A DNA stretch of 57,279 nt from Betaproteobacteria bacterium. GTDB lineage: Bacteria > Pseudomonadota > Gammaproteobacteria > Burkholderiales > UBA3065. The stretch is taken from the NCBI GenBank assembly GCA_009927815.1, contig RFMI01000139.1:1-57279 (forward strand), in the 5' to 3' direction. Shown here in pieces: positions 1 through 57,279 of the stretch (position 1 is the first letter of the stretch; the number at the start of each line of letters is the position of its first letter). A model generated the notes under the pieces. That model saw nothing but the letters and a program-made list of their open reading frames with translations, was not told where the DNA came from and searched no databases. A program made the translations under genes and the position numbers.

Positions 1-1063
1 GATGAGCCGTATCGACGCGGTTGCGCAGCACCGACTCGGCGTCGCCATCACCACCCATGCCTTCCAGTTCGGTGCGCAAGGCCGCCAGCAGCTCGGGGAG
101 CTCTTCGCTGCGCCGGCGGTGTTTGCGTGCCAGGCGTTGCACCTCGGCCAGCTGCGTTTCCACTTCGCTTAATCGGTCCGGATCGATCTCGACGCGGTCG
201 AGGTAGCGCCGCAACTGTGACGCCGCTTCACCGATGTGCGCCGAAGCGGCGTGCAGCGCGCTGGCGGTGTCGCCGAGTCGCGGGTCGATGGCCGTGGCGT
301 CATCGATGCGAATCTGCGCTGCCGCCACCAGGTCGCTGGCATTGGTCTCGGATTCGCTGATGGCGTCCAGGGCCGCCTGGGAGGCGTCGATCAGGCCCTG
401 AGCGTGCGCCAGCCGCTGGTGCTCAGCCTCCAGTTCGGCCAGCGATTCGCGATCGCCGGCGAGGGGTTCCAGTTCGGCGATGTCGTGACGCAATTCGAGC
501 AGCCGCGCGGTCCATGCGGCAGCCGAGGCTTGCCAGTTGCGCAGCGCGGCGTCTGCGCCGTGCCAGTCGCGAAAGGCTGCTGCGACCGCCTGCGCCAGCC
601 CGTCGGCAGCGGCGTAGCGGTCGAGGAACTCGCGTTGCACCTCGGGCCGCGTCAGCATCAGGTGAGCGTTCTGCCCGTGTACGTTGACCAGTTGTTCGGT
701 CGCTTCACGCAGTTGCGCCAGAGTTGCCGGTCGGCCGTTGATGGCGGCGCGCGACCGGCCGCTGGTGTCGACCACACGGCGCAGCAGCAACAGGCCCGGC
801 TCATCGGCGCAGTCGTTGTCGTCTAGCCAGCTGGTGAGCGGACCCGCCGGGTCGAACTCGAAGGTGGCGGCCAGTTCGGCGCGTTCGGCGCCAGGCCGGA
901 TCAAACCCGGGGAGGCGCGCTCGCCGAGCAGCAGGCCGAGTGCATCGAGCAGGATCGATTTGCCAGCCCCGGTCTCGCCGGTGAGCACATTGAAGCCCGA
1001 CCCGAAATCGAGGTCGAGCCGGTCGACGATGACGAAATCGCGGATGCTGATCGAGCCGAGCAT
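1..1063 (-). CDS. recN: DNA repair protein RecN (N-terminal part only; the gene runs off the window start)
   Basis: Absent from the ORF track because it is open to the window edge. The reverse complement from ATG (cat at 1061-1063) reads MLGSISIRDFVIVDRLDLDFGSGFNVLTGETGAGKSILLDALGLLLGERA, a RecN/SMC-type Walker A N-terminus. It lies directly downstream of nadK. Confidence 0.85.
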   Translation of the reverse strand, partial: MLGSISIRDFVIVDRLDLDFGSGFNVLTGETGAGKSILLDALGLLLGERASPGLIRPGAERAELAATFEFDPAGPLTSWLDDNDCADEPGLLLLRRVVDTSGRSRAAINGRPATLAQLREATEQLVNVHGQNAHLMLTRPEVQREFLDRYAAADGLAQAVAAAFRDWHGADAALRNWQASAAAWTARLLELRHDIAELEPLAGDRESLAELEAEHQRLAHAQGLIDASQAALDAISESETNASDLVAAAQIRIDDATAIDPRLGDTASALHAASAHIGEAASQLRRYLDRVEIDPDRLSEVETQLAEVQRLARKHRRRSEELPELLAALRTELEGMGGDGDAESVLRNRVDTAH

Positions 1064-1080
1064 GGCGTGCAGGTGGCGGT

Positions 1081-1980
1081 CTAACCGGTCCAGCCGAGTT
1101 TTTCGCGGAGGGTGCGGTAGTAGCTGTAGTCGAGGGGGTGGAGCAATCGCACCCGCTGGGGATGGATGCTCACGGTCAGGCGGTCCCCGGCCAGCAGGCT
1201 GTGATGGCCGCGCCCGTCAAAGTAGACGCTGCCCTCGGTCGACTGCAGCACCAGCACCTCCACCCGACTGCCGTCGCCCACCACCAGCGGCCGGTTCGAC
1301 AAGGTGTGCGGGCTCACCGGCACCAGAATCAGCCCGGCCACTGACGGGTGGACGATCGGTCCGCCCGAGGACAGGGCGTAGGCGGTCGAGCCGGTGGGTG
1401 TCGCTAGGATCAGGCCATCGGCGCGCAGCTCGTAGGCAAACTCGCCGTCGACGAACACCTGAAACTCGATCATGCCGCCTTGCACGCCGCGACTGGCGAC
1501 GACGTCATTGAAGGCCAGGGTCTCGGTCACAGTGCTGCCGTCGCGTCCCAGGCTGGCTTGCAGCAAGGTGCGGTCTTCCGGGCGATAGCGGCCGTCCAGA
1601 ACGCCAGCCAAGGCCGGCAGCATGTCGTCGAGTGCGATGTCGGTGGTGAAGCCGAGGCGGCCACGGTTGACGCCGACCAGTGGCACGCCCGATCCGGCGA
1701 GCGCTCGTGCTGCGGTGAGCAGGGTGCCATCGCCGCCGACCACGATCGCCAAGTCAGCTTCGGCGCCGATGCGCTCGAAATCAGCGGCCGGTACGCCGTC
1801 CAAATCAAGGCACTCGTGGGTGTGTCGCTCGACCAACACGCGCAGACCGCGCTCTGTCAGAAAGCGCACCAGCTGCAGCAGCTGCGCGCAGGTGCCGGCG
1901 CGGGCGAACTTGCCGATGACTGCGGCGGTCTGAAAGGCTTGCATGCGAGCCATTAAACCACAACGGTCTGCTGGCTCCAT
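1081..1980 (-). CDS. nadK: NAD kinase
   Basis: 299-aa ORF with the motifs IVVGGDGTLL and GVNRGRLGFTTDI typical of NAD kinase. The true start may be an internal Met (1953 or 1944). Divergent from hrcA. Confidence 0.92.
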   Translation of the reverse strand: MEPADRCGLMARMQAFQTAAVIGKFARAGTCAQLLQLVRFLTERGLRVLVERHTHECLDLDGVPAADFERIGAEADLAIVVGGDGTLLTAARALAGSGVPLVGVNRGRLGFTTDIALDDMLPALAGVLDGRYRPEDRTLLQASLGRDGSTVTETLAFNDVVASRGVQGGMIEFQVFVDGEFAYELRADGLILATPTGSTAYALSSGGPIVHPSVAGLILVPVSPHTLSNRPLVVGDGSRVEVLVLQSTEGSVYFDGRGHHSLLAGDRLTVSIHPQRVRLLHPLDYSYYRTLREKLGWTG

Positions 1981-2011
1981 CGGCCATCTGACCGCCTGCT
2001 AAACTCGCACC

Positions 2012-3022
2012 ATGCTCAACGACCGTGCCCAGATCCTGCTCAAACTGCTGGTGGAGCAGTACATCGCCGACGGGCAACCGGTCGGTTCGCGCACGCTGTC
2101 GCGCCAGTCCGGTCTTGACCTGTCGGCGGCGACCATCCGCAACGTCATGGCCGATCTCGAAGAGATGGGTTTCATCACCAGTCCGCACACCTCGGCGGGC
2201 CGTGTGCCGACGCCGCGTGGATACCGCGTCTTCGTCGACAGCCTGCTCACCGTGCAGCCGCTGGAGCGCGCGCAGATCGAGCGGGTCGAGGGCCAATTGG
2301 CGCCGAGCAATCCACAGCAACTGATCAGTACGGCCTCGCAGGTGCTCTCCGAATTGTCGCGTTTCGCGGGCGTCGTGAGCATCACCCGTCGTGCTGAGCC
2401 GTCGATCCGTCAGGTCGAGTTTTTGGCGCTGTCCGAGCGGCGCGTGCTGCTGGTGCTGATCACCACCGATGGCGATGTGCAGAACCGCATCATCCACCTG
2501 AGCCAGCAGCCGGTGCCCTCGCAACTGGTGGATGCGGCAAGCTACTTCAACGAGCATTTCGCGGGTCAGACGCTCGGGCAGATGCAGCGCCGACTGCGCG
2601 ACGAGCTGCACGCGCTGCGCCACGACCTGCAGACGCTGATGTCGGCGGTGCTGGCCGCTGGGCCGTCCAGTTCAGCTGGGGACTGCGTGATCTCCGGCGA
2701 AGGCAACCTGCTGCGCACCGAAGACCTCACCAGCGATCTGGCGCGTCTGCGCTCGCTGTTCGAGGTGTTCGAGACCAAGACCGGCTTGTTGCAGATCTTT
2801 GAAGCCAGTGACAATGCCCAAGGCGTGCAAATTTTTATCGGGGGCGAGTCCGGAGTCACGGCACTAGACGAGTGCAGTGTGGTCACAGCCCCGTACGAGA
2901 TCGACGGGCAGGTGGTTGGTACCTTGGGCGTCATCGGGCCGACGCGCATGGCGTATGAGCGCGTCATCCCGATTGTCGACGTCACCGCCAGGCTGCTGTC
3001 CAACGCGCTTTCGGCGGCGTGA
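2012..3022 (+). CDS. hrcA: Heat-inducible transcription repressor HrcA
   Basis: 336-aa ORF. The N-terminus [30 protein letters not shown] is a winged-helix HrcA signature. Length and the C-terminal [21 protein letters not shown] motif also fit. Confidence 0.93.
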
Positions 3023-3061
3023 GTCTGCGCCGCACAACCGTCCCCACTGACAGGATCGCTG

Positions 3062-4156
3062 ATGCCCCGTTATTTGCCTGAACCGGCTTTTTCCCACGGC
3101 GATCGTCCGCGCATTGGCGTGTTGCTGGTCAATCTGGGCACCCCCGACGCGCCGACAGCGCCAGCGCTGCGCCGTTACCTGGCCGAGTTCCTCTGGGATC
3201 CGCGGGTGGTCGAGATCCCCCGCGCGATCTGGTGGTTCATTCTCAACGGCATCATCCTGCCTCTGCGTCCGCGCGCCTCTGCGGCCAAGTACGCCTCGGT
3301 CTGGACGCCGGAGGGTTCGCCGCTGCGGGTCTACACCGAACGCATCGTAGCTGCGTTAAAGGGTCGCCTCGAGGCGTTGTTCGGTGACACCGTGGTCATC
3401 GATTACGCGATGCGCTACGGTCGTCCGACGGTCGCTGACGCCATCGCCGCCTTGCGCGTGTTGCATTGCGACCGACTGTTGGTGATCCCGCTCTATCCGC
3501 AGTTCGCCGGCAGTACCACTGCCTCGGTGTTCGACGCCGTGTTTGACGCCCTCAAGCAGCGGCGTGTCGTGCCGGAGCTGCGCATGGTTCGCAACTTCCA
3601 CGACCGGCCAGACTACATCGCGGCTGTCGCTGCCAGTATTCGAGCGTACTGGGACCAGCACGGCGAGCCGGACAAACTGGTCATGAGCTTCCACGGAGTT
3701 CCGCGCCGCTCCCTCGATCTCGGCGACATGTACCACTGCGAATGCCACAAGACCGGCCGCTTGGTGGCGCAAGCCCTGGGCTTGCCGCGCGAACGCTGGC
3801 AGGTGTGCTTCCAGTCGCGCTTTGGCAAGGCCGAGTGGCTCAAGCCCTACACCGCGCCAACCCTGGTGGACATGGCGGAGTCAGGTGTCGGTCGCGTTGA
3901 TGTGGTGTGTCCGGGCTTTGTCTCCGATTGCTTGGAGACGCTGGAAGAAATGGCGATGGAGGCCCGTGAGGAGTTCCTCACGCATGGCGGGCGCGAGTTC
4001 CACTACATCCCGTGCCTCAACGACCGTGAAGATTGGGTCGACGTGCTGGGCCACATCATCGATGAGCAGACCGCCGATTGGCGAGCGACTCAGCCGGGCG
4101 CCGAGCAGCTGGCGATCAGTCGCGCTCAGGCGCTGGCCATCGGCGCACAGCAGTAG
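3062..4156 (+). CDS. hemH: Ferrochelatase
   Basis: 364-aa ORF. GVLLVNLGTPDAPT, LYPQF and SFHGVP motifs are typical of HemH. Confidence 0.93.
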   Translation: MPRYLPEPAFSHGDRPRIGVLLVNLGTPDAPTAPALRRYLAEFLWDPRVVEIPRAIWWFILNGIILPLRPRASAAKYASVWTPEGSPLRVYTERIVAALKGRLEALFGDTVVIDYAMRYGRPTVADAIAALRVLHCDRLLVIPLYPQFAGSTTASVFDAVFDALKQRRVVPELRMVRNFHDRPDYIAAVAASIRAYWDQHGEPDKLVMSFHGVPRRSLDLGDMYHCECHKTGRLVAQALGLPRERWQVCFQSRFGKAEWLKPYTAPTLVDMAESGVGRVDVVCPGFVSDCLETLEEMAMEAREEFLTHGGREFHYIPCLNDREDWVDVLGHIIDEQTADWRATQPGAEQLAISRAQALAIGAQQ

Positions 4157-4198
4157 CCGCGGTCGTCTCGGCGGCGAGCCTGCTGTCCGGAGGCGGCC

Positions 4199-5959
4199 CT
4201 ACTGTGGCAGTGCGAACACCGCGATGGTGTCACCGGTTTTGAAGCCGAATAGCGAGTTGCCGCCCGCCGCCACCGCCACATATTGCCGGCCGTCGATGCT
4301 GTAGGTGATCGGTGGTGCGTTGACGCCGGCCTCAAGCTGCGCGCTCCACAGCGCCGTGCCGCTGCTGCTGTCGAAGGCGCCGATGCGTTGACCGCCGATG
4401 CCGCTGAACACCAGTCCGCCGGCTGTGGCCAGCACGCCACCGAGCAGCGGTTCGTCGGTCTTGACCTGCCAGCGGATCTTGCCTGAGCCAAGGTCGACGG
4501 CACTCAGCGTGCCCGAGCGTTCCTTGCCCTCCTGGGTCGAGGCATAGCTCAGCATCGAGCCGTCGGCTTGCTTCACCGAGTTGGCGATGTAGCGCGTCGG
4601 CAAGTTCAGCGCCGCGACGAACATCAGTTGCTGCGCGCCATCGATCGCTGTCGGTGACCAGTTGGCGCCACCCGCGATGCCCGGTGCCACCAGCACGCCG
4701 TCGCCGGGCGCTGGCGGCGAGAATAGGTTGGACTGCGGTACGAACGGTTCCGAGCGCGTGATCAACTTGCCGGTCTCGCGCTCGTGCACGAACACCCAGC
4801 CCATCTTGCTGGCGTGGGCGATGGCGGGAATGGTCTTGCTCCCTGTCTTGAGATCGAACATCACCGCTGGGCTGGCGACGTCGTAGCCCCAGCGGTCGTG
4901 CGGCACTTGCTGGTAGTGCCAAACGCGCTTGCCAGTTTCGAGGTCGAGAACGATCAGGGACGAGGTGTAGAGGTTGTCGCCGGGCCGCGACGCGTCGGCC
5001 ATCTGCGGTGAGGGGTTGCCGCTGCCGAAGGCGAGCCAGCCGCGTTGCGGGTCGATGGTGGGGGTGGCCCAGATCGAGCCGCCACCGTACTTCCAGCTGT
5101 CAGCGAATCGCGCCGCTGCCGTTTTTTCACCGGCGATGTCGCGGTTGAGGTTCACCCCGTAATCGGTGAGTCCTTTGAAACCGCCTTCCCAGCCGACCTG
5201 GGTGATGTCGAACTGCCAGAGCTTGCCGCCCTTCTCGGCGTCGAAGGCGGCGATGAAGCCGGATTGTCCATAGTTGCCGCTCACACCCACCACCGACAGG
5301 CCCGCGTCCGGGTGCAGGCCGTAGCCAACACCATTGATACCGACCAGCACCTTGCCCTGATAGACCATCGGCGCCATGGCGATGCCGACACCGGTGCCGC
5401 CGACGTCGCCGACTTTGGCCAGCGGGTCGTTCTCGGCCAGCTGCTTGGTCTCTTCGCGCTGCCCTTGGTAGGTGGCGACCGAGACGTCCCACACCGGTTT
5501 GCCATTGGCGGCGTCAAGCGCGATCAGGCGGCCATCGACGCTGCCGACGTAGACCTTGCCGCCGTCCACTGCAACCCCGCGATTGGCGGGTCCGCAGCAC
5601 AGTCGAGTCCAACGCAGGGTGTGGGTGTAGCGCCACCGTTCGGCGCCGGTGCGGGCGTCAAGTGCCAGCACATGCGAGCCCGGTAGCGAGACGTACATCA
5701 CGCCATTGACCACGATGGGCGTCGACTGGAACGTCGCCTTGACGCCGGTATTGACGGTCCAAGCCGGTTGCAGGCGTGACACGGTGTCGCGGTTGATCTC
5801 GGTGAGCGGCGAGAAGCGCTGACCGCCCAGGTCGTGGCCGTGCAAAGCCCAGTCGTCGGCGTAGGTCGTACCGGCTGCGCCGAGGATCAGTAGGCGATGG
5901 CGAACCCGGCGGCAGCTGGCGGCAGGCGGTTGCGGCTGTGTGTCATGGCGAGGATCCAA
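4199..5959 (-). CDS. PQQ-dependent dehydrogenase (quinoprotein beta-propeller; glucose/alcohol dehydrogenase family)
   Basis: 586-aa ORF with repeated W-containing propeller blades, a vicinal Cys pair (RLCCGPANRG) and an HDRWGYD motif resembling the HDxWDxD active-site region of quinoproteins. The substrate cannot be assigned. Confidence 0.75.
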   Translation of the reverse strand: MDPRHDTQPQPPAASCRRVRHRLLILGAAGTTYADDWALHGHDLGGQRFSPLTEINRDTVSRLQPAWTVNTGVKATFQSTPIVVNGVMYVSLPGSHVLALDARTGAERWRYTHTLRWTRLCCGPANRGVAVDGGKVYVGSVDGRLIALDAANGKPVWDVSVATYQGQREETKQLAENDPLAKVGDVGGTGVGIAMAPMVYQGKVLVGINGVGYGLHPDAGLSVVGVSGNYGQSGFIAAFDAEKGGKLWQFDITQVGWEGGFKGLTDYGVNLNRDIAGEKTAAARFADSWKYGGGSIWATPTIDPQRGWLAFGSGNPSPQMADASRPGDNLYTSSLIVLDLETGKRVWHYQQVPHDRWGYDVASPAVMFDLKTGSKTIPAIAHASKMGWVFVHERETGKLITRSEPFVPQSNLFSPPAPGDGVLVAPGIAGGANWSPTAIDGAQQLMFVAALNLPTRYIANSVKQADGSMLSYASTQEGKERSGTLSAVDLGSGKIRWQVKTDEPLLGGVLATAGGLVFSGIGGQRIGAFDSSSGTALWSAQLEAGVNAPPITYSIDGRQYVAVAAGGNSLFGFKTGDTIAVFALPQ

Positions 5960-6079
5960 AGCGAGTGCAGATGAGCCGAGAGACTATCGCATCCACAGTC
6001 CAAAACCACTGCGACTGATCGGCAGGACTCTGGTGCACGCAGGCTGCCCCGCGTGCGCCCGCCTGCTACAGTAATCGGC

Positions 6080-7438
6080 ATGAGACTCGAACACGTGCCT
6101 GCCACTGCGCAGATCCCGCAGATCGACATCCCGGCTTTTGATGCCACACCCTGGGCTGCACGCCGCGCCGAGTTGTTGCGGCGCATGGGCTCGGGCGTGG
6201 CGGTCATTCCCACCGGCAGCGAGGTCCTGCGCAACCGCGACGCGCACTTCCCATTTCGCTTCGACAGCTATTTCTATTACCTCACCGGTTTTACCGAGCC
6301 CGATGCCGTGTTGGTGCTGGTTGCCGGCGAACAGCCGCAAAGCATCCTGTTCTGCTTGCCCAAAGACGAGACGCGCGAAATCTGGGACGGCTACCGCTAC
6401 GGCCCCGATGCGGCCCGTGACACGTTTGCGCTGGACGCGGCCCACACCCTCGACGCCCTTGACGAAGTTCTGCCCAAGTTGATGGCTGACCGCGATGCGG
6501 TCTGGTACTCGCTCGGGCACGACGCGGCCTGGGATGCGCGGCTCAACGGCTGGCTCAACGCCGTTCGCGGACTGGTGCGCACCGGCGTGACAGCGCCCGA
6601 GGCCGTGCGCGACGTCCGTGTGCTGCTCGACGAGATGCGCTTGATCAAGGACGCCAGCGAACTGGCGACCATGCGCCGTGCCGCGGCCATCTCTTGCCGC
6701 GCCCATGCCCGTGCCATGCGGTTTACCCGTCCGGGTGTGCGCGAGTTCCAGGTCGAGGCCGAGTTGCTCCACGAGTTCCGCATGGGCGGGGCGCAGAGTC
6801 CGGCCTACGGCAGCATCGTCGCCACCGGCGCCAATGCCTGTGTCCTGCACTACCGAGCCGACAGCGCGGTCTGCGCCGACGGCGATTTGCTGCTGATCGA
6901 CGCCGGTTGTGAGGTCGACGGCTACGCGAGTGACATTACCCGCACTTTTCCGGTCAACGGCCGCTTCTCCGGGCCGCAGCGCGACTGCTACGAGCTGGTG
7001 CTGGCGGCGCAGGCGGCGGCCTTTGCCGCCACCGCACCCGGCCGCCACTGGAACGAGCCACACGACGCCGCGGTGAAGGTGTTGGCGCAGGGCTTCATCG
7101 ACCTTGGCCTGCTGCAGGGCTCACTCGACGGCGTGCTGGAGAGCAAGGCCTACAGCCGCTTTTACATGCACCGCACCGGCCACTGGCTCGGCCTCGACGT
7201 GCACGACGCCGGCGATTACAAGGTGGGCGGCGACTGGCGACCGCTGGTGCCAGGGATGGTGCTGACCATCGAGCCGGGCTGTTACATCCGGCCGGCCGAT
7301 GACATCGATGCGCGCTTCCACAACATCGGTATTCGTATCGAAGACGACGCGCTGGTGACGGCTGATGGTCACGACAATCTGACGCAGGACGCACCGAAGT
7401 CGCTCGCCGACATCGAGGCTCTGATGCGCGACCGCTGA
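6080..7438 (+). CDS. pepP: Xaa-Pro aminopeptidase (aminopeptidase P)
   Basis: N-terminal AMP_N-like region plus an M24 pita-bread domain (DGYASDITRTFPVNG, HRTGHWLGLDVHD, TIEPG). The track ORF starts at GTG 6053, but ATG at 6080 is the more plausible start. Confidence 0.9.
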   Translation: MRLEHVPATAQIPQIDIPAFDATPWAARRAELLRRMGSGVAVIPTGSEVLRNRDAHFPFRFDSYFYYLTGFTEPDAVLVLVAGEQPQSILFCLPKDETREIWDGYRYGPDAARDTFALDAAHTLDALDEVLPKLMADRDAVWYSLGHDAAWDARLNGWLNAVRGLVRTGVTAPEAVRDVRVLLDEMRLIKDASELATMRRAAAISCRAHARAMRFTRPGVREFQVEAELLHEFRMGGAQSPAYGSIVATGANACVLHYRADSAVCADGDLLLIDAGCEVDGYASDITRTFPVNGRFSGPQRDCYELVLAAQAAAFAATAPGRHWNEPHDAAVKVLAQGFIDLGLLQGSLDGVLESKAYSRFYMHRTGHWLGLDVHDAGDYKVGGDWRPLVPGMVLTIEPGCYIRPADDIDARFHNIGIRIEDDALVTADGHDNLTQDAPKSLADIEALMRDR

Positions 7439-8598
7439 TGCGATCACCGGTCGACGTCGCAATCGTCGGGGGCGGGCCGGTCGGCTGCGCGTGCGCTGCC
7501 CTGTTGGTGCGCGGCGGCGTCTCGGTGGCCCTGCTGGAAGCCGGCACCGCTGTCGAACCGGACGCGCGCGCGCTGGCCATCGCCTGGTCGAGTCGGCAAA
7601 CGCTGGCGAGCTTGGGCGTCGATTGGTCGGCGCTCGAGGCGACGCCGATGCATCACGTGCATGTGTCCGAAGCAGGTCGGCCGGGCAGCACCGTGCTGGA
7701 TGCAGCCGACGCCGGACTGCCGGCACTGGGCTACACCGTGCGTTACAGCGACATTGCGCCGGCTCTACGCCGCGCGGCTGGCGCGGCACTGCACACGGGG
7801 GTGCGAGTGAGCGCGATGGAGCCGCCGGCCGGCAACGGACAGTTCGCGCGTTTACACCTGCAGACCGCCGACGGCGAGCAGTCTTTAGAGGCGCGCTTGG
7901 TGGTGGTGGCCGATGGCCAGGGCCAGTGGCCGGGCATTCGGCGGTATGCCAAACCGTATGACGCCGTCGCACTGTTGGTCGACCTGCACTTCGCGGCGGC
8001 GACGGCCGGCTGGGCGTGGGAGCGCTTTACCCCGGAGGGGCCGTTGGCCATCTTGCCGCGAGCCACGCCAGCCGGTTTACGCCACACCTTGATTTGGAGT
8101 GTGCGTCCGGAGCGCGCTCAGCAACTGGCAGTAGCGTCCGATGCCGAATTGGCCGCTGCTATCGAGCGTGGGGTTGGTCCACGCTTGGGCGCGGTGTTGC
8201 ACATCGACTCGCGGGCCACTCGCAGCTTAACGTTGGCAGTGGCCGAGCCGCGAACCGCCCCGCGTCTGGCGGTGGTCGGCAATGCTGCGCAGACGCTGCA
8301 CCCGATTGCGGGGCAGGGCCTCAATTTGGGCTTGCGCGACGCCGTCGACCTGGCTGCTGTGTTGTGCGACACGCCCGCTGAGCAGCGCGGTGGTGCGGCG
8401 ATGCTGGCGCACTTCGACCGCTTGCGCCGCAGCGATCGCCTCGGCGGTGTGGCCTACACCGATGGCTTGATCCGCGTCGCCGGTTTGAATGCGGGACCTC
8501 TGCGCACCCTGCGCGGGTTGGGGCTTGCCGCGCTCGACCTGCTGCCCGGTGCGCGCCAGCGTCTGTTGGCGCGCAGTGTGTTCGGGCTGCATGTTTGA
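7438..8598 (+). CDS. ubiH: UbiH/UbiF/VisC-family FAD-dependent ubiquinone biosynthesis hydroxylase
   Basis: N-terminal Rossmann motif VAIVGGGPVG and the family motif GNAAQTLHPIAGQGLNLGLRD. Its start overlaps the pepP stop (TGATG). Which paralogue it is remains uncertain. Confidence 0.85.
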   Translation: MRSPVDVAIVGGGPVGCACAALLVRGGVSVALLEAGTAVEPDARALAIAWSSRQTLASLGVDWSALEATPMHHVHVSEAGRPGSTVLDAADAGLPALGYTVRYSDIAPALRRAAGAALHTGVRVSAMEPPAGNGQFARLHLQTADGEQSLEARLVVVADGQGQWPGIRRYAKPYDAVALLVDLHFAAATAGWAWERFTPEGPLAILPRATPAGLRHTLIWSVRPERAQQLAVASDAELAAAIERGVGPRLGAVLHIDSRATRSLTLAVAEPRTAPRLAVVGNAAQTLHPIAGQGLNLGLRDAVDLAAVLCDTPAEQRGGAAMLAHFDRLRRSDRLGGVAYTDGLIRVAGLNAGPLRTLRGLGLAALDLLPGARQRLLARSVFGLHV

Positions 8599-8669
8599 TG
8601 CGAACATGACACTTCACGCAACAGGGGCTTGGCGCTAGACTTGCCAGCTTTCCGCAGCCCACCACATCT

Positions 8670-9707
8670 GTGCAAATCGGCCGCCACGTCCTCCGCAACA
8701 ATCTGTTTGTCGCCCCGATGGCGGGGGTGACCGACCGGCCATTCCGTCAGCTCTGCAAGACCTTGGGCGCAGGCGTGGCGGTGAGCGAGATGGTGACGTC
8801 CAATTCGCTGCTCTACGGCTCGGAGAAGACGCGTCGACGCGCCGACCACACCGGCGAGGTCGACCCGATCTCGGTGCAAATCGCCGGCGCCGACCCGGCC
8901 ATGCTCGCCGAGGCCGCCCGCTTCAATGTGGATCAAGGCGCGCAGATCATCGACATCAACATGGGCTGCCCGGCCAAGAAGGTCTGCAATGTGATGGCCG
9001 GCAGCGCGCTGATGCAGGACGAGCCTCTGGTCGGCCGCATCCTTGCGGCGGTGGTTAATGCTGTGCCCGAGGTGCCGGTTACGCTCAAGTTCCGCACCGG
9101 CTGGAACCGCGAGAACAAGAACGCGCCGATGGTTGCCCGCATCGCCGAGGAGTCGGGTATCCAGCTCATCGCCATTCACGGCCGCACGCGCGCCGATCAG
9201 TACATGGGCGACGCCGAGTACGACACGATCAAGCTGGTGAAGAGCCAGCGCAGCATCCCGGTGATCGCCAATGGAGATATCACCTCGCCGCAGAAGGCCA
9301 AGTTCGTGCTCGATCACACCGGCGCCGATGGCGTGATGATCGGTCGTGCGGCGCAGGGCCGGCCGTGGATCTTTCGCGAGATCGAGCACTTTCTGAAGAC
9401 CGGTGAGATCTTGCCGCCGCCGCGCGTCGACGAGATCCACCGGGTGATGGTCGCGCACATCGAGGACCTTTACGGCTTCTACGGCATCGAGCGCGGCCTG
9501 CGCGTCGCGCGCAAGCACATCAGCTGGTACACCAAGGGCTTGGTCGGGTCGGCGAGTTTCCGGCACGCCATGAACCAGCTCGAGACGGTCGCCGAACAGC
9601 GCGCCGCCATCGACCAGTTCTTTGCCAGCCTCGGCCACACCGGCGAGCGGCTGGTCTACGACGAGCTCGAAGCGGATGAGACCGTGGCGACGGAGCTGGC
9701 AGCATGA
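8670..9707 (+). CDS. dusB: tRNA-dihydrouridine synthase B
   Basis: 345-aa ORF (GTG start) with the motifs APMAGVTDRPFR and DINMGCPAKKV. It sits immediately upstream of fis, the conserved dusB-fis pair. Confidence 0.93.
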   Translation: MQIGRHVLRNNLFVAPMAGVTDRPFRQLCKTLGAGVAVSEMVTSNSLLYGSEKTRRRADHTGEVDPISVQIAGADPAMLAEAARFNVDQGAQIIDINMGCPAKKVCNVMAGSALMQDEPLVGRILAAVVNAVPEVPVTLKFRTGWNRENKNAPMVARIAEESGIQLIAIHGRTRADQYMGDAEYDTIKLVKSQRSIPVIANGDITSPQKAKFVLDHTGADGVMIGRAAQGRPWIFREIEHFLKTGEILPPPRVDEIHRVMVAHIEDLYGFYGIERGLRVARKHISWYTKGLVGSASFRHAMNQLETVAEQRAAIDQFFASLGHTGERLVYDELEADETVATELAA

Positions 9708-9940
9708 GCGGCGGTGAGATCTCCAACTGCGTGCGCCGCGCGCTCGAGGATTACTTTGCGCAGCTTGACGGTGAGCCGCCGCAAGAGGTCTACCAGATGG
9801 TTCTCGATTGCGTTGAAAAGCCGATGCTGGAGGTGGTGATGCGCCACGCCCGCGGCAATCAGACGCACGCGGCGCAAGTTCTAGGCATCAGTCGCAACAC
9901 CCTGCACAAGAAACTGGTCCAGCACGGACTCGATCAATGA
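9704..9940 (+). CDS. fis: DNA-binding protein Fis
   Basis: 78-aa ORF with the C-terminal [24 protein letters not shown]. It overlaps the dusB stop. Confidence 0.9.
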
Positions 9941-11511
9941 CCCGCTGGGCTCTGCTGAGCGTGTCGGACAAGCGCGGCGTGGTCGATTTCGCGCGCGCTT
10001 TGGCCGATCTCGGATTCTCCCTGCTGTCTACTGGCGGTACCGCAGCGGCTCTGCGTGACGCCGGTCTGGCGGTGACTGACGTCGCCGAGCACACCGGGTC
10101 GCCGGAGATGCTCGACGGCCGCGTCAAGACGCTGCACCCGCGCGTGCACGGCGGCATCCTCGCGCGCCGCGACCTACCAGAGCACATGACGACCTTGGCG
10201 CAGCACGGCATCCCGGCGATCGACATCGTCGCCGTCAACCTGTACCCGTTCGCGCAGACCGTGGCCCAGCCGGGTTGCAGCATGGATGACGCCATCGAGA
10301 ACATCGACATCGGTGGTCCGGCGATGGTGCGTGCGGCGGCCAAGAACCACGGTGGCGAAGCCGGTGGCGTGGGCATCGTCACCGATCCAGATGATTACGC
10401 TGCGGTGCTCGACGAGCTGCGCAGTGGCGCTTTAAGCACCGCGACCCGCTACCGCCTCGCCGTCAAAGCGTTCACCCACACCGCGCGCTATGACGGCATG
10501 GTCGCCAACTGGCTGTCGGCGCGCGCGCCGGGTGCTGACGCAGCGGGCCTTTCGGACACATTCCCCGAGCGTCTGCAGCTCGGTTTCGACCGTTTGCAGA
10601 CGCTGCGCTATGGCGAGAATCCGCACCAAGCTGCGGCCTTCTACCGCGACGCCCAAGCGTCGGAGGGCGGCATCGCCGGCGCCACGCAGCTGCAGGGCAA
10701 AGCGCTGAGCTACAACAACATCGCCGACGCCGATGCCGCGTGGGAATGCGTCAAGGCTTTTGCGACGGGCGCCTGCGTCATCGTCAAGCACGCCAATCCT
10801 TGTGGTGTGGCCTTGGGCAATACACCCGCCGAGGCCTACGCGCGGGCCTTTGCCACCGACCCGACATCAGCCTTCGGCGGCATCATCGCCTTCAACCGCG
10901 AGGTTGACGCCGCCACCGCCGAGGGCGTGAGCAAGCAGTTCATGGAGGTGCTGATCGCGCCGGCCTACACGCCGGATGCGTTGGCTCTGCTCGCTGCCAA
11001 GGCCAACGTGCGGGTGCTGCAGTGCGGCCTCGGCGACCCGGACGGGGTATGGGACTTGAAGCGCGTCGGCGGCGGTCTGCTGGTGCAGACGCGCGATGCG
11101 CACACCGCGGCGGACGCTGACCTGCGGGTGGTGACTCAGCGCCAGCCGACGGCTGCCGAGGTGGCCGATTTGCGCTTCGCCTGGACGGTCGCGCGCTTCG
11201 TCAAATCCAACGCCATCGTGTATTGCAAGGACGGCCAGACCGTGGGCGTCGGCGCCGGCCAGATGAGCCGGATCGACTCGACCCGCATCGCCCGCATCAA
11301 GGCGGAGAACGCTGGCTTGCAGATCGCCGGGACGGTGGTCGCTTCGGACGCCTTCTTCCCCTTCCGTGATGGCCTCGACGTGCTGGCTGAGGCCGGTGCC
11401 ACAGCGGTGATCCAGCCTGGCGGTTCGCAGCGCGACGCTGAGGTGATTGCTGCCGCCGACGAACACGGCCTGGCCATGGTGTTCACCGGCTTCCGCCACT
11501 TCCGCCACTGA
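9937..11511 (+). CDS. purH: Bifunctional AICAR transformylase / IMP cyclohydrolase
   Basis: 524-aa ORF with [22 protein letters not shown] and a C-terminal FTGFRHFRH. Confidence 0.96.
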
Positions 11512-11528
11512 GCCTGGAGCGTGCAGTC

Positions 11529-12812
11529 ATGAAGGTACTGGTGATCGGCAGCGGCGCCCGCGAGCACGCCTTCGCCTGGAAGCTGGCGCGGTCGCCGCAG
11601 GTGCAAGCGGTGCTGGTGAGCCCGGGCAATGGTGGTACGGCCCGTGAGTCCGGTTGTCGCAACGTGCCGGGCGCCCGTGTGGCCGAGTGGCTGGCGCTGG
11701 CGCAGCACGAGGGGGTCGACCTCACCGTAGTCGGTCCGGAAAATCCGCTGGCGGAGGGTGTGGTCGATGCGTTTCGCGCGGCGGGACTCGCCATCGTCGG
11801 GCCAACCGCAGCCGCCGCGCAACTCGAGTCGTCCAAGGACTTCGCCAAGGCATTCATGATGCGGCACGGCATCCCCACAGCCGCCTACGCCACCTTCACC
11901 GACGCTGTCGCGGCACATGCGTATGTCGAGGCACAGGGCGCGCCGATCGTGGTCAAGGCCGATGGCCTCGCCGCCGGCAAGGGCGTGGTGGTGGCAATGA
12001 CCGCCGGCGAAGCGCACGCCGCCATCGACGCCATGTTGGCCGGCAACAGCCTTGGCAGCGCTGGCGCGCGGGTGGTGATCGAAGGCTTTTTGCGCGGCGA
12101 AGAAGCGAGTTTCATTGTTGTCGCGCACGGTGAGCAGGTGCTGGCGCTGGCCACCAGTCAGGACCACAAGCGCCTCAAGGATGGCGACCAGGGCCCCAAC
12201 ACCGGTGGCATGGGTGCTTATTCCCCGGCGCCGGTGGTCACGCCGGAGATCCACCAGCGGGTGATGGACACGGTGATCCGCCCGGCCTTGCGCGGCATGG
12301 TTGCCGAGGGCACGCCGTTTTCCGGATTCCTTTACGCCGGTTTGATGATCGCCCCGGATGGGTCGATCGGCGTGCTCGAGTTCAACTGCCGGATGGGCGA
12401 TCCCGAGACGCAACCGATCCTGATGCGCTACGCCGGTGATTTCGCCGTGCTGATGCAACACGCAGCGACGGGCACACTCGACCAGGTCGAGCCGGACTGG
12501 GACCCGCGTCCCGCGCTCGGCGTGGTGCTCGCTGCCGCTGGCTACCCCGAGTCACCGCGCAAGGGCGACGCCATCACCGGCCTGCCCCAAGACACCGGCG
12601 ACCTGCACGTCTTCCACGCCGGCACCACCTTGGGTGATGACGACGTGCTGCGCACCAGCGGTGGGCGGGTGATGACGGTGACAGCGCTCGGCGGGACCCT
12701 GCGTGACGCCGCCGACCGCGCGTATCGCGGCGCCACCGGCATCGTCTTTGACGGTGTGCAGCTGCGGACTGATATTGGTCATTGCGCGCTGCGTCAACAT
12801 GACGGCACGTAA
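11529..12812 (+). CDS. purD: Phosphoribosylamine--glycine ligase
   Basis: 427-aa ORF with [14 protein letters not shown], the ATP-grasp motif [13 protein letters not shown] and [12 protein letters not shown]. Confidence 0.96.
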
Positions 12813-12887
12813 GGTCTGAGCGACAATGCGTCGCCTCCGGGTCGGTTGCCACCGATGCGGGATCTTCCTTCTGACACTGGGTCGACC

Positions 12888-13921
12888 ATGAACACGCAAG
12901 ACGTCTACGACTACCTCACCGGTCTGCAGAGCCGAATCATCGATCACATGCAGGCGGTCGACGGCAAGCCCTTCCGCACCGATTCCTGGCAGCGTCCCGA
13001 GGGCGGCGGCGGCATCAGCCGTTTGGTGGAAGAGGGCAATGTGTTGGAGCGCGGCGGCGTCAACTTCTCGCATGTGCTCGGCGCCAAGCTGCCGCCCTCG
13101 GCGAGCGCGCATCGGCCCGAGCTGGCCGGCCGCCCGTGGGAGGCGATGGGCGTGTCGCTGGTGCTGCATCCGCGCAACCCCTATGCCCCCACGGTGCACA
13201 TGAACGTGCGCTTCTTCGTGGCCTACCCCAAGGGCACTTCGTCGGCTGATTTTCGGGGGGCGAGCCAAGACGGCAACCCGTCCGCGACGCAGTCGTACGA
13301 GGGTGCACGTCGAGGGGCGGACGCAGTGCCGACGCAGACGCAGCCCGCGAAAACCAGCCGATCTGGTGGTTCGGCGGCGGTATGGACCTTACCCCCTACT
13401 ACGGCTTCGACGACGACGCCGCGCACTTCCATCGCGAGTGCCAAGCCGCGCTCGAGCCCTTCGGCGCCGACTATCACCCGCGTTTCAAAGCCTGGTGCGA
13501 CGAGTACTTCTTTCTCAAGCACCGTGGCGAGCCGCGCGGCGTGGGCGGCGTGTTTTTCGACGACCTCGGTGCGCAGGGCGAGATCGGCTTCGATCAGGCC
13601 TTCGCCTTGATGCGCAGCGTCGGCGACCATTTTCTGACCGCCTACGCGCCCATCCTCGAGCGCCGCAAAGACCTGGCTTACGGAGAGCGCGAACGCGATT
13701 TCCAAGCCTATCGGCGTGGCCGCTACGTCGAGTTCAATCTGGTGTTCGACCGTGGGACCTTGTTCGGACTGCAGTCGGGCGGACGCACCGAGTCGATCCT
13801 GATGTCGATGCCGCCCATCGTGAAGTGGCGCTACGACTGGACGCCCGAGGCGGGCTCGCCGGAGGCGAAGCTCTACGAGCGCTATCTGGTGCCGCAGGAC
13901 TGGGCAGCTATGGCCGGCTGA
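12888..13921 (+). pseudogene. hemF: Oxygen-dependent coproporphyrinogen III oxidase, reading frame disrupted as assembled
   Basis: The N-terminal half, ending in [19 protein letters not shown], is in the frame of 12888. The conserved [25 protein letters not shown]...[12 protein letters not shown] half (ORF 13382-13921) is in another frame. About 113-116 nt of non-homologous sequence lies between them, whereas E. coli HemF has only 6 residues there. Confidence 0.85.
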
Positions 13922-13931
13922 TCGCGCTCGC

Positions 13932-14411
13932 CTATTTCTTAAACGCTGGCTCGATCATGACGTCGCGGGTAAAGAACGTGTCTTGCTTGCCGGCGCAGGT
14001 CATGAAGGCCAAGGCATCGCCCACCCGCAAGAACTGCCCCTCCAATCCGAGGTAGGTGTTCTGCACGCGGTAGGCCTCGGTTTCGGTGCGCATGGTTGTC
14101 GGGCAGTCGGCAAAGATGTCGTCACCCTTGGCCTTGAACTGCAGCACATGCACGAGTTCGTGCAAGAGGAAGCTGTTGTCGGCCGGATTGTCGAGGTCCA
14201 GATTGTCGCGGATGAGGATCTGGTAGCGGTCGGTGTCGAAAATGGCGACCATGCCATTGCAGCCGCTGGCGTCGCCGGGACAGATCTCGCGGCTGATCTC
14301 GGCTGCGGGGAGCGACCGGATGGGCGGCAGTTGCGCGGCGTCGATTACGGGGTAACCCGACAATTTGGCGGCCAGCGGCAGCAGGTAAGCGATCAAATCG
14401 GCGGAAACCAT
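13932..14411 (-). CDS. Hypothetical protein with an HExxH motif (possible minimal zinc metallopeptidase)
   Basis: 159-aa ORF containing LHELVHVLQ (HExxH) and a downstream ETEAY. I recognise no family for it. Confidence 0.45.
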   Translation of the reverse strand: MVSADLIAYLLPLAAKLSGYPVIDAAQLPPIRSLPAAEISREICPGDASGCNGMVAIFDTDRYQILIRDNLDLDNPADNSFLLHELVHVLQFKAKGDDIFADCPTTMRTETEAYRVQNTYLGLEGQFLRVGDALAFMTCAGKQDTFFTRDVMIEPAFKK

Positions 14412-14495
14412 GTCCGGCCTTGGTGTCGGATTCTCGACTAAGTCGGACCAGCACCGGCTCAGGGCGTTCCCCGCGCCCGACGTTCCGGAATCGGT

Positions 14496-16646
14496 CTATT
14501 TGACCTTCATGCCGGCTTGGGCGCCGCTATCCGGCGACAAGATGAACAGCCCGGCCACGCCGCCGGTGTCGTCCGAGGCGGCCAGAACCATGCCCTCTGA
14601 CAGCCCAAACTTCATCTTGCGCGGGGCGAGGTTGGCCACCATCACCGTGAGCCGGCCCTCCAGCGCCTCGGGCGCGTAGGCGCTCTTGATGCCGGCGAAC
14701 ACCTGACGCGTCCCCAGCGGGCCGAGATCGAGTTGCAGGCGCAGCAGCTTGTCGGCGCCCTCAACGTGTTCGGCCTTGGCGATGCGCGCGATGCGCAAAT
14801 CGACCTTGGCGAAGTCGTCGATGCCAATAGAGGGGTTGTCAGTGGCGTGCGGGTGTCCTGCGGCGTGGCTTGCGGCGTCACTCATGGCGGCTCCAGCAGA
14901 GGTGTTCGGGGTGGATGGGCCGGACGACGCGCCGGCTGGCTTGGAGGGTTTTGCTGGTGCGGCCTTGGCCGGCTCCAGAGTCTGGCGGTTGGCCTCCACC
15001 AGGGCGTCGATTCGCTTGCTGTCGACCCGCTGCATCAAGTGCTGATAGGCATTGACTGGGTGGTCGGCGTTTAGGCCTTGACCCACATCGGCCCAGACCA
15101 GCGGCGCGATGCCCAAGAAGGCCTCGACCTTGCCGGCGACCGCCGGCAGCACCGGCTTGAGGTACAGCGTGAGGATGCGGAAGCACTCGAGCGCCACGGT
15201 GCAGACGCGGTGCAGGTCTGCATCGCGGCCGTCGAGCTTGGCCAGCTCCCAGGGCTTTTCGGCGTCGACAAACACATTCACCGCATCGGCGAGCTCCATC
15301 ACGCGGCGCATCGCCTTGCCGAACTCGCGCGCCTCGTACAGCGCGGCGACCTCGTCGGCTGCGGCGCGCAGTTGCGCAATCAGCGGGTGGCCCAGCGCGG
15401 CGCCATCAACGCGCCCGTCGAAGCGCTTGGCAAGGAAGCCGGCGCAGCGGCTGGCGATGTTGACGTATTTGCCGACCAGGTCGCTGTTGACGCGGGCGAC
15501 GAAGTCCTCGAGCTTGAGGTCGATATCCTCCAGGCTGGCGTTGAGTTTGGCGGCGAAGTAGTAGCGCAGCCACTCCGGGTCGAGGCCCTGTTGCAAGTAG
15601 CTGGCAGCGGTGATGAAGGTGCCGCGCGACTTGCTCATCTTCTCGCCGTCGACGGTCAGAAAGCCGTGGGCGAAGACGTTGGTCGGCGTGCGGTAGCCGG
15701 CAAAGCGCAGCATCGCCGGCCAGAACAGGGTGTGGAAGTAGAGGATGTCCTTGCCAATGAAGTGGTACTGCTCGGTGGCGCTATCGGGCCGCGTCCACTC
15801 GGCAAAATCGAGACCGCGGGCGCGGCAAAGTTGCAGGAAGCTGGCGTAGTAGCCGACCGGCGCATCCAGCCATACGTAGAAGTATTTGCCTGGGGCGTCA
15901 GGGATCTCGAAGCCAAAGTAGGGCGCGTCGCGCGAGATGTCCCAGTCGCCCAGCTTGGATTCGCCGCCTTCCTCGCCCACCCATTCGCGCATCTTGTTGC
16001 GGGCTTCGGGTTGCAGGCGATCGGGGTGTTGTGTCCACTCGCGCAAAAAGGCCTCGCAACGCGGGTCGGACAACTTGAAGAAGTGGTGCTCGGACGACTT
16101 GCGCACCGGCACCGAGCCGCTCACCGCCGAATACGGATTCTTGAGTTCGGTCGGGCTGTAGGTGGCGCCGCACTTCTCGCAGCTGTCGCCGTACTGGTCG
16201 GCCGCGCCGCACTTGGGGCACTCGCCTTTGACAAACCGGTCCGGCAGGAACATCGCTTTGACCGGGTCGTAGAACTGCTCCACGGCGCGCAGTTCGATCA
16301 GGCCAGCAGCCTTGAGGTTGCGGTAGATGCCTTGCGCCAGCTCGCGGTTCTCGTCGCAGTCGGTGCTGCCGAAGTGGTCGAAACTCACCAGAAAGCCGTC
16401 GAAGTCGGCCTTGTGCTCGTGCCAGACGCGGTCAATCAGTTGTTTGGGCGTGATGCCTTCCGACTCGGCGCGCAGCATGATCGGCGTGCCGTGGGTGTCG
16501 TCGGCGCCGGCGTACCAGACCTCGTGCCCGCGCATGCGCTGAAAGCGCACCCAGATGTCGGTCTGCAGGTACTCCACCAGATGGCCGATGTGGATCTGGC
16601 CGTTGGCGTAAGGCAGTGCGGAAGTGACCAGCAGGCGGCGCGGCAT
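14496..16646 (-). CDS. metG: Methionine--tRNA ligase (long form with C-terminal tRNA-binding domain)
   Basis: 716-aa ORF with the class I signatures [11 protein letters not shown] and KMSKS, the zinc knuckle [18 protein letters not shown], and a C-terminal EMAP/Trbp111-like domain. Confidence 0.97.
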
Positions 16647-16802
16647 GGTGTTGGAACCGGTGATTTTGGCAAGAAGCGGATGTTACCGGAACTGCTCAGC
16701 ACGACCGGGTCTCAAACCGGGCGCATGGTTTTTGCAGCGTGTGTTCGCTGCGCCGCGTGCGACAATCGCCGCCCTTACTTTCAACGCTTGTTCGGAGTTC
16801 TT

Positions 16803-17888
16803 GTGACCGCATCCGTCGACGTTCTTAATGCCTGTCAGACCCTGATCGACCCCAACACCGGCAAGGACTTCGTCTCGCAGAAGTCGATCCGCAATGTCAA
16901 AGTCGACGGCGACACGGTCTCGCTCGAACTCGTGCTCGGCTACCCGGCACAGAGCCAGCATGACGCCTTCCGCGAGCAGATCATCGGCGCGGTGCGCGCG
17001 CTGCCGGGCGTCGGCAAGGTCAACGTGCAGGTGCACACCGACATCGTGGCGCATGGCGTGCAACGCGGCGTCAAGCTAATCCCGGGCGTCAAGAACATCG
17101 TCGCGGTGGCGAGCGGAAAGGGTGGAGTCGGCAAGAGCACCACTGCCGTGAATCTTGCCCTCGCTTTGGCCGCCGAGGGCGCTCGTGTCGGCATGCTGGA
17201 TGCCGACATCTACGGCCCGTCCCAGCCGACCATGCTCGGTATCGAGGGCAAGCCCGAGAGCCATGACGGTCAGATGCTCGAGCCGATGTGGCACTACGGC
17301 GTGCAGGCGATGAGCGTCGGTTTCTTGATTGACCCGGACACGCCGATGGTTTGGCGTGGGCCGATGGTCACCTCCGCACTGGAACAACTGCTGAATCAGA
17401 CGCGTTGGCAGGAGCTCGATTATCTCGTGGTCGACTTGCCACCTGGCACTGGCGACATCCAGCTCACCTTGTCGCAAAAGGTGCCCGTGACCGGCGCGGT
17501 GATCGTCACCACGCCCCAGGACATTGCCCTGCTCGATGCGCGCAAAGGTCTGAAGATGTTCGAGAAAGTGGGCATCCCCATCCTTGGCATCGTCGAGAAC
17601 ATGAGCATCCACATCTGCAGCAACTGCGGCCACCAAGAGCACATCTTCGGCAGCGGCGGCGGCGAAAAGATGTGCGCCGATTACGGCACAGAACTGCTCG
17701 GCAGTCTGCCGCTCGACATCAAGATTCGCGAGCAGGCCGACAGCGGCTCGCCGACCGTCGTGGCTGACCCGCAGGGGCCGATCAGTGCTCTCTACAAGGC
17801 GATCGCGCGCAAGGTCGCCATCAAGGTGGCGGAGAAGGCGGCGGACATGTCAGCCAAGTTCCCGAAGATTGTGGTGCAGAACACCTGA
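16803..17888 (+). CDS. apbC: Iron-sulfur cluster carrier ATPase ApbC/Mrp
   Basis: The C-terminal 361 codons of the long track ORF 15078-17888. GTG at 16803 gives VTASVDVLNACQTLIDPNTGKDF. The Walker A motif SGKGGVGKST and a CxxC (CSNCGH) are present. The upstream part of the track ORF is antisense to metG and spurious. Confidence 0.9.
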   Translation: MTASVDVLNACQTLIDPNTGKDFVSQKSIRNVKVDGDTVSLELVLGYPAQSQHDAFREQIIGAVRALPGVGKVNVQVHTDIVAHGVQRGVKLIPGVKNIVAVASGKGGVGKSTTAVNLALALAAEGARVGMLDADIYGPSQPTMLGIEGKPESHDGQMLEPMWHYGVQAMSVGFLIDPDTPMVWRGPMVTSALEQLLNQTRWQELDYLVVDLPPGTGDIQLTLSQKVPVTGAVIVTTPQDIALLDARKGLKMFEKVGIPILGIVENMSIHICSNCGHQEHIFGSGGGEKMCADYGTELLGSLPLDIKIREQADSGSPTVVADPQGPISALYKAIARKVAIKVAEKAADMSAKFPKIVVQNT

Positions 17889-17939
17889 GCGCTATACGAG
17901 GCCGTCGTAGCGGCGGCCCGGACGGGCTGGCAGCGACGC

Positions 17940-18233
17940 TCAGTCGAGGTCCGGCAGACTCCGCTGCTGTGCGTCCAGCACCTCAGCGATGATCTGCTCG
18001 GCCACCGCGTCGTCCTTGCCGCCAGCCTGCCGATGCTCCATGTACCAGGTGATGATGAAGCCGCCGATGGCGTTGTCGCGGGTCATCTCGTCTAGATCAA
18101 GATGGTTGGCTTCGAGCACCTTGAGCAACACCGCATCGTCGTAGCGGATGTGCTTGCGCTCGGGGTCGCGGCGAAGGTTGAGGTTCTCGAACTTGACGTC
18201 ATCCGGAATGACGATGAGGCGGGAGGCGGTCAT
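17940..18233 (-). CDS. Small conserved hypothetical protein (97 aa)
   Basis: A Met-initiated 97-codon segment (MTASRLIVIPDDVKFENLNLRRDPERKHIRYDD...) at the 3' end of the long track ORF 17940-19574. The rest of that ORF is antisense to thrC. Function unknown. Confidence 0.55.
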   Translation of the reverse strand: MTASRLIVIPDDVKFENLNLRRDPERKHIRYDDAVLLKVLEANHLDLDEMTRDNAIGGFIITWYMEHRQAGGKDDAVAEQIIAEVLDAQQRSLPDLD

Positions 18234-18371
18234 GGGGTCTGCCCAAAAGCTAAGCCCGCATTCTAAGGCGCGGTGAGTGCTGATCGCGGGCTGTTTCCCG
18301 CAAAGCCGGCCAGTGCTCAAGCGCTGCCTTACAATGCCGGCCTGCACATCCGATAGCCCCTCAGTCCAGCC

Positions 18372-19805
18372 ATGCACTACGTCTCCACCCGCGGCCAGTC
18401 GCCGGCACTCTCGTTCACCGACACCCTGCTCGGCGGCTTGATGATCGACGGCGGTTTGGCGATGCCGACCGCTTATCCGCGGTTCAGCCAGACCGAACTC
18501 GAGGCGATGCGCGGCCTCGACTACGCTGATTTGGCCTTTGCCGTGCTGTCGCGCTTCATCACCGACATCCCGGCCGACGACCTGCGCGCGCTGCTGCGCA
18601 AGACCTATACGCCGGCGGTTTATTGCAACTCGGTGAGTGGCTCCGACACCCGCCAGATCACGCCGCTTTACACGCTCGAGCCGGGCCTGCACCTGCTGGA
18701 GCTTTCCAACGGCCCGACGCTCGCCTTTAAGGACATGGCGATGCAGCTGCTCGGCAACCTGTTCGAGTACGCGCTGGCCAAGACCGGCGAGTCGCTCAAT
18801 ATTTTGGGCGCGACCAGCGGCGACACGGGTTCCAGCGCCGAATACGCGATGCGCGGCAAGCGCGGCGTGCGCGTCTTCATGCTCAGTCCGCACGGCAAGA
18901 TGAGTCGCTTCCAGACTGCGCAGATGTTTAGCCTGCAGGATCCGAACATCGTCAACATCGCGGTCCGCGGCGTGTTCGACGACTGCCAGGACATCGTCAA
19001 GGCGGTGAGCAATGACCTGCCGTTCAAGGCGCGGCATCGCATCGGCACCGTCAATTCGATCAACTGGGCGCGGGTCTCGGCGCAGGTCGTCTATTACTTC
19101 AAGGGCTACTTCGCGGCGACCACCGCGAGTGACCAGCCGGTCAGCTTCTGCGTGCCCTCGGGCAACTTCGGCAACGTCTGCGCCGGCCACATCGCTCGCC
19201 AGATGGGCCTGCCGATCGACAAGCTGGTAGTGGCCACCAACGAGAACGATGTGCTGGATGAGTTCTTCCGCACCGGGGTCTACCGCCCGCGCAAGACCGC
19301 CGAGACCCGCCAGACCTCGAGCCCGTCGATGGACATCTCCAAGGCGAGCAACTTCGAGCGCTTCATCTACGACCTCACCGGTCAGGATGGCGCGCGCGTG
19401 GCCGAACTCTGGCGCGAGGTCGACAGCGGCGGCGCCTTCAGCCTCGCCGGGACTGATCTGTTCGCGCAGGTGAGCGCTCGCTACGGATTCCAGAGCGGGC
19501 GCAGCACGCACGCCGATCGCCTCAACACCATCCGCACCTGTCGCGACCGCCACAGCCGCTTGGTCGACACCCACACCGCCGATGGCCTCAAGGTGGCCTG
19601 GGAACTGCGCGACCCCACCGTGCCGATGATCGTGCTCGAAACCGCGTTGCCGACCAAGTTCGAGGAGACGATGGTCGAGGCGCTCGGCGAGCGTCCGCCA
19701 CGCCCGGCCGGCCTCGAGACCCTCGAGTCGCTGCCGCAGCGTTCGCAGGTCATGGACGTCGATGTCGATGCGGTGAAGGCGCTGATCGCCGCGGCTGACG
19801 CCTAG
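18372..19805 (+). CDS. thrC: Threonine synthase (long form)
   Basis: 477-aa ORF with MHYVSTRG and the PLP-lysine motif GPTLAFKDMAMQ. Confidence 0.95.
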   Translation: MHYVSTRGQSPALSFTDTLLGGLMIDGGLAMPTAYPRFSQTELEAMRGLDYADLAFAVLSRFITDIPADDLRALLRKTYTPAVYCNSVSGSDTRQITPLYTLEPGLHLLELSNGPTLAFKDMAMQLLGNLFEYALAKTGESLNILGATSGDTGSSAEYAMRGKRGVRVFMLSPHGKMSRFQTAQMFSLQDPNIVNIAVRGVFDDCQDIVKAVSNDLPFKARHRIGTVNSINWARVSAQVVYYFKGYFAATTASDQPVSFCVPSGNFGNVCAGHIARQMGLPIDKLVVATNENDVLDEFFRTGVYRPRKTAETRQTSSPSMDISKASNFERFIYDLTGQDGARVAELWREVDSGGAFSLAGTDLFAQVSARYGFQSGRSTHADRLNTIRTCRDRHSRLVDTHTADGLKVAWELRDPTVPMIVLETALPTKFEETMVEALGERPPRPAGLETLESLPQRSQVMDVDVDAVKALIAAADA

Positions 19806-19884
19806 TACAGTTGCCCTATCGGCCAGCGAATGAGTCTCTCTTCGTAGCGACTTCGCGCAGCGAGAAGGGAGCTCGTGCGCTGGC

Positions 19885-21005
19885 TTAAGAGCTGCCCTCC
19901 AGCCACTCTGCCAGTGCTACCACCACGTCGGCGCCGAGCAACTTGCTCCGTTCGCCGTTCCAGCCGGTGTCTGGCTGCGGGTCGTCGTCGTGGTCCTTGA
20001 ACGGCATTTCCAAAGTTAGCGACACACAACTGTGGGTGTGCGCGACCCATTTGGACGCTAGCGTGAGCATCTCCTCGCCAAAGCGCTCGGGATGATAGCC
20101 GTGCGTCTGCTGAAAGCGCGGACTGAGACGCTCCAGCGCGTCGCAGAACTGCTTTTCTCGCCGTATGTGGGTCTCGCCGTAGCCCGGCACCATGCCGGCC
20201 CCGTCGATGAACACGTGGGGATGGTCTCGTCGCCGTGCACATCGAGAAAGAAGCCGACGCCGCGCGCACATTGCCTGCTGCACACAAGCACCTCGGGGCT
20301 GCATTCCGCCGAGGGGGTGCGCCACTCGCGGTTGAGGTTTGCGCCGGCTGCGTTGCAGCGCAAGTGACCCCTCACACTGCCGTCCGGGTTCATATTGGGG
20401 ACGACGTGTACCGTGGCGCGCTCGCGCACCGCAACCGCTGCCGGTGAGTCGCCAAGCAGCGCCTCGAGCAGGCCCTCGGCCAGCCACTCCGCCATCGACT
20501 CGCCGGGGTGTTGGCGCGCGATGACCCACACCGGCAGTGGACCCGAACCGATGACGACGCAGTCGATGTCCCGGCTCTCGAGGCTCGCACCGAGGCGCTC
20601 GACCCGTGCCAGGGGCGACACCGCGCAGCGGCCGATCAGCGCCTGATGCCGCTCCCACGAGTAGGGCTCAAAGTAGGCCAGCCAGATGGTGTCAGTCGCA
20701 GGCGTCAGGCGGAGGGTGAGGCGGCCGCCGTCATACGAGGTGTCGGCCACCCGACGCCACTGGACGTGGTCGGCCGAGACACAGGCCTTGTAGCCAGGCC
20801 AGCCGCCCGGGTAGCTGCACTGCGCGGCGTTCTCCAGATGCAGGGTCAGCGGCACATTGCGCACGCCGTGCACGCGGAAGTGGAACCACTGCCGGTGCTC
20901 GCCGCCAGCGTCGTCACGCACCCGTAGCCGGATGTCGTCGGGGCGCGACGCATCGACCACCTCGATGTTGCCGCTGTCAAAGTTGGTGCTCAGCACCACG
21001 CTCAT
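19885..21005 (-). CDS. M14-family zinc carboxypeptidase-like protein with N-terminal beta-sandwich domain; frameshifted as assembled
   Basis: ORF 20058-21005 carries the N-domain and the zinc motifs (RQHPGESMAEW, NMNPDG, FFLDVHGDETIP). The protein continues as HVFIDGAG...TLEMPFKD in ORF 19885-20658. The frames switch at the G4 run 20217-20220, which looks like a 1-nt loss. Confidence 0.8.
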
Positions 21006-22035
21006 GGCGCTGCGGCCGTCACCACCAGTCCGGCGTGTTCCAAGGCCTCGGCGAGTTGCACCACCGACATGGCGTAAAAACTCGACCGGTTGTAGCGGGT
21101 GATGACGTAGAAGTTCTGTAGGCCGACCCAGTACTCGGCCTTGTCACCCTCGCCGTAGCGGAGAAAGACACCCAGTTCGGAACCCGGCACATCGCCCAGC
21201 GCACGCACGCCCTGTTCTCGCAATTCGGCGAGAGACGTGTCCGGCTTGATGCCCCCTGTCGCGTCGGGAGTGCCGTCGACAGTTGCCTTGAGGGCGACCG
21301 GGCGTCCGCTTTGCCAGCCGTGGCGAACCAGAAAATGCGCGACGCTCGCGATCGCATCTGACGGGTTCTGCCAGAGGTCGATGTGCCCGTCTTCGTCTCC
21401 ATCCACGGCATATTTTTGCCAGCTGCTGGGCATGAACTGCGGCATACCCAAGGCCCCGGCGTAGCTGCTGCGGATGTCGGCCACGTTGAGCTTTTGCGCT
21501 TGTGCGAGCACCAGCAGCGACTCCAGCTCGCCACGAAAGAACGTGGCCCGCGGCGGATACTCGAAAGCCAGCGTGGCAGCACATCAAAGGCCTTGTGCCG
21601 TCCGATATTGTTGCCATAAGCAGTCTCGACGCCGATCAGAGCCACCAAAACGCTGGCCGGGATGCCGTTCTGTCGGGCAGCTGCCTCGATGCTCATGCGG
21701 TTGCGATCCCAGAACTCGATTCCGAGCCGGATGCGCTTGGCGTTGACGAAGTTGCCGCGGTAACGCGACCAGTCGGGCGGACGCGAGATGGGTGGCGGGG
21801 CGATCAGTCGCAGCACGTCGGACCGCCTTGAGGCATCGGCGAACAGCAAGCAGGTGTCGGCGGAGGCTAGGCCGTGGCGAGTTTGCATTTCGCTGGCAAA
21901 GGCGGCGATGTCGGTGCGCTCGCAGCTCAACTCGGCGGCGTGCAGCGAGGTGCTGCCGTGCATCAAGAGCGGCAACAGGCAGCAGGCCAGCCAGCGCCGC
22001 ATCATCAATCGCGACGGGCGCGCGAGTCGCCCCAA
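21002..22035 (-). CDS. mltB: Lytic murein transglycosylase (MltB family); frameshifted as assembled
   Basis: The N-terminal frame (21019-22035) has a signal-like MMRRWLACCLLPLL and IGVETAYGNNIGRHKAFDVL. The C-terminal frame (21002-21511) has SSYAGALGMPQFMPSSW. Restoring one base near 21575-21580 gives the expected TLAFEYPPRATFFRGELESLLVLAQAQ. Its stop overlaps the M14 gene start (ATGA). Confidence 0.85.
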
Positions 22036-23117
22036 GCGCCCTCGTTGAGTTCGCGGATTTGACCGTGGCGGTCGACGCAGTAGTTGCCGGAGAGGATGGC
22101 GTCCTCGAATACGGCGCCAGCAGCGACGCGTGTATAGGGGAACAGTACGCAGCGCGACACATGGGCGCCGGCTTCAATCACGCAGCCATGGCCGATCCAG
22201 GTTGGCCCGGTCACGCGTGCGCCTTGTTCGATGTGGCTGCCAGAGCCGATGTGAACTGGCCCGGCCAGGGCGTCGCGGCTGGCGTCGACCCGCACATTCA
22301 GGCCTTCCCAGATGCCGACCCGGCTCTGACTACCCGGCATCCGCATGCCTGCGACTTCACCTTGCATGACGCGTTGGCAGACCGTCCAGTAGTCCGACAC
22401 CTTGCCGATGTCGATCCAGTTGAAGCGCTGGCGCTGTGCGTAAAACGGGGCGCGGCTACTCACCAGATCCGGGAACAACTGGCTGCCGATGTCGTAAAAG
22501 GTGCGGGTCGGGATGCGCCCGATCACCGTCGGCTCGAAGATGTAAATGCCAGTACTGGCCCAGTTGCTGCGGGCTTCTTCGCGCTCGGGTTTTTCTTGGA
22601 AGGACGAGATTCGGCCGTGATCATCGGTGACCACCACGCCGTAGTCGCTCACCGCCTCCCAAGGCACCTCCGAGGCGATGACGCTGGCCTCGGCGCGTTG
22701 CTGGCGATGCTCGGCCAGAGCCGCACCGATGTCGAGGTCGATCAGCGCGTCGCCGCAGAGCACCAGCGTTGTGGTGTCAAAGAATCCGCCGAAGTCTTGG
22801 ATCTTGCGCACACCGCCGGCCGACCCGATGGGCTGCGGCACCACTTCGCCGCCGCGCAGGTCGCCCTCGAACGAGTAGCCGATCTCGACACCGAAGCGAG
22901 AGCCGTCGCCGAAGTAATTCTCGATCTGCTCGTGCAGATAGCTCACATTGACCATGATCTCGTGGATGCCATGGCGGGCGAGATGCTCGATCAGGTATTC
23001 CATGACCGGCTTGCCGAGGATCGGGATCATCGGCTTGGGCATGTCGTGGGTCAGCGGTTGGACCCGGGTCCCCTTGCCGGCGGCAAGGATCATGGCTTTG
23101 GCGTGAGTGCGTGACAT
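22005..23117 (-). CDS. Sugar-phosphate nucleotidyltransferase with C-terminal left-handed beta-helix domain (mannose-1-phosphate guanylyltransferase-like)
   Basis: 370-aa ORF. The N-terminus ILAAGKGTRVQPLTHDMPKPMIPILGKPV is the NTP_transferase signature. The C-terminal part has hexapeptide-repeat character. Confidence 0.8.
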   Translation of the reverse strand: MSRTHAKAMILAAGKGTRVQPLTHDMPKPMIPILGKPVMEYLIEHLARHGIHEIMVNVSYLHEQIENYFGDGSRFGVEIGYSFEGDLRGGEVVPQPIGSAGGVRKIQDFGGFFDTTTLVLCGDALIDLDIGAALAEHRQQRAEASVIASEVPWEAVSDYGVVVTDDHGRISSFQEKPEREEARSNWASTGIYIFEPTVIGRIPTRTFYDIGSQLFPDLVSSRAPFYAQRQRFNWIDIGKVSDYWTVCQRVMQGEVAGMRMPGSQSRVGIWEGLNVRVDASRDALAGPVHIGSGSHIEQGARVTGPTWIGHGCVIEAGAHVSRCVLFPYTRVAAGAVFEDAILSGNYCVDRHGQIRELNEGAWGDSRARRD

Positions 23118-23132
23118 AGGCAGATTGTTTCA

Positions 23133-23159
23133 GAAAAAAGCCCGCCTCTGGGGCGGGCT
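23133..23159 (-). terminator. Rho-independent terminator downstream of efp
   Basis: On the minus strand the sequence reads AGCCCGCC-CCAGA-GGCGGGCT followed by TTTTTT. It sits 22 nt after the efp stop. Confidence 0.8.
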
Positions 23160-23180
23160 TTGCAGCAGACGCAGTCGGGT

Positions 23181-23741
23181 TTACTTGACGCGGTTGCGGT
23201 ACTCGGCGGTGCGGGTGTCGATTTCGATCTTGTCACCGATTTCGACAAAGGCTGGCACCTGGATGATGAAGCCGGTTGGCTTGATGCGGGCGGGCTTCAG
23301 CACCTTGCCCGAGGTGTCGCCCTTGACTGCAGGCTCGGTGTATTCCACTTCGCGCACCACCGAGGTCGGCAGTTCGACCGAGATGGCACGACCTTCGTAG
23401 AAGGTGACCTCGCAGGGTAAGCCGTCGTCGAGGTAGTTGAGCGCGTCACCCATGTTGTCGGCCTCGACCTCGAACTGGTTGTACTCGGCGTCCATGAACA
23501 CGTACATCGGGTCAGCGAAGTAGGAGTAGGTCACGTCCTTGCGTTCGAGCATGATCAGGTCGAACTTGTCGTCGGCCTTAAACACGGTCTCGGTGCCCGA
23601 ACCCGACAGCAGGCTCTTGAGCTTGACCTTCATCACCGCCGAGCTGCGGCCCGACTTGTTGTATTCGGCTTTCTGCACAACCATCGGTTGGCCGTCGAGC
23701 ATGATCACATTGCCGCTGCGCAATTCTTGTGCGGTCTTCAT
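23181..23741 (-). CDS. efp: Elongation factor P (Arg32, EarP-type)
   Basis: 186-aa [45 protein letters not shown]. The modification loop is KSGR (Arg where E. coli has Lys34), as in the Pseudomonas, Shewanella and Neisseria EF-P proteins. Confidence 0.96.
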
Positions 23742-23767
23742 AGCCAGTCACCCGTACACGTAGGAAA

Positions 23768-24880
23768 TCAAACGCGAGATTGTACTGTGCTGGCTGCGAA
23801 CTCCGCTAGCGTGACAGCAAGATCGGGTCCTGCGGCGAGTCGCGTGCGCCAGTCGGACGCGGCTTGCTGCGCCGCTGTCCAGTCGGCCAACGCGCGGTTC
23901 CAGCAGTTGGCGAGGCTGTCGCTTGCGCCGGGCTCACAGTTAAATGCCCGGTTGAGCTCCGCCCAGGCGGGGGGCATGGGGCCACGGCCGAGCCAGGCCT
24001 CGACTTTGGCCGAACGTGTGGCGGCCTCCTGACGGTACGCCTGCCAGATCAGGGGCTTGCCAGCCCACTGCGCGCGCACCCAGCTGTCCTCTCCGCGCAC
24101 CAAGTTGAAGTCGCACCGTGCCAGCAGCGCGTCGTAGGCGTCCTGGTCGAGAAACGGCACGCGTAGCAGCGTCAACGCGCCGTCTTGCCAGACGGCCCCG
24201 GGTTCCGGGTCGAGGGCGCGTCCGCCAAGGTCGGACGGCAGCCCGGCCGGCACCAGTGCGCGGATCGGTCGTGGTCCCTGCGCCATGGCGTCGAGCAATT
24301 CGGCGAGCCGCGAGTCGCGGTAACAGAACACGCTGGCGGTGAGCGCGGCGGCGTTCTGCGGCGCTTTCAGCGCGTCGAGTACCGCGTCAGGCAGGGCTGG
24401 CAATCGATCGAGTGGCCGCAGCAGCCCGCCGGTGCGAGCGGTGAATCCCGGGTAAAAGAACTGGCAGACAAGACCGTCAGCCTGCAGCGAGGGCAGCCGA
24501 TGACAGCCTTCGACCCAATCTTCGGCGGACAGATGGTCGAGGTTGATCCACACCGGCTGAACGCCAGTCGCACGCTGCCGCTGCATGGATTCGCGGTACG
24601 CGGGTGGCAGCCCACCCCCGAAAGTCTCGACCACGACGTCGGCGGGTTCTACCACGGCGTCCCAGGGCACGATGTGTACGCCGCTGCGGTCGCGGCCTTC
24701 GGGTGGCGGTGGTTGGATCAGCGCCAGCAGCACCGCCGGCTGGTCGACCAGCAGACGCACGATGCGGTCGGGCACTTGCGCCAGCGCGCGCGCCAGTCGC
24801 AGGCAGACGCCAGCGTCGCCGTAGTGGTCGACCACCCGGCAGACCACGTCCCAGCGCTGCGGCGTTACGGTTTCGGGCAT
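23768..24880 (-). CDS. earP: EF-P arginine rhamnosyltransferase EarP
   Basis: Taking ATG at 24880 gives MPETVTPQRWDVVCRVVDHYGDAGVCLRLARAL, matching the EarP (DUF2331) N-terminal FCRVVDNYGDIGV-type motif. It lies immediately upstream of efp. Confidence 0.85.
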   Translation of the reverse strand: MPETVTPQRWDVVCRVVDHYGDAGVCLRLARALAQVPDRIVRLLVDQPAVLLALIQPPPPEGRDRSGVHIVPWDAVVEPADVVVETFGGGLPPAYRESMQRQRATGVQPVWINLDHLSAEDWVEGCHRLPSLQADGLVCQFFYPGFTARTGGLLRPLDRLPALPDAVLDALKAPQNAAALTASVFCYRDSRLAELLDAMAQGPRPIRALVPAGLPSDLGGRALDPEPGAVWQDGALTLLRVPFLDQDAYDALLARCDFNLVRGEDSWVRAQWAGKPLIWQAYRQEAATRSAKVEAWLGRGPMPPAWAELNRAFNCEPGASDSLANCWNRALADWTAAQQAASDWRTRLAAGPDLAVTLAEFAASTVQSRV

Positions 24881-24984
24881 GTTCGATCCGGACGCGAGGC
24901 CGGTCGGCGCGATTGACTTCTCACAAGTCCGGCGAGAGCCGGAGACGTACAATACGAGCACTTCGTCTACCGAAAGATTCTGGC

Positions 24985-26157
24985 ATGAAACGCTCGCCCT
25001 TCACCCGCCGCCCGCGTCTCGCCCGCGAGGCCGATCAACTGGTCTGGCTGGCCGAGGGACTCGCCCGCTCATCGAGCCGGGTCGAGGACGCGTTCTGGGA
25101 GTCACGCCTGATCGCCGAGGTCGAGTCACTGGTCGAGGCTGAGGACGAGGCCGCGCTGACGGCGGCACTCGATCGCCTGTCGCAAGCCGGCGATCGTGGC
25201 TTTGAGGAGCTGGCCGACGTCATCGAGTCGCGCTGTGAATCCACGGGTACCGCCGCCGATGATCCGCAAGCCGGCATGCTGCTGCTGGCGATCCCGGTGC
25301 TGGCGTGGTCGCGTCTGCGCATCCCCGCAGGCAATCTGCCCGATGCACTGCTCGCCCAGGTCCGCAGCGACCTGCAGGCGCACGTCATCGACCCGGAGGC
25401 GCGATTGGTGCTGGGGGATTTCCTGTTCAGCCCAGACCAGTTGCCGCAGGGCTATATCGCCACCGCCAATCTGGCGCGACGCTTCTTTGCGGCTTTGGAA
25501 GCGAAACGCCCCTTGCGGCTCGATGCGGGCGATTTTCCGGAGACCGGGCAGTTTTTGTCGGACGCCCGCTACATCCTGGCGGCGGTGTCGGCGGCACCCG
25601 GCAGCGCGCTGTTCCGCTGGCAGGCCGAAGACAGCAACCGCGACGCCCTGCTGGCGGCTTGGAGTGAGGCGGCGCGCAACACGCTGTCGGGCGCTTTCCC
25701 GGCCTGTGCCATCGACGTGCTCGGGCCGCAGGCGTTCTTTTCGGCGTGCCGCGAGTCGGATCGTCAGCTCCGCCCCTACTCGCTCAACGCCGGGGTCGAA
25801 TTCTTGCGTGCCACCTTGGGCGTCGAGCCGGCGTCGTTGCGCGCGTTTGTCGGCGGCTTCCACGGGCATCGCCTCGAGGAGTATCGCGTCGGCTTCGCCT
25901 TGCCAGAGGGTGAGGCAGTGATTCATGGCGTGGTTTGGCCCTTGCTCGACGCTGAAGACGAGAACAGCGACGTGATCGCCGATGTCGAGCAGCGCTTGCG
26001 CGACGCTGGCATCGTGCAGATCCAAGTGTTCGAGCAGCGTTTCCCGTTGGAATTCTGCGATGACTGTGGCGCGCCGCTGTACCCGAACGAGGATGGTGAG
26101 CCGGTGCATCCGGAGATGCCCGAGCAGCCGACCAGCCCATCGGCACATCTGCACTGA
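24985..26157 (+). CDS. Conserved hypothetical protein (possibly DUF2863 family; that assignment is from memory only)
   Basis: The Met at 24985 (MKRSPFTRRPRLAREADQLVWLAEGL...) is in frame with the long track ORF 24604-26157, whose upstream part is antisense to earP. There is a C-terminal CDDCGAPLYP motif. Confidence 0.5.
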   Translation: MKRSPFTRRPRLAREADQLVWLAEGLARSSSRVEDAFWESRLIAEVESLVEAEDEAALTAALDRLSQAGDRGFEELADVIESRCESTGTAADDPQAGMLLLAIPVLAWSRLRIPAGNLPDALLAQVRSDLQAHVIDPEARLVLGDFLFSPDQLPQGYIATANLARRFFAALEAKRPLRLDAGDFPETGQFLSDARYILAAVSAAPGSALFRWQAEDSNRDALLAAWSEAARNTLSGAFPACAIDVLGPQAFFSACRESDRQLRPYSLNAGVEFLRATLGVEPASLRAFVGGFHGHRLEEYRVGFALPEGEAVIHGVVWPLLDAEDENSDVIADVEQRLRDAGIVQIQVFEQRFPLEFCDDCGAPLYPNEDGEPVHPEMPEQPTSPSAHLH

Positions 26158-26314
26158 AAACCTGCTGCGGCGGTCATCTGCGGCGGCCGTTCCAGAAAAG
26201 GCTTCGGGACTCGCCCCCTCGCCTGCGGTCAGGTATGACTCGGTCGCTGCGTGCCTCTCGCTTTGCAGTTGACCATCCTCGCGACCTTGTCCAGCTCAAC
26301 CGCTGAGGTCGTAG

Positions 26315-26351
26315 ATAGTATTTAGTTATCAATACAAGCATAACAATCAGT
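26315..26351 (+). promoter_or_regulatory. Candidate OxyR/LysR-type operator upstream of the Prx5-Grx gene
   Basis: An AT-rich island in an otherwise GC-rich window. ATAG-N7-TTAT-N7-AGCA-N7-CAGT has the spacing of the OxyR consensus ATAG-N7-CTAT-N7-ATAG-N7-CTAT. The first half-site is good and the second is degenerate. It starts about 115 nt upstream of ATG 26432. Confidence 0.35.
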
Positions 26352-26431
26352 TGGACTGATCAATCGCGGCTCCGCAGAATCCGTCCCGTTGCATCGATTC
26401 CCGGTGCACAGGACACTCAAAGGAGCCTCAC

Positions 26432-27193
26432 ATGTCTTTCAGCCAAACGGGTAACAGCCACGAAGGCAAGCCGGTCCCCAGCGTCACCTTCCGCATCCGC
26501 AAGGACAACGACTGGGCCACCCTCAGCACCGAGCAGATCTTCAAAGGCCGCACCGTGGCTGTGTTCTCGCTGCCCGGCGCGTTCACTCCGACCTGTTCGT
26601 CGACCCACCTGCCCCGTTACAACGAGCTCGCCGAGACCTTCTTTGCCAACGGCGTCGACGAGATCGTCTGCATCTCAGTCAACGACCCCTTCGTCATGGC
26701 CGAGTGGGGCGCCGAGCAGGAGGCCGACAACGTCACCCTGATTCCAGACGGCAACGGCACCTTCACCGAAGGCATGGGCCTGCTGGTCGACAAGAGCGAC
26801 CTCGGCTTCGGCAAGCGCTCCTGGCGCTACTCGATGCTGGTCAAGGATGGCGTGGTCGTGAAGCAGTTCATCGAGCCGGACAAGGCCGGCGACCCGTTCG
26901 AGGTGTCCGATGCCGACACCCTGCTGGATTTCATTAACCCGAACGCCAAGAAGCCGGACCAGGTTGCCATCCTGACCCGCGTCGGCTGCCAGTTCTGCGC
27001 CAAGGCCAAGGCCCTGTTGACTGAGCTCGGCATCCGTTACAACGAGATCCCTCTCGGCCACACCAACCGCAGCCAGGTGGTGCGCGCCATTACCGGTGAG
27101 GGCACAGTGCCGCAGGTCTTTATCAATGGCGAGCATATCGGTGGCTGGGAAGCTCTCGCCGCGTGGGCTGGCCGCAGCGACAAAGCCGCCTGA
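26432..27193 (+). CDS. Hybrid peroxiredoxin: Prx5-type peroxiredoxin fused to glutaredoxin
   Basis: 253-aa ORF. The N-terminal PGAFTPTCS motif carries the peroxidatic Cys. The C-terminal part has a Grx fold with CQFC and TVPQVFINGEHIGG. Confidence 0.9.
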   Translation: MSFSQTGNSHEGKPVPSVTFRIRKDNDWATLSTEQIFKGRTVAVFSLPGAFTPTCSSTHLPRYNELAETFFANGVDEIVCISVNDPFVMAEWGAEQEADNVTLIPDGNGTFTEGMGLLVDKSDLGFGKRSWRYSMLVKDGVVVKQFIEPDKAGDPFEVSDADTLLDFINPNAKKPDQVAILTRVGCQFCAKAKALLTELGIRYNEIPLGHTNRSQVVRAITGEGTVPQVFINGEHIGGWEALAAWAGRSDKAA

Positions 27194-27203
27194 GGAGGCC
27201 GCC

Positions 27204-28634
27204 ATGCAACAGCACACCGTCGACGTCGCCGTGCTGGGTGCCGGTACCGCCGGACTGGCCGCCTACCGCGCGGCGGTGGCGGCCGGGAAGCGCGCCGTCA
27301 TCATTGAGGGCGGGGCGTTTGGTACCACCTGCGCGCGGGTCGGTTGCATGCCCAGCAAGCTGCTGATCGCCGCTGCTGAGGCTGCCCACGGGGTCGAGAA
27401 GTGGCCCACCTTCGGCTTGCGGGTCGATGGCGCGCTGCGAGTCGACGGTCGCGCTGTGATGGCGCGGGTTCGCCGCGAGCGTGACCGCTTCGTCGGCTTC
27501 GTGCTCGAGGGCGTCGACAAGATCCCCGCCCGCGACAAGCTCATTGGCTACGCGCGCTTCACCGGTCCACACACGCTCGAGGTGCAGGGTACCGATGGCG
27601 CAGTCGCGCACCGCGTCGAGTTCGGCAGCGCGGTGATCGCCACCGGTTCGTCGCCTGACCTGCCGCCAGCCCTGCGCGCTGCCGGCGACCGCTTGATTGT
27701 CAATGACGATGTGTTCAGCTGGGATGACCTGCCGCGCTCGGTGGCGGTGTTCGGCCCCGGCGTCATCGGTCTCGAAATCGGCCAGGCTTTGCATCGCCTG
27801 GGTGTCGCGGTGCAGGTGTTCGGTCGCGGTGGTCGCGTCGGTCCGTTCCAGGATCCGGCACTGCAGGACTACGCCCGCGCGACGCTGTCAGCCGAATTCC
27901 CGTTGCACGCCGACGCGCAGCTCGTTCGCGTCGAGCGTGACGGCGACGCGGTGCGCATCACCCACCGCGTCGATGGCGTCGAGCAGACGCTGCGGGTCGA
28001 CTACGTGCTGGCCGCCACCGGCCGCACGCCCAACGTGCGGGGATTGGGTCTCGAGCACACCAGCATCACCCTGAACGAGCGAGGCGTGCCGCTGTTCGAC
28101 CGCCATACGCTCCAGTGCGGCACCTCGCACATCTTCATCGCTGGCGACGCCAACGCCGACCTGCCGCTGTTGCACGAGGCTGCCGATGAGGGCCGTATCG
28201 CCGGTGACAATGCTGCGCACTTTCCGGCGGTGCAGCCGGGTCAGCGGCGGACGCCGATCGGCGTGGTCTTCTCCGACCCGCAGATGGCGACGGTCGGCGT
28301 GCCATTCGGCCAGCTTGACGCTGCCAAGGTGGTGACCGGTGCTGTGAGCTTTGAGGACCAGGGCCGCTCGCGCGTGATGCTGCGCAACCAGGGTGTGTTG
28401 CACGTGTACGTCGACATCGACAGTGGCCGCTTGTTGGGCGCCGAGATGATCGGCCCCGACGCCGAGCACATCGCCCATTTGTTGGCCTGGGTGGTGCAGT
28501 TGGAGCAAACCGTTGATGGGGTGTTGGCTCTGCCGTTCTATCACCCGGTGGTCGAGGAGGGTCTGCGCACGGCTTTGCGCGATGCCAAGGCCAAGCGCGA
28601 CATGGCGCTGACCTTACGCTCGATGGCAGCCTAG
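27204..28634 (+). CDS. Pyridine nucleotide-disulfide oxidoreductase (dihydrolipoyl dehydrogenase-like flavoprotein)
   Basis: ATG at 27204 is preceded by GAGGAGG. The motifs VAVLGAGTAGLAA, the redox-active GTTCARVGCMPSK and a C-terminal dimerisation domain with HP...E are present. The physiological substrate is not assignable. Confidence 0.85.
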   Translation: MQQHTVDVAVLGAGTAGLAAYRAAVAAGKRAVIIEGGAFGTTCARVGCMPSKLLIAAAEAAHGVEKWPTFGLRVDGALRVDGRAVMARVRRERDRFVGFVLEGVDKIPARDKLIGYARFTGPHTLEVQGTDGAVAHRVEFGSAVIATGSSPDLPPALRAAGDRLIVNDDVFSWDDLPRSVAVFGPGVIGLEIGQALHRLGVAVQVFGRGGRVGPFQDPALQDYARATLSAEFPLHADAQLVRVERDGDAVRITHRVDGVEQTLRVDYVLAATGRTPNVRGLGLEHTSITLNERGVPLFDRHTLQCGTSHIFIAGDANADLPLLHEAADEGRIAGDNAAHFPAVQPGQRRTPIGVVFSDPQMATVGVPFGQLDAAKVVTGAVSFEDQGRSRVMLRNQGVLHVYVDIDSGRLLGAEMIGPDAEHIAHLLAWVVQLEQTVDGVLALPFYHPVVEEGLRTALRDAKAKRDMALTLRSMAA

Positions 28635-29528
28635 ATCGGCGCTGCGACAGCGTCGGCGAACCCCTCGCGCAAGTCTGTGCAATCTTCTTCGGCGTCCCAT
28701 GGGATCAGGCTGTAGATCCGTTGGACGCCGAGGTCGCGCAGCTGGTGCGGCACGCCATGGCCGAAGCGCAGGTGACCGGAGCCCATCAATGCCACCACCT
28801 GGCGTTCCGCTACGCTGCTGGCGATGCCACTGGCCATGGCGCGGTCCCACAACAACTGCGCCTCGGTGAAGCGCTCAAAGTCGCCATGAGCGGCTGGTGA
28901 CCTTCGGGCAGGTGCGCGGCATGGGCATCGAAGGTCTCGCGCAACTCGCTCAGATATTCCGGTAGCGGGGGGCTGGCGTGCCCAGCTCGACGGCCAGCGC
29001 GGCGTCGAGCGCCTGCCAACCCGAGGTGGCCACCGCACGCACCGACGTGCGGTCGACGTTCAGTGCCCGCAGTGGCAGTCCGTGGTCCCGGGCGAAGCGG
29101 AAGATCGGCAAGTACATTTCGGCGTCATAGCCCCAAGTACGCTCCCAGTCCGTACGCTGAAGAAATTCGGATTCGCTGAGGCGACCGGCGGTCCAGTCGT
29201 CAAGCACCGGCTGCAGACTGCGTGGGAACATCTCAACGCCGACGCTGAGTTTGGGGTTGCCCCGATACAGGGCTGCCAGCGTCTGCAATTGCCAGCGGTG
29301 GTGGCTTGCCTCATTGTGGCTCTCACCGAGCAGCACCACGCGCGCGGCAGACGCTGCACCCAGCACGGCTTCTGCCGACACCGCAGCGCCACCGGGAAGT
29401 CGCCATTCGCCAGACGGTACGCACGTCGACGATTCTGCCGCGTGAGCGTTCAGCGTCAGGGACGCCAACGCAGCCAAAATCAGGGCCACTAAGGTGGACT
29501 GCGTCGTCAAGCGCGGGATTATGTTCAT
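28631..29528 (-). pseudogene. ChaN-family (haem/iron-related, DUF399-like) lipoprotein; two frame changes as assembled
   Basis: It has a signal peptide (MNIIPRLTTQSTLVALILAALASLTLNAHA) and the motifs VVLLGESHNEASHH and LSVGVEMFP. The reading then passes through three frames (ORFs 28950-29570, 28810-29019 and 28631-29038). The first switch is at the G6 run 28967-28972. Confidence 0.65.
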
Positions 29529-29638
29529 CCGGCTCAGACTGCACCGTGGGTCCAAGGTTCGTGGGTGCATAAGACGAGACTCAATCTAAGGGTCTGGGCT
29601 ATGATTGACGTCCGTCCTGATAATTTTTACCTTGCACG

Positions 29639-30550
29639 ATGACGCTCAACGAATTGCGCTACGTGGTCGCCGTGGCCCGCGAACGCCATTTTCGGCGTGC
29701 CGCCGAGCGGTGCTTTGTCAGTCAGCCGGCGCTCTCCGCCGCCATCGGCAAACTCGAGGACGAGCTCGGCATCAAATTGTTTGAACGCAGCAAGTCGGAC
29801 GTCAGCATTACGCCGATCGGCGCACTGATCGTCGAGCAGGCGCAGCGCACCCTCGACGAAGCCGAGCGGATCCGCGAGATTGCTGGTGGCGGGCGAGACC
29901 AGCTGGTGGGTACGCTCAAGATCGGGGCCATCTTCACCGTCGGGCCCTATCTGTTCCCGTCGTTGATCCCGGCGGTCAAGGCCATCGCGCCGCAGATGCC
30001 CCTGCAAGTCGAGGAGAACCTGACCGGCAACCTCGCCGCGCAGTTGCGGGAGGGCAAGTTGGACGCTGTGCTGGTGGCAGAACCGTTCGCCGTGTCGGGG
30101 GTGGTCACCGAGGCCCTGTATGACGAAGACTTCGTGGGTGTGGTCGCGGCGGAGCACCCCTTGTCCCGCGAGGCACGCATTCGGCCCGAGCAACTCGCGG
30201 GCGACAAGATCCTGTTGCTGGGAGAGGGCCACTGCTTTTCGAACCAGGTCTCGGTGCTGTGCCCAGAGCTTGATCCCAGTGCCGAAGTTCAGCACGGCAA
30301 CTCGCTGGAGACGCTGCGCAATATGGTGGCTTCCGGTCTGGGCGTGACCCTGCTGCCGGCCAGTGCCGCCTGTGGTCCCTACGCCAATCCTTTGGTGCGC
30401 TGCATTCCGTTCGAGGCGCCGGCACCGTCGCGCCGCATCGTCCTGGCCTGGCGCAAGCGTACGGTGCGCGAGCAGGCCATCGCGGCAGTCGCCACCGCCG
30501 TGCGCCAGGTTGCCGCACCGTGGATGCGGGTGATCCCGCCGTCCGTATAA
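29639..30550 (+). CDS. oxyR: Hydrogen peroxide-inducible LysR-family regulator OxyR
   Basis: 303-aa ORF with the N-terminal HTH MTLNELRYVVAVARERHFRRAAERCFVSQPALS. The GEGHCF...VLC motif corresponds to the redox Cys199/Cys208 pair. Confidence 0.88.
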   Translation: MTLNELRYVVAVARERHFRRAAERCFVSQPALSAAIGKLEDELGIKLFERSKSDVSITPIGALIVEQAQRTLDEAERIREIAGGGRDQLVGTLKIGAIFTVGPYLFPSLIPAVKAIAPQMPLQVEENLTGNLAAQLREGKLDAVLVAEPFAVSGVVTEALYDEDFVGVVAAEHPLSREARIRPEQLAGDKILLLGEGHCFSNQVSVLCPELDPSAEVQHGNSLETLRNMVASGLGVTLLPASAACGPYANPLVRCIPFEAPAPSRRIVLAWRKRTVREQAIAAVATAVRQVAAPWMRVIPPSV

Positions 30551-30583
30551 TCCGCCGCTCTTCCGCGCGACGCGACACCGCCC

Positions 30584-32155
30584 ATGCCCTTCGAATCCGA
30601 GATCGCCCGTCGGCGTACTTTCGCCATCATCAGTCACCCGGACGCGGGCAAGACCACGCTCACTGAAAAGCTGCTCTGGTTTGGCGGCGCCATCCAGGTC
30701 GCCGGTGAAGTGCGCGCGCGCAAGGCCGCCCGCCATGCGACCTCCGACTGGATGGAGCTGGAGAAGCAGCGCGGCATCTCGGTGACCAGCTCGGTGATGC
30801 AGTTCCCCTACCGCGACGCCATCGTCAATCTGCTCGATACGCCGGGCCACCAGGACTTCTCCGAGGACACTTACCGCACGCTCACGGCCGTGGACTCGGC
30901 GGTGATGGTGATCGACTCGGTCAATGGCGTTGAGGCACAGACCATCAAACTGCTCGAGGTCTGCCGCCTGCGCGACACGCCCATCCTCACCTTCATCAAC
31001 AAGCTCGACCGCGAGGGCCGCGAGCCGATCGACCTGCTGGACGAGATCGAAAAGACCCTGGACATGCCCTGCGCGCCGATGACCTGGCCGATCGGCATGG
31101 GCAAGCGCTTCCGTGGCGTGTACCACCTCTACGACGACCGCATCTTCTTCTTCGACCCGCACGCCGAGAAGGGCACCTCGGAGGTCATCGAGGGCTTGGC
31201 TAACCCGCGGTTGGACGAGCTTATCGGCACGCAGGCGCAGGAGCTGCGCGACGAAATCGAGTTGGTGCGCGGCGCCTCGCACGCCTTCGAGAAGGACGCC
31301 TACCTCGCCGGCCAGCAGACGCCGGTGTTCTTTGGCAGCGCGGTCAACAACTTCGGCGTGCAAAGCCTGCTCGACGCCGTGGTCGACCTCTCGCCGCCAC
31401 CTCAGTCGCGGCCCACCAGCGCCCGTGAGGTGAATCCGGCCGAGAAGCCCTTCACCGGCTTCGTGTTCAAGATTCAGGCCAATATGGACCCGCGCCACCG
31501 CGACCGCATCGCTTTCGTGCGGGTGTGTTCCGGCCGCTTCGAGCGCGGCATGAAGCTCAAACAAGTCGGCAGTGACAAGCTGCTGGCGGTCAACAACGCC
31601 ATCACCTTTATGGCGCAAGACCGCAACACGACCGATGAGGCCTTCCCCGGCGACATCATCGGCATCCCCAATCACGGCACCATCAAGTTGGGCGACACCT
31701 TCAGCGAGGGCGAGGGCTTCCGCTTCACTGGGATCCCGAGTTTCGCGCCGGAGCTGTTCCGCCGCGCGCAGATTCGCAATCCGCTCAAGCTCAAGCAGCT
31801 GCACAAGGGCTTGCAACAGCTGGCGGAGGAGGGCGCGACCCAGCTATTCCGGCCGATCGCCAGCAACGACCTCATTCTCGGCGCGGTGGGCACGCTGCAG
31901 TTCGACGTCGTGGCGCATCGGCTCGAGCACGAATATGCGGTGGAATCGGTGTTTGAGGGCTGCACCTGGGCCACGGCGCGCTGGTTGCGCGGGCCGGACG
32001 CCGACATCAAGCAGCTGGTCGATAAGTCGCCGCAAAATATTGCACTGGATGGTGCCGGCGATTACGTCTACCTCGCACCCAATCGCGTCAACTTACAGAT
32101 GGCGCAGGAGAAGTTTCCCGGCATCACCTTCGCGGCGACGCGCGAGATCGCCTAG
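30584..32155 (+). CDS. prfC: Peptide chain release factor 3
   Basis: 523-aa ORF with [22 protein letters not shown] and DTPGHQDF GTPase motifs. The length is typical of RF3. Confidence 0.96.
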
Positions 32156-32158
32156 CGC

Positions 32159-33283
32159 TCAGAACAGCTCGATGCGCTCGCCGTGCAGCACGCCAATGTC
32201 GTTGCTGCCGGTCAGAGCGGCGCTGTGGTCGATGTGTTGGTGGACCATCACGTATTCCTTCTGCAGACGCGCCAGACGCATGGCGAAGGAGTCGCGATTC
32301 TCGGACGATTCGGGTGTTAAGCCGTCGGTTAGCTGCTGGCGCCAGGCTTCGATGTGCGCGGTGAGCTCGTCGAGTCCCTTGCCGATGGTCTCGAGCTGCT
32401 GGCGGGTGATGTCCTGGAACTGCATCTCACCCAGCGCGTCCGCGATGTCAGCGGACATCTCGTCGTTGCGAGTGCGCAGCAGGACGCCGAGCCCGTTAAG
32501 AAAGCCCAGAACGTCGTCCAACTCGCTGGCCAGCTTGTCCATATTCTCGACCGTCTCGTCAACGTTCAGCAGATCGCTCAGATGCTCGATGTCATCGGCC
32601 ATGTGCTTGATGTCGCTGCGAATCTGTGTGCTGAATCCGGCGATTCCGTCATTGACCCGCTGAGCGGCGGTCTCGGTCTCTAGCGCGAGTTTGCGCACCT
32701 CGTCGGCGACCACACTAAAGCTGCGACCGGCGTCTCCGGCCCGGGCCGCTTCAATCGCCGCGTTGAGCGCCAGCAGGTTGGTCTGCTTGGCGATGTTGCT
32801 AATCATCTGGATCAGCGGTGACAGCTCGCTCACGCCTTGCAGGAACTTGTCGATGCGGACCCGTTCGCGCTCGGCGCTCGCACCGGCGGCCGACTGGTAG
32901 CGGCGCAGATTTTCGAGTGTGTTACGGCTCTGGGCGATGTGGGTGTTGGCGCGTTCTGAGAATGCGATGGAATGCTGGTGGGTCTCGTCCACTTGTTGCG
33001 TCAGGGAGCGGTTGTGCTGATACAAGGCGTCGAGCCGCTGCATCAGGTTCATCGACGCTTCCTCGGTATTGCTGCTGATGGTGCTGATGTGACGCCGCAA
33101 GACAGCGTCGAACAGGCCGAACTCGGCCATGTCGCCAGCCAGCAGCGCGCTGACGTCGGGGGCTTGCGCTGGTGGTGCAATGGCCTCGGCGCGGCGAACG
33201 CGCTGGGCTTTGGCCATCCAACCCGCGGCAAAGCCGACGAGGACCGCCAGAGCTGCGACGATCACCAGGGTCGCCGTCATCAC
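32159..33283 (-). CDS. Methyl-accepting chemotaxis protein: single N-terminal TM anchor, no recognisable sensor domain
   Basis: 374-aa ORF with one hydrophobic helix ([21 protein letters not shown]), the MCP tip motif [37 protein letters not shown], and a C-terminal MQFQDITRQ motif. It is the last gene of the che operon and overlaps the cheY stop. Confidence 0.88.
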
Positions 33284-33645
33284 GCCCCCGGCACCACCTG
33301 TTTGATCACCTTGATCAGGTCCTGCCCCCCAACCGGCTTGACCAGCCAGCCGGTCGCGCCGCTCTGCTTGGCTTCGTCGCGTTTGCCTTGCTGCGACTCG
33401 GTGGTCAGCGCCAGGATAGGCGTGAAGCGCAGGATCGTGCGAGCCTTTTTGATGAACTCGATGCCGTTCATGTTCGGCATATTGATGTCGGTGATGATCA
33501 AGTCAGGCTTGAGCCCGGATTTGAGCTTGTCGAACGCGATCACTCCGTCGGTCGCGGTGTCGGTCTTGAATCCCGCCATGTCGAGGGTCTGTCGCAGGCT
33601 CATCAGCATGGTGGCCGAGTCATCCACCAGCAGCACGGTCTTCAT
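33280..33645 (-). CDS. cheY: CheY-like single-domain response regulator
   Basis: 121-aa receiver with LLVDDS, the phospho-acceptor context LIITDINMP, and a conserved K in WLVKP. Confidence 0.9.
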
Positions 33646-33652
33646 TGCAGGC

Positions 33653-33898
33653 TCACTCCTCGCGTTTGGATTGAACGGCGGCGAGGGTCTCGAGCAAGAA
33701 CCCTGGCGGCGGGACGGCGGATAGCCGCGGTCTGCAAGCCATCAGAACTTGCAACACCGCGGCGTGCAGGTGCTCGCAGGCTTGGAGGTCGGCACTGCCT
33801 TCGGGGTTTTGCATCATCCACGACAACAGGCCTTCGGCCTCGTCGACACTGCAGACGCCGCTGAACACGGCGGTGTCTTCACCAAACTCGATCGGCAT
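33653..33898 (-). CDS. Small STAS-like / anti-sigma-antagonist-like protein (81 aa) in the che operon
   Basis: An 81-aa ORF whose ATG overlaps the cheA stop (ATGA at 33896-33900), so it is translationally coupled. The STAS assignment rests on size, context and weak resemblance, and is tentative. Confidence 0.45.
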   Translation of the reverse strand: MPIEFGEDTAVFSGVCSVDEAEGLLSWMMQNPEGSADLQACEHLHAAVLQVLMACRPRLSAVPPPGFLLETLAAVQSKREE

Positions 33899-36621
33899 CA
33901 GAGCAGCTCCTTGAGATTGAGGACCATCAGCACCGAGCCATCGCCGAGTAAGGCGGTGCCGGCGTAGCCTCCCAATTCGCCGAGCACGCCCTCGAGCGGC
34001 TTGAGGATCAGGTCGAGGGTGGCGTCGAAGTCGTCAACGATCACGCCCACGTCCTGATCGCCGAGGCGAATCACCAGAACGGCCACCTCGCCGGCCTCGT
34101 TGGCGACCGGCTGCGCGGGGATGCGCAACAGATCGTTGAGCGCATACAGTGGCACGATGCGGCCGCGCAGCACGGTGGTGCGCTGCTGTTTGATCTGGTG
34201 GATGGCCTCGGCGGGGACCCGCACCGTCTCGACCACCATGTCCATCTGCACGCCGAACATCTGTTCCGCCGAGCGGATGATCATGACGTTGGTGACCGCC
34301 ATCGACAGTGGCAACGCGATGCGGATGCGCGTTCCGCGTCCCAGTTCGCTGCTGAGTTGCACCTGACCTTGGGCCCGCTCGATGGCGCTGCGCACCACGT
34401 CCATGCCAACGCCACGTCCCGATAGATCACTGATCTGCTCGGCGGTGGAGAGCCCGGCAGCGAATACCAGCTGCACCGCCTCGTGGTCGGTCATGGTGGC
34501 CGCGCGCGCTTCGTCGATCAGGCCGCGGTCGAGGGCCTTGGCCTTGATGCGTGCCGGGTCGATGCCACGACCGTCGTCGCCGATCTCGATGATGACGCGG
34601 TCGGCTTCCTGGAAGGCGGTGATGCGAATCAGGCCGATCTCGCGTTTGCCGGCGGCACGGCGCTCGTCGGGCGGCTCGAGGCCGTGGTCGAGACTATTGC
34701 GGACAATGTGGATGAGCGGGTCGGCCAGCGATTCGACGATGTTTTTGTCGGCCTCGGCGTCTTCACCCTCCATGTACAGCTCGACCTGTTTGCCAAGCTT
34801 GCGTGAGATGTCGCGCACCAGACGCGGGAATCGCTGGAAGATGCTGCCCACCGGCAGCATCCGCACTTGCATGATGGCGTCCTGCATCTCTTCCGCGATG
34901 CGGTTGATGACGCCGTACTGGGTTTTGATGTCGCGTGCGATCTCGCGCGGGTTGCTGCTGGTTTCGGCGCGGGCGGCCAAATAGGGTAGCGAGTTCTTGG
35001 CCACGACCATCTCGCCAATCAAGTCCATCAGCCGGTCGATCTTTTCCTGCGACACTTTGAGCACCTTGCTGGCGCCCGATTCGCTGGTGCCGGCCTCTGC
35101 CAGCAATTCGCTCCGCGCAAATCCCTCTGCCGCCAGCGGACGTAGAGCGGTGTCATCGGCAGAGGTCTTGGCCGCTGGCCCAGGCGTCTGCGCGCGCGGG
35201 TGTTCCGCCGTCGCGACTGGCACCGGCACCGGCGAGTGCACCGAGGCCGCAACGACCGCGGGCGGCGCGTCGCCAGTCCAGCCGTCGATGGCGCGCAGCA
35301 GACCCTCGATGTCAGCGCGCGCGGCGGTCTCGAGCACCGCGTTGGCGGCGTCGGGACGACCCTCGTAGCGGCAGATCGACGCCAGGACGCGGCCGACCGC
35401 CAACAAGCTGGTCTCAATCGGGTTGCTCTCGATGAGACGCCGCTGGCTTTGCAGCATCCGTTCGATCAGGTGCTGCTCTTCCTCTGACAGGCCGACCAGT
35501 CGACCTACAACCGCTTTTGACGGGCGCAGGGGCGTCGCCGGAGGGTCGACCAGGTCGCGCGGGGCTTGGGTGCCCTCGGCCATCTGGTTGAGTACGCGTG
35601 CCAAAGGGTCGCCACTGGCGGTCTTGAGTGACAGCTGCAGCGCTTCGTCGATGGCCTCGTGGCCGGTGCCGTGCGCGTTGGCCAAGCCCCGCAAGACCAT
35701 CGCGACGGAACGCCAGATGCCCTCGCTGCCTTCGCCTCGCGCTCGAGCCAGCACCTCGTACTGCGATCGTAGGATGCGCGCTGCGGCTGATTCGTCTTCT
35801 TCGCTGAGTCCGCGGTCGGCCAAGGTTGCGGCATCGCGGGCGGGTGTCCCGGTTGCCGGCGTTGCCAAGGGCTGTCCGGTGTTTGCCGCTACCGTGTCGA
35901 TCTCGACTTGATCGATGACGTAGCGAAAATGCTCCTGCAAAGCTTCGCGACTGGCCTCACACCAGCCCTCGATGGCGAGGTTGCAATCGTATGGGTCCAG
36001 CAAATCCAGTGCGGGCCAGGGTTGCACCGGTTCAACGGTGATCCGCTGCAGTCCGGGCGCTTGCAGAGCGTTGTAGAGCGGGTCTTCGCCTTTGAAAAAG
36101 CAGCCGCGTTCGGCGATGTAACGAAAGTGCATGCCACTGGTGGCGCCGGGCAGCGGCGCCTCGCCAGTTTCAGGCGGGTCTGCTGGCGCGAGGGCCGGCT
36201 CAGGGTCTGCCGCTATTGGGCTTTGCGACAGCGGACCGGCGCGCAGTGCGCGCAAAGTGACCGCGAGTTCGCGACCCGCCTCGCATAGGCGGGGGTCGAG
36301 TGCTTTGCCGGCGTCGATGTTGTCGAGCATCAGCGAGACGATGTCCATGCATTCCAGCAGGTGATCGGCGACCTCGGCGTCAAAGCCGCGAGTGCCGTCG
36401 CGCACCACATCGAGCAGGTCCTCGCCCGCGTGTACCAAGTGCGTGAACGCGCTGTATTCGGCGAACAGGCCGCTGTTGCCTTTGAGCGTGTGAACGGCGC
36501 GAAACAATTCGTCGATGGCCGCGCTGTCCCGCGGATCACGCTCCAGCGTCAGCAGGCCTTGGGCGATCGAATCGAGGAAGTCCCGCGATTCGATAACGAA
36601 CTGTTCGAGCAGCGGATTCAT
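33898..36621 (-). CDS. cheA: Chemotaxis histidine kinase CheA (907 aa; Hpt, long unassigned region, dimerisation, HATPase and CheW-like domains)
   Basis: The Hpt His lies in RAVHTLKGNSG (His44). The P3/P4 part has KVSQEKIDRLMDLIGEM, HIVRNSLDHG, DDGRGID and GRGVGMD. A C-terminal CheW-like domain is present. There is no fused receiver. Confidence 0.93.
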   Translation of the reverse strand: MNPLLEQFVIESRDFLDSIAQGLLTLERDPRDSAAIDELFRAVHTLKGNSGLFAEYSAFTHLVHAGEDLLDVVRDGTRGFDAEVADHLLECMDIVSLMLDNIDAGKALDPRLCEAGRELAVTLRALRAGPLSQSPIAADPEPALAPADPPETGEAPLPGATSGMHFRYIAERGCFFKGEDPLYNALQAPGLQRITVEPVQPWPALDLLDPYDCNLAIEGWCEASREALQEHFRYVIDQVEIDTVAANTGQPLATPATGTPARDAATLADRGLSEEDESAAARILRSQYEVLARARGEGSEGIWRSVAMVLRGLANAHGTGHEAIDEALQLSLKTASGDPLARVLNQMAEGTQAPRDLVDPPATPLRPSKAVVGRLVGLSEEEQHLIERMLQSQRRLIESNPIETSLLAVGRVLASICRYEGRPDAANAVLETAARADIEGLLRAIDGWTGDAPPAVVAASVHSPVPVPVATAEHPRAQTPGPAAKTSADDTALRPLAAEGFARSELLAEAGTSESGASKVLKVSQEKIDRLMDLIGEMVVAKNSLPYLAARAETSSNPREIARDIKTQYGVINRIAEEMQDAIMQVRMLPVGSIFQRFPRLVRDISRKLGKQVELYMEGEDAEADKNIVESLADPLIHIVRNSLDHGLEPPDERRAAGKREIGLIRITAFQEADRVIIEIGDDGRGIDPARIKAKALDRGLIDEARAATMTDHEAVQLVFAAGLSTAEQISDLSGRGVGMDVVRSAIERAQGQVQLSSELGRGTRIRIALPLSMAVTNVMIIRSAEQMFGVQMDMVVETVRVPAEAIHQIKQQRTTVLRGRIVPLYALNDLLRIPAQPVANEAGEVAVLVIRLGDQDVGVIVDDFDATLDLILKPLEGVLGELGGYAGTALLGDGSVLMVLNLKELL

Positions 36622-36622
36622 G

Positions 36623-36994
36623 TCAGGCGTGTTCCCCGAGCATCAAACGCACGCTGGTGGTCAGCTCGACTGGCCGTGCCGGCTTGATCAGGTAGAAGTT
36701 GGCGCCAGCGGCATACGCGCGGTCGGCGTCTTTGCTCTCCGATTCGGTGCTGACCATGATCGCCGGCGCTTGGGCCAGTTCAGTGCGTGAGCGCAGTTCG
36801 GCGATGAAGCGGTAGCCGTCCATTTTCGGCATGTTGATGTCGACGATGTAGAGGTCGTAAGGCGTCGACACCGCTTTTTCCAGGGCTTCAAGGCCGTTGA
36901 CCGCCTCATCCACCTCCAGCCCGCAATCCTCAAGGATCTTGCGGTGGTACATGCGCACTGTGGCGGCGTCGTCGATGATGAGAACGCGTTTCAT
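36623..36994 (-). CDS. cheY: CheY-like single-domain response regulator
   Basis: A 123-aa receiver starting at MKRVLIIDDAATVR, with DLYIVDINMPKMDG and YLIKP. Its start overlaps the cheR stop (ATGA). Confidence 0.9.
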   Translation of the reverse strand: MKRVLIIDDAATVRMYHRKILEDCGLEVDEAVNGLEALEKAVSTPYDLYIVDINMPKMDGYRFIAELRSRTELAQAPAIMVSTESESKDADRAYAAGANFYLIKPARPVELTTSVRLMLGEHA

Positions 36995-37857
36995 GCTGCT
37001 CCCCCCTGGAAGGCTTTTTGGTAAACGATCGCATCGTCGAACTTGCGGATGCGGAAAACACTGGAGATTCGGCTCATTGATTCGGAGTGGCCGAGGCAAA
37101 TGAATCCGCCCGGATTGAGGGCGTTGTAGAACACGTCGGCGGCCGCGCGACGCGAGGCGTCGTCGAAATAGATCAGCAGGTTGCGGCAGAAGATCAGGTC
37201 GAAGCGGTTGTAGGCGCGCGTGCTGAGAGTGTCGGACAGGTTGCACTGGGTGAATTCGACGGCTTGGCGCAAGTCGTCACTGATCTGCCAGTCGCCGGTG
37301 CGGGTCTTGCGGAAATACTTTTGCAGCAGCGTCGCGGGCAGGTTTTGTACCGAGCGTGCGCTGTAGATGCCTTGACGAGCCTGGTCGAGGATGCCGGTGT
37401 CGATATCCGATGAGATGATCTCGACGTCGAATTGGTGAATCCCCGGCCAGTGCTCAAGCAGGTAGATGCAGATCGAGTAGGGCTCTTCGCCCGACGAACT
37501 CGGGATCGACCAGATGCGGATGGGTTCGCGTCGCCCCTTGCGCTGAGCGAGTTCGGGCAGCAGGGCGTTGACCATGCATTTGAACTGGTATTCCTCGCGG
37601 AAAAAGTAGGTCTCGTTCACCGTCATCAGGTTGACGAGTTGCTGCAACTCATCACCGCGGGTGTCGAAGCGCAGATTTACGAAGTATTCGCGGAACGTTG
37701 CCACGCCGCTGGCAACCAGCCGCTCGACCAGCCGCTTGTCGACGAAGTAGCGTTTGCTCTCTTCGAAGTAGATGCCGGTCTTGCGGTAGAAGAACTCCCT
37801 GAACTTCAGAAAGTCCTCTTCGCTGATCGACGGTGCTGCTGCAGTCAATGTGTTCAC
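36991..37857 (-). CDS. cheR: Chemotaxis protein methyltransferase CheR
   Basis: The motifs NETYFFRE, IWSIPSSSGEEPYS and FCRNLLIYFD are present. GTG at 37857 gives a typical ~288 aa protein. The upstream ATG at 37968 would overlap the HEAT gene by about 100 nt. Confidence 0.9.
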   Translation of the reverse strand: MNTLTAAAPSISEEDFLKFREFFYRKTGIYFEESKRYFVDKRLVERLVASGVATFREYFVNLRFDTRGDELQQLVNLMTVNETYFFREEYQFKCMVNALLPELAQRKGRREPIRIWSIPSSSGEEPYSICIYLLEHWPGIHQFDVEIISSDIDTGILDQARQGIYSARSVQNLPATLLQKYFRKTRTGDWQISDDLRQAVEFTQCNLSDTLSTRAYNRFDLIFCRNLLIYFDDASRRAAADVFYNALNPGGFICLGHSESMSRISSVFRIRKFDDAIVYQKAFQGGAA

Positions 37858-37861
37858 GATG

Positions 37862-38476
37862 TCAGGCGGCGATCTTGTCAAGGGCGGCGGCCACCGCAAA
37901 TGTGATGAACGGCTCGTCGGCAAAGCGCACTTCCAGTCGCGCCAGCGGCACCCGGGCCCGGCTGTCACCCACTTCAGCCAGAAGGTCGACCGCGGTCGCG
38001 CAGACGTTGATGTGGGGGTCGGTCTCGATCACCGCGATCAGCCAGTCGACCACTTTGGGGTGCTTCAGCGATTCGAGAATGTTGACGGCGAAGATGCGCA
38101 CATCCGGATCGGGGTCGGCCAGCAGGGTCGGCATGTAGGGGGCAATGGCGTCTGGCTGCTCTTTGAGCAACTCGATGACGTCGTTGCGCAGACCGGCATC
38201 TTCGCTGCGCAGATAACCCATGACGCCCTGCACCACCTCGGGGCCGCCGGTGGTCGAGAGGCTGGACACGATCGCTTGGCGAACCGCGTAGTCCTCCTCG
38301 TCGGCCAATTGCGCCAACAGTTCGGCGATGGCGCCGCTGTCGCCTGCAAGCTCAATCGCTGCACTGCGCCGCGAGTCTGCATCGGGGCTGCTCAGTTGCA
38401 TGAACAAGACCGCTCGGCTGGGCCGGCCAGCCGGCTCCTCGATGACTTCAGGGGTGCTGCTGCGGACGAGTGCCAT
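37862..38476 (-). CDS. HEAT-repeat protein embedded in the che operon
   Basis: 204 aa from ATG 38476. Repeats of the type DPDPDVRIFAVNILESL, SEDAGLRNDVIELL and DEEDYAVRQAIVSSL are characteristic of HEAT/PBS-lyase-type repeats. Confidence 0.7.
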   Translation of the reverse strand: MALVRSSTPEVIEEPAGRPSRAVLFMQLSSPDADSRRSAAIELAGDSGAIAELLAQLADEEDYAVRQAIVSSLSTTGGPEVVQGVMGYLRSEDAGLRNDVIELLKEQPDAIAPYMPTLLADPDPDVRIFAVNILESLKHPKVVDWLIAVIETDPHINVCATAVDLLAEVGDSRARVPLARLEVRFADEPFITFAVAAALDKIAA

Positions 38477-38513
38477 CAGACGGTTCCTCTGCGAGACAGG
38501 CTGACACGGTACA

Positions 38514-39662
38514 TTAGTGAATAGCCCATTGGACGAGTTGTTCGGCGATTTCCTCGGCATCCAGAACCACGCCGGCGCCACCGCGTTTGATCAATTCCCC
38601 GGGCATGCCGAACACCACCGAAGAGCGTTCGGATTCGGCGATGGTGCGACCGCCGCGGCGATGGACCTCGACCATTGCGTCGGCACCGTCGTCGCCCATC
38701 CCGGTCAGCATCACGGTGATCAGACTGTTGGGCTGACAGTAGAGCAGCGCGCTCTCGACCATAGCCTGAACCGACGGGTGCCAGTTGTAGCGGCGGTCGG
38801 CGGGCTTGACGATGCCGTACAGCTTGCCGCCGCGATCACTGATCAGCAGGTCGGCTCCGCCTTGCGCGATGTAGATGGTCCCGACCTCAAGCGGCGTCGG
38901 TTGACTGATTTCGCGCACGTTCATCGCGCATTGACCGTCCAGACGGTTGGCGAAGGACGCGGTAAAGGCCATTGGCATGTGCTGAGCCACGACCACAGGC
39001 CACGGGAAATACACTGGCAGACGGGGCAAGATCGACTCGAGCGTACGCGGCCCGCCAGTCGATACGCCCACCAGCACGAGACCGTGTGATCGCGTTGCGG
39101 CAGCGGAGGCCGCGACCAGTCGCTGTGTTGTTGTAACCGTGGGGACTTTGCTTGCGGGTCGCCGGTCCGCTGGACGGACGCGGCTCTGTGTGGCTGGACT
39201 GCTTGTCCTCGCGTCGCCGTCGGCGCTGACTGGACTGGACCCCGAGCGCTCCGGCCGACCCGTCCGCGGGCGCACCTGCGCGGCCGTCCGCAGCTTCGTC
39301 AGCAAGTCTTCACGCACTTGGTTGATCGACAGCGAGATGGTGCCGTCCGGCTTGGCGACGTAATCCACGGCACCGAGGGCCATCGCTTCGAGTGTGGCGA
39401 GGGCGCCCTTTTCGGTCAGCGAGCTCACCATAATCACGGGCGTCGGACGTCGCGTCATGATGTGCGACAGGGCCGTCAGGCCGTCCATCTCCGGCATATT
39501 GATATCGAGCGTGATGACGTCCGGTCCGAACCGTTCGAGCTGCTCGAGCGCCTCTCGCCCGTTGCGTGCCGTCTCGATCTCGAAATCGGATTCGTCCGCC
39601 AGCATCGAGACCAGCTGTTTGCGCATTAGCGCGGAGTCATCGACGATCAGGACCCGGGGCAT
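38514..39662 (-). CDS. cheB: Protein-glutamate methylesterase CheB (receiver plus methylesterase)
   Basis: MPRVLIVDDSALMR and VITLDINMPEMDG form the receiver. A Pro/Ser/Arg-rich linker follows. The catalytic domain has GVSTGGP, AQHMP and GMGDDGA. Confidence 0.93.
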   Translation of the reverse strand: MPRVLIVDDSALMRKQLVSMLADESDFEIETARNGREALEQLERFGPDVITLDINMPEMDGLTALSHIMTRRPTPVIMVSSLTEKGALATLEAMALGAVDYVAKPDGTISLSINQVREDLLTKLRTAAQVRPRTGRPERSGSSPVSADGDARTSSPATQSRVRPADRRPASKVPTVTTTQRLVAASAAATRSHGLVLVGVSTGGPRTLESILPRLPVYFPWPVVVAQHMPMAFTASFANRLDGQCAMNVREISQPTPLEVGTIYIAQGGADLLISDRGGKLYGIVKPADRRYNWHPSVQAMVESALLYCQPNSLITVMLTGMGDDGADAMVEVHRRGGRTIAESERSSVVFGMPGELIKRGGAGVVLDAEEIAEQLVQWAIH

Positions 39663-39672
39663 GGGGAGGGTC

Positions 39673-41226
39673 TCAGGCGGCGATGTCTTGCAAGGCATCG
39701 ATCTCCTCGGCTTCCAGCAACTGGTCGGGCTCGATCATCATCACCAGCCGTTTGCTGGCCTGCAGATTGGCGACCCGACGTATCAACCGGCTTTGATCGG
39801 CCGACAGGCGTGGACTGTCCTCGATGGCGGCGTGGGGGATCTTCATCACCTCGGCCACCGAGTCGACGATGAAACCGGTGCGTGTGCCGTTGAGCAGGTA
39901 GACCATGATGCGTTGCCGGTCGTTGCGATCGATGCTGTCCAGGCCGAAACGCCGGCGCTGGTCGATCACCGCCAGAACCGTCCCGCGCAGATTGATCACG
40001 CCTTCGACGAACTCGGGCGACTTCGGCACCCGGGTCAAGGCTTCGGGCACCCGCACGATCTCTTGCACGGACTCGATCGGCACGCCGAACTCGGCGGCGC
40101 CCAGCCGAAACACCACCACTTGGGATTCGTCGGCGTTGCTGCCGTCCCTGTTGTCGATCTCTGCCACAGTCTGTGCCTCCTCAAGCGCGGACTCATGCGT
40201 CTCGTTGATGCTGTCGATGATCGATTCGGATAGCAGTCGGTCTGGCGCGATCACCGAGACCAGGCGTTTGCCATCGCCCAGGCGGCAGATGGCGGTGATG
40301 TCACCCTGTCCATCACGGGCCATGATCGGCGGCATCTCTTCAACACACTGGTTGGGTACACGCAAGACCTCGCTGACGCGGTCCATGACCAAACCCACCG
40401 ACACCGAATTGAGATTGACGACGACGATGCGGTCGGCGCTGGACAAGTCGCGCTGCGGGAGGTCGAACAGCTGCCGCAAGCTCACCAGCGGCAACAAGCG
40501 GTTGCGCAGGGTCATGATGCCGACCAGGGCGCGCGGAGCGTCAGGCACCTGGATCACGCGGTCTGGCGCCTGCACGATCTCCTGCACGGAGCTGATGGCG
40601 ATCGCGTATTCCTGGCTTTCGACCACAAAGCTGACCAGCTGGGTTTCGTCGGCAAGACCGTCGTCTTCGTCATCAAGCGCGGTGTGGTCGGCGTGCTGGC
40701 TGGTGAGGCTGCCAGCCGTGCCAACGGAGTGGTGCAGTTCGGCGAATGCCCGCTCCATCAAGCGGGCGAAGTCGACCAGCATCACCATGTCTTCGCCGGC
40801 ATTTTTGATCACGCCGCTGATCAGGTCACTGCGACCGGCGCCACTCAAACTCTCGGACGGCTCGAGTTGGTCGGGCTCAATCGATATGACGCTGGTGACG
40901 CTGTCAACGACAAAGCCCATCGGCGTGCCGAGATCGATGACCACGGCACGCGTCAGTTCATCGCCCTCGATATCGGGCAAACCAAAGATCTGCCGAAGAC
41001 TGACGATCGGCAGCACGTGGCCGCGCAGATTCGCCAGGCCCAGCAGGTGGCTCGGGGCCAGCGGCACGCGCATCGTGACCGGCACCCGGATGATCTCCTG
41101 CACAGGGGCCATGGGTGCGGCGAACACATCGCTGCCAACCTTGAAGGTCACATACTGATTGAGGTCTGCGGCGACCTCGTCGTCGGCATTGCTCGGGTCT
41201 TCGACGGCTGCGTTCAGATCGCTCAT
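39673..41226 (-). CDS. cheW: Triple-domain CheW scaffold protein (three tandem CheW-like domains)
   Basis: 517 aa with three copies of the CheW core. Residues ~23-158 have YVTFKVGSDVFAAPMAPVQEIIRVP...GLANLRGHVLPIVSL. Residues ~195-333 have LVSFVVESQEYAIAISSVQEIVQAP...GIMTLRNRLLPLVSL. Residues ~368-505 have VVVFRLGAAEFGVPIESVQEIVRVP...GVINLRGTVLAVID. Confidence 0.88.
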   Translation of the reverse strand: MSDLNAAVEDPSNADDEVAADLNQYVTFKVGSDVFAAPMAPVQEIIRVPVTMRVPLAPSHLLGLANLRGHVLPIVSLRQIFGLPDIEGDELTRAVVIDLGTPMGFVVDSVTSVISIEPDQLEPSESLSGAGRSDLISGVIKNAGEDMVMLVDFARLMERAFAELHHSVGTAGSLTSQHADHTALDDEDDGLADETQLVSFVVESQEYAIAISSVQEIVQAPDRVIQVPDAPRALVGIMTLRNRLLPLVSLRQLFDLPQRDLSSADRIVVVNLNSVSVGLVMDRVSEVLRVPNQCVEEMPPIMARDGQGDITAICRLGDGKRLVSVIAPDRLLSESIIDSINETHESALEEAQTVAEIDNRDGSNADESQVVVFRLGAAEFGVPIESVQEIVRVPEALTRVPKSPEFVEGVINLRGTVLAVIDQRRRFGLDSIDRNDRQRIMVYLLNGTRTGFIVDSVAEVMKIPHAAIEDSPRLSADQSRLIRRVANLQASKRLVMMIEPDQLLEAEEIDALQDIAA

Positions 41227-41246
41227 GACGCGCTCCCGCTGCCGAC

Positions 41247-43178
41247 TCAGGCGCTTTGCAGTTCGTCAGCCAGCGAGGCGATCTCTTCGATCGCTGCCGA
41301 CAGCTCTTCGGCACCTTGCGACTGTTGCTTGGCCGCGGTCGCTGCTTCGCCTGCGGCTTGCTCGGCTTCGGCGGCGGCAGAGCTGACCTGCTCGACGCCA
41401 ACCTTGACCTGCGCCACCTGCGCCGCGACTTGCTCGGCGAGTTTGGTCACCTGTTCGCCGCCAGCCGCGATCTCGTTGACGTCGGCTTCCATTTGCAGCA
41501 AAGCGGCGGTGATGCCCTTTGATTTCTCGACCTCGACCAGCGCGGCCGACGCGATTTCTTCGAGGTCGTGGCGAACGGCGGCGATCTGATCCTGCACGCC
41601 TTTGACCATGTCCTTGATGCGGTCGGCGTTCTCGGCCGAGTCGTGGGCCAGATTGCGGATGTCGGTGGCCACCACGACAAAGCCCTTGCCGAACTCGCCA
41701 GCCCGCGCTGCCTCGATGGCACCGTTGACCGCCAGCATATTGGTCTGGATCGACACCGAGGTGATGGCGTCAACGATCTTGTCGATGCGGCGGCTCACCA
41801 GCTCGAGTTCCTTGATTTGAACCAGGCTGCTGCGGGTGCCCTCAACCGAAGACCGGATGCCCTTCACCAGTGAATCGACGGCCGACTTGTTGCTGAGCAC
41901 GGCGGCCTGAATGGCGCGCGATTTTTCCAGCGCGAGGCCGGCTCGCTGCAGTGAGATCTTGACGCCGTCTTCGATCTGCGCGACCGCTGCGGCAGACTCA
42001 TGGCAGGCGGCAGCCTGGGTCTGGGCGCCACGGCGGATCTCGTCGATGGCGACCAGGATCTGGCTCGATGAGCGGTTGATTTCTTGCACCGCAGACGACA
42101 ACTCTTCGGCGGCCGAGGCCACGTCTTCGGCACTCTTGCTGATATTGCTGCTGTTCTTCAGGTCGTCGGCGATGTCCGACAGGCTGCCAGCGGTGGTTTC
42201 GCATTCGGCCAGTGCCTGCGATTGTTCGGCCACGGTTTTGGCGGACTCTTCACAGGCTGAGGACTGTTGTTCGGCGGCTGCGGCGATTGATTCGGCGCCA
42301 CGCATGGCCTGAATCGTGGCGGCGGACGCCTGTTGGGCCGCTGCGGAGATCTCGGTAGCGCCAACGACAACGTCGCCGGCATTCACCGCGATTTCGGTCA
42401 GTTGAGTGGTGATCACTTTGCCGCGCTCCACTTCAGCCTGAACCGCTTGAGCCGACTGGTTGATGCCGGTCGAGATGACCTGCACCTCGGACTGAATCTG
42501 CGACACCAGCTGCTGGATCTCGCCGGCACTTTTTTCTGAGGTTTCGGCGAGCGTGCGCACTTCATCGGCCACTACGGCGAACCCCTTGCCGTGTTTGCCG
42601 GCGCGGGCCGCTTCGATGGCAGCGTTGAGCGCCAGCAAGTTGGTTTGGTCGGCGATTCGCGCCACGGCCTTGACGATGTCGCTGATGTTGGACGCCTGCC
42701 GCTCAAGCTCAGCGACCATCTCCACCGAAGCAATTTGGCGTTGCGCAGCGATGTTGACGTTGCCGACAGATACGGTGACGTCGGTCTGGATGGTCGAGGC
42801 GATGCTCTGCATGTTGGTGGCGCGTGTCTGGGCCAGTTGCGCAGCCTGCATTTGTTGGGTGATCGCAGACGACATCGCCGTGACCGCCGCCAGAGATTGC
42901 TGCGCGGCGCCCGAGGCCTCTTGGGCGCCCGCCGCTATGGTGTCGGACGCGCGGCGCAACTCTTCGGACGCGCTGGCGGCTTCATTGATGCCGGAGGCGA
43001 GCTCCGCCGAGGCGGCCGCGATGCGTTCGGCGGCCTGTTGTTGCTTGGCCATGGTGCGTGCGCGGCGGCGCAGGGCCTCGGCATCACGGTTGGAGGCCGC
43101 TGGGGATGGCGACGCCCCAGTCGGCGGAAAATCGTCCAAAGACTGACTGTCGGTGCGCGATTTTTTGACCAGAGCCAT
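41247..43178 (-). CDS. Soluble MCP with two tandem signalling (hairpin-tip) domains, DosM-like
   Basis: 643 aa with no hydrophobic TM segment and no sensor domain. It has two MCP tip motifs exactly 300 residues apart: [38 protein letters not shown] (res ~175-212) and [37 protein letters not shown] (res ~476-512). Confidence 0.88.
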
Positions 43179-43390
43179 GAAACGGAGTCCCCTCGATAAG
43201 GTTCGCGAATCTAGCCCATGTGTTTATCGGGCTAAGCCATTTTATACATAGTCTACGCCAAAGGGCGAGTCGACGGCGTGCGGCGATTGTGCAATATCTT
43301 TTTACGCAACAGGCGATCTACGACTAGAGAACTCGCTAAACAGTTGTCCGTTTCTGCCCTCACCGTCCAGATGGCGGCGTTTGACGGGGG

Positions 43391-43420
43391 CAAAAACAAA
43401 GCCCGGCATGACCGGGCTTG
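43391..43420 (-). terminator. Rho-independent terminator downstream of rho
   Basis: On the minus strand the sequence reads AAGCCCGG-TCATG-CCGGGCTT followed by TGTTTTTG. It starts about 22 nt after the rho stop codon and insulates rho from the che operon promoter region. Confidence 0.75.
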
Positions 43421-43441
43421 TTGAGGCGCAAATAGATTCGC

Positions 43442-44701
43442 TTACCCGCGCCGCATCGAGTCGAAGAAATCGGCATTGGTTTTGGTCGCGCGAATCTTGT
43501 CGAGCAAAAACTCCATCGCGTCGAGGTCGTCCATCGGATAGAGCAGCTTGCGCAGCACCCACACCTTTTGCAGGATGTCTTGTGGCAGCAGCAACTCTTC
43601 GCGGCGGGTGCCCGAGCGATTGACGTTGATCGCCGGGAACACGCGTTTCTCGGCGCTGCGGCGGTCGAGGTGGATTTCGCTGTTGCCAGTGCCCTTGAAT
43701 TCTTCGTAGATCACCTCGTCCATGCGGCTGCCAGTGTCGATCAGCGCAGTGGCGAGAATGGTCAGCGATCCGCCTTCTTCGATGTTGCGCGCAGCACCAA
43801 AGAAGCGCTTGGGCTTCTGCAAGGCATTGGCGTCGACACCGCCGGTCAACACCTTGCCGGAGGCCGGCTGCACGGTGTTGTAAGCGCGCGCCAGACGGGT
43901 GATCGAGTCGAGCAGGATGACCACATCCTTTTTGTGCTCGACCAGCCGTTTGGCCTTCTCGATGACCATTTCGGCCACTTGCACGTGACGTTGGGGTGGT
44001 TCGTCGAAGGTGCTGGCGACGACTTCGCCGCGCACCGAACGCGACATCTCGGTCACTTCTTCGGGGCGCTCGTCGATCAGCATGACAATGAGCACCACGT
44101 CCGGATGGTTGCTGGTGATGGCGTGGGCGATGTGCTGCATCATCACGGTCTTGCCGCTTTTCGGCGGCGCCACCAGCAGGCCGCGTTGGCCTTTGCCGAT
44201 CGGCGCGATCATGTCGATGACGCGGCTGGTGATGTTTTCCTCAGCCTTGATGTCGCGCTCGAGTTTGAGGTGTTCGTCGGGGTGCAGCGGCGTCAGATTC
44301 TCGAACAGGATCTTGTTCTTGCTCTTTTCCGGCGGCTCACCGTTGATGCTGTCGACTTTGACCAGCGCGAAGTAGCGCTCGCCCTCTTTTGGGGTGCGGA
44401 TCTCGCCTTGGATGGTGTCGCCGGTGTGCAGGTTGAAACGACGGATCTGCGAGGGGCTGACGTAAATATCGTCGGGGCCGGCGAGGTAGCTGGTGTCCGG
44501 GCTGCGCAGAAAGCCGAAGCCATCTGACAGGATTTCCATGGTGCCACTGCCGCTGATGGTCTCGCCCTTTTTGGCGTGGTTCTTGAGCAAGGCGAAGATG
44601 AGGTCCTGCTTGCGCAGGCGATTGGCGCCCTCGATCTCGAAGGCTGTAGCCATCTCGACCAGTTCGGTCACGTGTTTGTTTTTGAGGTCTGCGAGATCCA
44701 T
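43442..44701 (-). CDS. rho: Transcription termination factor Rho
   Basis: 419-aa ORF with [18 protein letters not shown], the RNA-binding GFGFLR, the Walker A motif PPKSGKT, and a typical C-terminus. Confidence 0.97.
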
Positions 44702-44826
44702 GCGGGGGTGGCCCGGGAGACGGGCTGAGCGGGGGAGGGAAGATCGGAGTGTCCGGCGGCAGAGGACTCTGCGCGGAGGTGCTCGCTACGTACTATCGAC
44801 GTAAGCGAGCCCTGAGAGTACGGCGA

Positions 44827-45153
44827 CTACAGGTTGCTGTCAATGAATGCGGTGAGCTGCGACTTGCTGAGCGCGCCGACCTTGGTGGCGGCGACATTGC
44901 CGTCCTTGAACAGCATCAGCGTCGGGATGCCGCGGATGCCGTAGCGCGGCGGAGTATCGGGGTTCTGGTCGATGTTGAGCTTGGCAACCGTAACGCGGCC
45001 AGCATACTCGCGGGCGACCTCGTCGAGGATTGGCGCAATCATCTTGCAGGGGCCACACCACTCGGCCCAGTAATCCACCAGCACCGGGTGGTCGGCTTTG
45101 AGAACATCGGCTTCAAACGAAGCGTCGCTGACATGCAGAATCGAATCGCTCAT
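44827..45153 (-). CDS. trxA: Thioredoxin
   Basis: 108 aa from ATG 45153 ([13 protein letters not shown]...) with a WCGPC active site. This is the conserved trxA-rho pair. Confidence 0.95.
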
Positions 45154-45346
45154 GGGCGTCGGGGATTTCCTGTGAACTTGGGACAAGTGAGCGCGGCGGG
45201 ATTGGACCGCGTGTCTGATGTTAAAGCCTTTCCGGACAGCGCGCCATTGGGTCGCTGCGACTGCTCTGGTAGACTGTAAAGCTCAGTTGTCACCCCGGGC
45301 GGCACGCATCACAATCGCCAAACCGGCCCACGAGGATTTTTTCAAC

Positions 45347-45670
45347 ATGACTTATGTAGTGACCGAAGGCTGTATCAAGTGCAAGTTCACCGATTGCGTC
45401 GATGTGTGCCCGGTGGACTGTTTTCGCGAAGGCCCGAATTTCCTCGTGATTGACCCGGACGAGTGCATCGATTGCACCCTGTGCGTCGCCGAGTGTCCGG
45501 CTGAAGCCATCTTCGCCGAGGATGACGTTCCGGCCGACCAGCAAGACTTCATTGAGCTCAATGCGGAGCTTGCGCAGCACTGGAAGCCGATCATCGAGAG
45601 CAAGGCCGCCATGACCGATGCCGACGACTGGGTGAAGGTGAAGGACAAGCGCGCTCTGCTCGAGCGCTGA
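45347..45670 (+). CDS. fdxA: Ferredoxin (7Fe FdxA type)
   Basis: 107 aa from ATG 45347: [26 protein letters not shown]...[12 protein letters not shown]. Confidence 0.92.
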
Positions 45671-45685
45671 GGCAGGCCGGCTGAG

Positions 45686-48418
45686 ATGTCCGGGGAGGCC
45701 GGCGCGACAGAGCTGCGCACCCGGTCGCTCCCCCCCGATCGACCGCTCGGACACCTCGCTGAAGAACTGTTGGGCGCCGTTGGCAGGCTGCCGGAACTGG
45801 CGCGTCATACGGTGGTGGTGCCGCATCCGGCGCTGATCCCACATCTTGCCGCCGCACTGCGCGTGCAGGCAGGCCAGCCATGTCCGCTTCCGCGGATACT
45901 GACCCTCAACGACTGGTTGGCGCAGCAGCCGGTGCCCCCGGCGGCCGTCAGCCGACTGCGGCTGGTGGCGGAGTTGCAGCGGCACTTGGGATCGCAGCGA
46001 TGGTTGTCGGCGGTCGATCGCTGGCAACTGGCTGACGAGCTCACGCTTGTCTTCGACGAGTGGCTGGAGCAGCACACCCGCCTTGCCGTTGACCTCGGGG
46101 CATTGACCGAGCAGGTCGCGCGCGCTGCGACGGGCCTGCGTGACCGTGGTCTGCAGTTCGAATCGCACCTGGCCAACGAGCTTTGCCTGGCCACCCATGG
46201 TCGCAGCGATGCCGGACTCACGGACGGCCAGCGTCGTGCGTTGGCGATGGCCCATCTTGCAGCGCACCTGGCTGGGCCGGTGTGGGTCTTGGATGCGGGC
46301 CGCGTGAGCGCCCGCGAGCGCGACTTCTGGTTGGCGTGTGCGGTTCGCCAGACGGTCACTCTGCTGCATCTCGACGCAAGCCTGTGCTCGCGGTCGGCCT
46401 GGGTGGCGGCGGCCGGCGTGCAGGATGCGCGGCCTTTGCGTGAGCGTGCGGCAGGGTGGATGGCGGCCCACCCGCAAGCGCCGACGGGTATCAGCGTGTT
46501 CTCGGCCAGCGGGCGCGAAGCCGAAGCGCTGCATGTCTGCAACACGGTGTGCGAGTGGCTGGCCGACGGTGTCGGCCGGATCGCTGTGGTTGCCAGTGAC
46601 CGGGCGCTTGCCCGACGTCTGCGGGCATTGCTCGAGCGGCGTGCCGTGTTGTTGAACGACGCCGCTGGCTGGACGCTGGCCACCACACGCGTCGGCGCTG
46701 CACTGCGCGATTGGCTGGCGATGGCGTGGCAGCCCACAGCGGGACTGTTGGCCAATTGCTTGGATTCACCCTTGCTGGCGCCGCGACTCGATGCGTCCAC
46801 GGCGGCCGCCTTCAATGCCGCGCTCGCCCGTCAGGCGCCGCACGCACGCCTCGACTGGACCGCGCTCAACCGCTCGCTCGCCGATGCCCCGCTTGCGCTC
46901 GCAATGCTGGGTGAGTTGCAGCAGAGCACCCGCGGTGTGCGGGGTGCCGCACGGCCCTTGGGCGACTGGGTTGCAGCCATGCACCAGGCGCTATGCAGCT
47001 TGGCGCCGTCGCTGGCCGACGATCCCGCCGGCGCGCAATTGCTGCAAGCACTTGACGATGCGCGCCTCCGATTGCGTGCCGATGCCAGTCCTCGGCCGGC
47101 AGACGAACTGGTTGACTGGCTGGATTGGTGGCTCTCGACAACCCATTACCGCGAGACTGGCGTCAGCAGTCCGGTGACCTTGACTTACCCCGGCGCAACG
47201 CGCGGGATGACGTTCGACGCGATCGCCGTGTGCGGTGCCGACGCGACCCATATTCCGGCGCCAGTGTCATCACGTCGGCTGCTGCGCGATGCGGCCCGCG
47301 CACAGCTCGATCTGCAGACGGCGGAGGCTGCGCGCGAGCAGTCGTTCGACGACTGGTGTTTGCTGATTGGCAGTGCACCGCGCGTGTTGATCAGCTGGCA
47401 GGGCACCAACGACCGCGGCGAGCCGAATCCGCCGTCGCCGTGGTTGGCGCTGATGGATGGCTTCCATCGGCTGGCCTGGGGCTGCGCTCTGCCGTTGGCG
47501 CAAGCCTTCTCGGACGCGGTTGTGGCGCCGCCGGACGCGCTGCCGCCCCCCACCAGCGGACGGCTGAAGCAGCTGCCCGAACGCTTGAGCGCCAGCGCGT
47601 ATCAGTCGCTATTAGCTTGTCCGTTCCAGTACTTAGTGCGCGATGGTTTGGGCTTGCGCCTTATGGAAGAGGTGACCGAGGACGTCGACAAGCGCGATTA
47701 CGGCGTGGTGGTGCACGCCATCCTGCGGCAGTTCCACGCGGCAGTGCCGGTGGTCGCGGCGCTGGGCGTCGACGCGGCGCGGGCAGAGCTCACAACGATC
47801 AGTCAGGCGGAGTTCGCCCCACTGGTGCGAAAAGACTATGCGGCGAGGGCTTGGCAGCTGCGCTGGGAAGCGGTCATCCCCGGATACATCGAATGGCAGA
47901 TGAGTCGCGAGGCGGCAGGTTGGCGCGTGCGGGTCGAGGATTGCGAGCAGGCCGTAACGTCCGCGCTGGCCGTGCCGGCACATGGGGAGATGGCGCTGTT
48001 TGGCACGCCGGATCGGGTTGACGAGGCGCTCGAGGGTGAAGTGCCACGGCGGGCTGTCCTCGATTACAAGACCAGCGGACGCGACCGCTTGAAAAGCCTG
48101 GAGCGGCGTCCTGACGAGGATGGTCAGTTGGTGCTGTACGCCCACTTGTTTTCGGACGTGGGCGAACTGGCCTATGTGCCGTTGGAGGGCGGGCGCGACA
48201 ACAGGGCAGTGCAGCCCGTGGCCTTGGCTGGCGATGTGTTGGTCGCGGTTGTCGACCAGCACATCGACCGCCTGCAACAGACCTTGTCACGCATCGGCGA
48301 TGGCGAGGCGCTGGTGGCGATGGGCGACGAGGCAGCGTGCCGGTATTGCCAGGCGCGCGGACTGTGTCGCCGCGACCACCGGGCGACGTTTACGCCGCAG
48401 CCGGCAAGCGCTGCCTGA
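45686..48418 (+). CDS. AddB-like PD-(D/E)XK nuclease superfamily protein (inactivated helicase-like N-terminal part plus C-terminal nuclease with Cys cluster)
   Basis: 910-aa ORF. The C-terminal region has DRVDE...VLDYKTSG (nuclease D...D/E-x-K-like) and a terminal CRYCQARGLC cysteine motif as in AddB/RecB-family Fe-S nucleases. No Walker A is obvious at the N-terminus. Confidence 0.6.
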   Translation: MSGEAGATELRTRSLPPDRPLGHLAEELLGAVGRLPELARHTVVVPHPALIPHLAAALRVQAGQPCPLPRILTLNDWLAQQPVPPAAVSRLRLVAELQRHLGSQRWLSAVDRWQLADELTLVFDEWLEQHTRLAVDLGALTEQVARAATGLRDRGLQFESHLANELCLATHGRSDAGLTDGQRRALAMAHLAAHLAGPVWVLDAGRVSARERDFWLACAVRQTVTLLHLDASLCSRSAWVAAAGVQDARPLRERAAGWMAAHPQAPTGISVFSASGREAEALHVCNTVCEWLADGVGRIAVVASDRALARRLRALLERRAVLLNDAAGWTLATTRVGAALRDWLAMAWQPTAGLLANCLDSPLLAPRLDASTAAAFNAALARQAPHARLDWTALNRSLADAPLALAMLGELQQSTRGVRGAARPLGDWVAAMHQALCSLAPSLADDPAGAQLLQALDDARLRLRADASPRPADELVDWLDWWLSTTHYRETGVSSPVTLTYPGATRGMTFDAIAVCGADATHIPAPVSSRRLLRDAARAQLDLQTAEAAREQSFDDWCLLIGSAPRVLISWQGTNDRGEPNPPSPWLALMDGFHRLAWGCALPLAQAFSDAVVAPPDALPPPTSGRLKQLPERLSASAYQSLLACPFQYLVRDGLGLRLMEEVTEDVDKRDYGVVVHAILRQFHAAVPVVAALGVDAARAELTTISQAEFAPLVRKDYAARAWQLRWEAVIPGYIEWQMSREAAGWRVRVEDCEQAVTSALAVPAHGEMALFGTPDRVDEALEGEVPRRAVLDYKTSGRDRLKSLERRPDEDGQLVLYAHLFSDVGELAYVPLEGGRDNRAVQPVALAGDVLVAVVDQHIDRLQQTLSRIGDGEALVAMGDEAACRYCQARGLCRRDHRATFTPQPASAA

Positions 48419-48430
48419 GCCCGGTTGCGG

Positions 48431-49537
48431 TCAGCTGCGGTTGAGGCTCTCGGCCAGCGCGTCGAGGCAGCGCTGATTCTCGTGCGGTAGCCCAATCGAG
48501 ATGCGCAGATGGTGCGGCAGGCCGTAGCCGGCCACTGGCCGTACGATGACGCCGCGCCGCAGCAGTTCGGCGTTGACGCGAGCGGCGTCGCCGACCTCGA
48601 CGGTGATGAAGTTGCCGAATGGCTCGATCCAGCGCAGGCCCAGGGCGGCGAGTCCAGTCTTCATCTGCGCCATGCCCTCGCGGTTGGCGGCGGCGCTGCG
48701 CGCGACAAAGTCGTCGTCGGCGAGCGCTGCTACCGCAGCCGCCAGCGCGACGCTGTTGACGTTGAAAGGCTGGCGCACGCGGTTGCAGAGGTCGATGAGT
48801 TCCGGGCTGCCGACGCCAAAGCCGACTCGCAGTCCAGCCAAGCCGTAGATCTTGGCAAAGGTACGCGTCACCAGCAGTCGCGGGTGCTGGTGCACCCAGG
48901 CGAAGCTATCGCAGCGTTGTGCGGGCTCGAGGTACTCGCTGTAAGCCTCGTCAAGTACGGCGACAACGGTGTCCGGCAGCGAGAACACAAAATCGCGCAC
49001 CGCTTCGGGGGCCAGCAGGGTCCCGGTCGGATTGTTCGGGTTGGCGATCCAAACGATGCGGGTGTCCGGTCGGATCGCGGCGCGCATGGCGTCGAGGTCG
49101 TGGCCGTAGTCGCGGGCCGGTACTTCGATGCGCTCGGCGCCCACGCTTTGACAGACCAGTCCGTAGACGGCGAACGCATGTTGGCTGTACACGGCGCTGG
49201 TGCCCGGCCCGAGGAACACCCGGCCGACGATATCGAGCACATCGTTGGAGCCGTTGCCGAGGACGATCTGCTGCTGACTGAGGCCGAATCGTGCCGACAG
49301 CGCAGCCTTGAGGTCGAACCCGGCGCCATCGGGGTAGCGGGCGAGTTCGTTCAGCGCTGCTGCCGCAGCTGCCATCGCCGATGGGCTCATGCCCAGGGGG
49401 TTTTCGTTGCTCGCCAGCTTGACGATGTCGCTTTCGGCGATGCCAGTTTCGCGGGCGAGCTCGGCAATTGGTTTGCCGGTTTGGTAGGGCGCGATGCCGA
49501 CGACGCTGGGCAGGGCTAGGGCAAGCGGGTTGCTCAT
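48431..49537 (-). CDS. hisC: Histidinol-phosphate / aromatic aminotransferase
   Basis: 368-aa class II aminotransferase with LASNENPLG and the PLP-lysine context TRTFAKIYGLAGLRVG. It lies downstream of pheA. Confidence 0.9.
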   Translation of the reverse strand: MSNPLALALPSVVGIAPYQTGKPIAELARETGIAESDIVKLASNENPLGMSPSAMAAAAAALNELARYPDGAGFDLKAALSARFGLSQQQIVLGNGSNDVLDIVGRVFLGPGTSAVYSQHAFAVYGLVCQSVGAERIEVPARDYGHDLDAMRAAIRPDTRIVWIANPNNPTGTLLAPEAVRDFVFSLPDTVVAVLDEAYSEYLEPAQRCDSFAWVHQHPRLLVTRTFAKIYGLAGLRVGFGVGSPELIDLCNRVRQPFNVNSVALAAAVAALADDDFVARSAAANREGMAQMKTGLAALGLRWIEPFGNFITVEVGDAARVNAELLRRGVIVRPVAGYGLPHHLRISIGLPHENQRCLDALAESLNRS

Positions 49538-49539
49538 GC

Positions 49540-50631
49540 TCAGAGAACCGCCACGGGGTATGAGCCCAGTACCTTCATCGAGGACGAAGTCGCTTCCAGT
49601 TCGGACAAGGCCGCAGTCACTGCCGGGTCGTCGCGATGCCCCTCGATGTCGATGAAGAACACGTACTCCCAGAGGCCGGTGCGCGCCGGCCGCGATTCTA
49701 GACGCGTCATGCTGACGCCGTGTCGTGCCAGCGGGCCGAGCAGCTGGTGCACGGCGCCGGGTTGGTTTCGCGCGCCGACGATCAGCGAGGTTTTGTCTTG
49801 TCCGGAGCGGCCGGTAGGGTGGCGACCGAGCACCCAGAACCGGGTGGTGTTGTTCGGTTCGTCCTCGATGTTGCGGTGGACGATGCCCAGCCCGTAGCGC
49901 TCGGCGGCGAGTTCGCCGGCGATGGCTGCACTGCTTGGGTCGTCAGCGGCGCGACGGGCAGCCTCGGCGTTGCTGGCGACCGGGATGCGCTCGGCGGCCG
50001 GTAATTCACGGTTGAGCCACTCGTGACACTGCGCCAGCGACTGCGCGTGGCTGTAGACGCGCTCGATTGCGCCTTGCGCGTCGCTGCGTCGCATCAAGTG
50101 TTGCTGCACACGCAGCACCACCTCGCCACAGACGCTTAGGCTCGTGGACAGCATGAGGTCGAGGGTGCGACCCACTGCGCCCTCCGTGGAGTTCTCCACT
50201 GGGACCACGCCGTAATCATCTGCGGCCGATTCGACCGCGCGGAACACGTCGTCGATGGTGGTGTGCGGGTTGACCGTTGCTGCATGGCCGAATTGCTTGA
50301 TCGATGCCGCTTCGGAGAACGTGCCGTGCGGGCCAAGGCAGGCGATCGACAGTGGCTTTTCCAGCGCCAGACAGGCGGACATCACTTCGCGGAACAGCCG
50401 TGCGACCACCTCGCCCGACAGCGGGCCTGGGTTGAGCGCCTTGATCCGGCGCAGCACCTGCGCTTCCCGCTCGGGGCGGTAGATGGCGACCCGGGCGGTG
50501 TCGCCGCCCGCGCCGTCGTTCTTGAGTTCGCCGATTTCGCGCGCCAGGCGAGCGCGGGCGTTGAGCCGCTCGAGAATCTCGTTGTCGAGCGAGTCGATCT
50601 GGCTGCGCAGGCGGGCGAGCGGGTCTGACAC
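49540..50631 (-). CDS. pheA: Bifunctional chorismate mutase / prephenate dehydratase
   Basis: 363-aa ORF with N-terminal CM helices (LRSQIDSLDNEILERLNARA), a PDT domain (ACLGPHGTFSE, NTTRF) and a C-terminal ACT domain. Confidence 0.94.
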   Translation of the reverse strand: MSDPLARLRSQIDSLDNEILERLNARARLAREIGELKNDGAGGDTARVAIYRPEREAQVLRRIKALNPGPLSGEVVARLFREVMSACLALEKPLSIACLGPHGTFSEAASIKQFGHAATVNPHTTIDDVFRAVESAADDYGVVPVENSTEGAVGRTLDLMLSTSLSVCGEVVLRVQQHLMRRSDAQGAIERVYSHAQSLAQCHEWLNRELPAAERIPVASNAEAARRAADDPSSAAIAGELAAERYGLGIVHRNIEDEPNNTTRFWVLGRHPTGRSGQDKTSLIVGARNQPGAVHQLLGPLARHGVSMTRLESRPARTGLWEYVFFIDIEGHRDDPAVTAALSELEATSSSMKVLGSYPVAVL

Positions 50632-50634
50632 CGC

Positions 50635-53183
<2,549 letters not shown>

Positions 53184-53366
53184 TGCGCGGGCTCTTTCTG
53201 CGGCGTGGCCGGGGACTTGATGAAGATCAGAAGTCTATCACGCGGACCTGTCGCCCCGACCCCGAACGCTTGTGGCGGCGCTGGCGTCGCGGGTAGACTT
53301 GTTGCACTGCGACAAAGATATTCGAGACGTCGTTTCTGCATCTAACCCCACCCGTTCAACTGAATC

Positions 53367-54083
53367 ATGGAGTCCTTGATGACGCGCCTTTTCTTCCGAT
53401 TGATTGCTGCCGCTTGCCTCGTCACGGCCGCTGCGCCGGCCCTGGCCCACGACACTGCCGGGTATTGGGTCAATTCCGAGGGCACGATTTGGCGTAGCGG
53501 TTACGGCCTGTGTTGGCGTGCTGGCTACTGGACGCCAGCCATGGCCGTGGCCGAGTGCGATCCGGATCTGGTCGCCAAGCCGGCGGTTGAAGCCTCACCA
53601 GCTGCTAAGCCTGCAGCGGCGGTTCCTGCCGCCGTGGCTCCGGAAGCCCCCGCACCGGTCGGTCCGGCCAAGGCCGCGTTCGAGAAGTTCACGTTCGGCG
53701 CTGAGACGCTGTTCGCGTTCGACAAGGCCATTGTCCGCCCGGAAGCCGCGGGCATCCTCGACGACGTTGTCACCAAGATGAACAAGTACCCCGAGGTCGA
53801 ACTGATCGTCGTCACCGGGCACACCGACCGCATCGGCAAGGACGCCTACAACCAAGCGTTGTCGGAACGCCGCGCTGAAGCTGTGCGCGACTACCTGGTC
53901 GGCAAAGGCGTTGATAGCAGCCGCGTGCAGGCGGTCGGTCGCGGCGAAGCGGAGCCGGTGGTCGGCTGCGGCAAGGTCAAGGGCCGCGAAACCCGCGCCA
54001 ATAAGTCGCTGATCGAGTGCCTCCAACCGAATCGCCGCGTGGTGATCGAGATCGCCGTACAGCGCGAGACCGGCGCACTTTGA
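53367..54083 (+). CDS. OmpA-family outer-membrane/peptidoglycan-associated protein
   Basis: It has a signal peptide (LIAAACLVTAAAPALA), an Ala/Pro-rich linker, and a C-terminal OmpA_C domain (TGHTDRIGKDAYNQALSERRAEAV, NRRV). The start could instead be 53379. Confidence 0.88.
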   Translation: MESLMTRLFFRLIAAACLVTAAAPALAHDTAGYWVNSEGTIWRSGYGLCWRAGYWTPAMAVAECDPDLVAKPAVEASPAAKPAAAVPAAVAPEAPAPVGPAKAAFEKFTFGAETLFAFDKAIVRPEAAGILDDVVTKMNKYPEVELIVVTGHTDRIGKDAYNQALSERRAEAVRDYLVGKGVDSSRVQAVGRGEAEPVVGCGKVKGRETRANKSLIECLQPNRRVVIEIAVQRETGAL

Positions 54084-54104
54084 TGCGCCGCTGACGCACC
54101 GCAG

Positions 54105-54134
54105 ACACCCCGCCACGTGCGGGGTGTTTTGTTT
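54105..54134 (+). terminator. Rho-independent terminator downstream of the ompA-family gene
   Basis: ACACCCCGC-CACGT-GCGGGGTGT followed by TTTTGTTTG. Its position argues against the track start at 54117 for the next gene. Confidence 0.8.
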
Positions 54135-54152
54135 GCGGCTAAGGTGCGCAGC

Positions 54153-55499
54153 ATGGAGACGTTGGCTGACGAACTGATTGAGGCGCGCTGGGTGCTGCCG
54201 GTGGCGCCCTGGCAAGTGATCGAGCGCGGCGCTGTCGCTGTTCGAGACGGCCGCATCGTGGCGGTCGGCCCCGCCGCCGAGCTTGCCGAGCGTGTGGTGG
54301 CGACGCGGCACACGCGGCTCCTTGACCACGTGTTGCTGCCGGGTTTGGTCAACGCGCACGCCCATGCCGGCATGACCTTGCTGCGCGGCTATGCGGACGA
54401 CCAGCCGCTGATGCGTTGGCTGCACGAGAGCATCTGGCCCGCCGAAGCGCGCTGGGTTGAGCCTGGTTTTGTGCATGACGGGACCCGTTTGGCCTGCGCC
54501 GAGATGCTGCGCGGTGGTGTCACCACGGTGTCTGACATGTATTTTTTTCCGGACGCGGCCATCAGCGCTGCCCAGCGCGCCGGTATTCGCATGGTCGCCG
54601 GCTTGGTGGTGCTTGAATTTGCCACTGCCTACGCCCGCGACGCTGCCGCATACCTGCATGCGGGTCTTGCCGTGCGCGACCGGTGGGTCGGCGCCCGCAA
54701 TCTGCACTTCACGCTGGCCCCCCACGCCCCCTACACGGTGGCGGATAGCACGTTCATCGAGATCGCCACCTATGCGGCGCAACTCGACCTGCGCGTCCAT
54801 ATTCACCTGCATGAAACACAGGACGAAATCGCACAGGGTTTGGCGCAGACCGGCGAGCGGCCCCTGGCGCGCCTGCGCAGGTTGGGCTTGCTCGGGCCCG
54901 AGCTGATCGGGGTGCATGCGGTTCATCTGCTCGACGAGGAGATCGCTTTGCTGGCCGAGCACGGCGCGGCCTTGGTGCATTGCCCGGTGTCCAACCTCAA
55001 GCTCGGTAGTGGCATTGCTCGGCTGGCCGACTGGCTGGCCGCCGGTGTGACCGTGGGTCTGGGTAGCGACGGTGTGGCCAGCAACAACCGTCACGATCTG
55101 TTTGCGGAAATGCGTTTGGCGGCGCTGCTGGCCAAAGGCGTGTCTGGCGATGCTGCGGCCGTGCCGGCTCAGCAGGCGCTGACGGCTGCGACCTTGGGTG
55201 GTGCCACCGCCCTGGGACTGGGTGACGAGATCGGCTCGCTGACGCCGGGCAAGGCTGCCGACCTGATTGCGGTGAGTCTGGCCGGTGCTGATCAGCAGCC
55301 GGTGTTCGATCCGGTATCGCAGCTGGTGTACTGTGCCGGCCGTGAGCAGGTGAGCGATGTTTGGGTGGCCGGGGAACGCCGGGTCGCCGAAGCTTGTCTT
55401 CAGACAGACGATGAGCGCGAGTTGCGCGCTTTGGCGGCCGACTGGCAATTGCGCATCGCTGGTCAGGCCCACCTCAACAGGAACGAGTCAAACGCATGA
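54153..55499 (+). CDS. Amidohydrolase-family deaminase (MtaD / TRZ-ATZ type, 5-methylthioadenosine/S-adenosylhomocysteine deaminase-like)
   Basis: 448 aa from ATG 54153 with the metal-binding motifs [16 protein letters not shown] and HLHET, plus the GSDGVASNN motif. Confidence 0.8.
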
Positions 55500-56203
55500 G
55501 CACAGTTAACGTCGATCCAGCCGAGATCGCCAAATTCAGCGCGCTGGCTAGCCGCTGGTGGGACCCAAACTCCGAATTCGCGCCGCTGCACGCGATCAAC
55601 CCGCTGCGTGTGGGCTGGATCGAGCAGTGCGCGCCGCTGGCCGGACGCACCGTGCTGGACGTGGGCTGCGGCGGGGGCATTCTTGCGGAAGCGATGGTCG
55701 ATCGCGGTGCAGAGGTGACCGGTATCGATCTCGCCGAGAAGGCGCTCAAGGTGGCTAAGCTGCACCTGCTCGAGTCGGGTCGCGCGGTGACGTATCGGGC
55801 CATCTCGGCGGAGGCTCTGGCGGCCGAGTCGCCGGCATCGTTCGACGTGGTCACCTGCACCGAGATGCTGGAGCACGTGCCTAACCCTGCCTCCACCGTG
55901 GCGGCCTGCGCGCAGCTGGTCAAGCCGGGTGGTTCGCTGGTCTTCTCCACCATCAACCGCAACCCGAAGAGCTGGCTGTTTGCCATCGTTGGCGCGGAGT
56001 ATGTGTTGGGCCTGTTGCCCAAGGGTACGCATGAGTACGCCAAGTTCATCACCCCAGCCGAGTTAGCCGGTTTCGCGCGCCAGGCTGGGCTCGAGGTGCG
56101 GGCTTTGAACGGCCTCACCTACAACCCGCTGACTAGGGTGTATGCGCTCAACCCGAGCGACACCAGCGTCAATTACTTGATGCACGCGGTCCGTCCGGCA
56201 TGA
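55496..56203 (+). CDS. ubiG: Ubiquinone biosynthesis O-methyltransferase
   Basis: 235-aa ORF with [10 protein letters not shown], the SAM motif [13 protein letters not shown], and CTEMLEHVP. Its start overlaps the upstream stop (ATGA). Confidence 0.94.
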
Positions 56204-56865
56204 ACGGCGCTCCGCTGCGCGCGGTGTTGTTCGACCTCGACGGTACCTTCGCCGACACCGCGCCCGACCTTGCCGCAGCCGCCAACAGCCTGCGCGCTGA
56301 CCGTGGGCTGGCGCCGCTTCCGGTGTCGCAATTGCGAACCATGGCTTCGCACGGTGCCCGGGGCTTGCTCGGTGAGGCGTTGGGCTTGACGCCGCAGGAT
56401 GCGAGCTACGCCGAGGTCTGTGAGGAGTTCTTGCGCCGTTACGAGACCGCATTGTGCGTGCACACCGTCGTGTTCGACGGTTTGTGGCCAGTCGTCGAGG
56501 CGCTGGAGGCGCGTGGACTGGCTTGGGGCATCGTCACCAACAAGGCGATGCGTTTTGCTAGCCCCCTGTGCCGGGCACTGGGCATCGAGGGTCGCGCAGC
56601 GACCGTGGTCGGCGGCGACACCACGCCTCACGCCAAGCCGCATCCGGCACCGCTGCTGCACGCCGCCACCGAGGCCATGGTGGCGCCGGAGCATTGTGTC
56701 TATGTCGGCGATGACCTGCGTGACGTACAAGCCGGTCAAGCTGCCGGGATGCGCACAGTGGCTGCTGCGTATGGGTATTGCGGCAAGGCCGATCCGCCCG
56801 AGGCGTGGGGCGCTGACCATGTGATCAGCACTCCACGCGAACTGCTGGACGTCTTGTCGGTCTGA
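56200..56865 (+). CDS. gph: Phosphoglycolate phosphatase (HAD superfamily)
   Basis: 221-aa ORF with the HAD motifs [14 protein letters not shown] and YVGDDLRD. This is the conserved ubiG-gph pair, with an ATGA overlap. Confidence 0.85.
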
Positions 56866-56918
56866 TTGTTCAGGTGCGCTGCACGTTGCGGCGTATACTG
56901 GGTCTACTGCATCGAAAC

Positions 56919-57279
56919 GGGGCCGACCTGGTTTCGACGTGGGTTGCGAAGCAAGCAGGGCATGCCGAGGATCGGTTCACCTCGTAAATCCATCCGAAAA
57001 CTAGATAGTCGCCAACGACGAATCTTACGCCCTGGCCGCTTAAGGCTAGGCGCTGCACCGATCGCTCTGCGGGTCGGGCCGGGTAACCGGTCGCAGCGTC
57101 ATTAACAGCAGAAGTAAGGGTGTGTCTGGCCGCGCGGCACATCACGAAAATTCAGCGGATCGCTCTGCCTCAGCCTGCCCGTCGGCGGTTGCAGGGCTAG
57201 ATCAAACGACTCGGCTACGCATGTAGAACTGTTTGTGGAGGGCTTGCGGACGCGGGTTCGATTCCCGCCGGCTCCACCA
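56919..57279 (+). ncRNA. ssrA: Transfer-messenger RNA (tmRNA, SsrA), complete to the 3' CCA
   Basis: The 5' GGGGCCGACCTGGTTTCGACG pairs with the 3' ...CGGCTCCACCA, giving an acceptor stem with a G3-U pair. A T-arm (GGGTTCGATTCCCGCC) is present. The tag ORF GCC AAC GAC GAA TCT TAC GCC CTG GCC GCT TAA (57011-57043) encodes ANDESYALAA. Confidence 0.95.

Follow-up and report, generated by a model that had tools for sequence, protein, structure and literature searches.

A predicted F9-class chemosensory operon in a betaproteobacterium, with a candidate array-anchored CheY~P phosphatase

The window analysed here, a 57,279-nucleotide stretch (contig RFMI01000139.1) from a betaproteobacterium, carries between rho and prfC a block of ten intact, tightly packed genes on the minus strand (positions 32159-43178; Table 1). 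In the order of transcription they encode DosM, CheW3, CheB, a HEAT-repeat protein, CheR, CheY-a, CheA, a mini-STAS protein, CheY-b and a membrane-anchored MCP (hereafter gene 10). All ten ORFs of a preliminary description of this DNA were found where it had placed them, and in nine of them Pfam domains match its labels; the start of CheB was set at MPRVLIVDD, because its relatives align from there. The genes from DosM to CheR are separated by 20, 10, 37 and 4 nt. The start of cheY-a overlaps the cheR stop codon by 4 nt (ATGA), as had been described, a 1-nt gap precedes cheA, a 7-nt gap separates the mini-STAS gene from cheY-b, and the last junction is a 4-nt GTGA overlap. An ATGA overlap had also been claimed between cheA and the STAS gene; that junction is in fact a 1-nt TGATG overlap with AAGGAG just before it (CTCTGATGCCG). 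The measured gaps (1-37 nt) and overlaps (1 and 4 nt) otherwise agree with the spacing described earlier (gaps of at most 37 nt, overlaps of 1-4 nt). This arrangement is far from chance, because gene set and order recur in most of the 80 loci that we fetched via CheA.

Table 1. Features of the operon and its flanks (window coordinates; operon genes in order of transcription)
Feature	Position	Strand	Basis or remark
rho	43442-44701		hairpin and T-run downstream at 43419-43399
Leader, rho to first che gene	43179..43441	-	rho terminator hairpin 43419-43399; putative promoter
DosM-type soluble receptor, 643 aa	41247..43178	-	two MCPsignal stretches, tandem hairpins
CheW3 triple scaffold, 517 aa	39673..41226	-	three CheW domains, E=2e-96 (Pfam)
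CheB methylesterase, N-terminal receiver	38514..39662	-	Response_reg (REC) and CheB_methylest (Pfam)
HEAT-repeat accessory protein, 204 aa	37862..38476	-	HEAT_2, E=3.5e-24 (Pfam)
CheR methyltransferase, GTG start	36991..37857	-	CheR_N and CheR (Pfam)
CheY-a, single-domain response regulator, 123 aa	36623..36994	-	Response_reg (Pfam)
CheA kinase, 907 aa	33898..36621	-	P1, P3, P4 and P5 present
Mini-STAS protein, 81 aa	33653..33898	-	no Pfam hit; AlphaFold2 fold; TGATG coupling to cheA
CheY-b, single-domain response regulator, 121 aa	33280..33645	-	Response_reg (Pfam)
Gene 10, membrane-anchored McpA-like MCP	32159..33283	-	MCPsignal only (Pfam); CheZ-type helix
prfC	30584-32155	+	ends 3 nt from last operon gene

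The coordinates bear out the earlier placement of prfC, 3 nt away, and of rho on the other side. Since the rho terminator lies within the leader, the operon needs its own promoter within 43179-43398. The GC content of this stretch is 0.58 against about 0.63 in the operon, in line with the AT-richer leader noted before. No match to the sigma-70 consensus was detected in the leader, and comparison with the three closest loci (L001-L003) revealed no conservation there besides the rho terminator.

The gene content supports assignment of the block to the F9 class, as a complete operon of a known class and not a new kind of system. Both F9 signature architectures, the tandem double-signalling-domain receptor and the triple CheW, are present according to Pfam, and the V. 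cholerae F9 order given in Table S6 of Mo et al. 2022, [DosM W3 B. R Y A. Y M], equals that of the window gene for gene; the same table lists [DosMW3B.RYA.YM] for Allochromatium, Thiocystis and Methylomicrobium. Reviews identify VC1403 as DosM, VC1402 as the triple CheW, VC1397 as CheA and VC1394 as an MCP, and place cheY1, cheA1, cheY2, cheR1 and cheB1 between VC1403/VC1402 and VC1394; the likeness to VC1394-VC1403 is thus one of published gene orders and assignments. In a published tree, however, the clade that contains this operon does not include the Vibrio cluster, which has a long branch of its own. Loci of Allochromatium, Thiocystis, Herbaspirillum and Massilia, all F9-bearing genera according to Mo et al. 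2022, have full-length homologues of the complete set of ten, or of almost the complete set, arranged as in the window. These findings support the earlier reading of the block as F9-like and akin to V. cholerae cluster I. The 80 loci span Beta- and Gammaproteobacteria, Thermodesulfovibrio, Desulfovibrio and one Spirochaetota MAG; the closest relatives of the operon are Rhodocyclaceae-like MAGs.

DosM shares 58-80% identity with its counterparts in related loci along the whole protein. The tips (RAG) of its two hairpins are at residues 192 and 492, and it has no TM segment and seven matches to the methylation-site consensus. Plasmid homologues of CheW3 carry CheW annotation. CheB exceeds the cut-off of the NCBIfam CheB subfamily (362 bits), while CheR differs from E. 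coli CheR by three missing residues in the beta-subdomain loop 'RGTGPHEG'. CheY-a keeps the equivalents of DD, D57, K109 and Y106, with Ser at the T87 position; CheY-b (59-91% identical in related loci) keeps the catalytic residues, with Trp at the Y106 position. Pfam places Hpt (4-93), H-kinase_dim (518-586), HATPase_c (634-773) and CheW (779-907) on CheA, with P1 and P3 about 420 residues apart. Of the stretch between them, residues 165-245 are conserved among 42 homologues and 245-510 are not; according to a preprint, CheA-F9 has an additional insertion. By homology, DosM, CheW3 and CheA would form a cytoplasmic array with two baseplates, like the one imaged in V. cholerae, in which CheR and CheB would methylate and demethylate DosM at its seven consensus sites and CheA would pass phosphate to CheB and both CheYs.

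What the operon senses and controls has no recognisable coding within it. To that extent the earlier verdict of unknown function stands, but an F9 orthologue with a known output exists: in Rhodospirillum centenum, Che2 governs the biosynthesis of flagella. Nothing on output can be transferred from V. cholerae, because its cluster I mutants show no phenotype, with normal swimming and chemotaxis. The same two systems speak against the idea that the operon serves conventional flagellar chemotaxis, CheY~P binding FliM and biasing motor rotation, because R. centenum Che2 mutants, too, are still chemotactic. This idea draws on the 'F' in the class label, on the reported presence of flagellar genes in 97% of F9-bearing species, and on the two CheYs, which retain E. 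coli CheY N59/E89-type positions besides the catalytic residues. We consider it very improbable: the 30 large flanking ORFs scanned across the 57-kb window include no flagellar or further che genes, in agreement with the preliminary description, which had seen no flagellar gene nearby; neither receptor has a periplasmic or other sensor domain in Pfam, as had been remarked of their ligand-binding domains; and in the literature F9 is rarely a genome's sole system and is not considered the main navigator.

In all loci that include the cheB-cheR stretch, the HEAT gene stands between these two genes, and a HEAT gene 44% identical in its product occupies the same place in A. brasilense Che2; in two loci (L031 and L035) a second cheY-b/gene-10 pair sits between cheB and the HEAT gene. 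The protein has 1226 relatives, nearly all of 204-208 aa among the matches listed. Such strong conservation, together with Cpc7, the HEAT partner of CheY7 in a che operon of Myxococcus xanthus, could speak for the HEAT protein as the output target of a CheY, controlling a non-motility process, and a target carried aboard would favour a horizontally mobile cluster. Besides being flanked by cheB and cheR, however, the '.' gene between B and R, taken from its position to be the HEAT gene, is kept in partial F9 sets without CheA and CheY (DosMW3B.R; Mo et al. 2022), and it is lost from [DosMW3BRA.YX] variants though CheA and a CheY stay. An output role is therefore improbable, and the retention in sets lacking CheA and CheY suggests that the HEAT protein probably belongs with CheB, CheR and the array, in a receptor/adaptation module.

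The 81-aa protein encoded after cheA adopts a mini-STAS fold in a confident AlphaFold2 model (pLDDT 89.9), and in Foldseek nearly all of the best matches to this model are STAS proteins, most of them anti-sigma antagonists (for example RsbV, 6m36_D, E=3e-4). With weak STAS_2 hits in 6 of 10 close homologues, this prediction agrees with the earlier 'STAS-like' label. The gene follows cheA in 76 loci, is labelled 'hypothetical' in both annotated plasmid clusters, and overlaps cheA by 1 nt in L081 and L082 as well, so that it is probably translated in step with CheA through translational coupling. RsbV and SpoIIAA bind the GHKL kinases RsbW and SpoIIAB. The STAS protein CheS of S. meliloti biases CheA activity by binding. 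By analogy, the probable partner of the mini-STAS protein is CheA, whose kinase or phosphotransfer activity it would bias by binding.

Gene 10 had been described as a TM-anchored sensorless MCP. The anchor and the MCP hairpin are indeed there: a single N-terminal TM segment (residues 1-19, Kyte-Doolittle 19-residue mean 2.57), the only one among the ten proteins, is followed by a hairpin with a canonical CheA/CheW-binding tip. No methylation-site consensus was found in it. Its C-terminal part is less like a conventional receptor. In the AlphaFold2 model a helix, Q288-F-Q-D291-I-T-R-Q295, precedes another helix, then a disordered tail and finally RIELF, an (I/V)ELF end like the published McpA-like termini EVELF, EIELF and DIELF. 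All 43 members of the family in the loci share a Q[FY]QD[VI]xxQ helix and the ELF terminus, although they are only about 25% identical overall.

When 5.8 billion proteins were searched with a profile of the C-terminal 147 residues, the one match outside the MCPs was a CheZ-family protein of Helicobacter canis (E=3.6e-5). In hhalign this protein matched the gene-10 profile at E=5.9e-9 and 2.3e-10, 82 gamma/beta CheZ sequences at E=8.9e-4, and DosM at E=0.17 and at an unrelated site; gene 10 against E. coli-type CheZ alone is marginal (E=0.01). D291 and Q295 fall in the alignment on the DxxxQ of CheZ, which holds its catalytic residues (D143/Q147 in E. coli, D189/Q193 in H. pylori). Over 11,662 ORFs a CheZ HMM ranks gene-10 proteins first, and a gene-10 HMM ranks mostly CheZ proteins first. 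A DNA scan with the motif also recovered non-MCP proteins, one of which, a HAMP+CheZ protein above the Pfam CheZ gathering score (40.3 bits), has a core, QFQDITRQ, identical to that of the window's gene 10. Gene 10 is coupled to cheY: it adjoins cheY in nearly all loci, its second copy in L031 and L035 is again paired with a cheY-b, and a cheY ends just upstream of 29 of the 42 motif-selected ORFs, non-F9 clusters included. In Table S6 of Mo et al. 2022, other F9 variants have CheX in the position that follows the second cheY. Coiled-coil profiles can also give spurious hits; designed coiled coils reached E=3.5e-5 in a PDB search and an antisense ORF E=0.013.

From these similarities we infer that gene 10 may be an array-anchored CheY~P phosphatase and not a conventional receptor. 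Alternatively, it could be a sensorless membrane-anchored receptor or tether that anchors or nucleates the array without phosphatase activity, one CheY acting as a phosphate sink. The helix would then be a diverged motif of the MCP C-terminal arm: in canonical MCPs a D-x-x-T-Q-Q stands at a corresponding place, similarly far from the tip (QMDQVTQQN in Tap), so that the DxxxQ could be a legacy of MCP sequence that is now kept by another constraint, and the (I/V)ELF end could have some partner that is not CheY. The canonical tip, the almost gap-free alignment of residues 59-273 to DosM hairpin 1, and an MCP (2CH7) as the best Foldseek match are all consistent with a tether, as are reports of McpA-like receptors in arrays. 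Moreover, the Ala of CheZ 'AxxFQ' is not conserved, Pfam CheZ stays below threshold on gene 10 (weak hits in two of eight C-terminal fragments, E=0.03 and 0.22), and two CheYs without CheZ are a known sink design in alphaproteobacteria that also have CheS. A mere tether nevertheless seems doubtful to us. The C-terminal 100 residues cannot be aligned to DosM, which has no resemblance to CheZ, but align to CheZ at E of about 1e-9 to 1e-10; methylation sites are missing; the motif is invariant in so divergent a family and occurs in identical form in proteins that pass the Pfam CheZ threshold; and CheX takes the same slot elsewhere.

Taken together, the best explanation of the locus, to which we give a probability of roughly 0.7, is an F9 operon with gene 10 as its phosphatase, a CheA-binding mini-STAS protein and a HEAT protein in the receptor/adaptation module. 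Gene 10 would most likely dock in the array and dephosphorylate CheY-b, encoded immediately upstream. In view of the CheZ-type active-site helix in gene 10, the earlier statement that no CheZ is nearby is probably wrong; if this is true, gene 10 would be the phosphatase, or off-switch, that the operon seemed to lack.

The ten minus-strand ORFs of the operon fill the che block completely, leaving no space for further genes, and together with their Pfam domains (see the table) they confirm the ten-gene block reported in the preliminary description. NCBIfam was consistent with Pfam on the operon proteins, with CheA, CheB and CheR recognised as generic only. The junctions are gaps of 20, 10, 37, 4, 1 and 7 nt, or overlaps of 4 nt (ATGA at cheR/cheY-a, GTGA at cheY-b/gene 10) and of 1 nt at the junction of cheA with the small gene behind it. 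The last had been described as another ATGA overlap; the DNA, however, reads AAGGAGCTGCTCTGATG, so that the junction is a 1-nt TGATG overlap preceded by a Shine-Dalgarno sequence. The convergent arrangement of prfC with the final operon gene, across a 3-nt gap, is as previously described, and rho lies upstream with its own hairpin/T-run terminator. Among 30 large flanking ORFs scanned across the window we found no flagellar or che genes, which bears out the earlier statement that no flagellar gene lies nearby; these ORFs are mostly housekeeping (hrcA, hemH, purH, purD, metG, efp/earP, trxA, pheA, gyrA and others). The upstream search identified no promoter or regulator site of the operon: neither a sigma-70 consensus upstream nor a conserved upstream element among the closest loci was found.

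Two observations concern the flanks alone. The gyrA gene is split into two ORFs (166 and 672 aa), and the DNA at their junction reads ...CCGGCCGCATCCCCAATCTGCTGATC..., where one added C would restore the conserved protein reading. Because gyrA is essential, the apparent loss of 1 nt most likely stems from an error in sequencing or assembly, and it warns that the window may contain other indels. The gene for the EarP rhamnosyltransferase adjoins efp, forming an EF-P arginine-rhamnosylation pair.

Features of the window, with the operon genes in order of transcription
Feature	Position	Strand	Length	Domains (Pfam) or remarks
Operon, ten genes	32159-43178	-		
Gene 1, DosM	41247-43178	-	643 aa	two MCPsignal stretches
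Gene 2, CheW3	39673-41226	-	517 aa	three CheW domains, E=2e-96
Gene 3, CheB		-		receiver domain and methylesterase
Gene 4, HEAT protein		-	204 aa	HEAT_2
Gene 5, CheR		-		CheR
Gene 6, CheY-a	36623-36994	-		single-domain receiver
Gene 7, CheA		-	907 aa	Hpt, dimerisation, HATPase_c and CheW domains
CheA residues 165-245	about 35887-36129	-	~80 residues	no Pfam match
Gene 8, mini-STAS	33653-33898	-	81 aa	no Pfam match
Gene 9, CheY-b	33280-33645	-		second receiver
Gene 10	32159-33283	-	374 aa	MCPsignal alone
rho terminator	43419-43399			hairpin/T-run
earP	23181-24961	-		adjoins efp
gyrA (two ORFs)	50635-53183	-	166 and 672 aa	junction near 52690-52700

Three features define the F9 class of chemosensory systems: a receptor in which the signalling domain is doubled (DosM), a triple CheW, and the gene order MWB...RYA (Mo et al. 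2022). The first gene of the window operon encodes such a tandem double-signalling receptor, with hairpin tips at residues 192 and 492, thus 300 residues apart on arms of ~150 each; the receptors associated with F9 systems are of heptad class 44H. The second concatenates three CheW stretches, and the order of the genes is [DosM W3 B. R Y A. Y M]. This order is listed for Vibrio cholerae, V. tritonius, Allochromatium vinosum, Thiocystis violascens, Methylomicrobium buryatense, Burkholderia glumae, Kineococcus and Actinoplanes (Mo et al. 2022, Table S6). Our loci from Allochromatium, Thiocystis, Herbaspirillum and Massilia, genera with F9 in the same study, carry full-length homologues in the same order, and the Che2 cluster of Azospirillum brasilense also matches the window operon. 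The main interpretation of the preliminary description, that the operon is a member of the known F9 class, is therefore supported. By itself the window is just one further F9 instance; the added value lies in testable roles for three non-canonical genes, and foremost in a hidden CheZ signature of gene 10.

To compare instances we searched with the CheA protein, one genome per species, which gave 191 relatives; the best 80 of the 191 loci were kept, and their gene order was read by tblastn with all ten window proteins. In most sufficiently long loci among these best 80 the ten genes are collinear. Such loci come from Betaproteobacteria, Gammaproteobacteria (Methylococcales, Chromatiaceae, Oleiphilaceae), Thermodesulfovibrio, a Desulfovibrio and a Spirochaetota MAG. 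Identity to the window proteins is typically 68% for CheY-b, 66% for CheR, ~62% for DosM, 62% for CheY-a, 53% for CheB, 52% for CheW3, 48% for the HEAT protein and 47% for the small protein; CheA is ~45% identical overall (~68% over P3-P5 in loci aligning there alone), and gene 10 just ~29%. The rho and prfC flanks are common to the five closest of the best 80 loci (L001-L004 and L009), which are Rhodocyclaceae-like or unclassified betaproteobacterial MAGs. The closest relative, L001 (CAMDGF010000001.1), has the same flanks, with rho 97% and prfC 95% identical, and is labelled 'MAG: Klebsiella pneumoniae', a label that is almost certainly wrong. The cluster is also found in Methylosinus trichosporium and A. 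brasilense, on replicons that are listed as plasmids, and RefSeq there names a 'HEAT repeat domain-containing protein' and a 'hypothetical protein' in both clusters, each homologous to the window's.

The preliminary description had likened the operon to VC1394-VC1403 of V. cholerae (cluster I) in content and order. This comparison was right, because the published order (Mo et al. 2022, Table S6) and the gene assignments in reviews match the window: VC1403 is DosM, VC1402 the triple CheW, VC1397 CheA and VC1394 the MCP, with cheY1, cheY2, cheR1 and cheB1 between them. The likeness, which extends to a receptor that doubles the signalling domain and lacks a sensor domain, is one of published gene order, and the two '.' slots of the V. 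cholerae order (VC1396 and VC1400) correspond to the mini-STAS and HEAT genes by position only. No Vibrio locus was among the best 80 of the 191 CheA-based loci, and a word-index search with the mini-STAS protein reached close relatives alone. In the published DosM and CheW3 tree Vibrio stands on a long branch with Catenovulum and Salinimonas, apart from relatives of the window operon, which group with Massilia, Herbaspirillum, Allochromatium and Methylotuvimicrobium. According to reviews, the V. cholerae F9 proteins form cytoplasmic two-baseplate arrays held by DosM, which appear when oxygen is low, under starvation or late in stationary phase; the mutants show no phenotype. This two-layer array has been seen for V. 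cholerae only.

The operon had also been described as being of unknown function. This holds for Vibrio but not for the entire F9 class, since the F9 orthologue Che2 of Rhodospirillum centenum controls flagellum biosynthesis, its mutants being hyper- or non-flagellated and still chemotactic. F9 seldom occurs as a genome's sole system, and of its carriers 97% are flagellated (Mo et al. 2022). Che2 of R. centenum and A. brasilense resembles the window operon in its tripartite CheW and in small proteins to which no function is assigned. The HEAT protein of A. brasilense Sp7 shares 44% identity with the window's, and a 79-aa protein encoded after cheA shares 41% with mini-STAS; unlike the window operon, Azospirillum Che2 carries CheY and CheC upstream and lacks a homologue of gene 10 behind the small protein. 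The window CheA carries between P1 and P3 an ~80-residue module, FRYIAERGCFFKGEDPLY...HFRYVIDQVEID, conserved across 42 CheA homologues and followed by a poorly conserved stretch (residues 245-510); it may be the F9-specific insertion described in a 2026 preprint.

Gene 10 is the sole operon protein with a membrane segment (residues 1-19), and Pfam finds nothing in it that resembles a ligand-binding domain, in agreement with the preliminary description. No sensor domain was detected in 39 of the 43 MCP-type members of its family, nor in ten relatives of greater length drawn from the representative library. The AlphaFold2 model (pLDDT 78) consists of a TM helix, a hairpin with arms at residues 44-181 and 183-319, a helix at 327-357 and a disordered tail. 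Residues 59-273 align nearly gap-free to hairpin 1 of DosM (hhalign E=7.6e-25), and for the last 100 residues hhalign gave no alignment to DosM; methylation consensus sequences number none in gene 10 versus seven in DosM. The best structural match is T. maritima 2CH7, a 44H receptor, and the fold search with the full model, which is blind to a single-helix motif, matched MCPs alone. The 43 family members from our loci are only ~25% identical overall, yet in all of them the Q[FY]QD[VI]xxQ helix is invariant and is accompanied by a second motif, Y.M..QR..H, and by a flexible tail with an (I/F/L/V)ELF end. Relatives of the C-terminal module fall into 1501 clusters at 50% identity, with the module at the protein end in nearly all of the 150 matches listed; a plasmid collection yielded just three further gene-10 relatives.

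The invariant helix reads Q288-F-Q-D291-I-T-R-Q295 in the window, where Q288, Q290, D291 and Q295 are invariant in the family alignment. Its counterpart in E. coli CheZ is AQDFQDLTGQ, whose catalytic residues are D143 and Q147. The conserved CheZ signature in the literature is AxxF(Y)Q adjoining DxxxQ (D189/Q193 in H. pylori); the Ala of AxxFQ is not conserved in the gene-10 family. When gene 10 was compared by hhalign with a profile of 82 gamma- and betaproteobacterial CheZ, the motifs were aligned at E=0.01, whereas the DosM control gave E=0.23 at an unrelated site. Over 11,662 ORFs, gene-10 proteins lead the non-CheZ matches of a CheZ model and, reciprocally, mostly CheZ ORFs lead the non-family matches of a gene-10 model. 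Among 5.8 billion proteins the C-terminal gene-10 profile had one non-MCP match, a CheZ-family protein of Helicobacter canis (E=3.6e-5), which contains MQFQDINRQRIERV against the gene-10 consensus iQFQDVvRQrIERv. By hhalign this protein matches the gene-10 profile at E=5.9e-9 and 2.3e-10, the gamma/beta CheZ profile more weakly (8.9e-4) and the DosM control at 0.17. A motif scan with a DNA pattern, biased to GC-rich codons and uninformative on Pseudomonas or Vibrio, had both gene-10-type ORFs and non-MCP proteins among the matches listed, including a HAMP and CheZ protein that scores 40.3 bits against Pfam CheZ, above the gathering score, and whose core QFQDITRQ is identical to the window's.

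Several results count against a CheZ reading of the helix. Gene 10 had no match to Pfam CheZ (PF04344), and of eight C-terminal fragments from its family two reached E=0.03 and 0.22, below threshold. Among PDB sequences the C-terminal profile matched no CheZ and returned designed coiled coils; these matches are compositional noise, and we therefore did not rely on raw hmmsearch E-values alone. In L125, an ORF antisense to a Bordetella cheZ scored E=0.013 against the gene-10 C-terminal HMM, an instance of the marginal false matches that helical, compositionally biased profiles yield. Canonical MCPs, moreover, carry a similarly placed D-x-x-T-Q-Q on the C-terminal arm. In architecture, gene 10 and CheZ (of E. 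coli, and Helicobacter CheZ-HP) have in common a long helical hairpin whose C-terminal arm bears a [FY]-Q-D-x-x-x-Q helix, followed by a linker and a short conserved C-terminal peptide. In contrast to CheZ, gene 10 has the hairpin of an MCP, complete with receptor tip and membrane anchor, and its terminal peptide is IELF rather than DSLGF.

The Q[FY]QD[VI]xxQ helix was also seen in other architectures (L166, L190, L202 and similar loci of Holophagaceae; L191, L241, L272; L182, L225, L247, L269). Among them are CheZ-like proteins, either stand-alone or linked to HAMP, a CheW domain with a CheZ-like helix C-terminal to it, ~34 residues before the protein end, and proteins with a hydrophobic N-terminus and no recognisable MCP tip, ending in KVEIF.

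Besides overlapping cheY-b in the window, gene 10 directly follows cheY-b in nearly all loci. A second cheY-b/gene-10 pair lies between cheB and the HEAT gene in two Simplicispira MAGs (L031, L035), showing that both genes move as one unit. Among the listed matches of the motif scan, a cheY ends just upstream of 29 of the 42 motif-selected ORFs, some of which belong to clusters with a CheA only 30-37% identical and without F9 markers. In seven loci (L177, L184, L223, L224, L238, L259, L233; Accumulibacter, Rhodocyclaceae, Pseudothauera and others) the order is cheY, gene-10-type MCP, cheA, the cheA being 30-37% identical to the window's; an MCP comes next in L177 and L184, and L177 also has cheW. 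The module of cheY and a CheZ-like MCP is thus not confined to F9. Other F9 variants have the phosphatase CheX in the slot after the second cheY (Mo et al. 2022). In L008, L015, L018 and L068 the same slot holds a ParA/MinD-type ATPase gene (AAA_31, CbiA and MipZ matches), and in the plasmid cluster L081 such a gene (16457-17308) follows the mini-STAS gene; these ATPases recall the ParA-like proteins by which other bacteria position their chemoreceptor clusters.

Gene 10 further shows the features of McpA-like receptors, namely a TM anchor, MCPsignal alone and a C-terminus, RIELF, that fits x[IVL][ED]LF. The 'McpA-like C-terminal motif' is EVELF in PA0180 and VCA1088, EIELF in SO_2117 and DIELF in others; it is strikingly conserved, its role is unclear, and it does not bind CheR (Ortega et al. 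2020). Like gene 10, these receptors (PA0180/CttP of P. aeruginosa, VCA1088 of V. cholerae, SO_2117 of S. oneidensis) have a predicted TM segment and no sensor domain, a heptad class that is hard to assign and a conserved C-terminus that is not a CheR pentapeptide, and a V. cholerae review treats VC1394 and VCA1088 together as outliers. By published definition they are tied to ancestral F7 clusters, whereas gene 10 is the last gene of an F9 operon; the CheZ-like helix was seen in gene-10-type ORFs that adjoin cheY outside F9 clusters, and the named McpA-like receptors were compared by description. We found no mention of a CheZ link for McpA-like or F9-terminal MCPs in the searchable literature. 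That the (I/V)ELF end tethers CheR or CheB is unlikely: it misfits the published pentapeptide rule, McpA's version binds no CheR, and the window CheR also lacks the loop residues of the E. coli beta-subdomain.

We propose, on the strength of these sequence comparisons and with a probability somewhat short of one half (about 0.45), that the F9-terminal 'sensorless MCP', and by extension the McpA-like receptors, would be a receptor-shaped CheZ: an anchored hairpin with its tip in the array, a working D291/Q295 site on the C-terminal arm, and a two-gene module with its target CheY. The array's conformational state might then govern the phosphatase activity of such a protein.

The 81-aa protein has a predicted STAS fold, as its earlier designation 'STAS-like' implied. 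Its AlphaFold2 model, built on an alignment of ten close homologues (pLDDT 89.9), is arranged beta-beta-alpha-beta-alpha-beta-alpha, and STAS proteins make up nearly all of the top Foldseek matches (RsbV, SpoIIAA and further anti-sigma antagonists, and also MlaB), the best at E=3e-4 and TM-score 0.65. The window protein matched no curated STAS model of Pfam or NCBIfam; six of the ten close homologues matched STAS_2 weakly (best E=0.0013). The gene follows cheA in 76 loci, and its 1-nt overlap with cheA recurs in the Methylosinus and Azospirillum clusters. STAS anti-sigma antagonists have a phosphorylatable Ser where helix 2 begins. In a manual alignment to SpoIIAA, this position falls on His45-Ala46 within C-x-H-L-H, and neither Ser nor Thr is there to be phosphorylated. 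His45 is retained throughout our loci and also in the two plasmid clusters. A role of C-x-H-x-H in metal binding or redox chemistry was considered and dropped because only His45 stays conserved, the Cys and first His being lost in Azospirillum, Methylosinus and Thermodesulfovibrio.

STAS proteins bind GHKL kinases (RsbW, SpoIIAB), and the P4 domain of CheA is a GHKL domain. CheS of Sinorhizobium meliloti is a STAS-only protein that binds CheA and alters the handling of two CheYs in a CheZ-less system. From this precedent and from STAS binding of GHKL kinases we infer that the partner of mini-STAS may be CheA. CheS (S. meliloti, Agrobacterium fabrum) is likewise a small STAS-only protein in a che cluster with two CheYs; mini-STAS is shorter, and the two are likened by architecture and context.

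The HEAT protein has 1226 relatives, nearly all of 204-208 aa among the matches listed. An interaction of CheY with a HEAT protein is known in Myxococcus (Cpc7/CheY7). In published F9 variants the gene between cheB and cheR, identified by position, is kept in partial sets without CheA and CheY (DosMW3B.R) and lost in [DosMW3BRA.YX] variants that keep CheA and CheY (Mo et al. 2022). Because of this pattern we place the HEAT protein, with low confidence, in the receptor/adaptation module.

Taken by homology, DosM, CheW3 and CheA would form a cytoplasmic array, with CheR and CheB adapting DosM and phosphotransfer running from the array to the two CheYs and CheB. Our comparisons would add to this gene 10 as an array-docking, membrane-anchored CheZ-type phosphatase for CheY-b, mini-STAS as a modulator of CheA, and the HEAT protein as a part of the adaptation/array module.

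F9 systems are widespread, being present in ~2% of complete bacterial genomes (Mo et al. 2022), and include cluster I of V. cholerae; here CheA homologues were found in 191 candidate stretches. Comparison of many instances yields three testable assignments, applicable to the V. cholerae and Azospirillum systems too: a built-in CheZ-type phosphatase disguised as a receptor, which would explain the 'important yet unclear' C-terminus of McpA-like receptors (Ortega et al. 2020), a CheA-coupled mini-STAS modulator, and a HEAT protein belonging to the adaptation module. Should the phosphatase reading be true, F9 would not be a phosphatase-less, sink-only pathway, and a shared module of cheY and MCP-CheZ would link several chemosensory classes. 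A family of receptor-shaped CheZ proteins, if real, would also link the four-helix bundles of MCPs to the origin of CheZ.

Follow-up and report, generated by a model that had tools for sequence, protein, structure and literature searches.

The window, by which we mean the whole stretch of 57,279 nucleotides that was analysed, contains on its minus strand an operon of ten genes in the order DosM-CheW3-CheB-HEAT-CheR-CheY-CheA-small ORF-CheY-MCP. The dosM-like gene comes first (41247..43178, minus strand, like the other operon features given below) and encodes a soluble MCP of 643 amino acids with a double signalling domain, as judged from the open reading frame, two MCPsignal matches and the recovery of homologues that match it over the full length with 63-80% identity. 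The ORF starts with an ATG, and this start is supported by the sequence comparison, as the N-terminal residues MALVKK are conserved in the homologues. The amino acids Ala, Ser, Glu and Gln are abundant in the protein. Since no 19-residue Kyte-Doolittle window exceeds 1.25, which is the highest value reached, the protein has no TM helix. Pfam recognized MCPsignal (PF00015) twice, and neither Pfam nor NCBIfam recognized a sensor domain or any other domain. The matches in NCBIfam, which lacks a DosM-specific model, were to ordinary MCP models and all fell far under the cut-offs. This agrees with the sequence-only reading, a note made beforehand from the letters of the DNA, in which a soluble protein with neither a TM helix nor a sensor domain had been described.

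When the two parts of the protein were scanned singly, residues 1-342 scored 117.7 bits and residues 343-643 scored 98.2 bits against MCPsignal, at a gathering cut-off of 34.6 bits, so the half that contains the second tip also scores as an MCP signal domain. The QTN motifs are present at residues 178-180 and 478-480, where they had been placed earlier, and each opens a canonical tip of 23 amino acids. Tip 1 (residues 178-200; 42579..42647) is defined by its motif and its conservation across 40 homologues, and tip 2 (residues 478-500; 41679..41747) by its motif and the MCPsignal score of that half. These exact coding positions lie within the approximate ranges that had been given for the two tips.

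Directly downstream of the dosM-like gene lies cheW3 (39673..41226), which encodes three CheW domains in one polypeptide of 517 amino acids (Pfam CheW in 3 stretches, 319 bits). It is followed by cheB (38514..39698; REC and methylesterase domains by Pfam), for which the ATG at 39662 is probably the true one among the candidate starts, and by a gene for a HEAT-repeat protein that starts at 38476 (37862..38476; Pfam HEAT_2 and a weak NblB-like NCBIfam match) and separates cheB from cheR. The cheR gene (36991..37857; Pfam CheR and CheR_N) has a probable GTG start at 37857, and the ATG of the first cheY (36623..36994; Pfam Response_reg) at 36994 is preceded by a GGGGGGAG motif. The cheA gene (33898..36621) encodes 907 amino acids with Hpt, dimerisation, HATPase and CheW-like P5 domains according to Pfam, which recognized nothing in the ~420 residues between the Hpt (4-93) and the dimerisation domain (518-586). 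An ORF of 81 amino acids (33653..33898), the ATG of which overlaps the cheA stop codon, gave no match in Pfam or NCBIfam. The operon continues with the second cheY (33280..33645; Pfam Response_reg) and ends with a gene for an MCP of 374 amino acids (32159..33283; Pfam MCPsignal, 99 bits) that has an N-terminal hydrophobic segment by hydropathy. The convergent prfC (30584-32155) closes the operon downstream. At the other end, a terminator-like hairpin (43399..43419, minus strand) follows rho and parts it from the dosM operon. A scan for the sigma-70 consensus within the 220 nucleotides between the rho terminator and dosM gave no match. The sequence GCCCGATAA at 43224-43232 (minus strand), upstream of dosM, resembles a sigma-28 -10 box, with no TAAA at the usual distance.

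Internal repeat, predicted structure and conserved segments

The two halves of the protein align without gaps (residues 48-325 against 348-625, 32% identity, E 4e-51) and are shifted by exactly 300 residues against each other, which corroborates the exact 300-residue period that had been proposed. In a crude scan of a/d positions, the heptad register likewise recurs at an offset of 300. At the DNA level, 47.6% of the nucleotides agree when the halves are compared in register (40% at third codon positions), identical runs reach at most 9 nucleotides, and the only stretch that blastn could detect between them comprises 82 nucleotides (78%) that cover the tip motif in its N-terminal part. Because the DNA of the halves has diverged to this extent, the repeat is not an assembly artefact, and the earlier view of an old duplication was right on this point. 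On basis of the alignment and the structure models described below, the first repeat, or hairpin 1, comprises residues 44-343 (42150..43049) and the second, or hairpin 2, residues 344-643 (41250..42149).

An AF2 model of the full-length protein, built on an alignment of 40 sequences, had a mean pLDDT of 87.5 and a pTM of 0.63, with helices at residues 26-192, 194-342 and 346-642. The pLDDT dips at residues ~195, ~345 and ~495, thus every 150 residues. An N-terminal tail (residues 1-28; 43095..43178) is predicted to be disordered, with a pLDDT below 50 and low conservation of residues 11-30, and the helix is predicted to begin at residue 26. According to DSSP, residues 343-345 (SSN; 42144..42152), within the conserved element LKNS..KSAE and at one of the pLDDT dips, constitute the sole helix break between the two hairpins and hence the predicted inter-hairpin junction. 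A Foldseek search with the full-length model recovered MCP cytoplasmic hairpins over ~300 columns, the equivalent of one hairpin.

Since the second tip of the full-length model is not marked by a break in DSSP, residues 344-643 were modelled alone, on an alignment of 10 sequences from several phyla. The resulting model (pLDDT 91.9) is an antiparallel hairpin with helices at 3-149 and 151-299 in its own numbering, so that the AF2 models together contain four helices of ~148 residues and the hairpin arms measure ~147-149 residues. Hairpin 2 superposed on the crystal structure of TM1143 of T. maritima (PDB 2ch7, chain A) over 298 columns at 3.8 Å (TM 0.81) and on models of McpB and YvaQ of B. subtilis at 2.5-3.1 Å (TM 0.86-0.89). 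The comparison with the shorter, 36H receptor Tsr was poor (TM 0.41). TM1143 and McpB, which we take to be of the 44H class (Alexander and Zhulin 2007), are thus matched over their whole cytoplasmic hairpin (297-298 columns, TM 0.81-0.89); these two receptors carry a single hairpin on a membrane or sensor module, whereas the DosM-like protein consists of two hairpins head to tail and nothing else. The antiparallel hairpins that the sequence-only reading expected are therefore supported by the structure prediction, with hairpin 2 superposing on 44H receptors at 2.5-3.8 Å. Considering the modelled arm length and these superpositions, the hairpins would be of the 44H length type. A direct phmmer comparison with TM1143 yielded gapped alignments, in which the gaps are of uncertain meaning given the low complexity of the coiled coil.

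In a conservation profile made from 40 DosM homologues, conservation was highest at both tips, the junction, the N-terminal helix (residues 31-52) and the C-terminus (residues 621-643). Tip 1 had a mean conservation of 0.98-1.00, with every residue except 195 invariant, and tip 2 with its flanks (residues 461-530) equalled it at 0.91-1.00. Around the junction, the residues L340, K341, S343, K348, S349, A350 and E351 are invariant. The N-terminal helix (residues 26-47) is basic, with a net charge of +4, and the C-terminus is acidic, with a net charge of -6, which hints, speculatively, at a clasp in the middle of the rod that the two hairpins would form. Near the junction lies also Cys326, in the sequence ALAECE (42201-42203, minus strand); among 40 close homologues, at least 90% have this cysteine, the equivalent of which is missing from the Alteromonas homologue.

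The protein contains 7 matches to the methylation consensus [ASTG][ASTG]xx[EQ][EQ]xx[ASTG][ASTG], as compared to 0.63 +/- 0.81 in shuffled sequences, and none of 2000 shuffles reached 7. The search for Glu/Gln pairs of the methylation type in each half, which had been suggested beforehand, turned up conserved pairs in both: the pairs 86/87, 93/94, 303-305, 358/359 and 618/619 are conserved across the 40 homologues and are distributed over both hairpins. To judge from the motifs, and with cheR and cheB being part of the operon, covalent adaptation of DosM is probable in both hairpins.

Relatives and the history of the duplication

A homologue search with the DosM-like protein of the window gave at least 7995 matches, the best 120 of which were looked at. 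These 120 are full-length proteins with 63-99% identity, mostly of 636-644 amino acids, and come from Gamma-, Beta- and Deltaproteobacteria. The closest named relatives among the matches listed belong to MAGs of uncultured Burkholderiales/Betaproteobacteria (80% identity). Thiocystis violascens has a full-length homologue with 66% identity (P0028) and Roseateles depolymerans one with 64% identity (L010). A scan of genomes extended the set of full-length relatives, at 41-64% identity, to Acidobacteriota, Bacillota, Alphaproteobacteria and Alteromonas, besides Roseateles depolymerans; past the best 17 loci, the matches listed were mostly ordinary Bacillota MCPs. A multi-CheW gene that matches the triple CheW of the window follows the dosM-like gene in 14 of these 17 loci. 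Within the order to which the window belongs, an orthologue at E <= 1e-100 was found in 7 of 201 genomes, including 4 of the 5 genomes of its own genus, and this patchy distribution matches the sporadic distribution that has already been published.

VC1403, the DosM of Vibrio cholerae, was not among the matches listed in the homologue search, in the genome scan or in a second search that was seeded with the Alteromonas confluentis homologue, which is 44% identical to the window protein. The matches listed in that second search included Alteromonadaceae and others and no Vibrio. A Salinimonas protein is 84% identical to the same Alteromonas confluentis homologue and is connected to the window protein in this roundabout way only.

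All 114 close homologues with two matches to the strict tip motif have their tips 300 residues apart, and the same spacing was found in nine distant loci from Acidobacteriota, Bacillota and Pseudomonadota, down to 41% identity. A DosM-like protein of 746 amino acids in a Denitrovibrio sp. MAG (L015:4001-6220), with an insert of 102 residues and tips 402 apart, is the only exception seen.

In a maximum-likelihood tree of the first and second halves of nine proteins, the first halves and the second halves formed two separate clades (100/100 support). Given this separation, the duplication must be placed once, before the family spread across phyla; as read from the sequences, there is one ancient duplication, and each half has been its own lineage since. 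In the protein of Firmicutes bacterium UBA3570 (L017) the second tip is near to the tip-1 type, yet its second half groups with the other second halves.

Assignment to the F9 class and rival explanations

The F9 chemosensory class has as its signature components CheW3 and DosM, the latter with two tandem signalling domains; full clusters were reported in 64 of 2781 species and partial clusters in 8, and DosM was catalogued in 72 species (PMC9321776). According to the same study, the F9 clusters have spread by horizontal transfer, and 98% of the DosM homologues have nothing besides the two signalling domains, neither a TM nor a sensory domain (PMC9321776). The order [DosM W3 B. R Y A. Y M] is listed for V. 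cholerae, V. tritonius, Thiocystis violascens, Allochromatium, Thermochromatium, Methylomicrobium and others (PMC9321776 Table S6). The operon in the window has the identical order, and its HEAT-repeat protein and 81-residue ORF fill the two unnamed positions ('.'), the former being the unnamed gene that F9 operons conserve and the latter lying between A and Y. In V. cholerae, the DosM of cluster I is VC1403, or Mlp14 (Briegel et al. 2016, as cited in PMC7534058 and PMC9321776). It has been classed as 44H (PMC7534058 Table S1), is required for a double-layered cytoplasmic array, in which it occupies every other trimer of dimers, and was described on basis of cryo-ET and model fitting as an extended rod that has signalling domains at both ends (PMC7534058). 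The F9 system of V. cholerae has no known phenotype (PMC7534058).

The window protein shares with V. cholerae DosM the tandem MCP signalling domains, the lack of a TM or sensor segment, the adjoining triple-CheW gene and the operon order, and the DosM-like identity that the sequence-only reading had assigned to it is borne out by these features. It differs in that the host is of another lineage, with a genome of only ~1.8 Mb. The connection to VC1403 runs via the 64-66% identity to the proteins of two species on the published DosM list. Like these homologues, of Thiocystis violascens and Roseateles depolymerans (635-642 amino acids), the window protein is full-length and has a tip spacing of 300, and nothing structural sets it apart from the published homologues of Thiocystis violascens, Roseateles depolymerans and Salinimonas lutimaris. 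Both the window protein, as a DosM, and its operon, as an F9 cluster, are therefore typical of a family that has already been described.

The note's remark that such receptors are barely studied outside Vibrio holds for their structure; it does not hold for the family as a whole, which has been catalogued in 72 species and for which deletion phenotypes were reported in Rhodospirillum centenum (PMC9321776, PMC2890560). The Che2 cluster of that organism is listed as F9 (PMC9321776 Table S6); it has a tripartite CheW and controls flagellum biosynthesis, and deletion of mcp2 resulted in hyperflagellated cells (PMC2890560). The cluster that encodes Mcp2 shares the R Y A order with the operon in the window. 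The Che2 CheA has a receiver domain, whereas Pfam recognized none in the CheA of the window.

Considering all of this, we regard it as very probable that the window gene is a DosM orthologue of the F9 class, with two 44H-type hairpins that form a rod joining two array layers. The chain would begin with a short disordered tail and go on with two antiparallel coiled-coil hairpins of 300 residues each, with three non-helical residues between them, and each hairpin is predicted to end in a canonical tip that binds the kinase and CheW. By homology with the cryo-ET data on V. cholerae, the homodimer would be a rod, its two tips at opposite ends and each plugged into a baseplate made of the CheA and triple CheW of the operon, and DosM would in this way fasten one layer of a purely cytoplasmic receptor array to the other. 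Sensory input would come from other receptors, such as the 374-residue MCP of the operon or others among the 12 further MCP genes of the genome.

An extended rod is not the only arrangement that can be imagined. The hairpins could fold back on each other, for instance side by side as a thicker bundle, in which case the protein would be part of an array with a single layer or would bring both tips to one baseplate. The three-residue helix break in the AF2 model lies right between the hairpins and could serve as a hinge, and an extended rod of two hairpins with 150-residue arms would measure ~44 nm from tip to tip (an estimate at ~0.148 nm per residue), which disagrees with, and exceeds, the baseplate spacing of 35 nm that was reported for V. 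cholerae (PMC7534058). Nevertheless, we consider such a fold-back improbable: in V. cholerae, cryo-ET and model fitting gave an extended rod whose two ends each bear a signalling domain (PMC7534058), the most conserved segments include the N-terminal helix (residues 31-52), the C-terminus (residues 621-643) and the junction, and the spacing of 300 residues is fixed across phyla. The conserved junction and termini together with the fixed spacing fit a strut of which the length is critical. Less probable still is an ordinary single-layer soluble receptor for flagellar chemotaxis in which the second signalling domain is a spare, degenerate copy. The second half indeed scores lower than the first (98 versus 118 bits), but the conservation of residues 461-530 (0.91-1.00) matches that of tip 1, tip 2 retains the full 12-residue turn, hairpin 2 models as a complete hairpin of the 44H type, and the second half has persisted as a separate clade from a time before the divergence of the phyla.

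The double domain could, finally, have been an artefact, either a tandem repeat collapsed during assembly or a recent fusion of adjacent MCP genes through the loss of a stop codon. Apart from the repeat itself nothing speaks in favour of this, and its probability is next to nil, as the halves share only 32% of their residues and 47.6% of their nucleotides, the same architecture and spacing of 300 occur in more than 100 independent protein clusters from several phyla, and the tree shows the first halves as one monophyletic group and the second halves as another. Either kind of artefact is thus refuted by the divergence of the halves, the spacing in 114 of 114 homologues, the distant loci and the tree of the half clades.

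For DosM as a rod between two array layers, one may ask whether it does more than hold them at a distance. Because methylation-type pairs occur in both hairpins, the tip spacing is fixed at 300 residues and there appears to be a conserved assembly in the middle of the rod, which would comprise the basic N-terminal helix, the LKNS..KSAE junction and the acidic C-terminus, DosM might be an adapting transducer that couples both baseplates mechanically, rather than a passive strut. We put this forward tentatively, as a rather unlikely option. If true, the mid-rod assembly could lock the hairpins in a collinear position and relay conformational signals from layer to layer.

As the F9 family has already been catalogued in 72 species, one more operon matters little on its own. 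The regularities measured here across the family, namely the invariant tip spacing of 300 residues, the single ancient duplication with separate lineages for the two halves and the occurrence of conserved methylation-type sites in either hairpin, could be of use to structural studies of what holds cytoplasmic arrays together.

The source of the window is probably an uncultured betaproteobacterium with a small genome (~1.8 Mb). The assembled genome of ~1.76 Mb is 94% complete and encodes 13 MCPs, DosM included, and four CheA paralogues (contigs C1, C67, C104 and C48). The three further CheA paralogues and the 12 other MCP genes fit the published rule that F9 systems rarely stand alone in a genome. 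A C-terminal DWEEF pentapeptide, of the CheR-tether type, is present in three of the MCPs, all of them encoded on contig C67.
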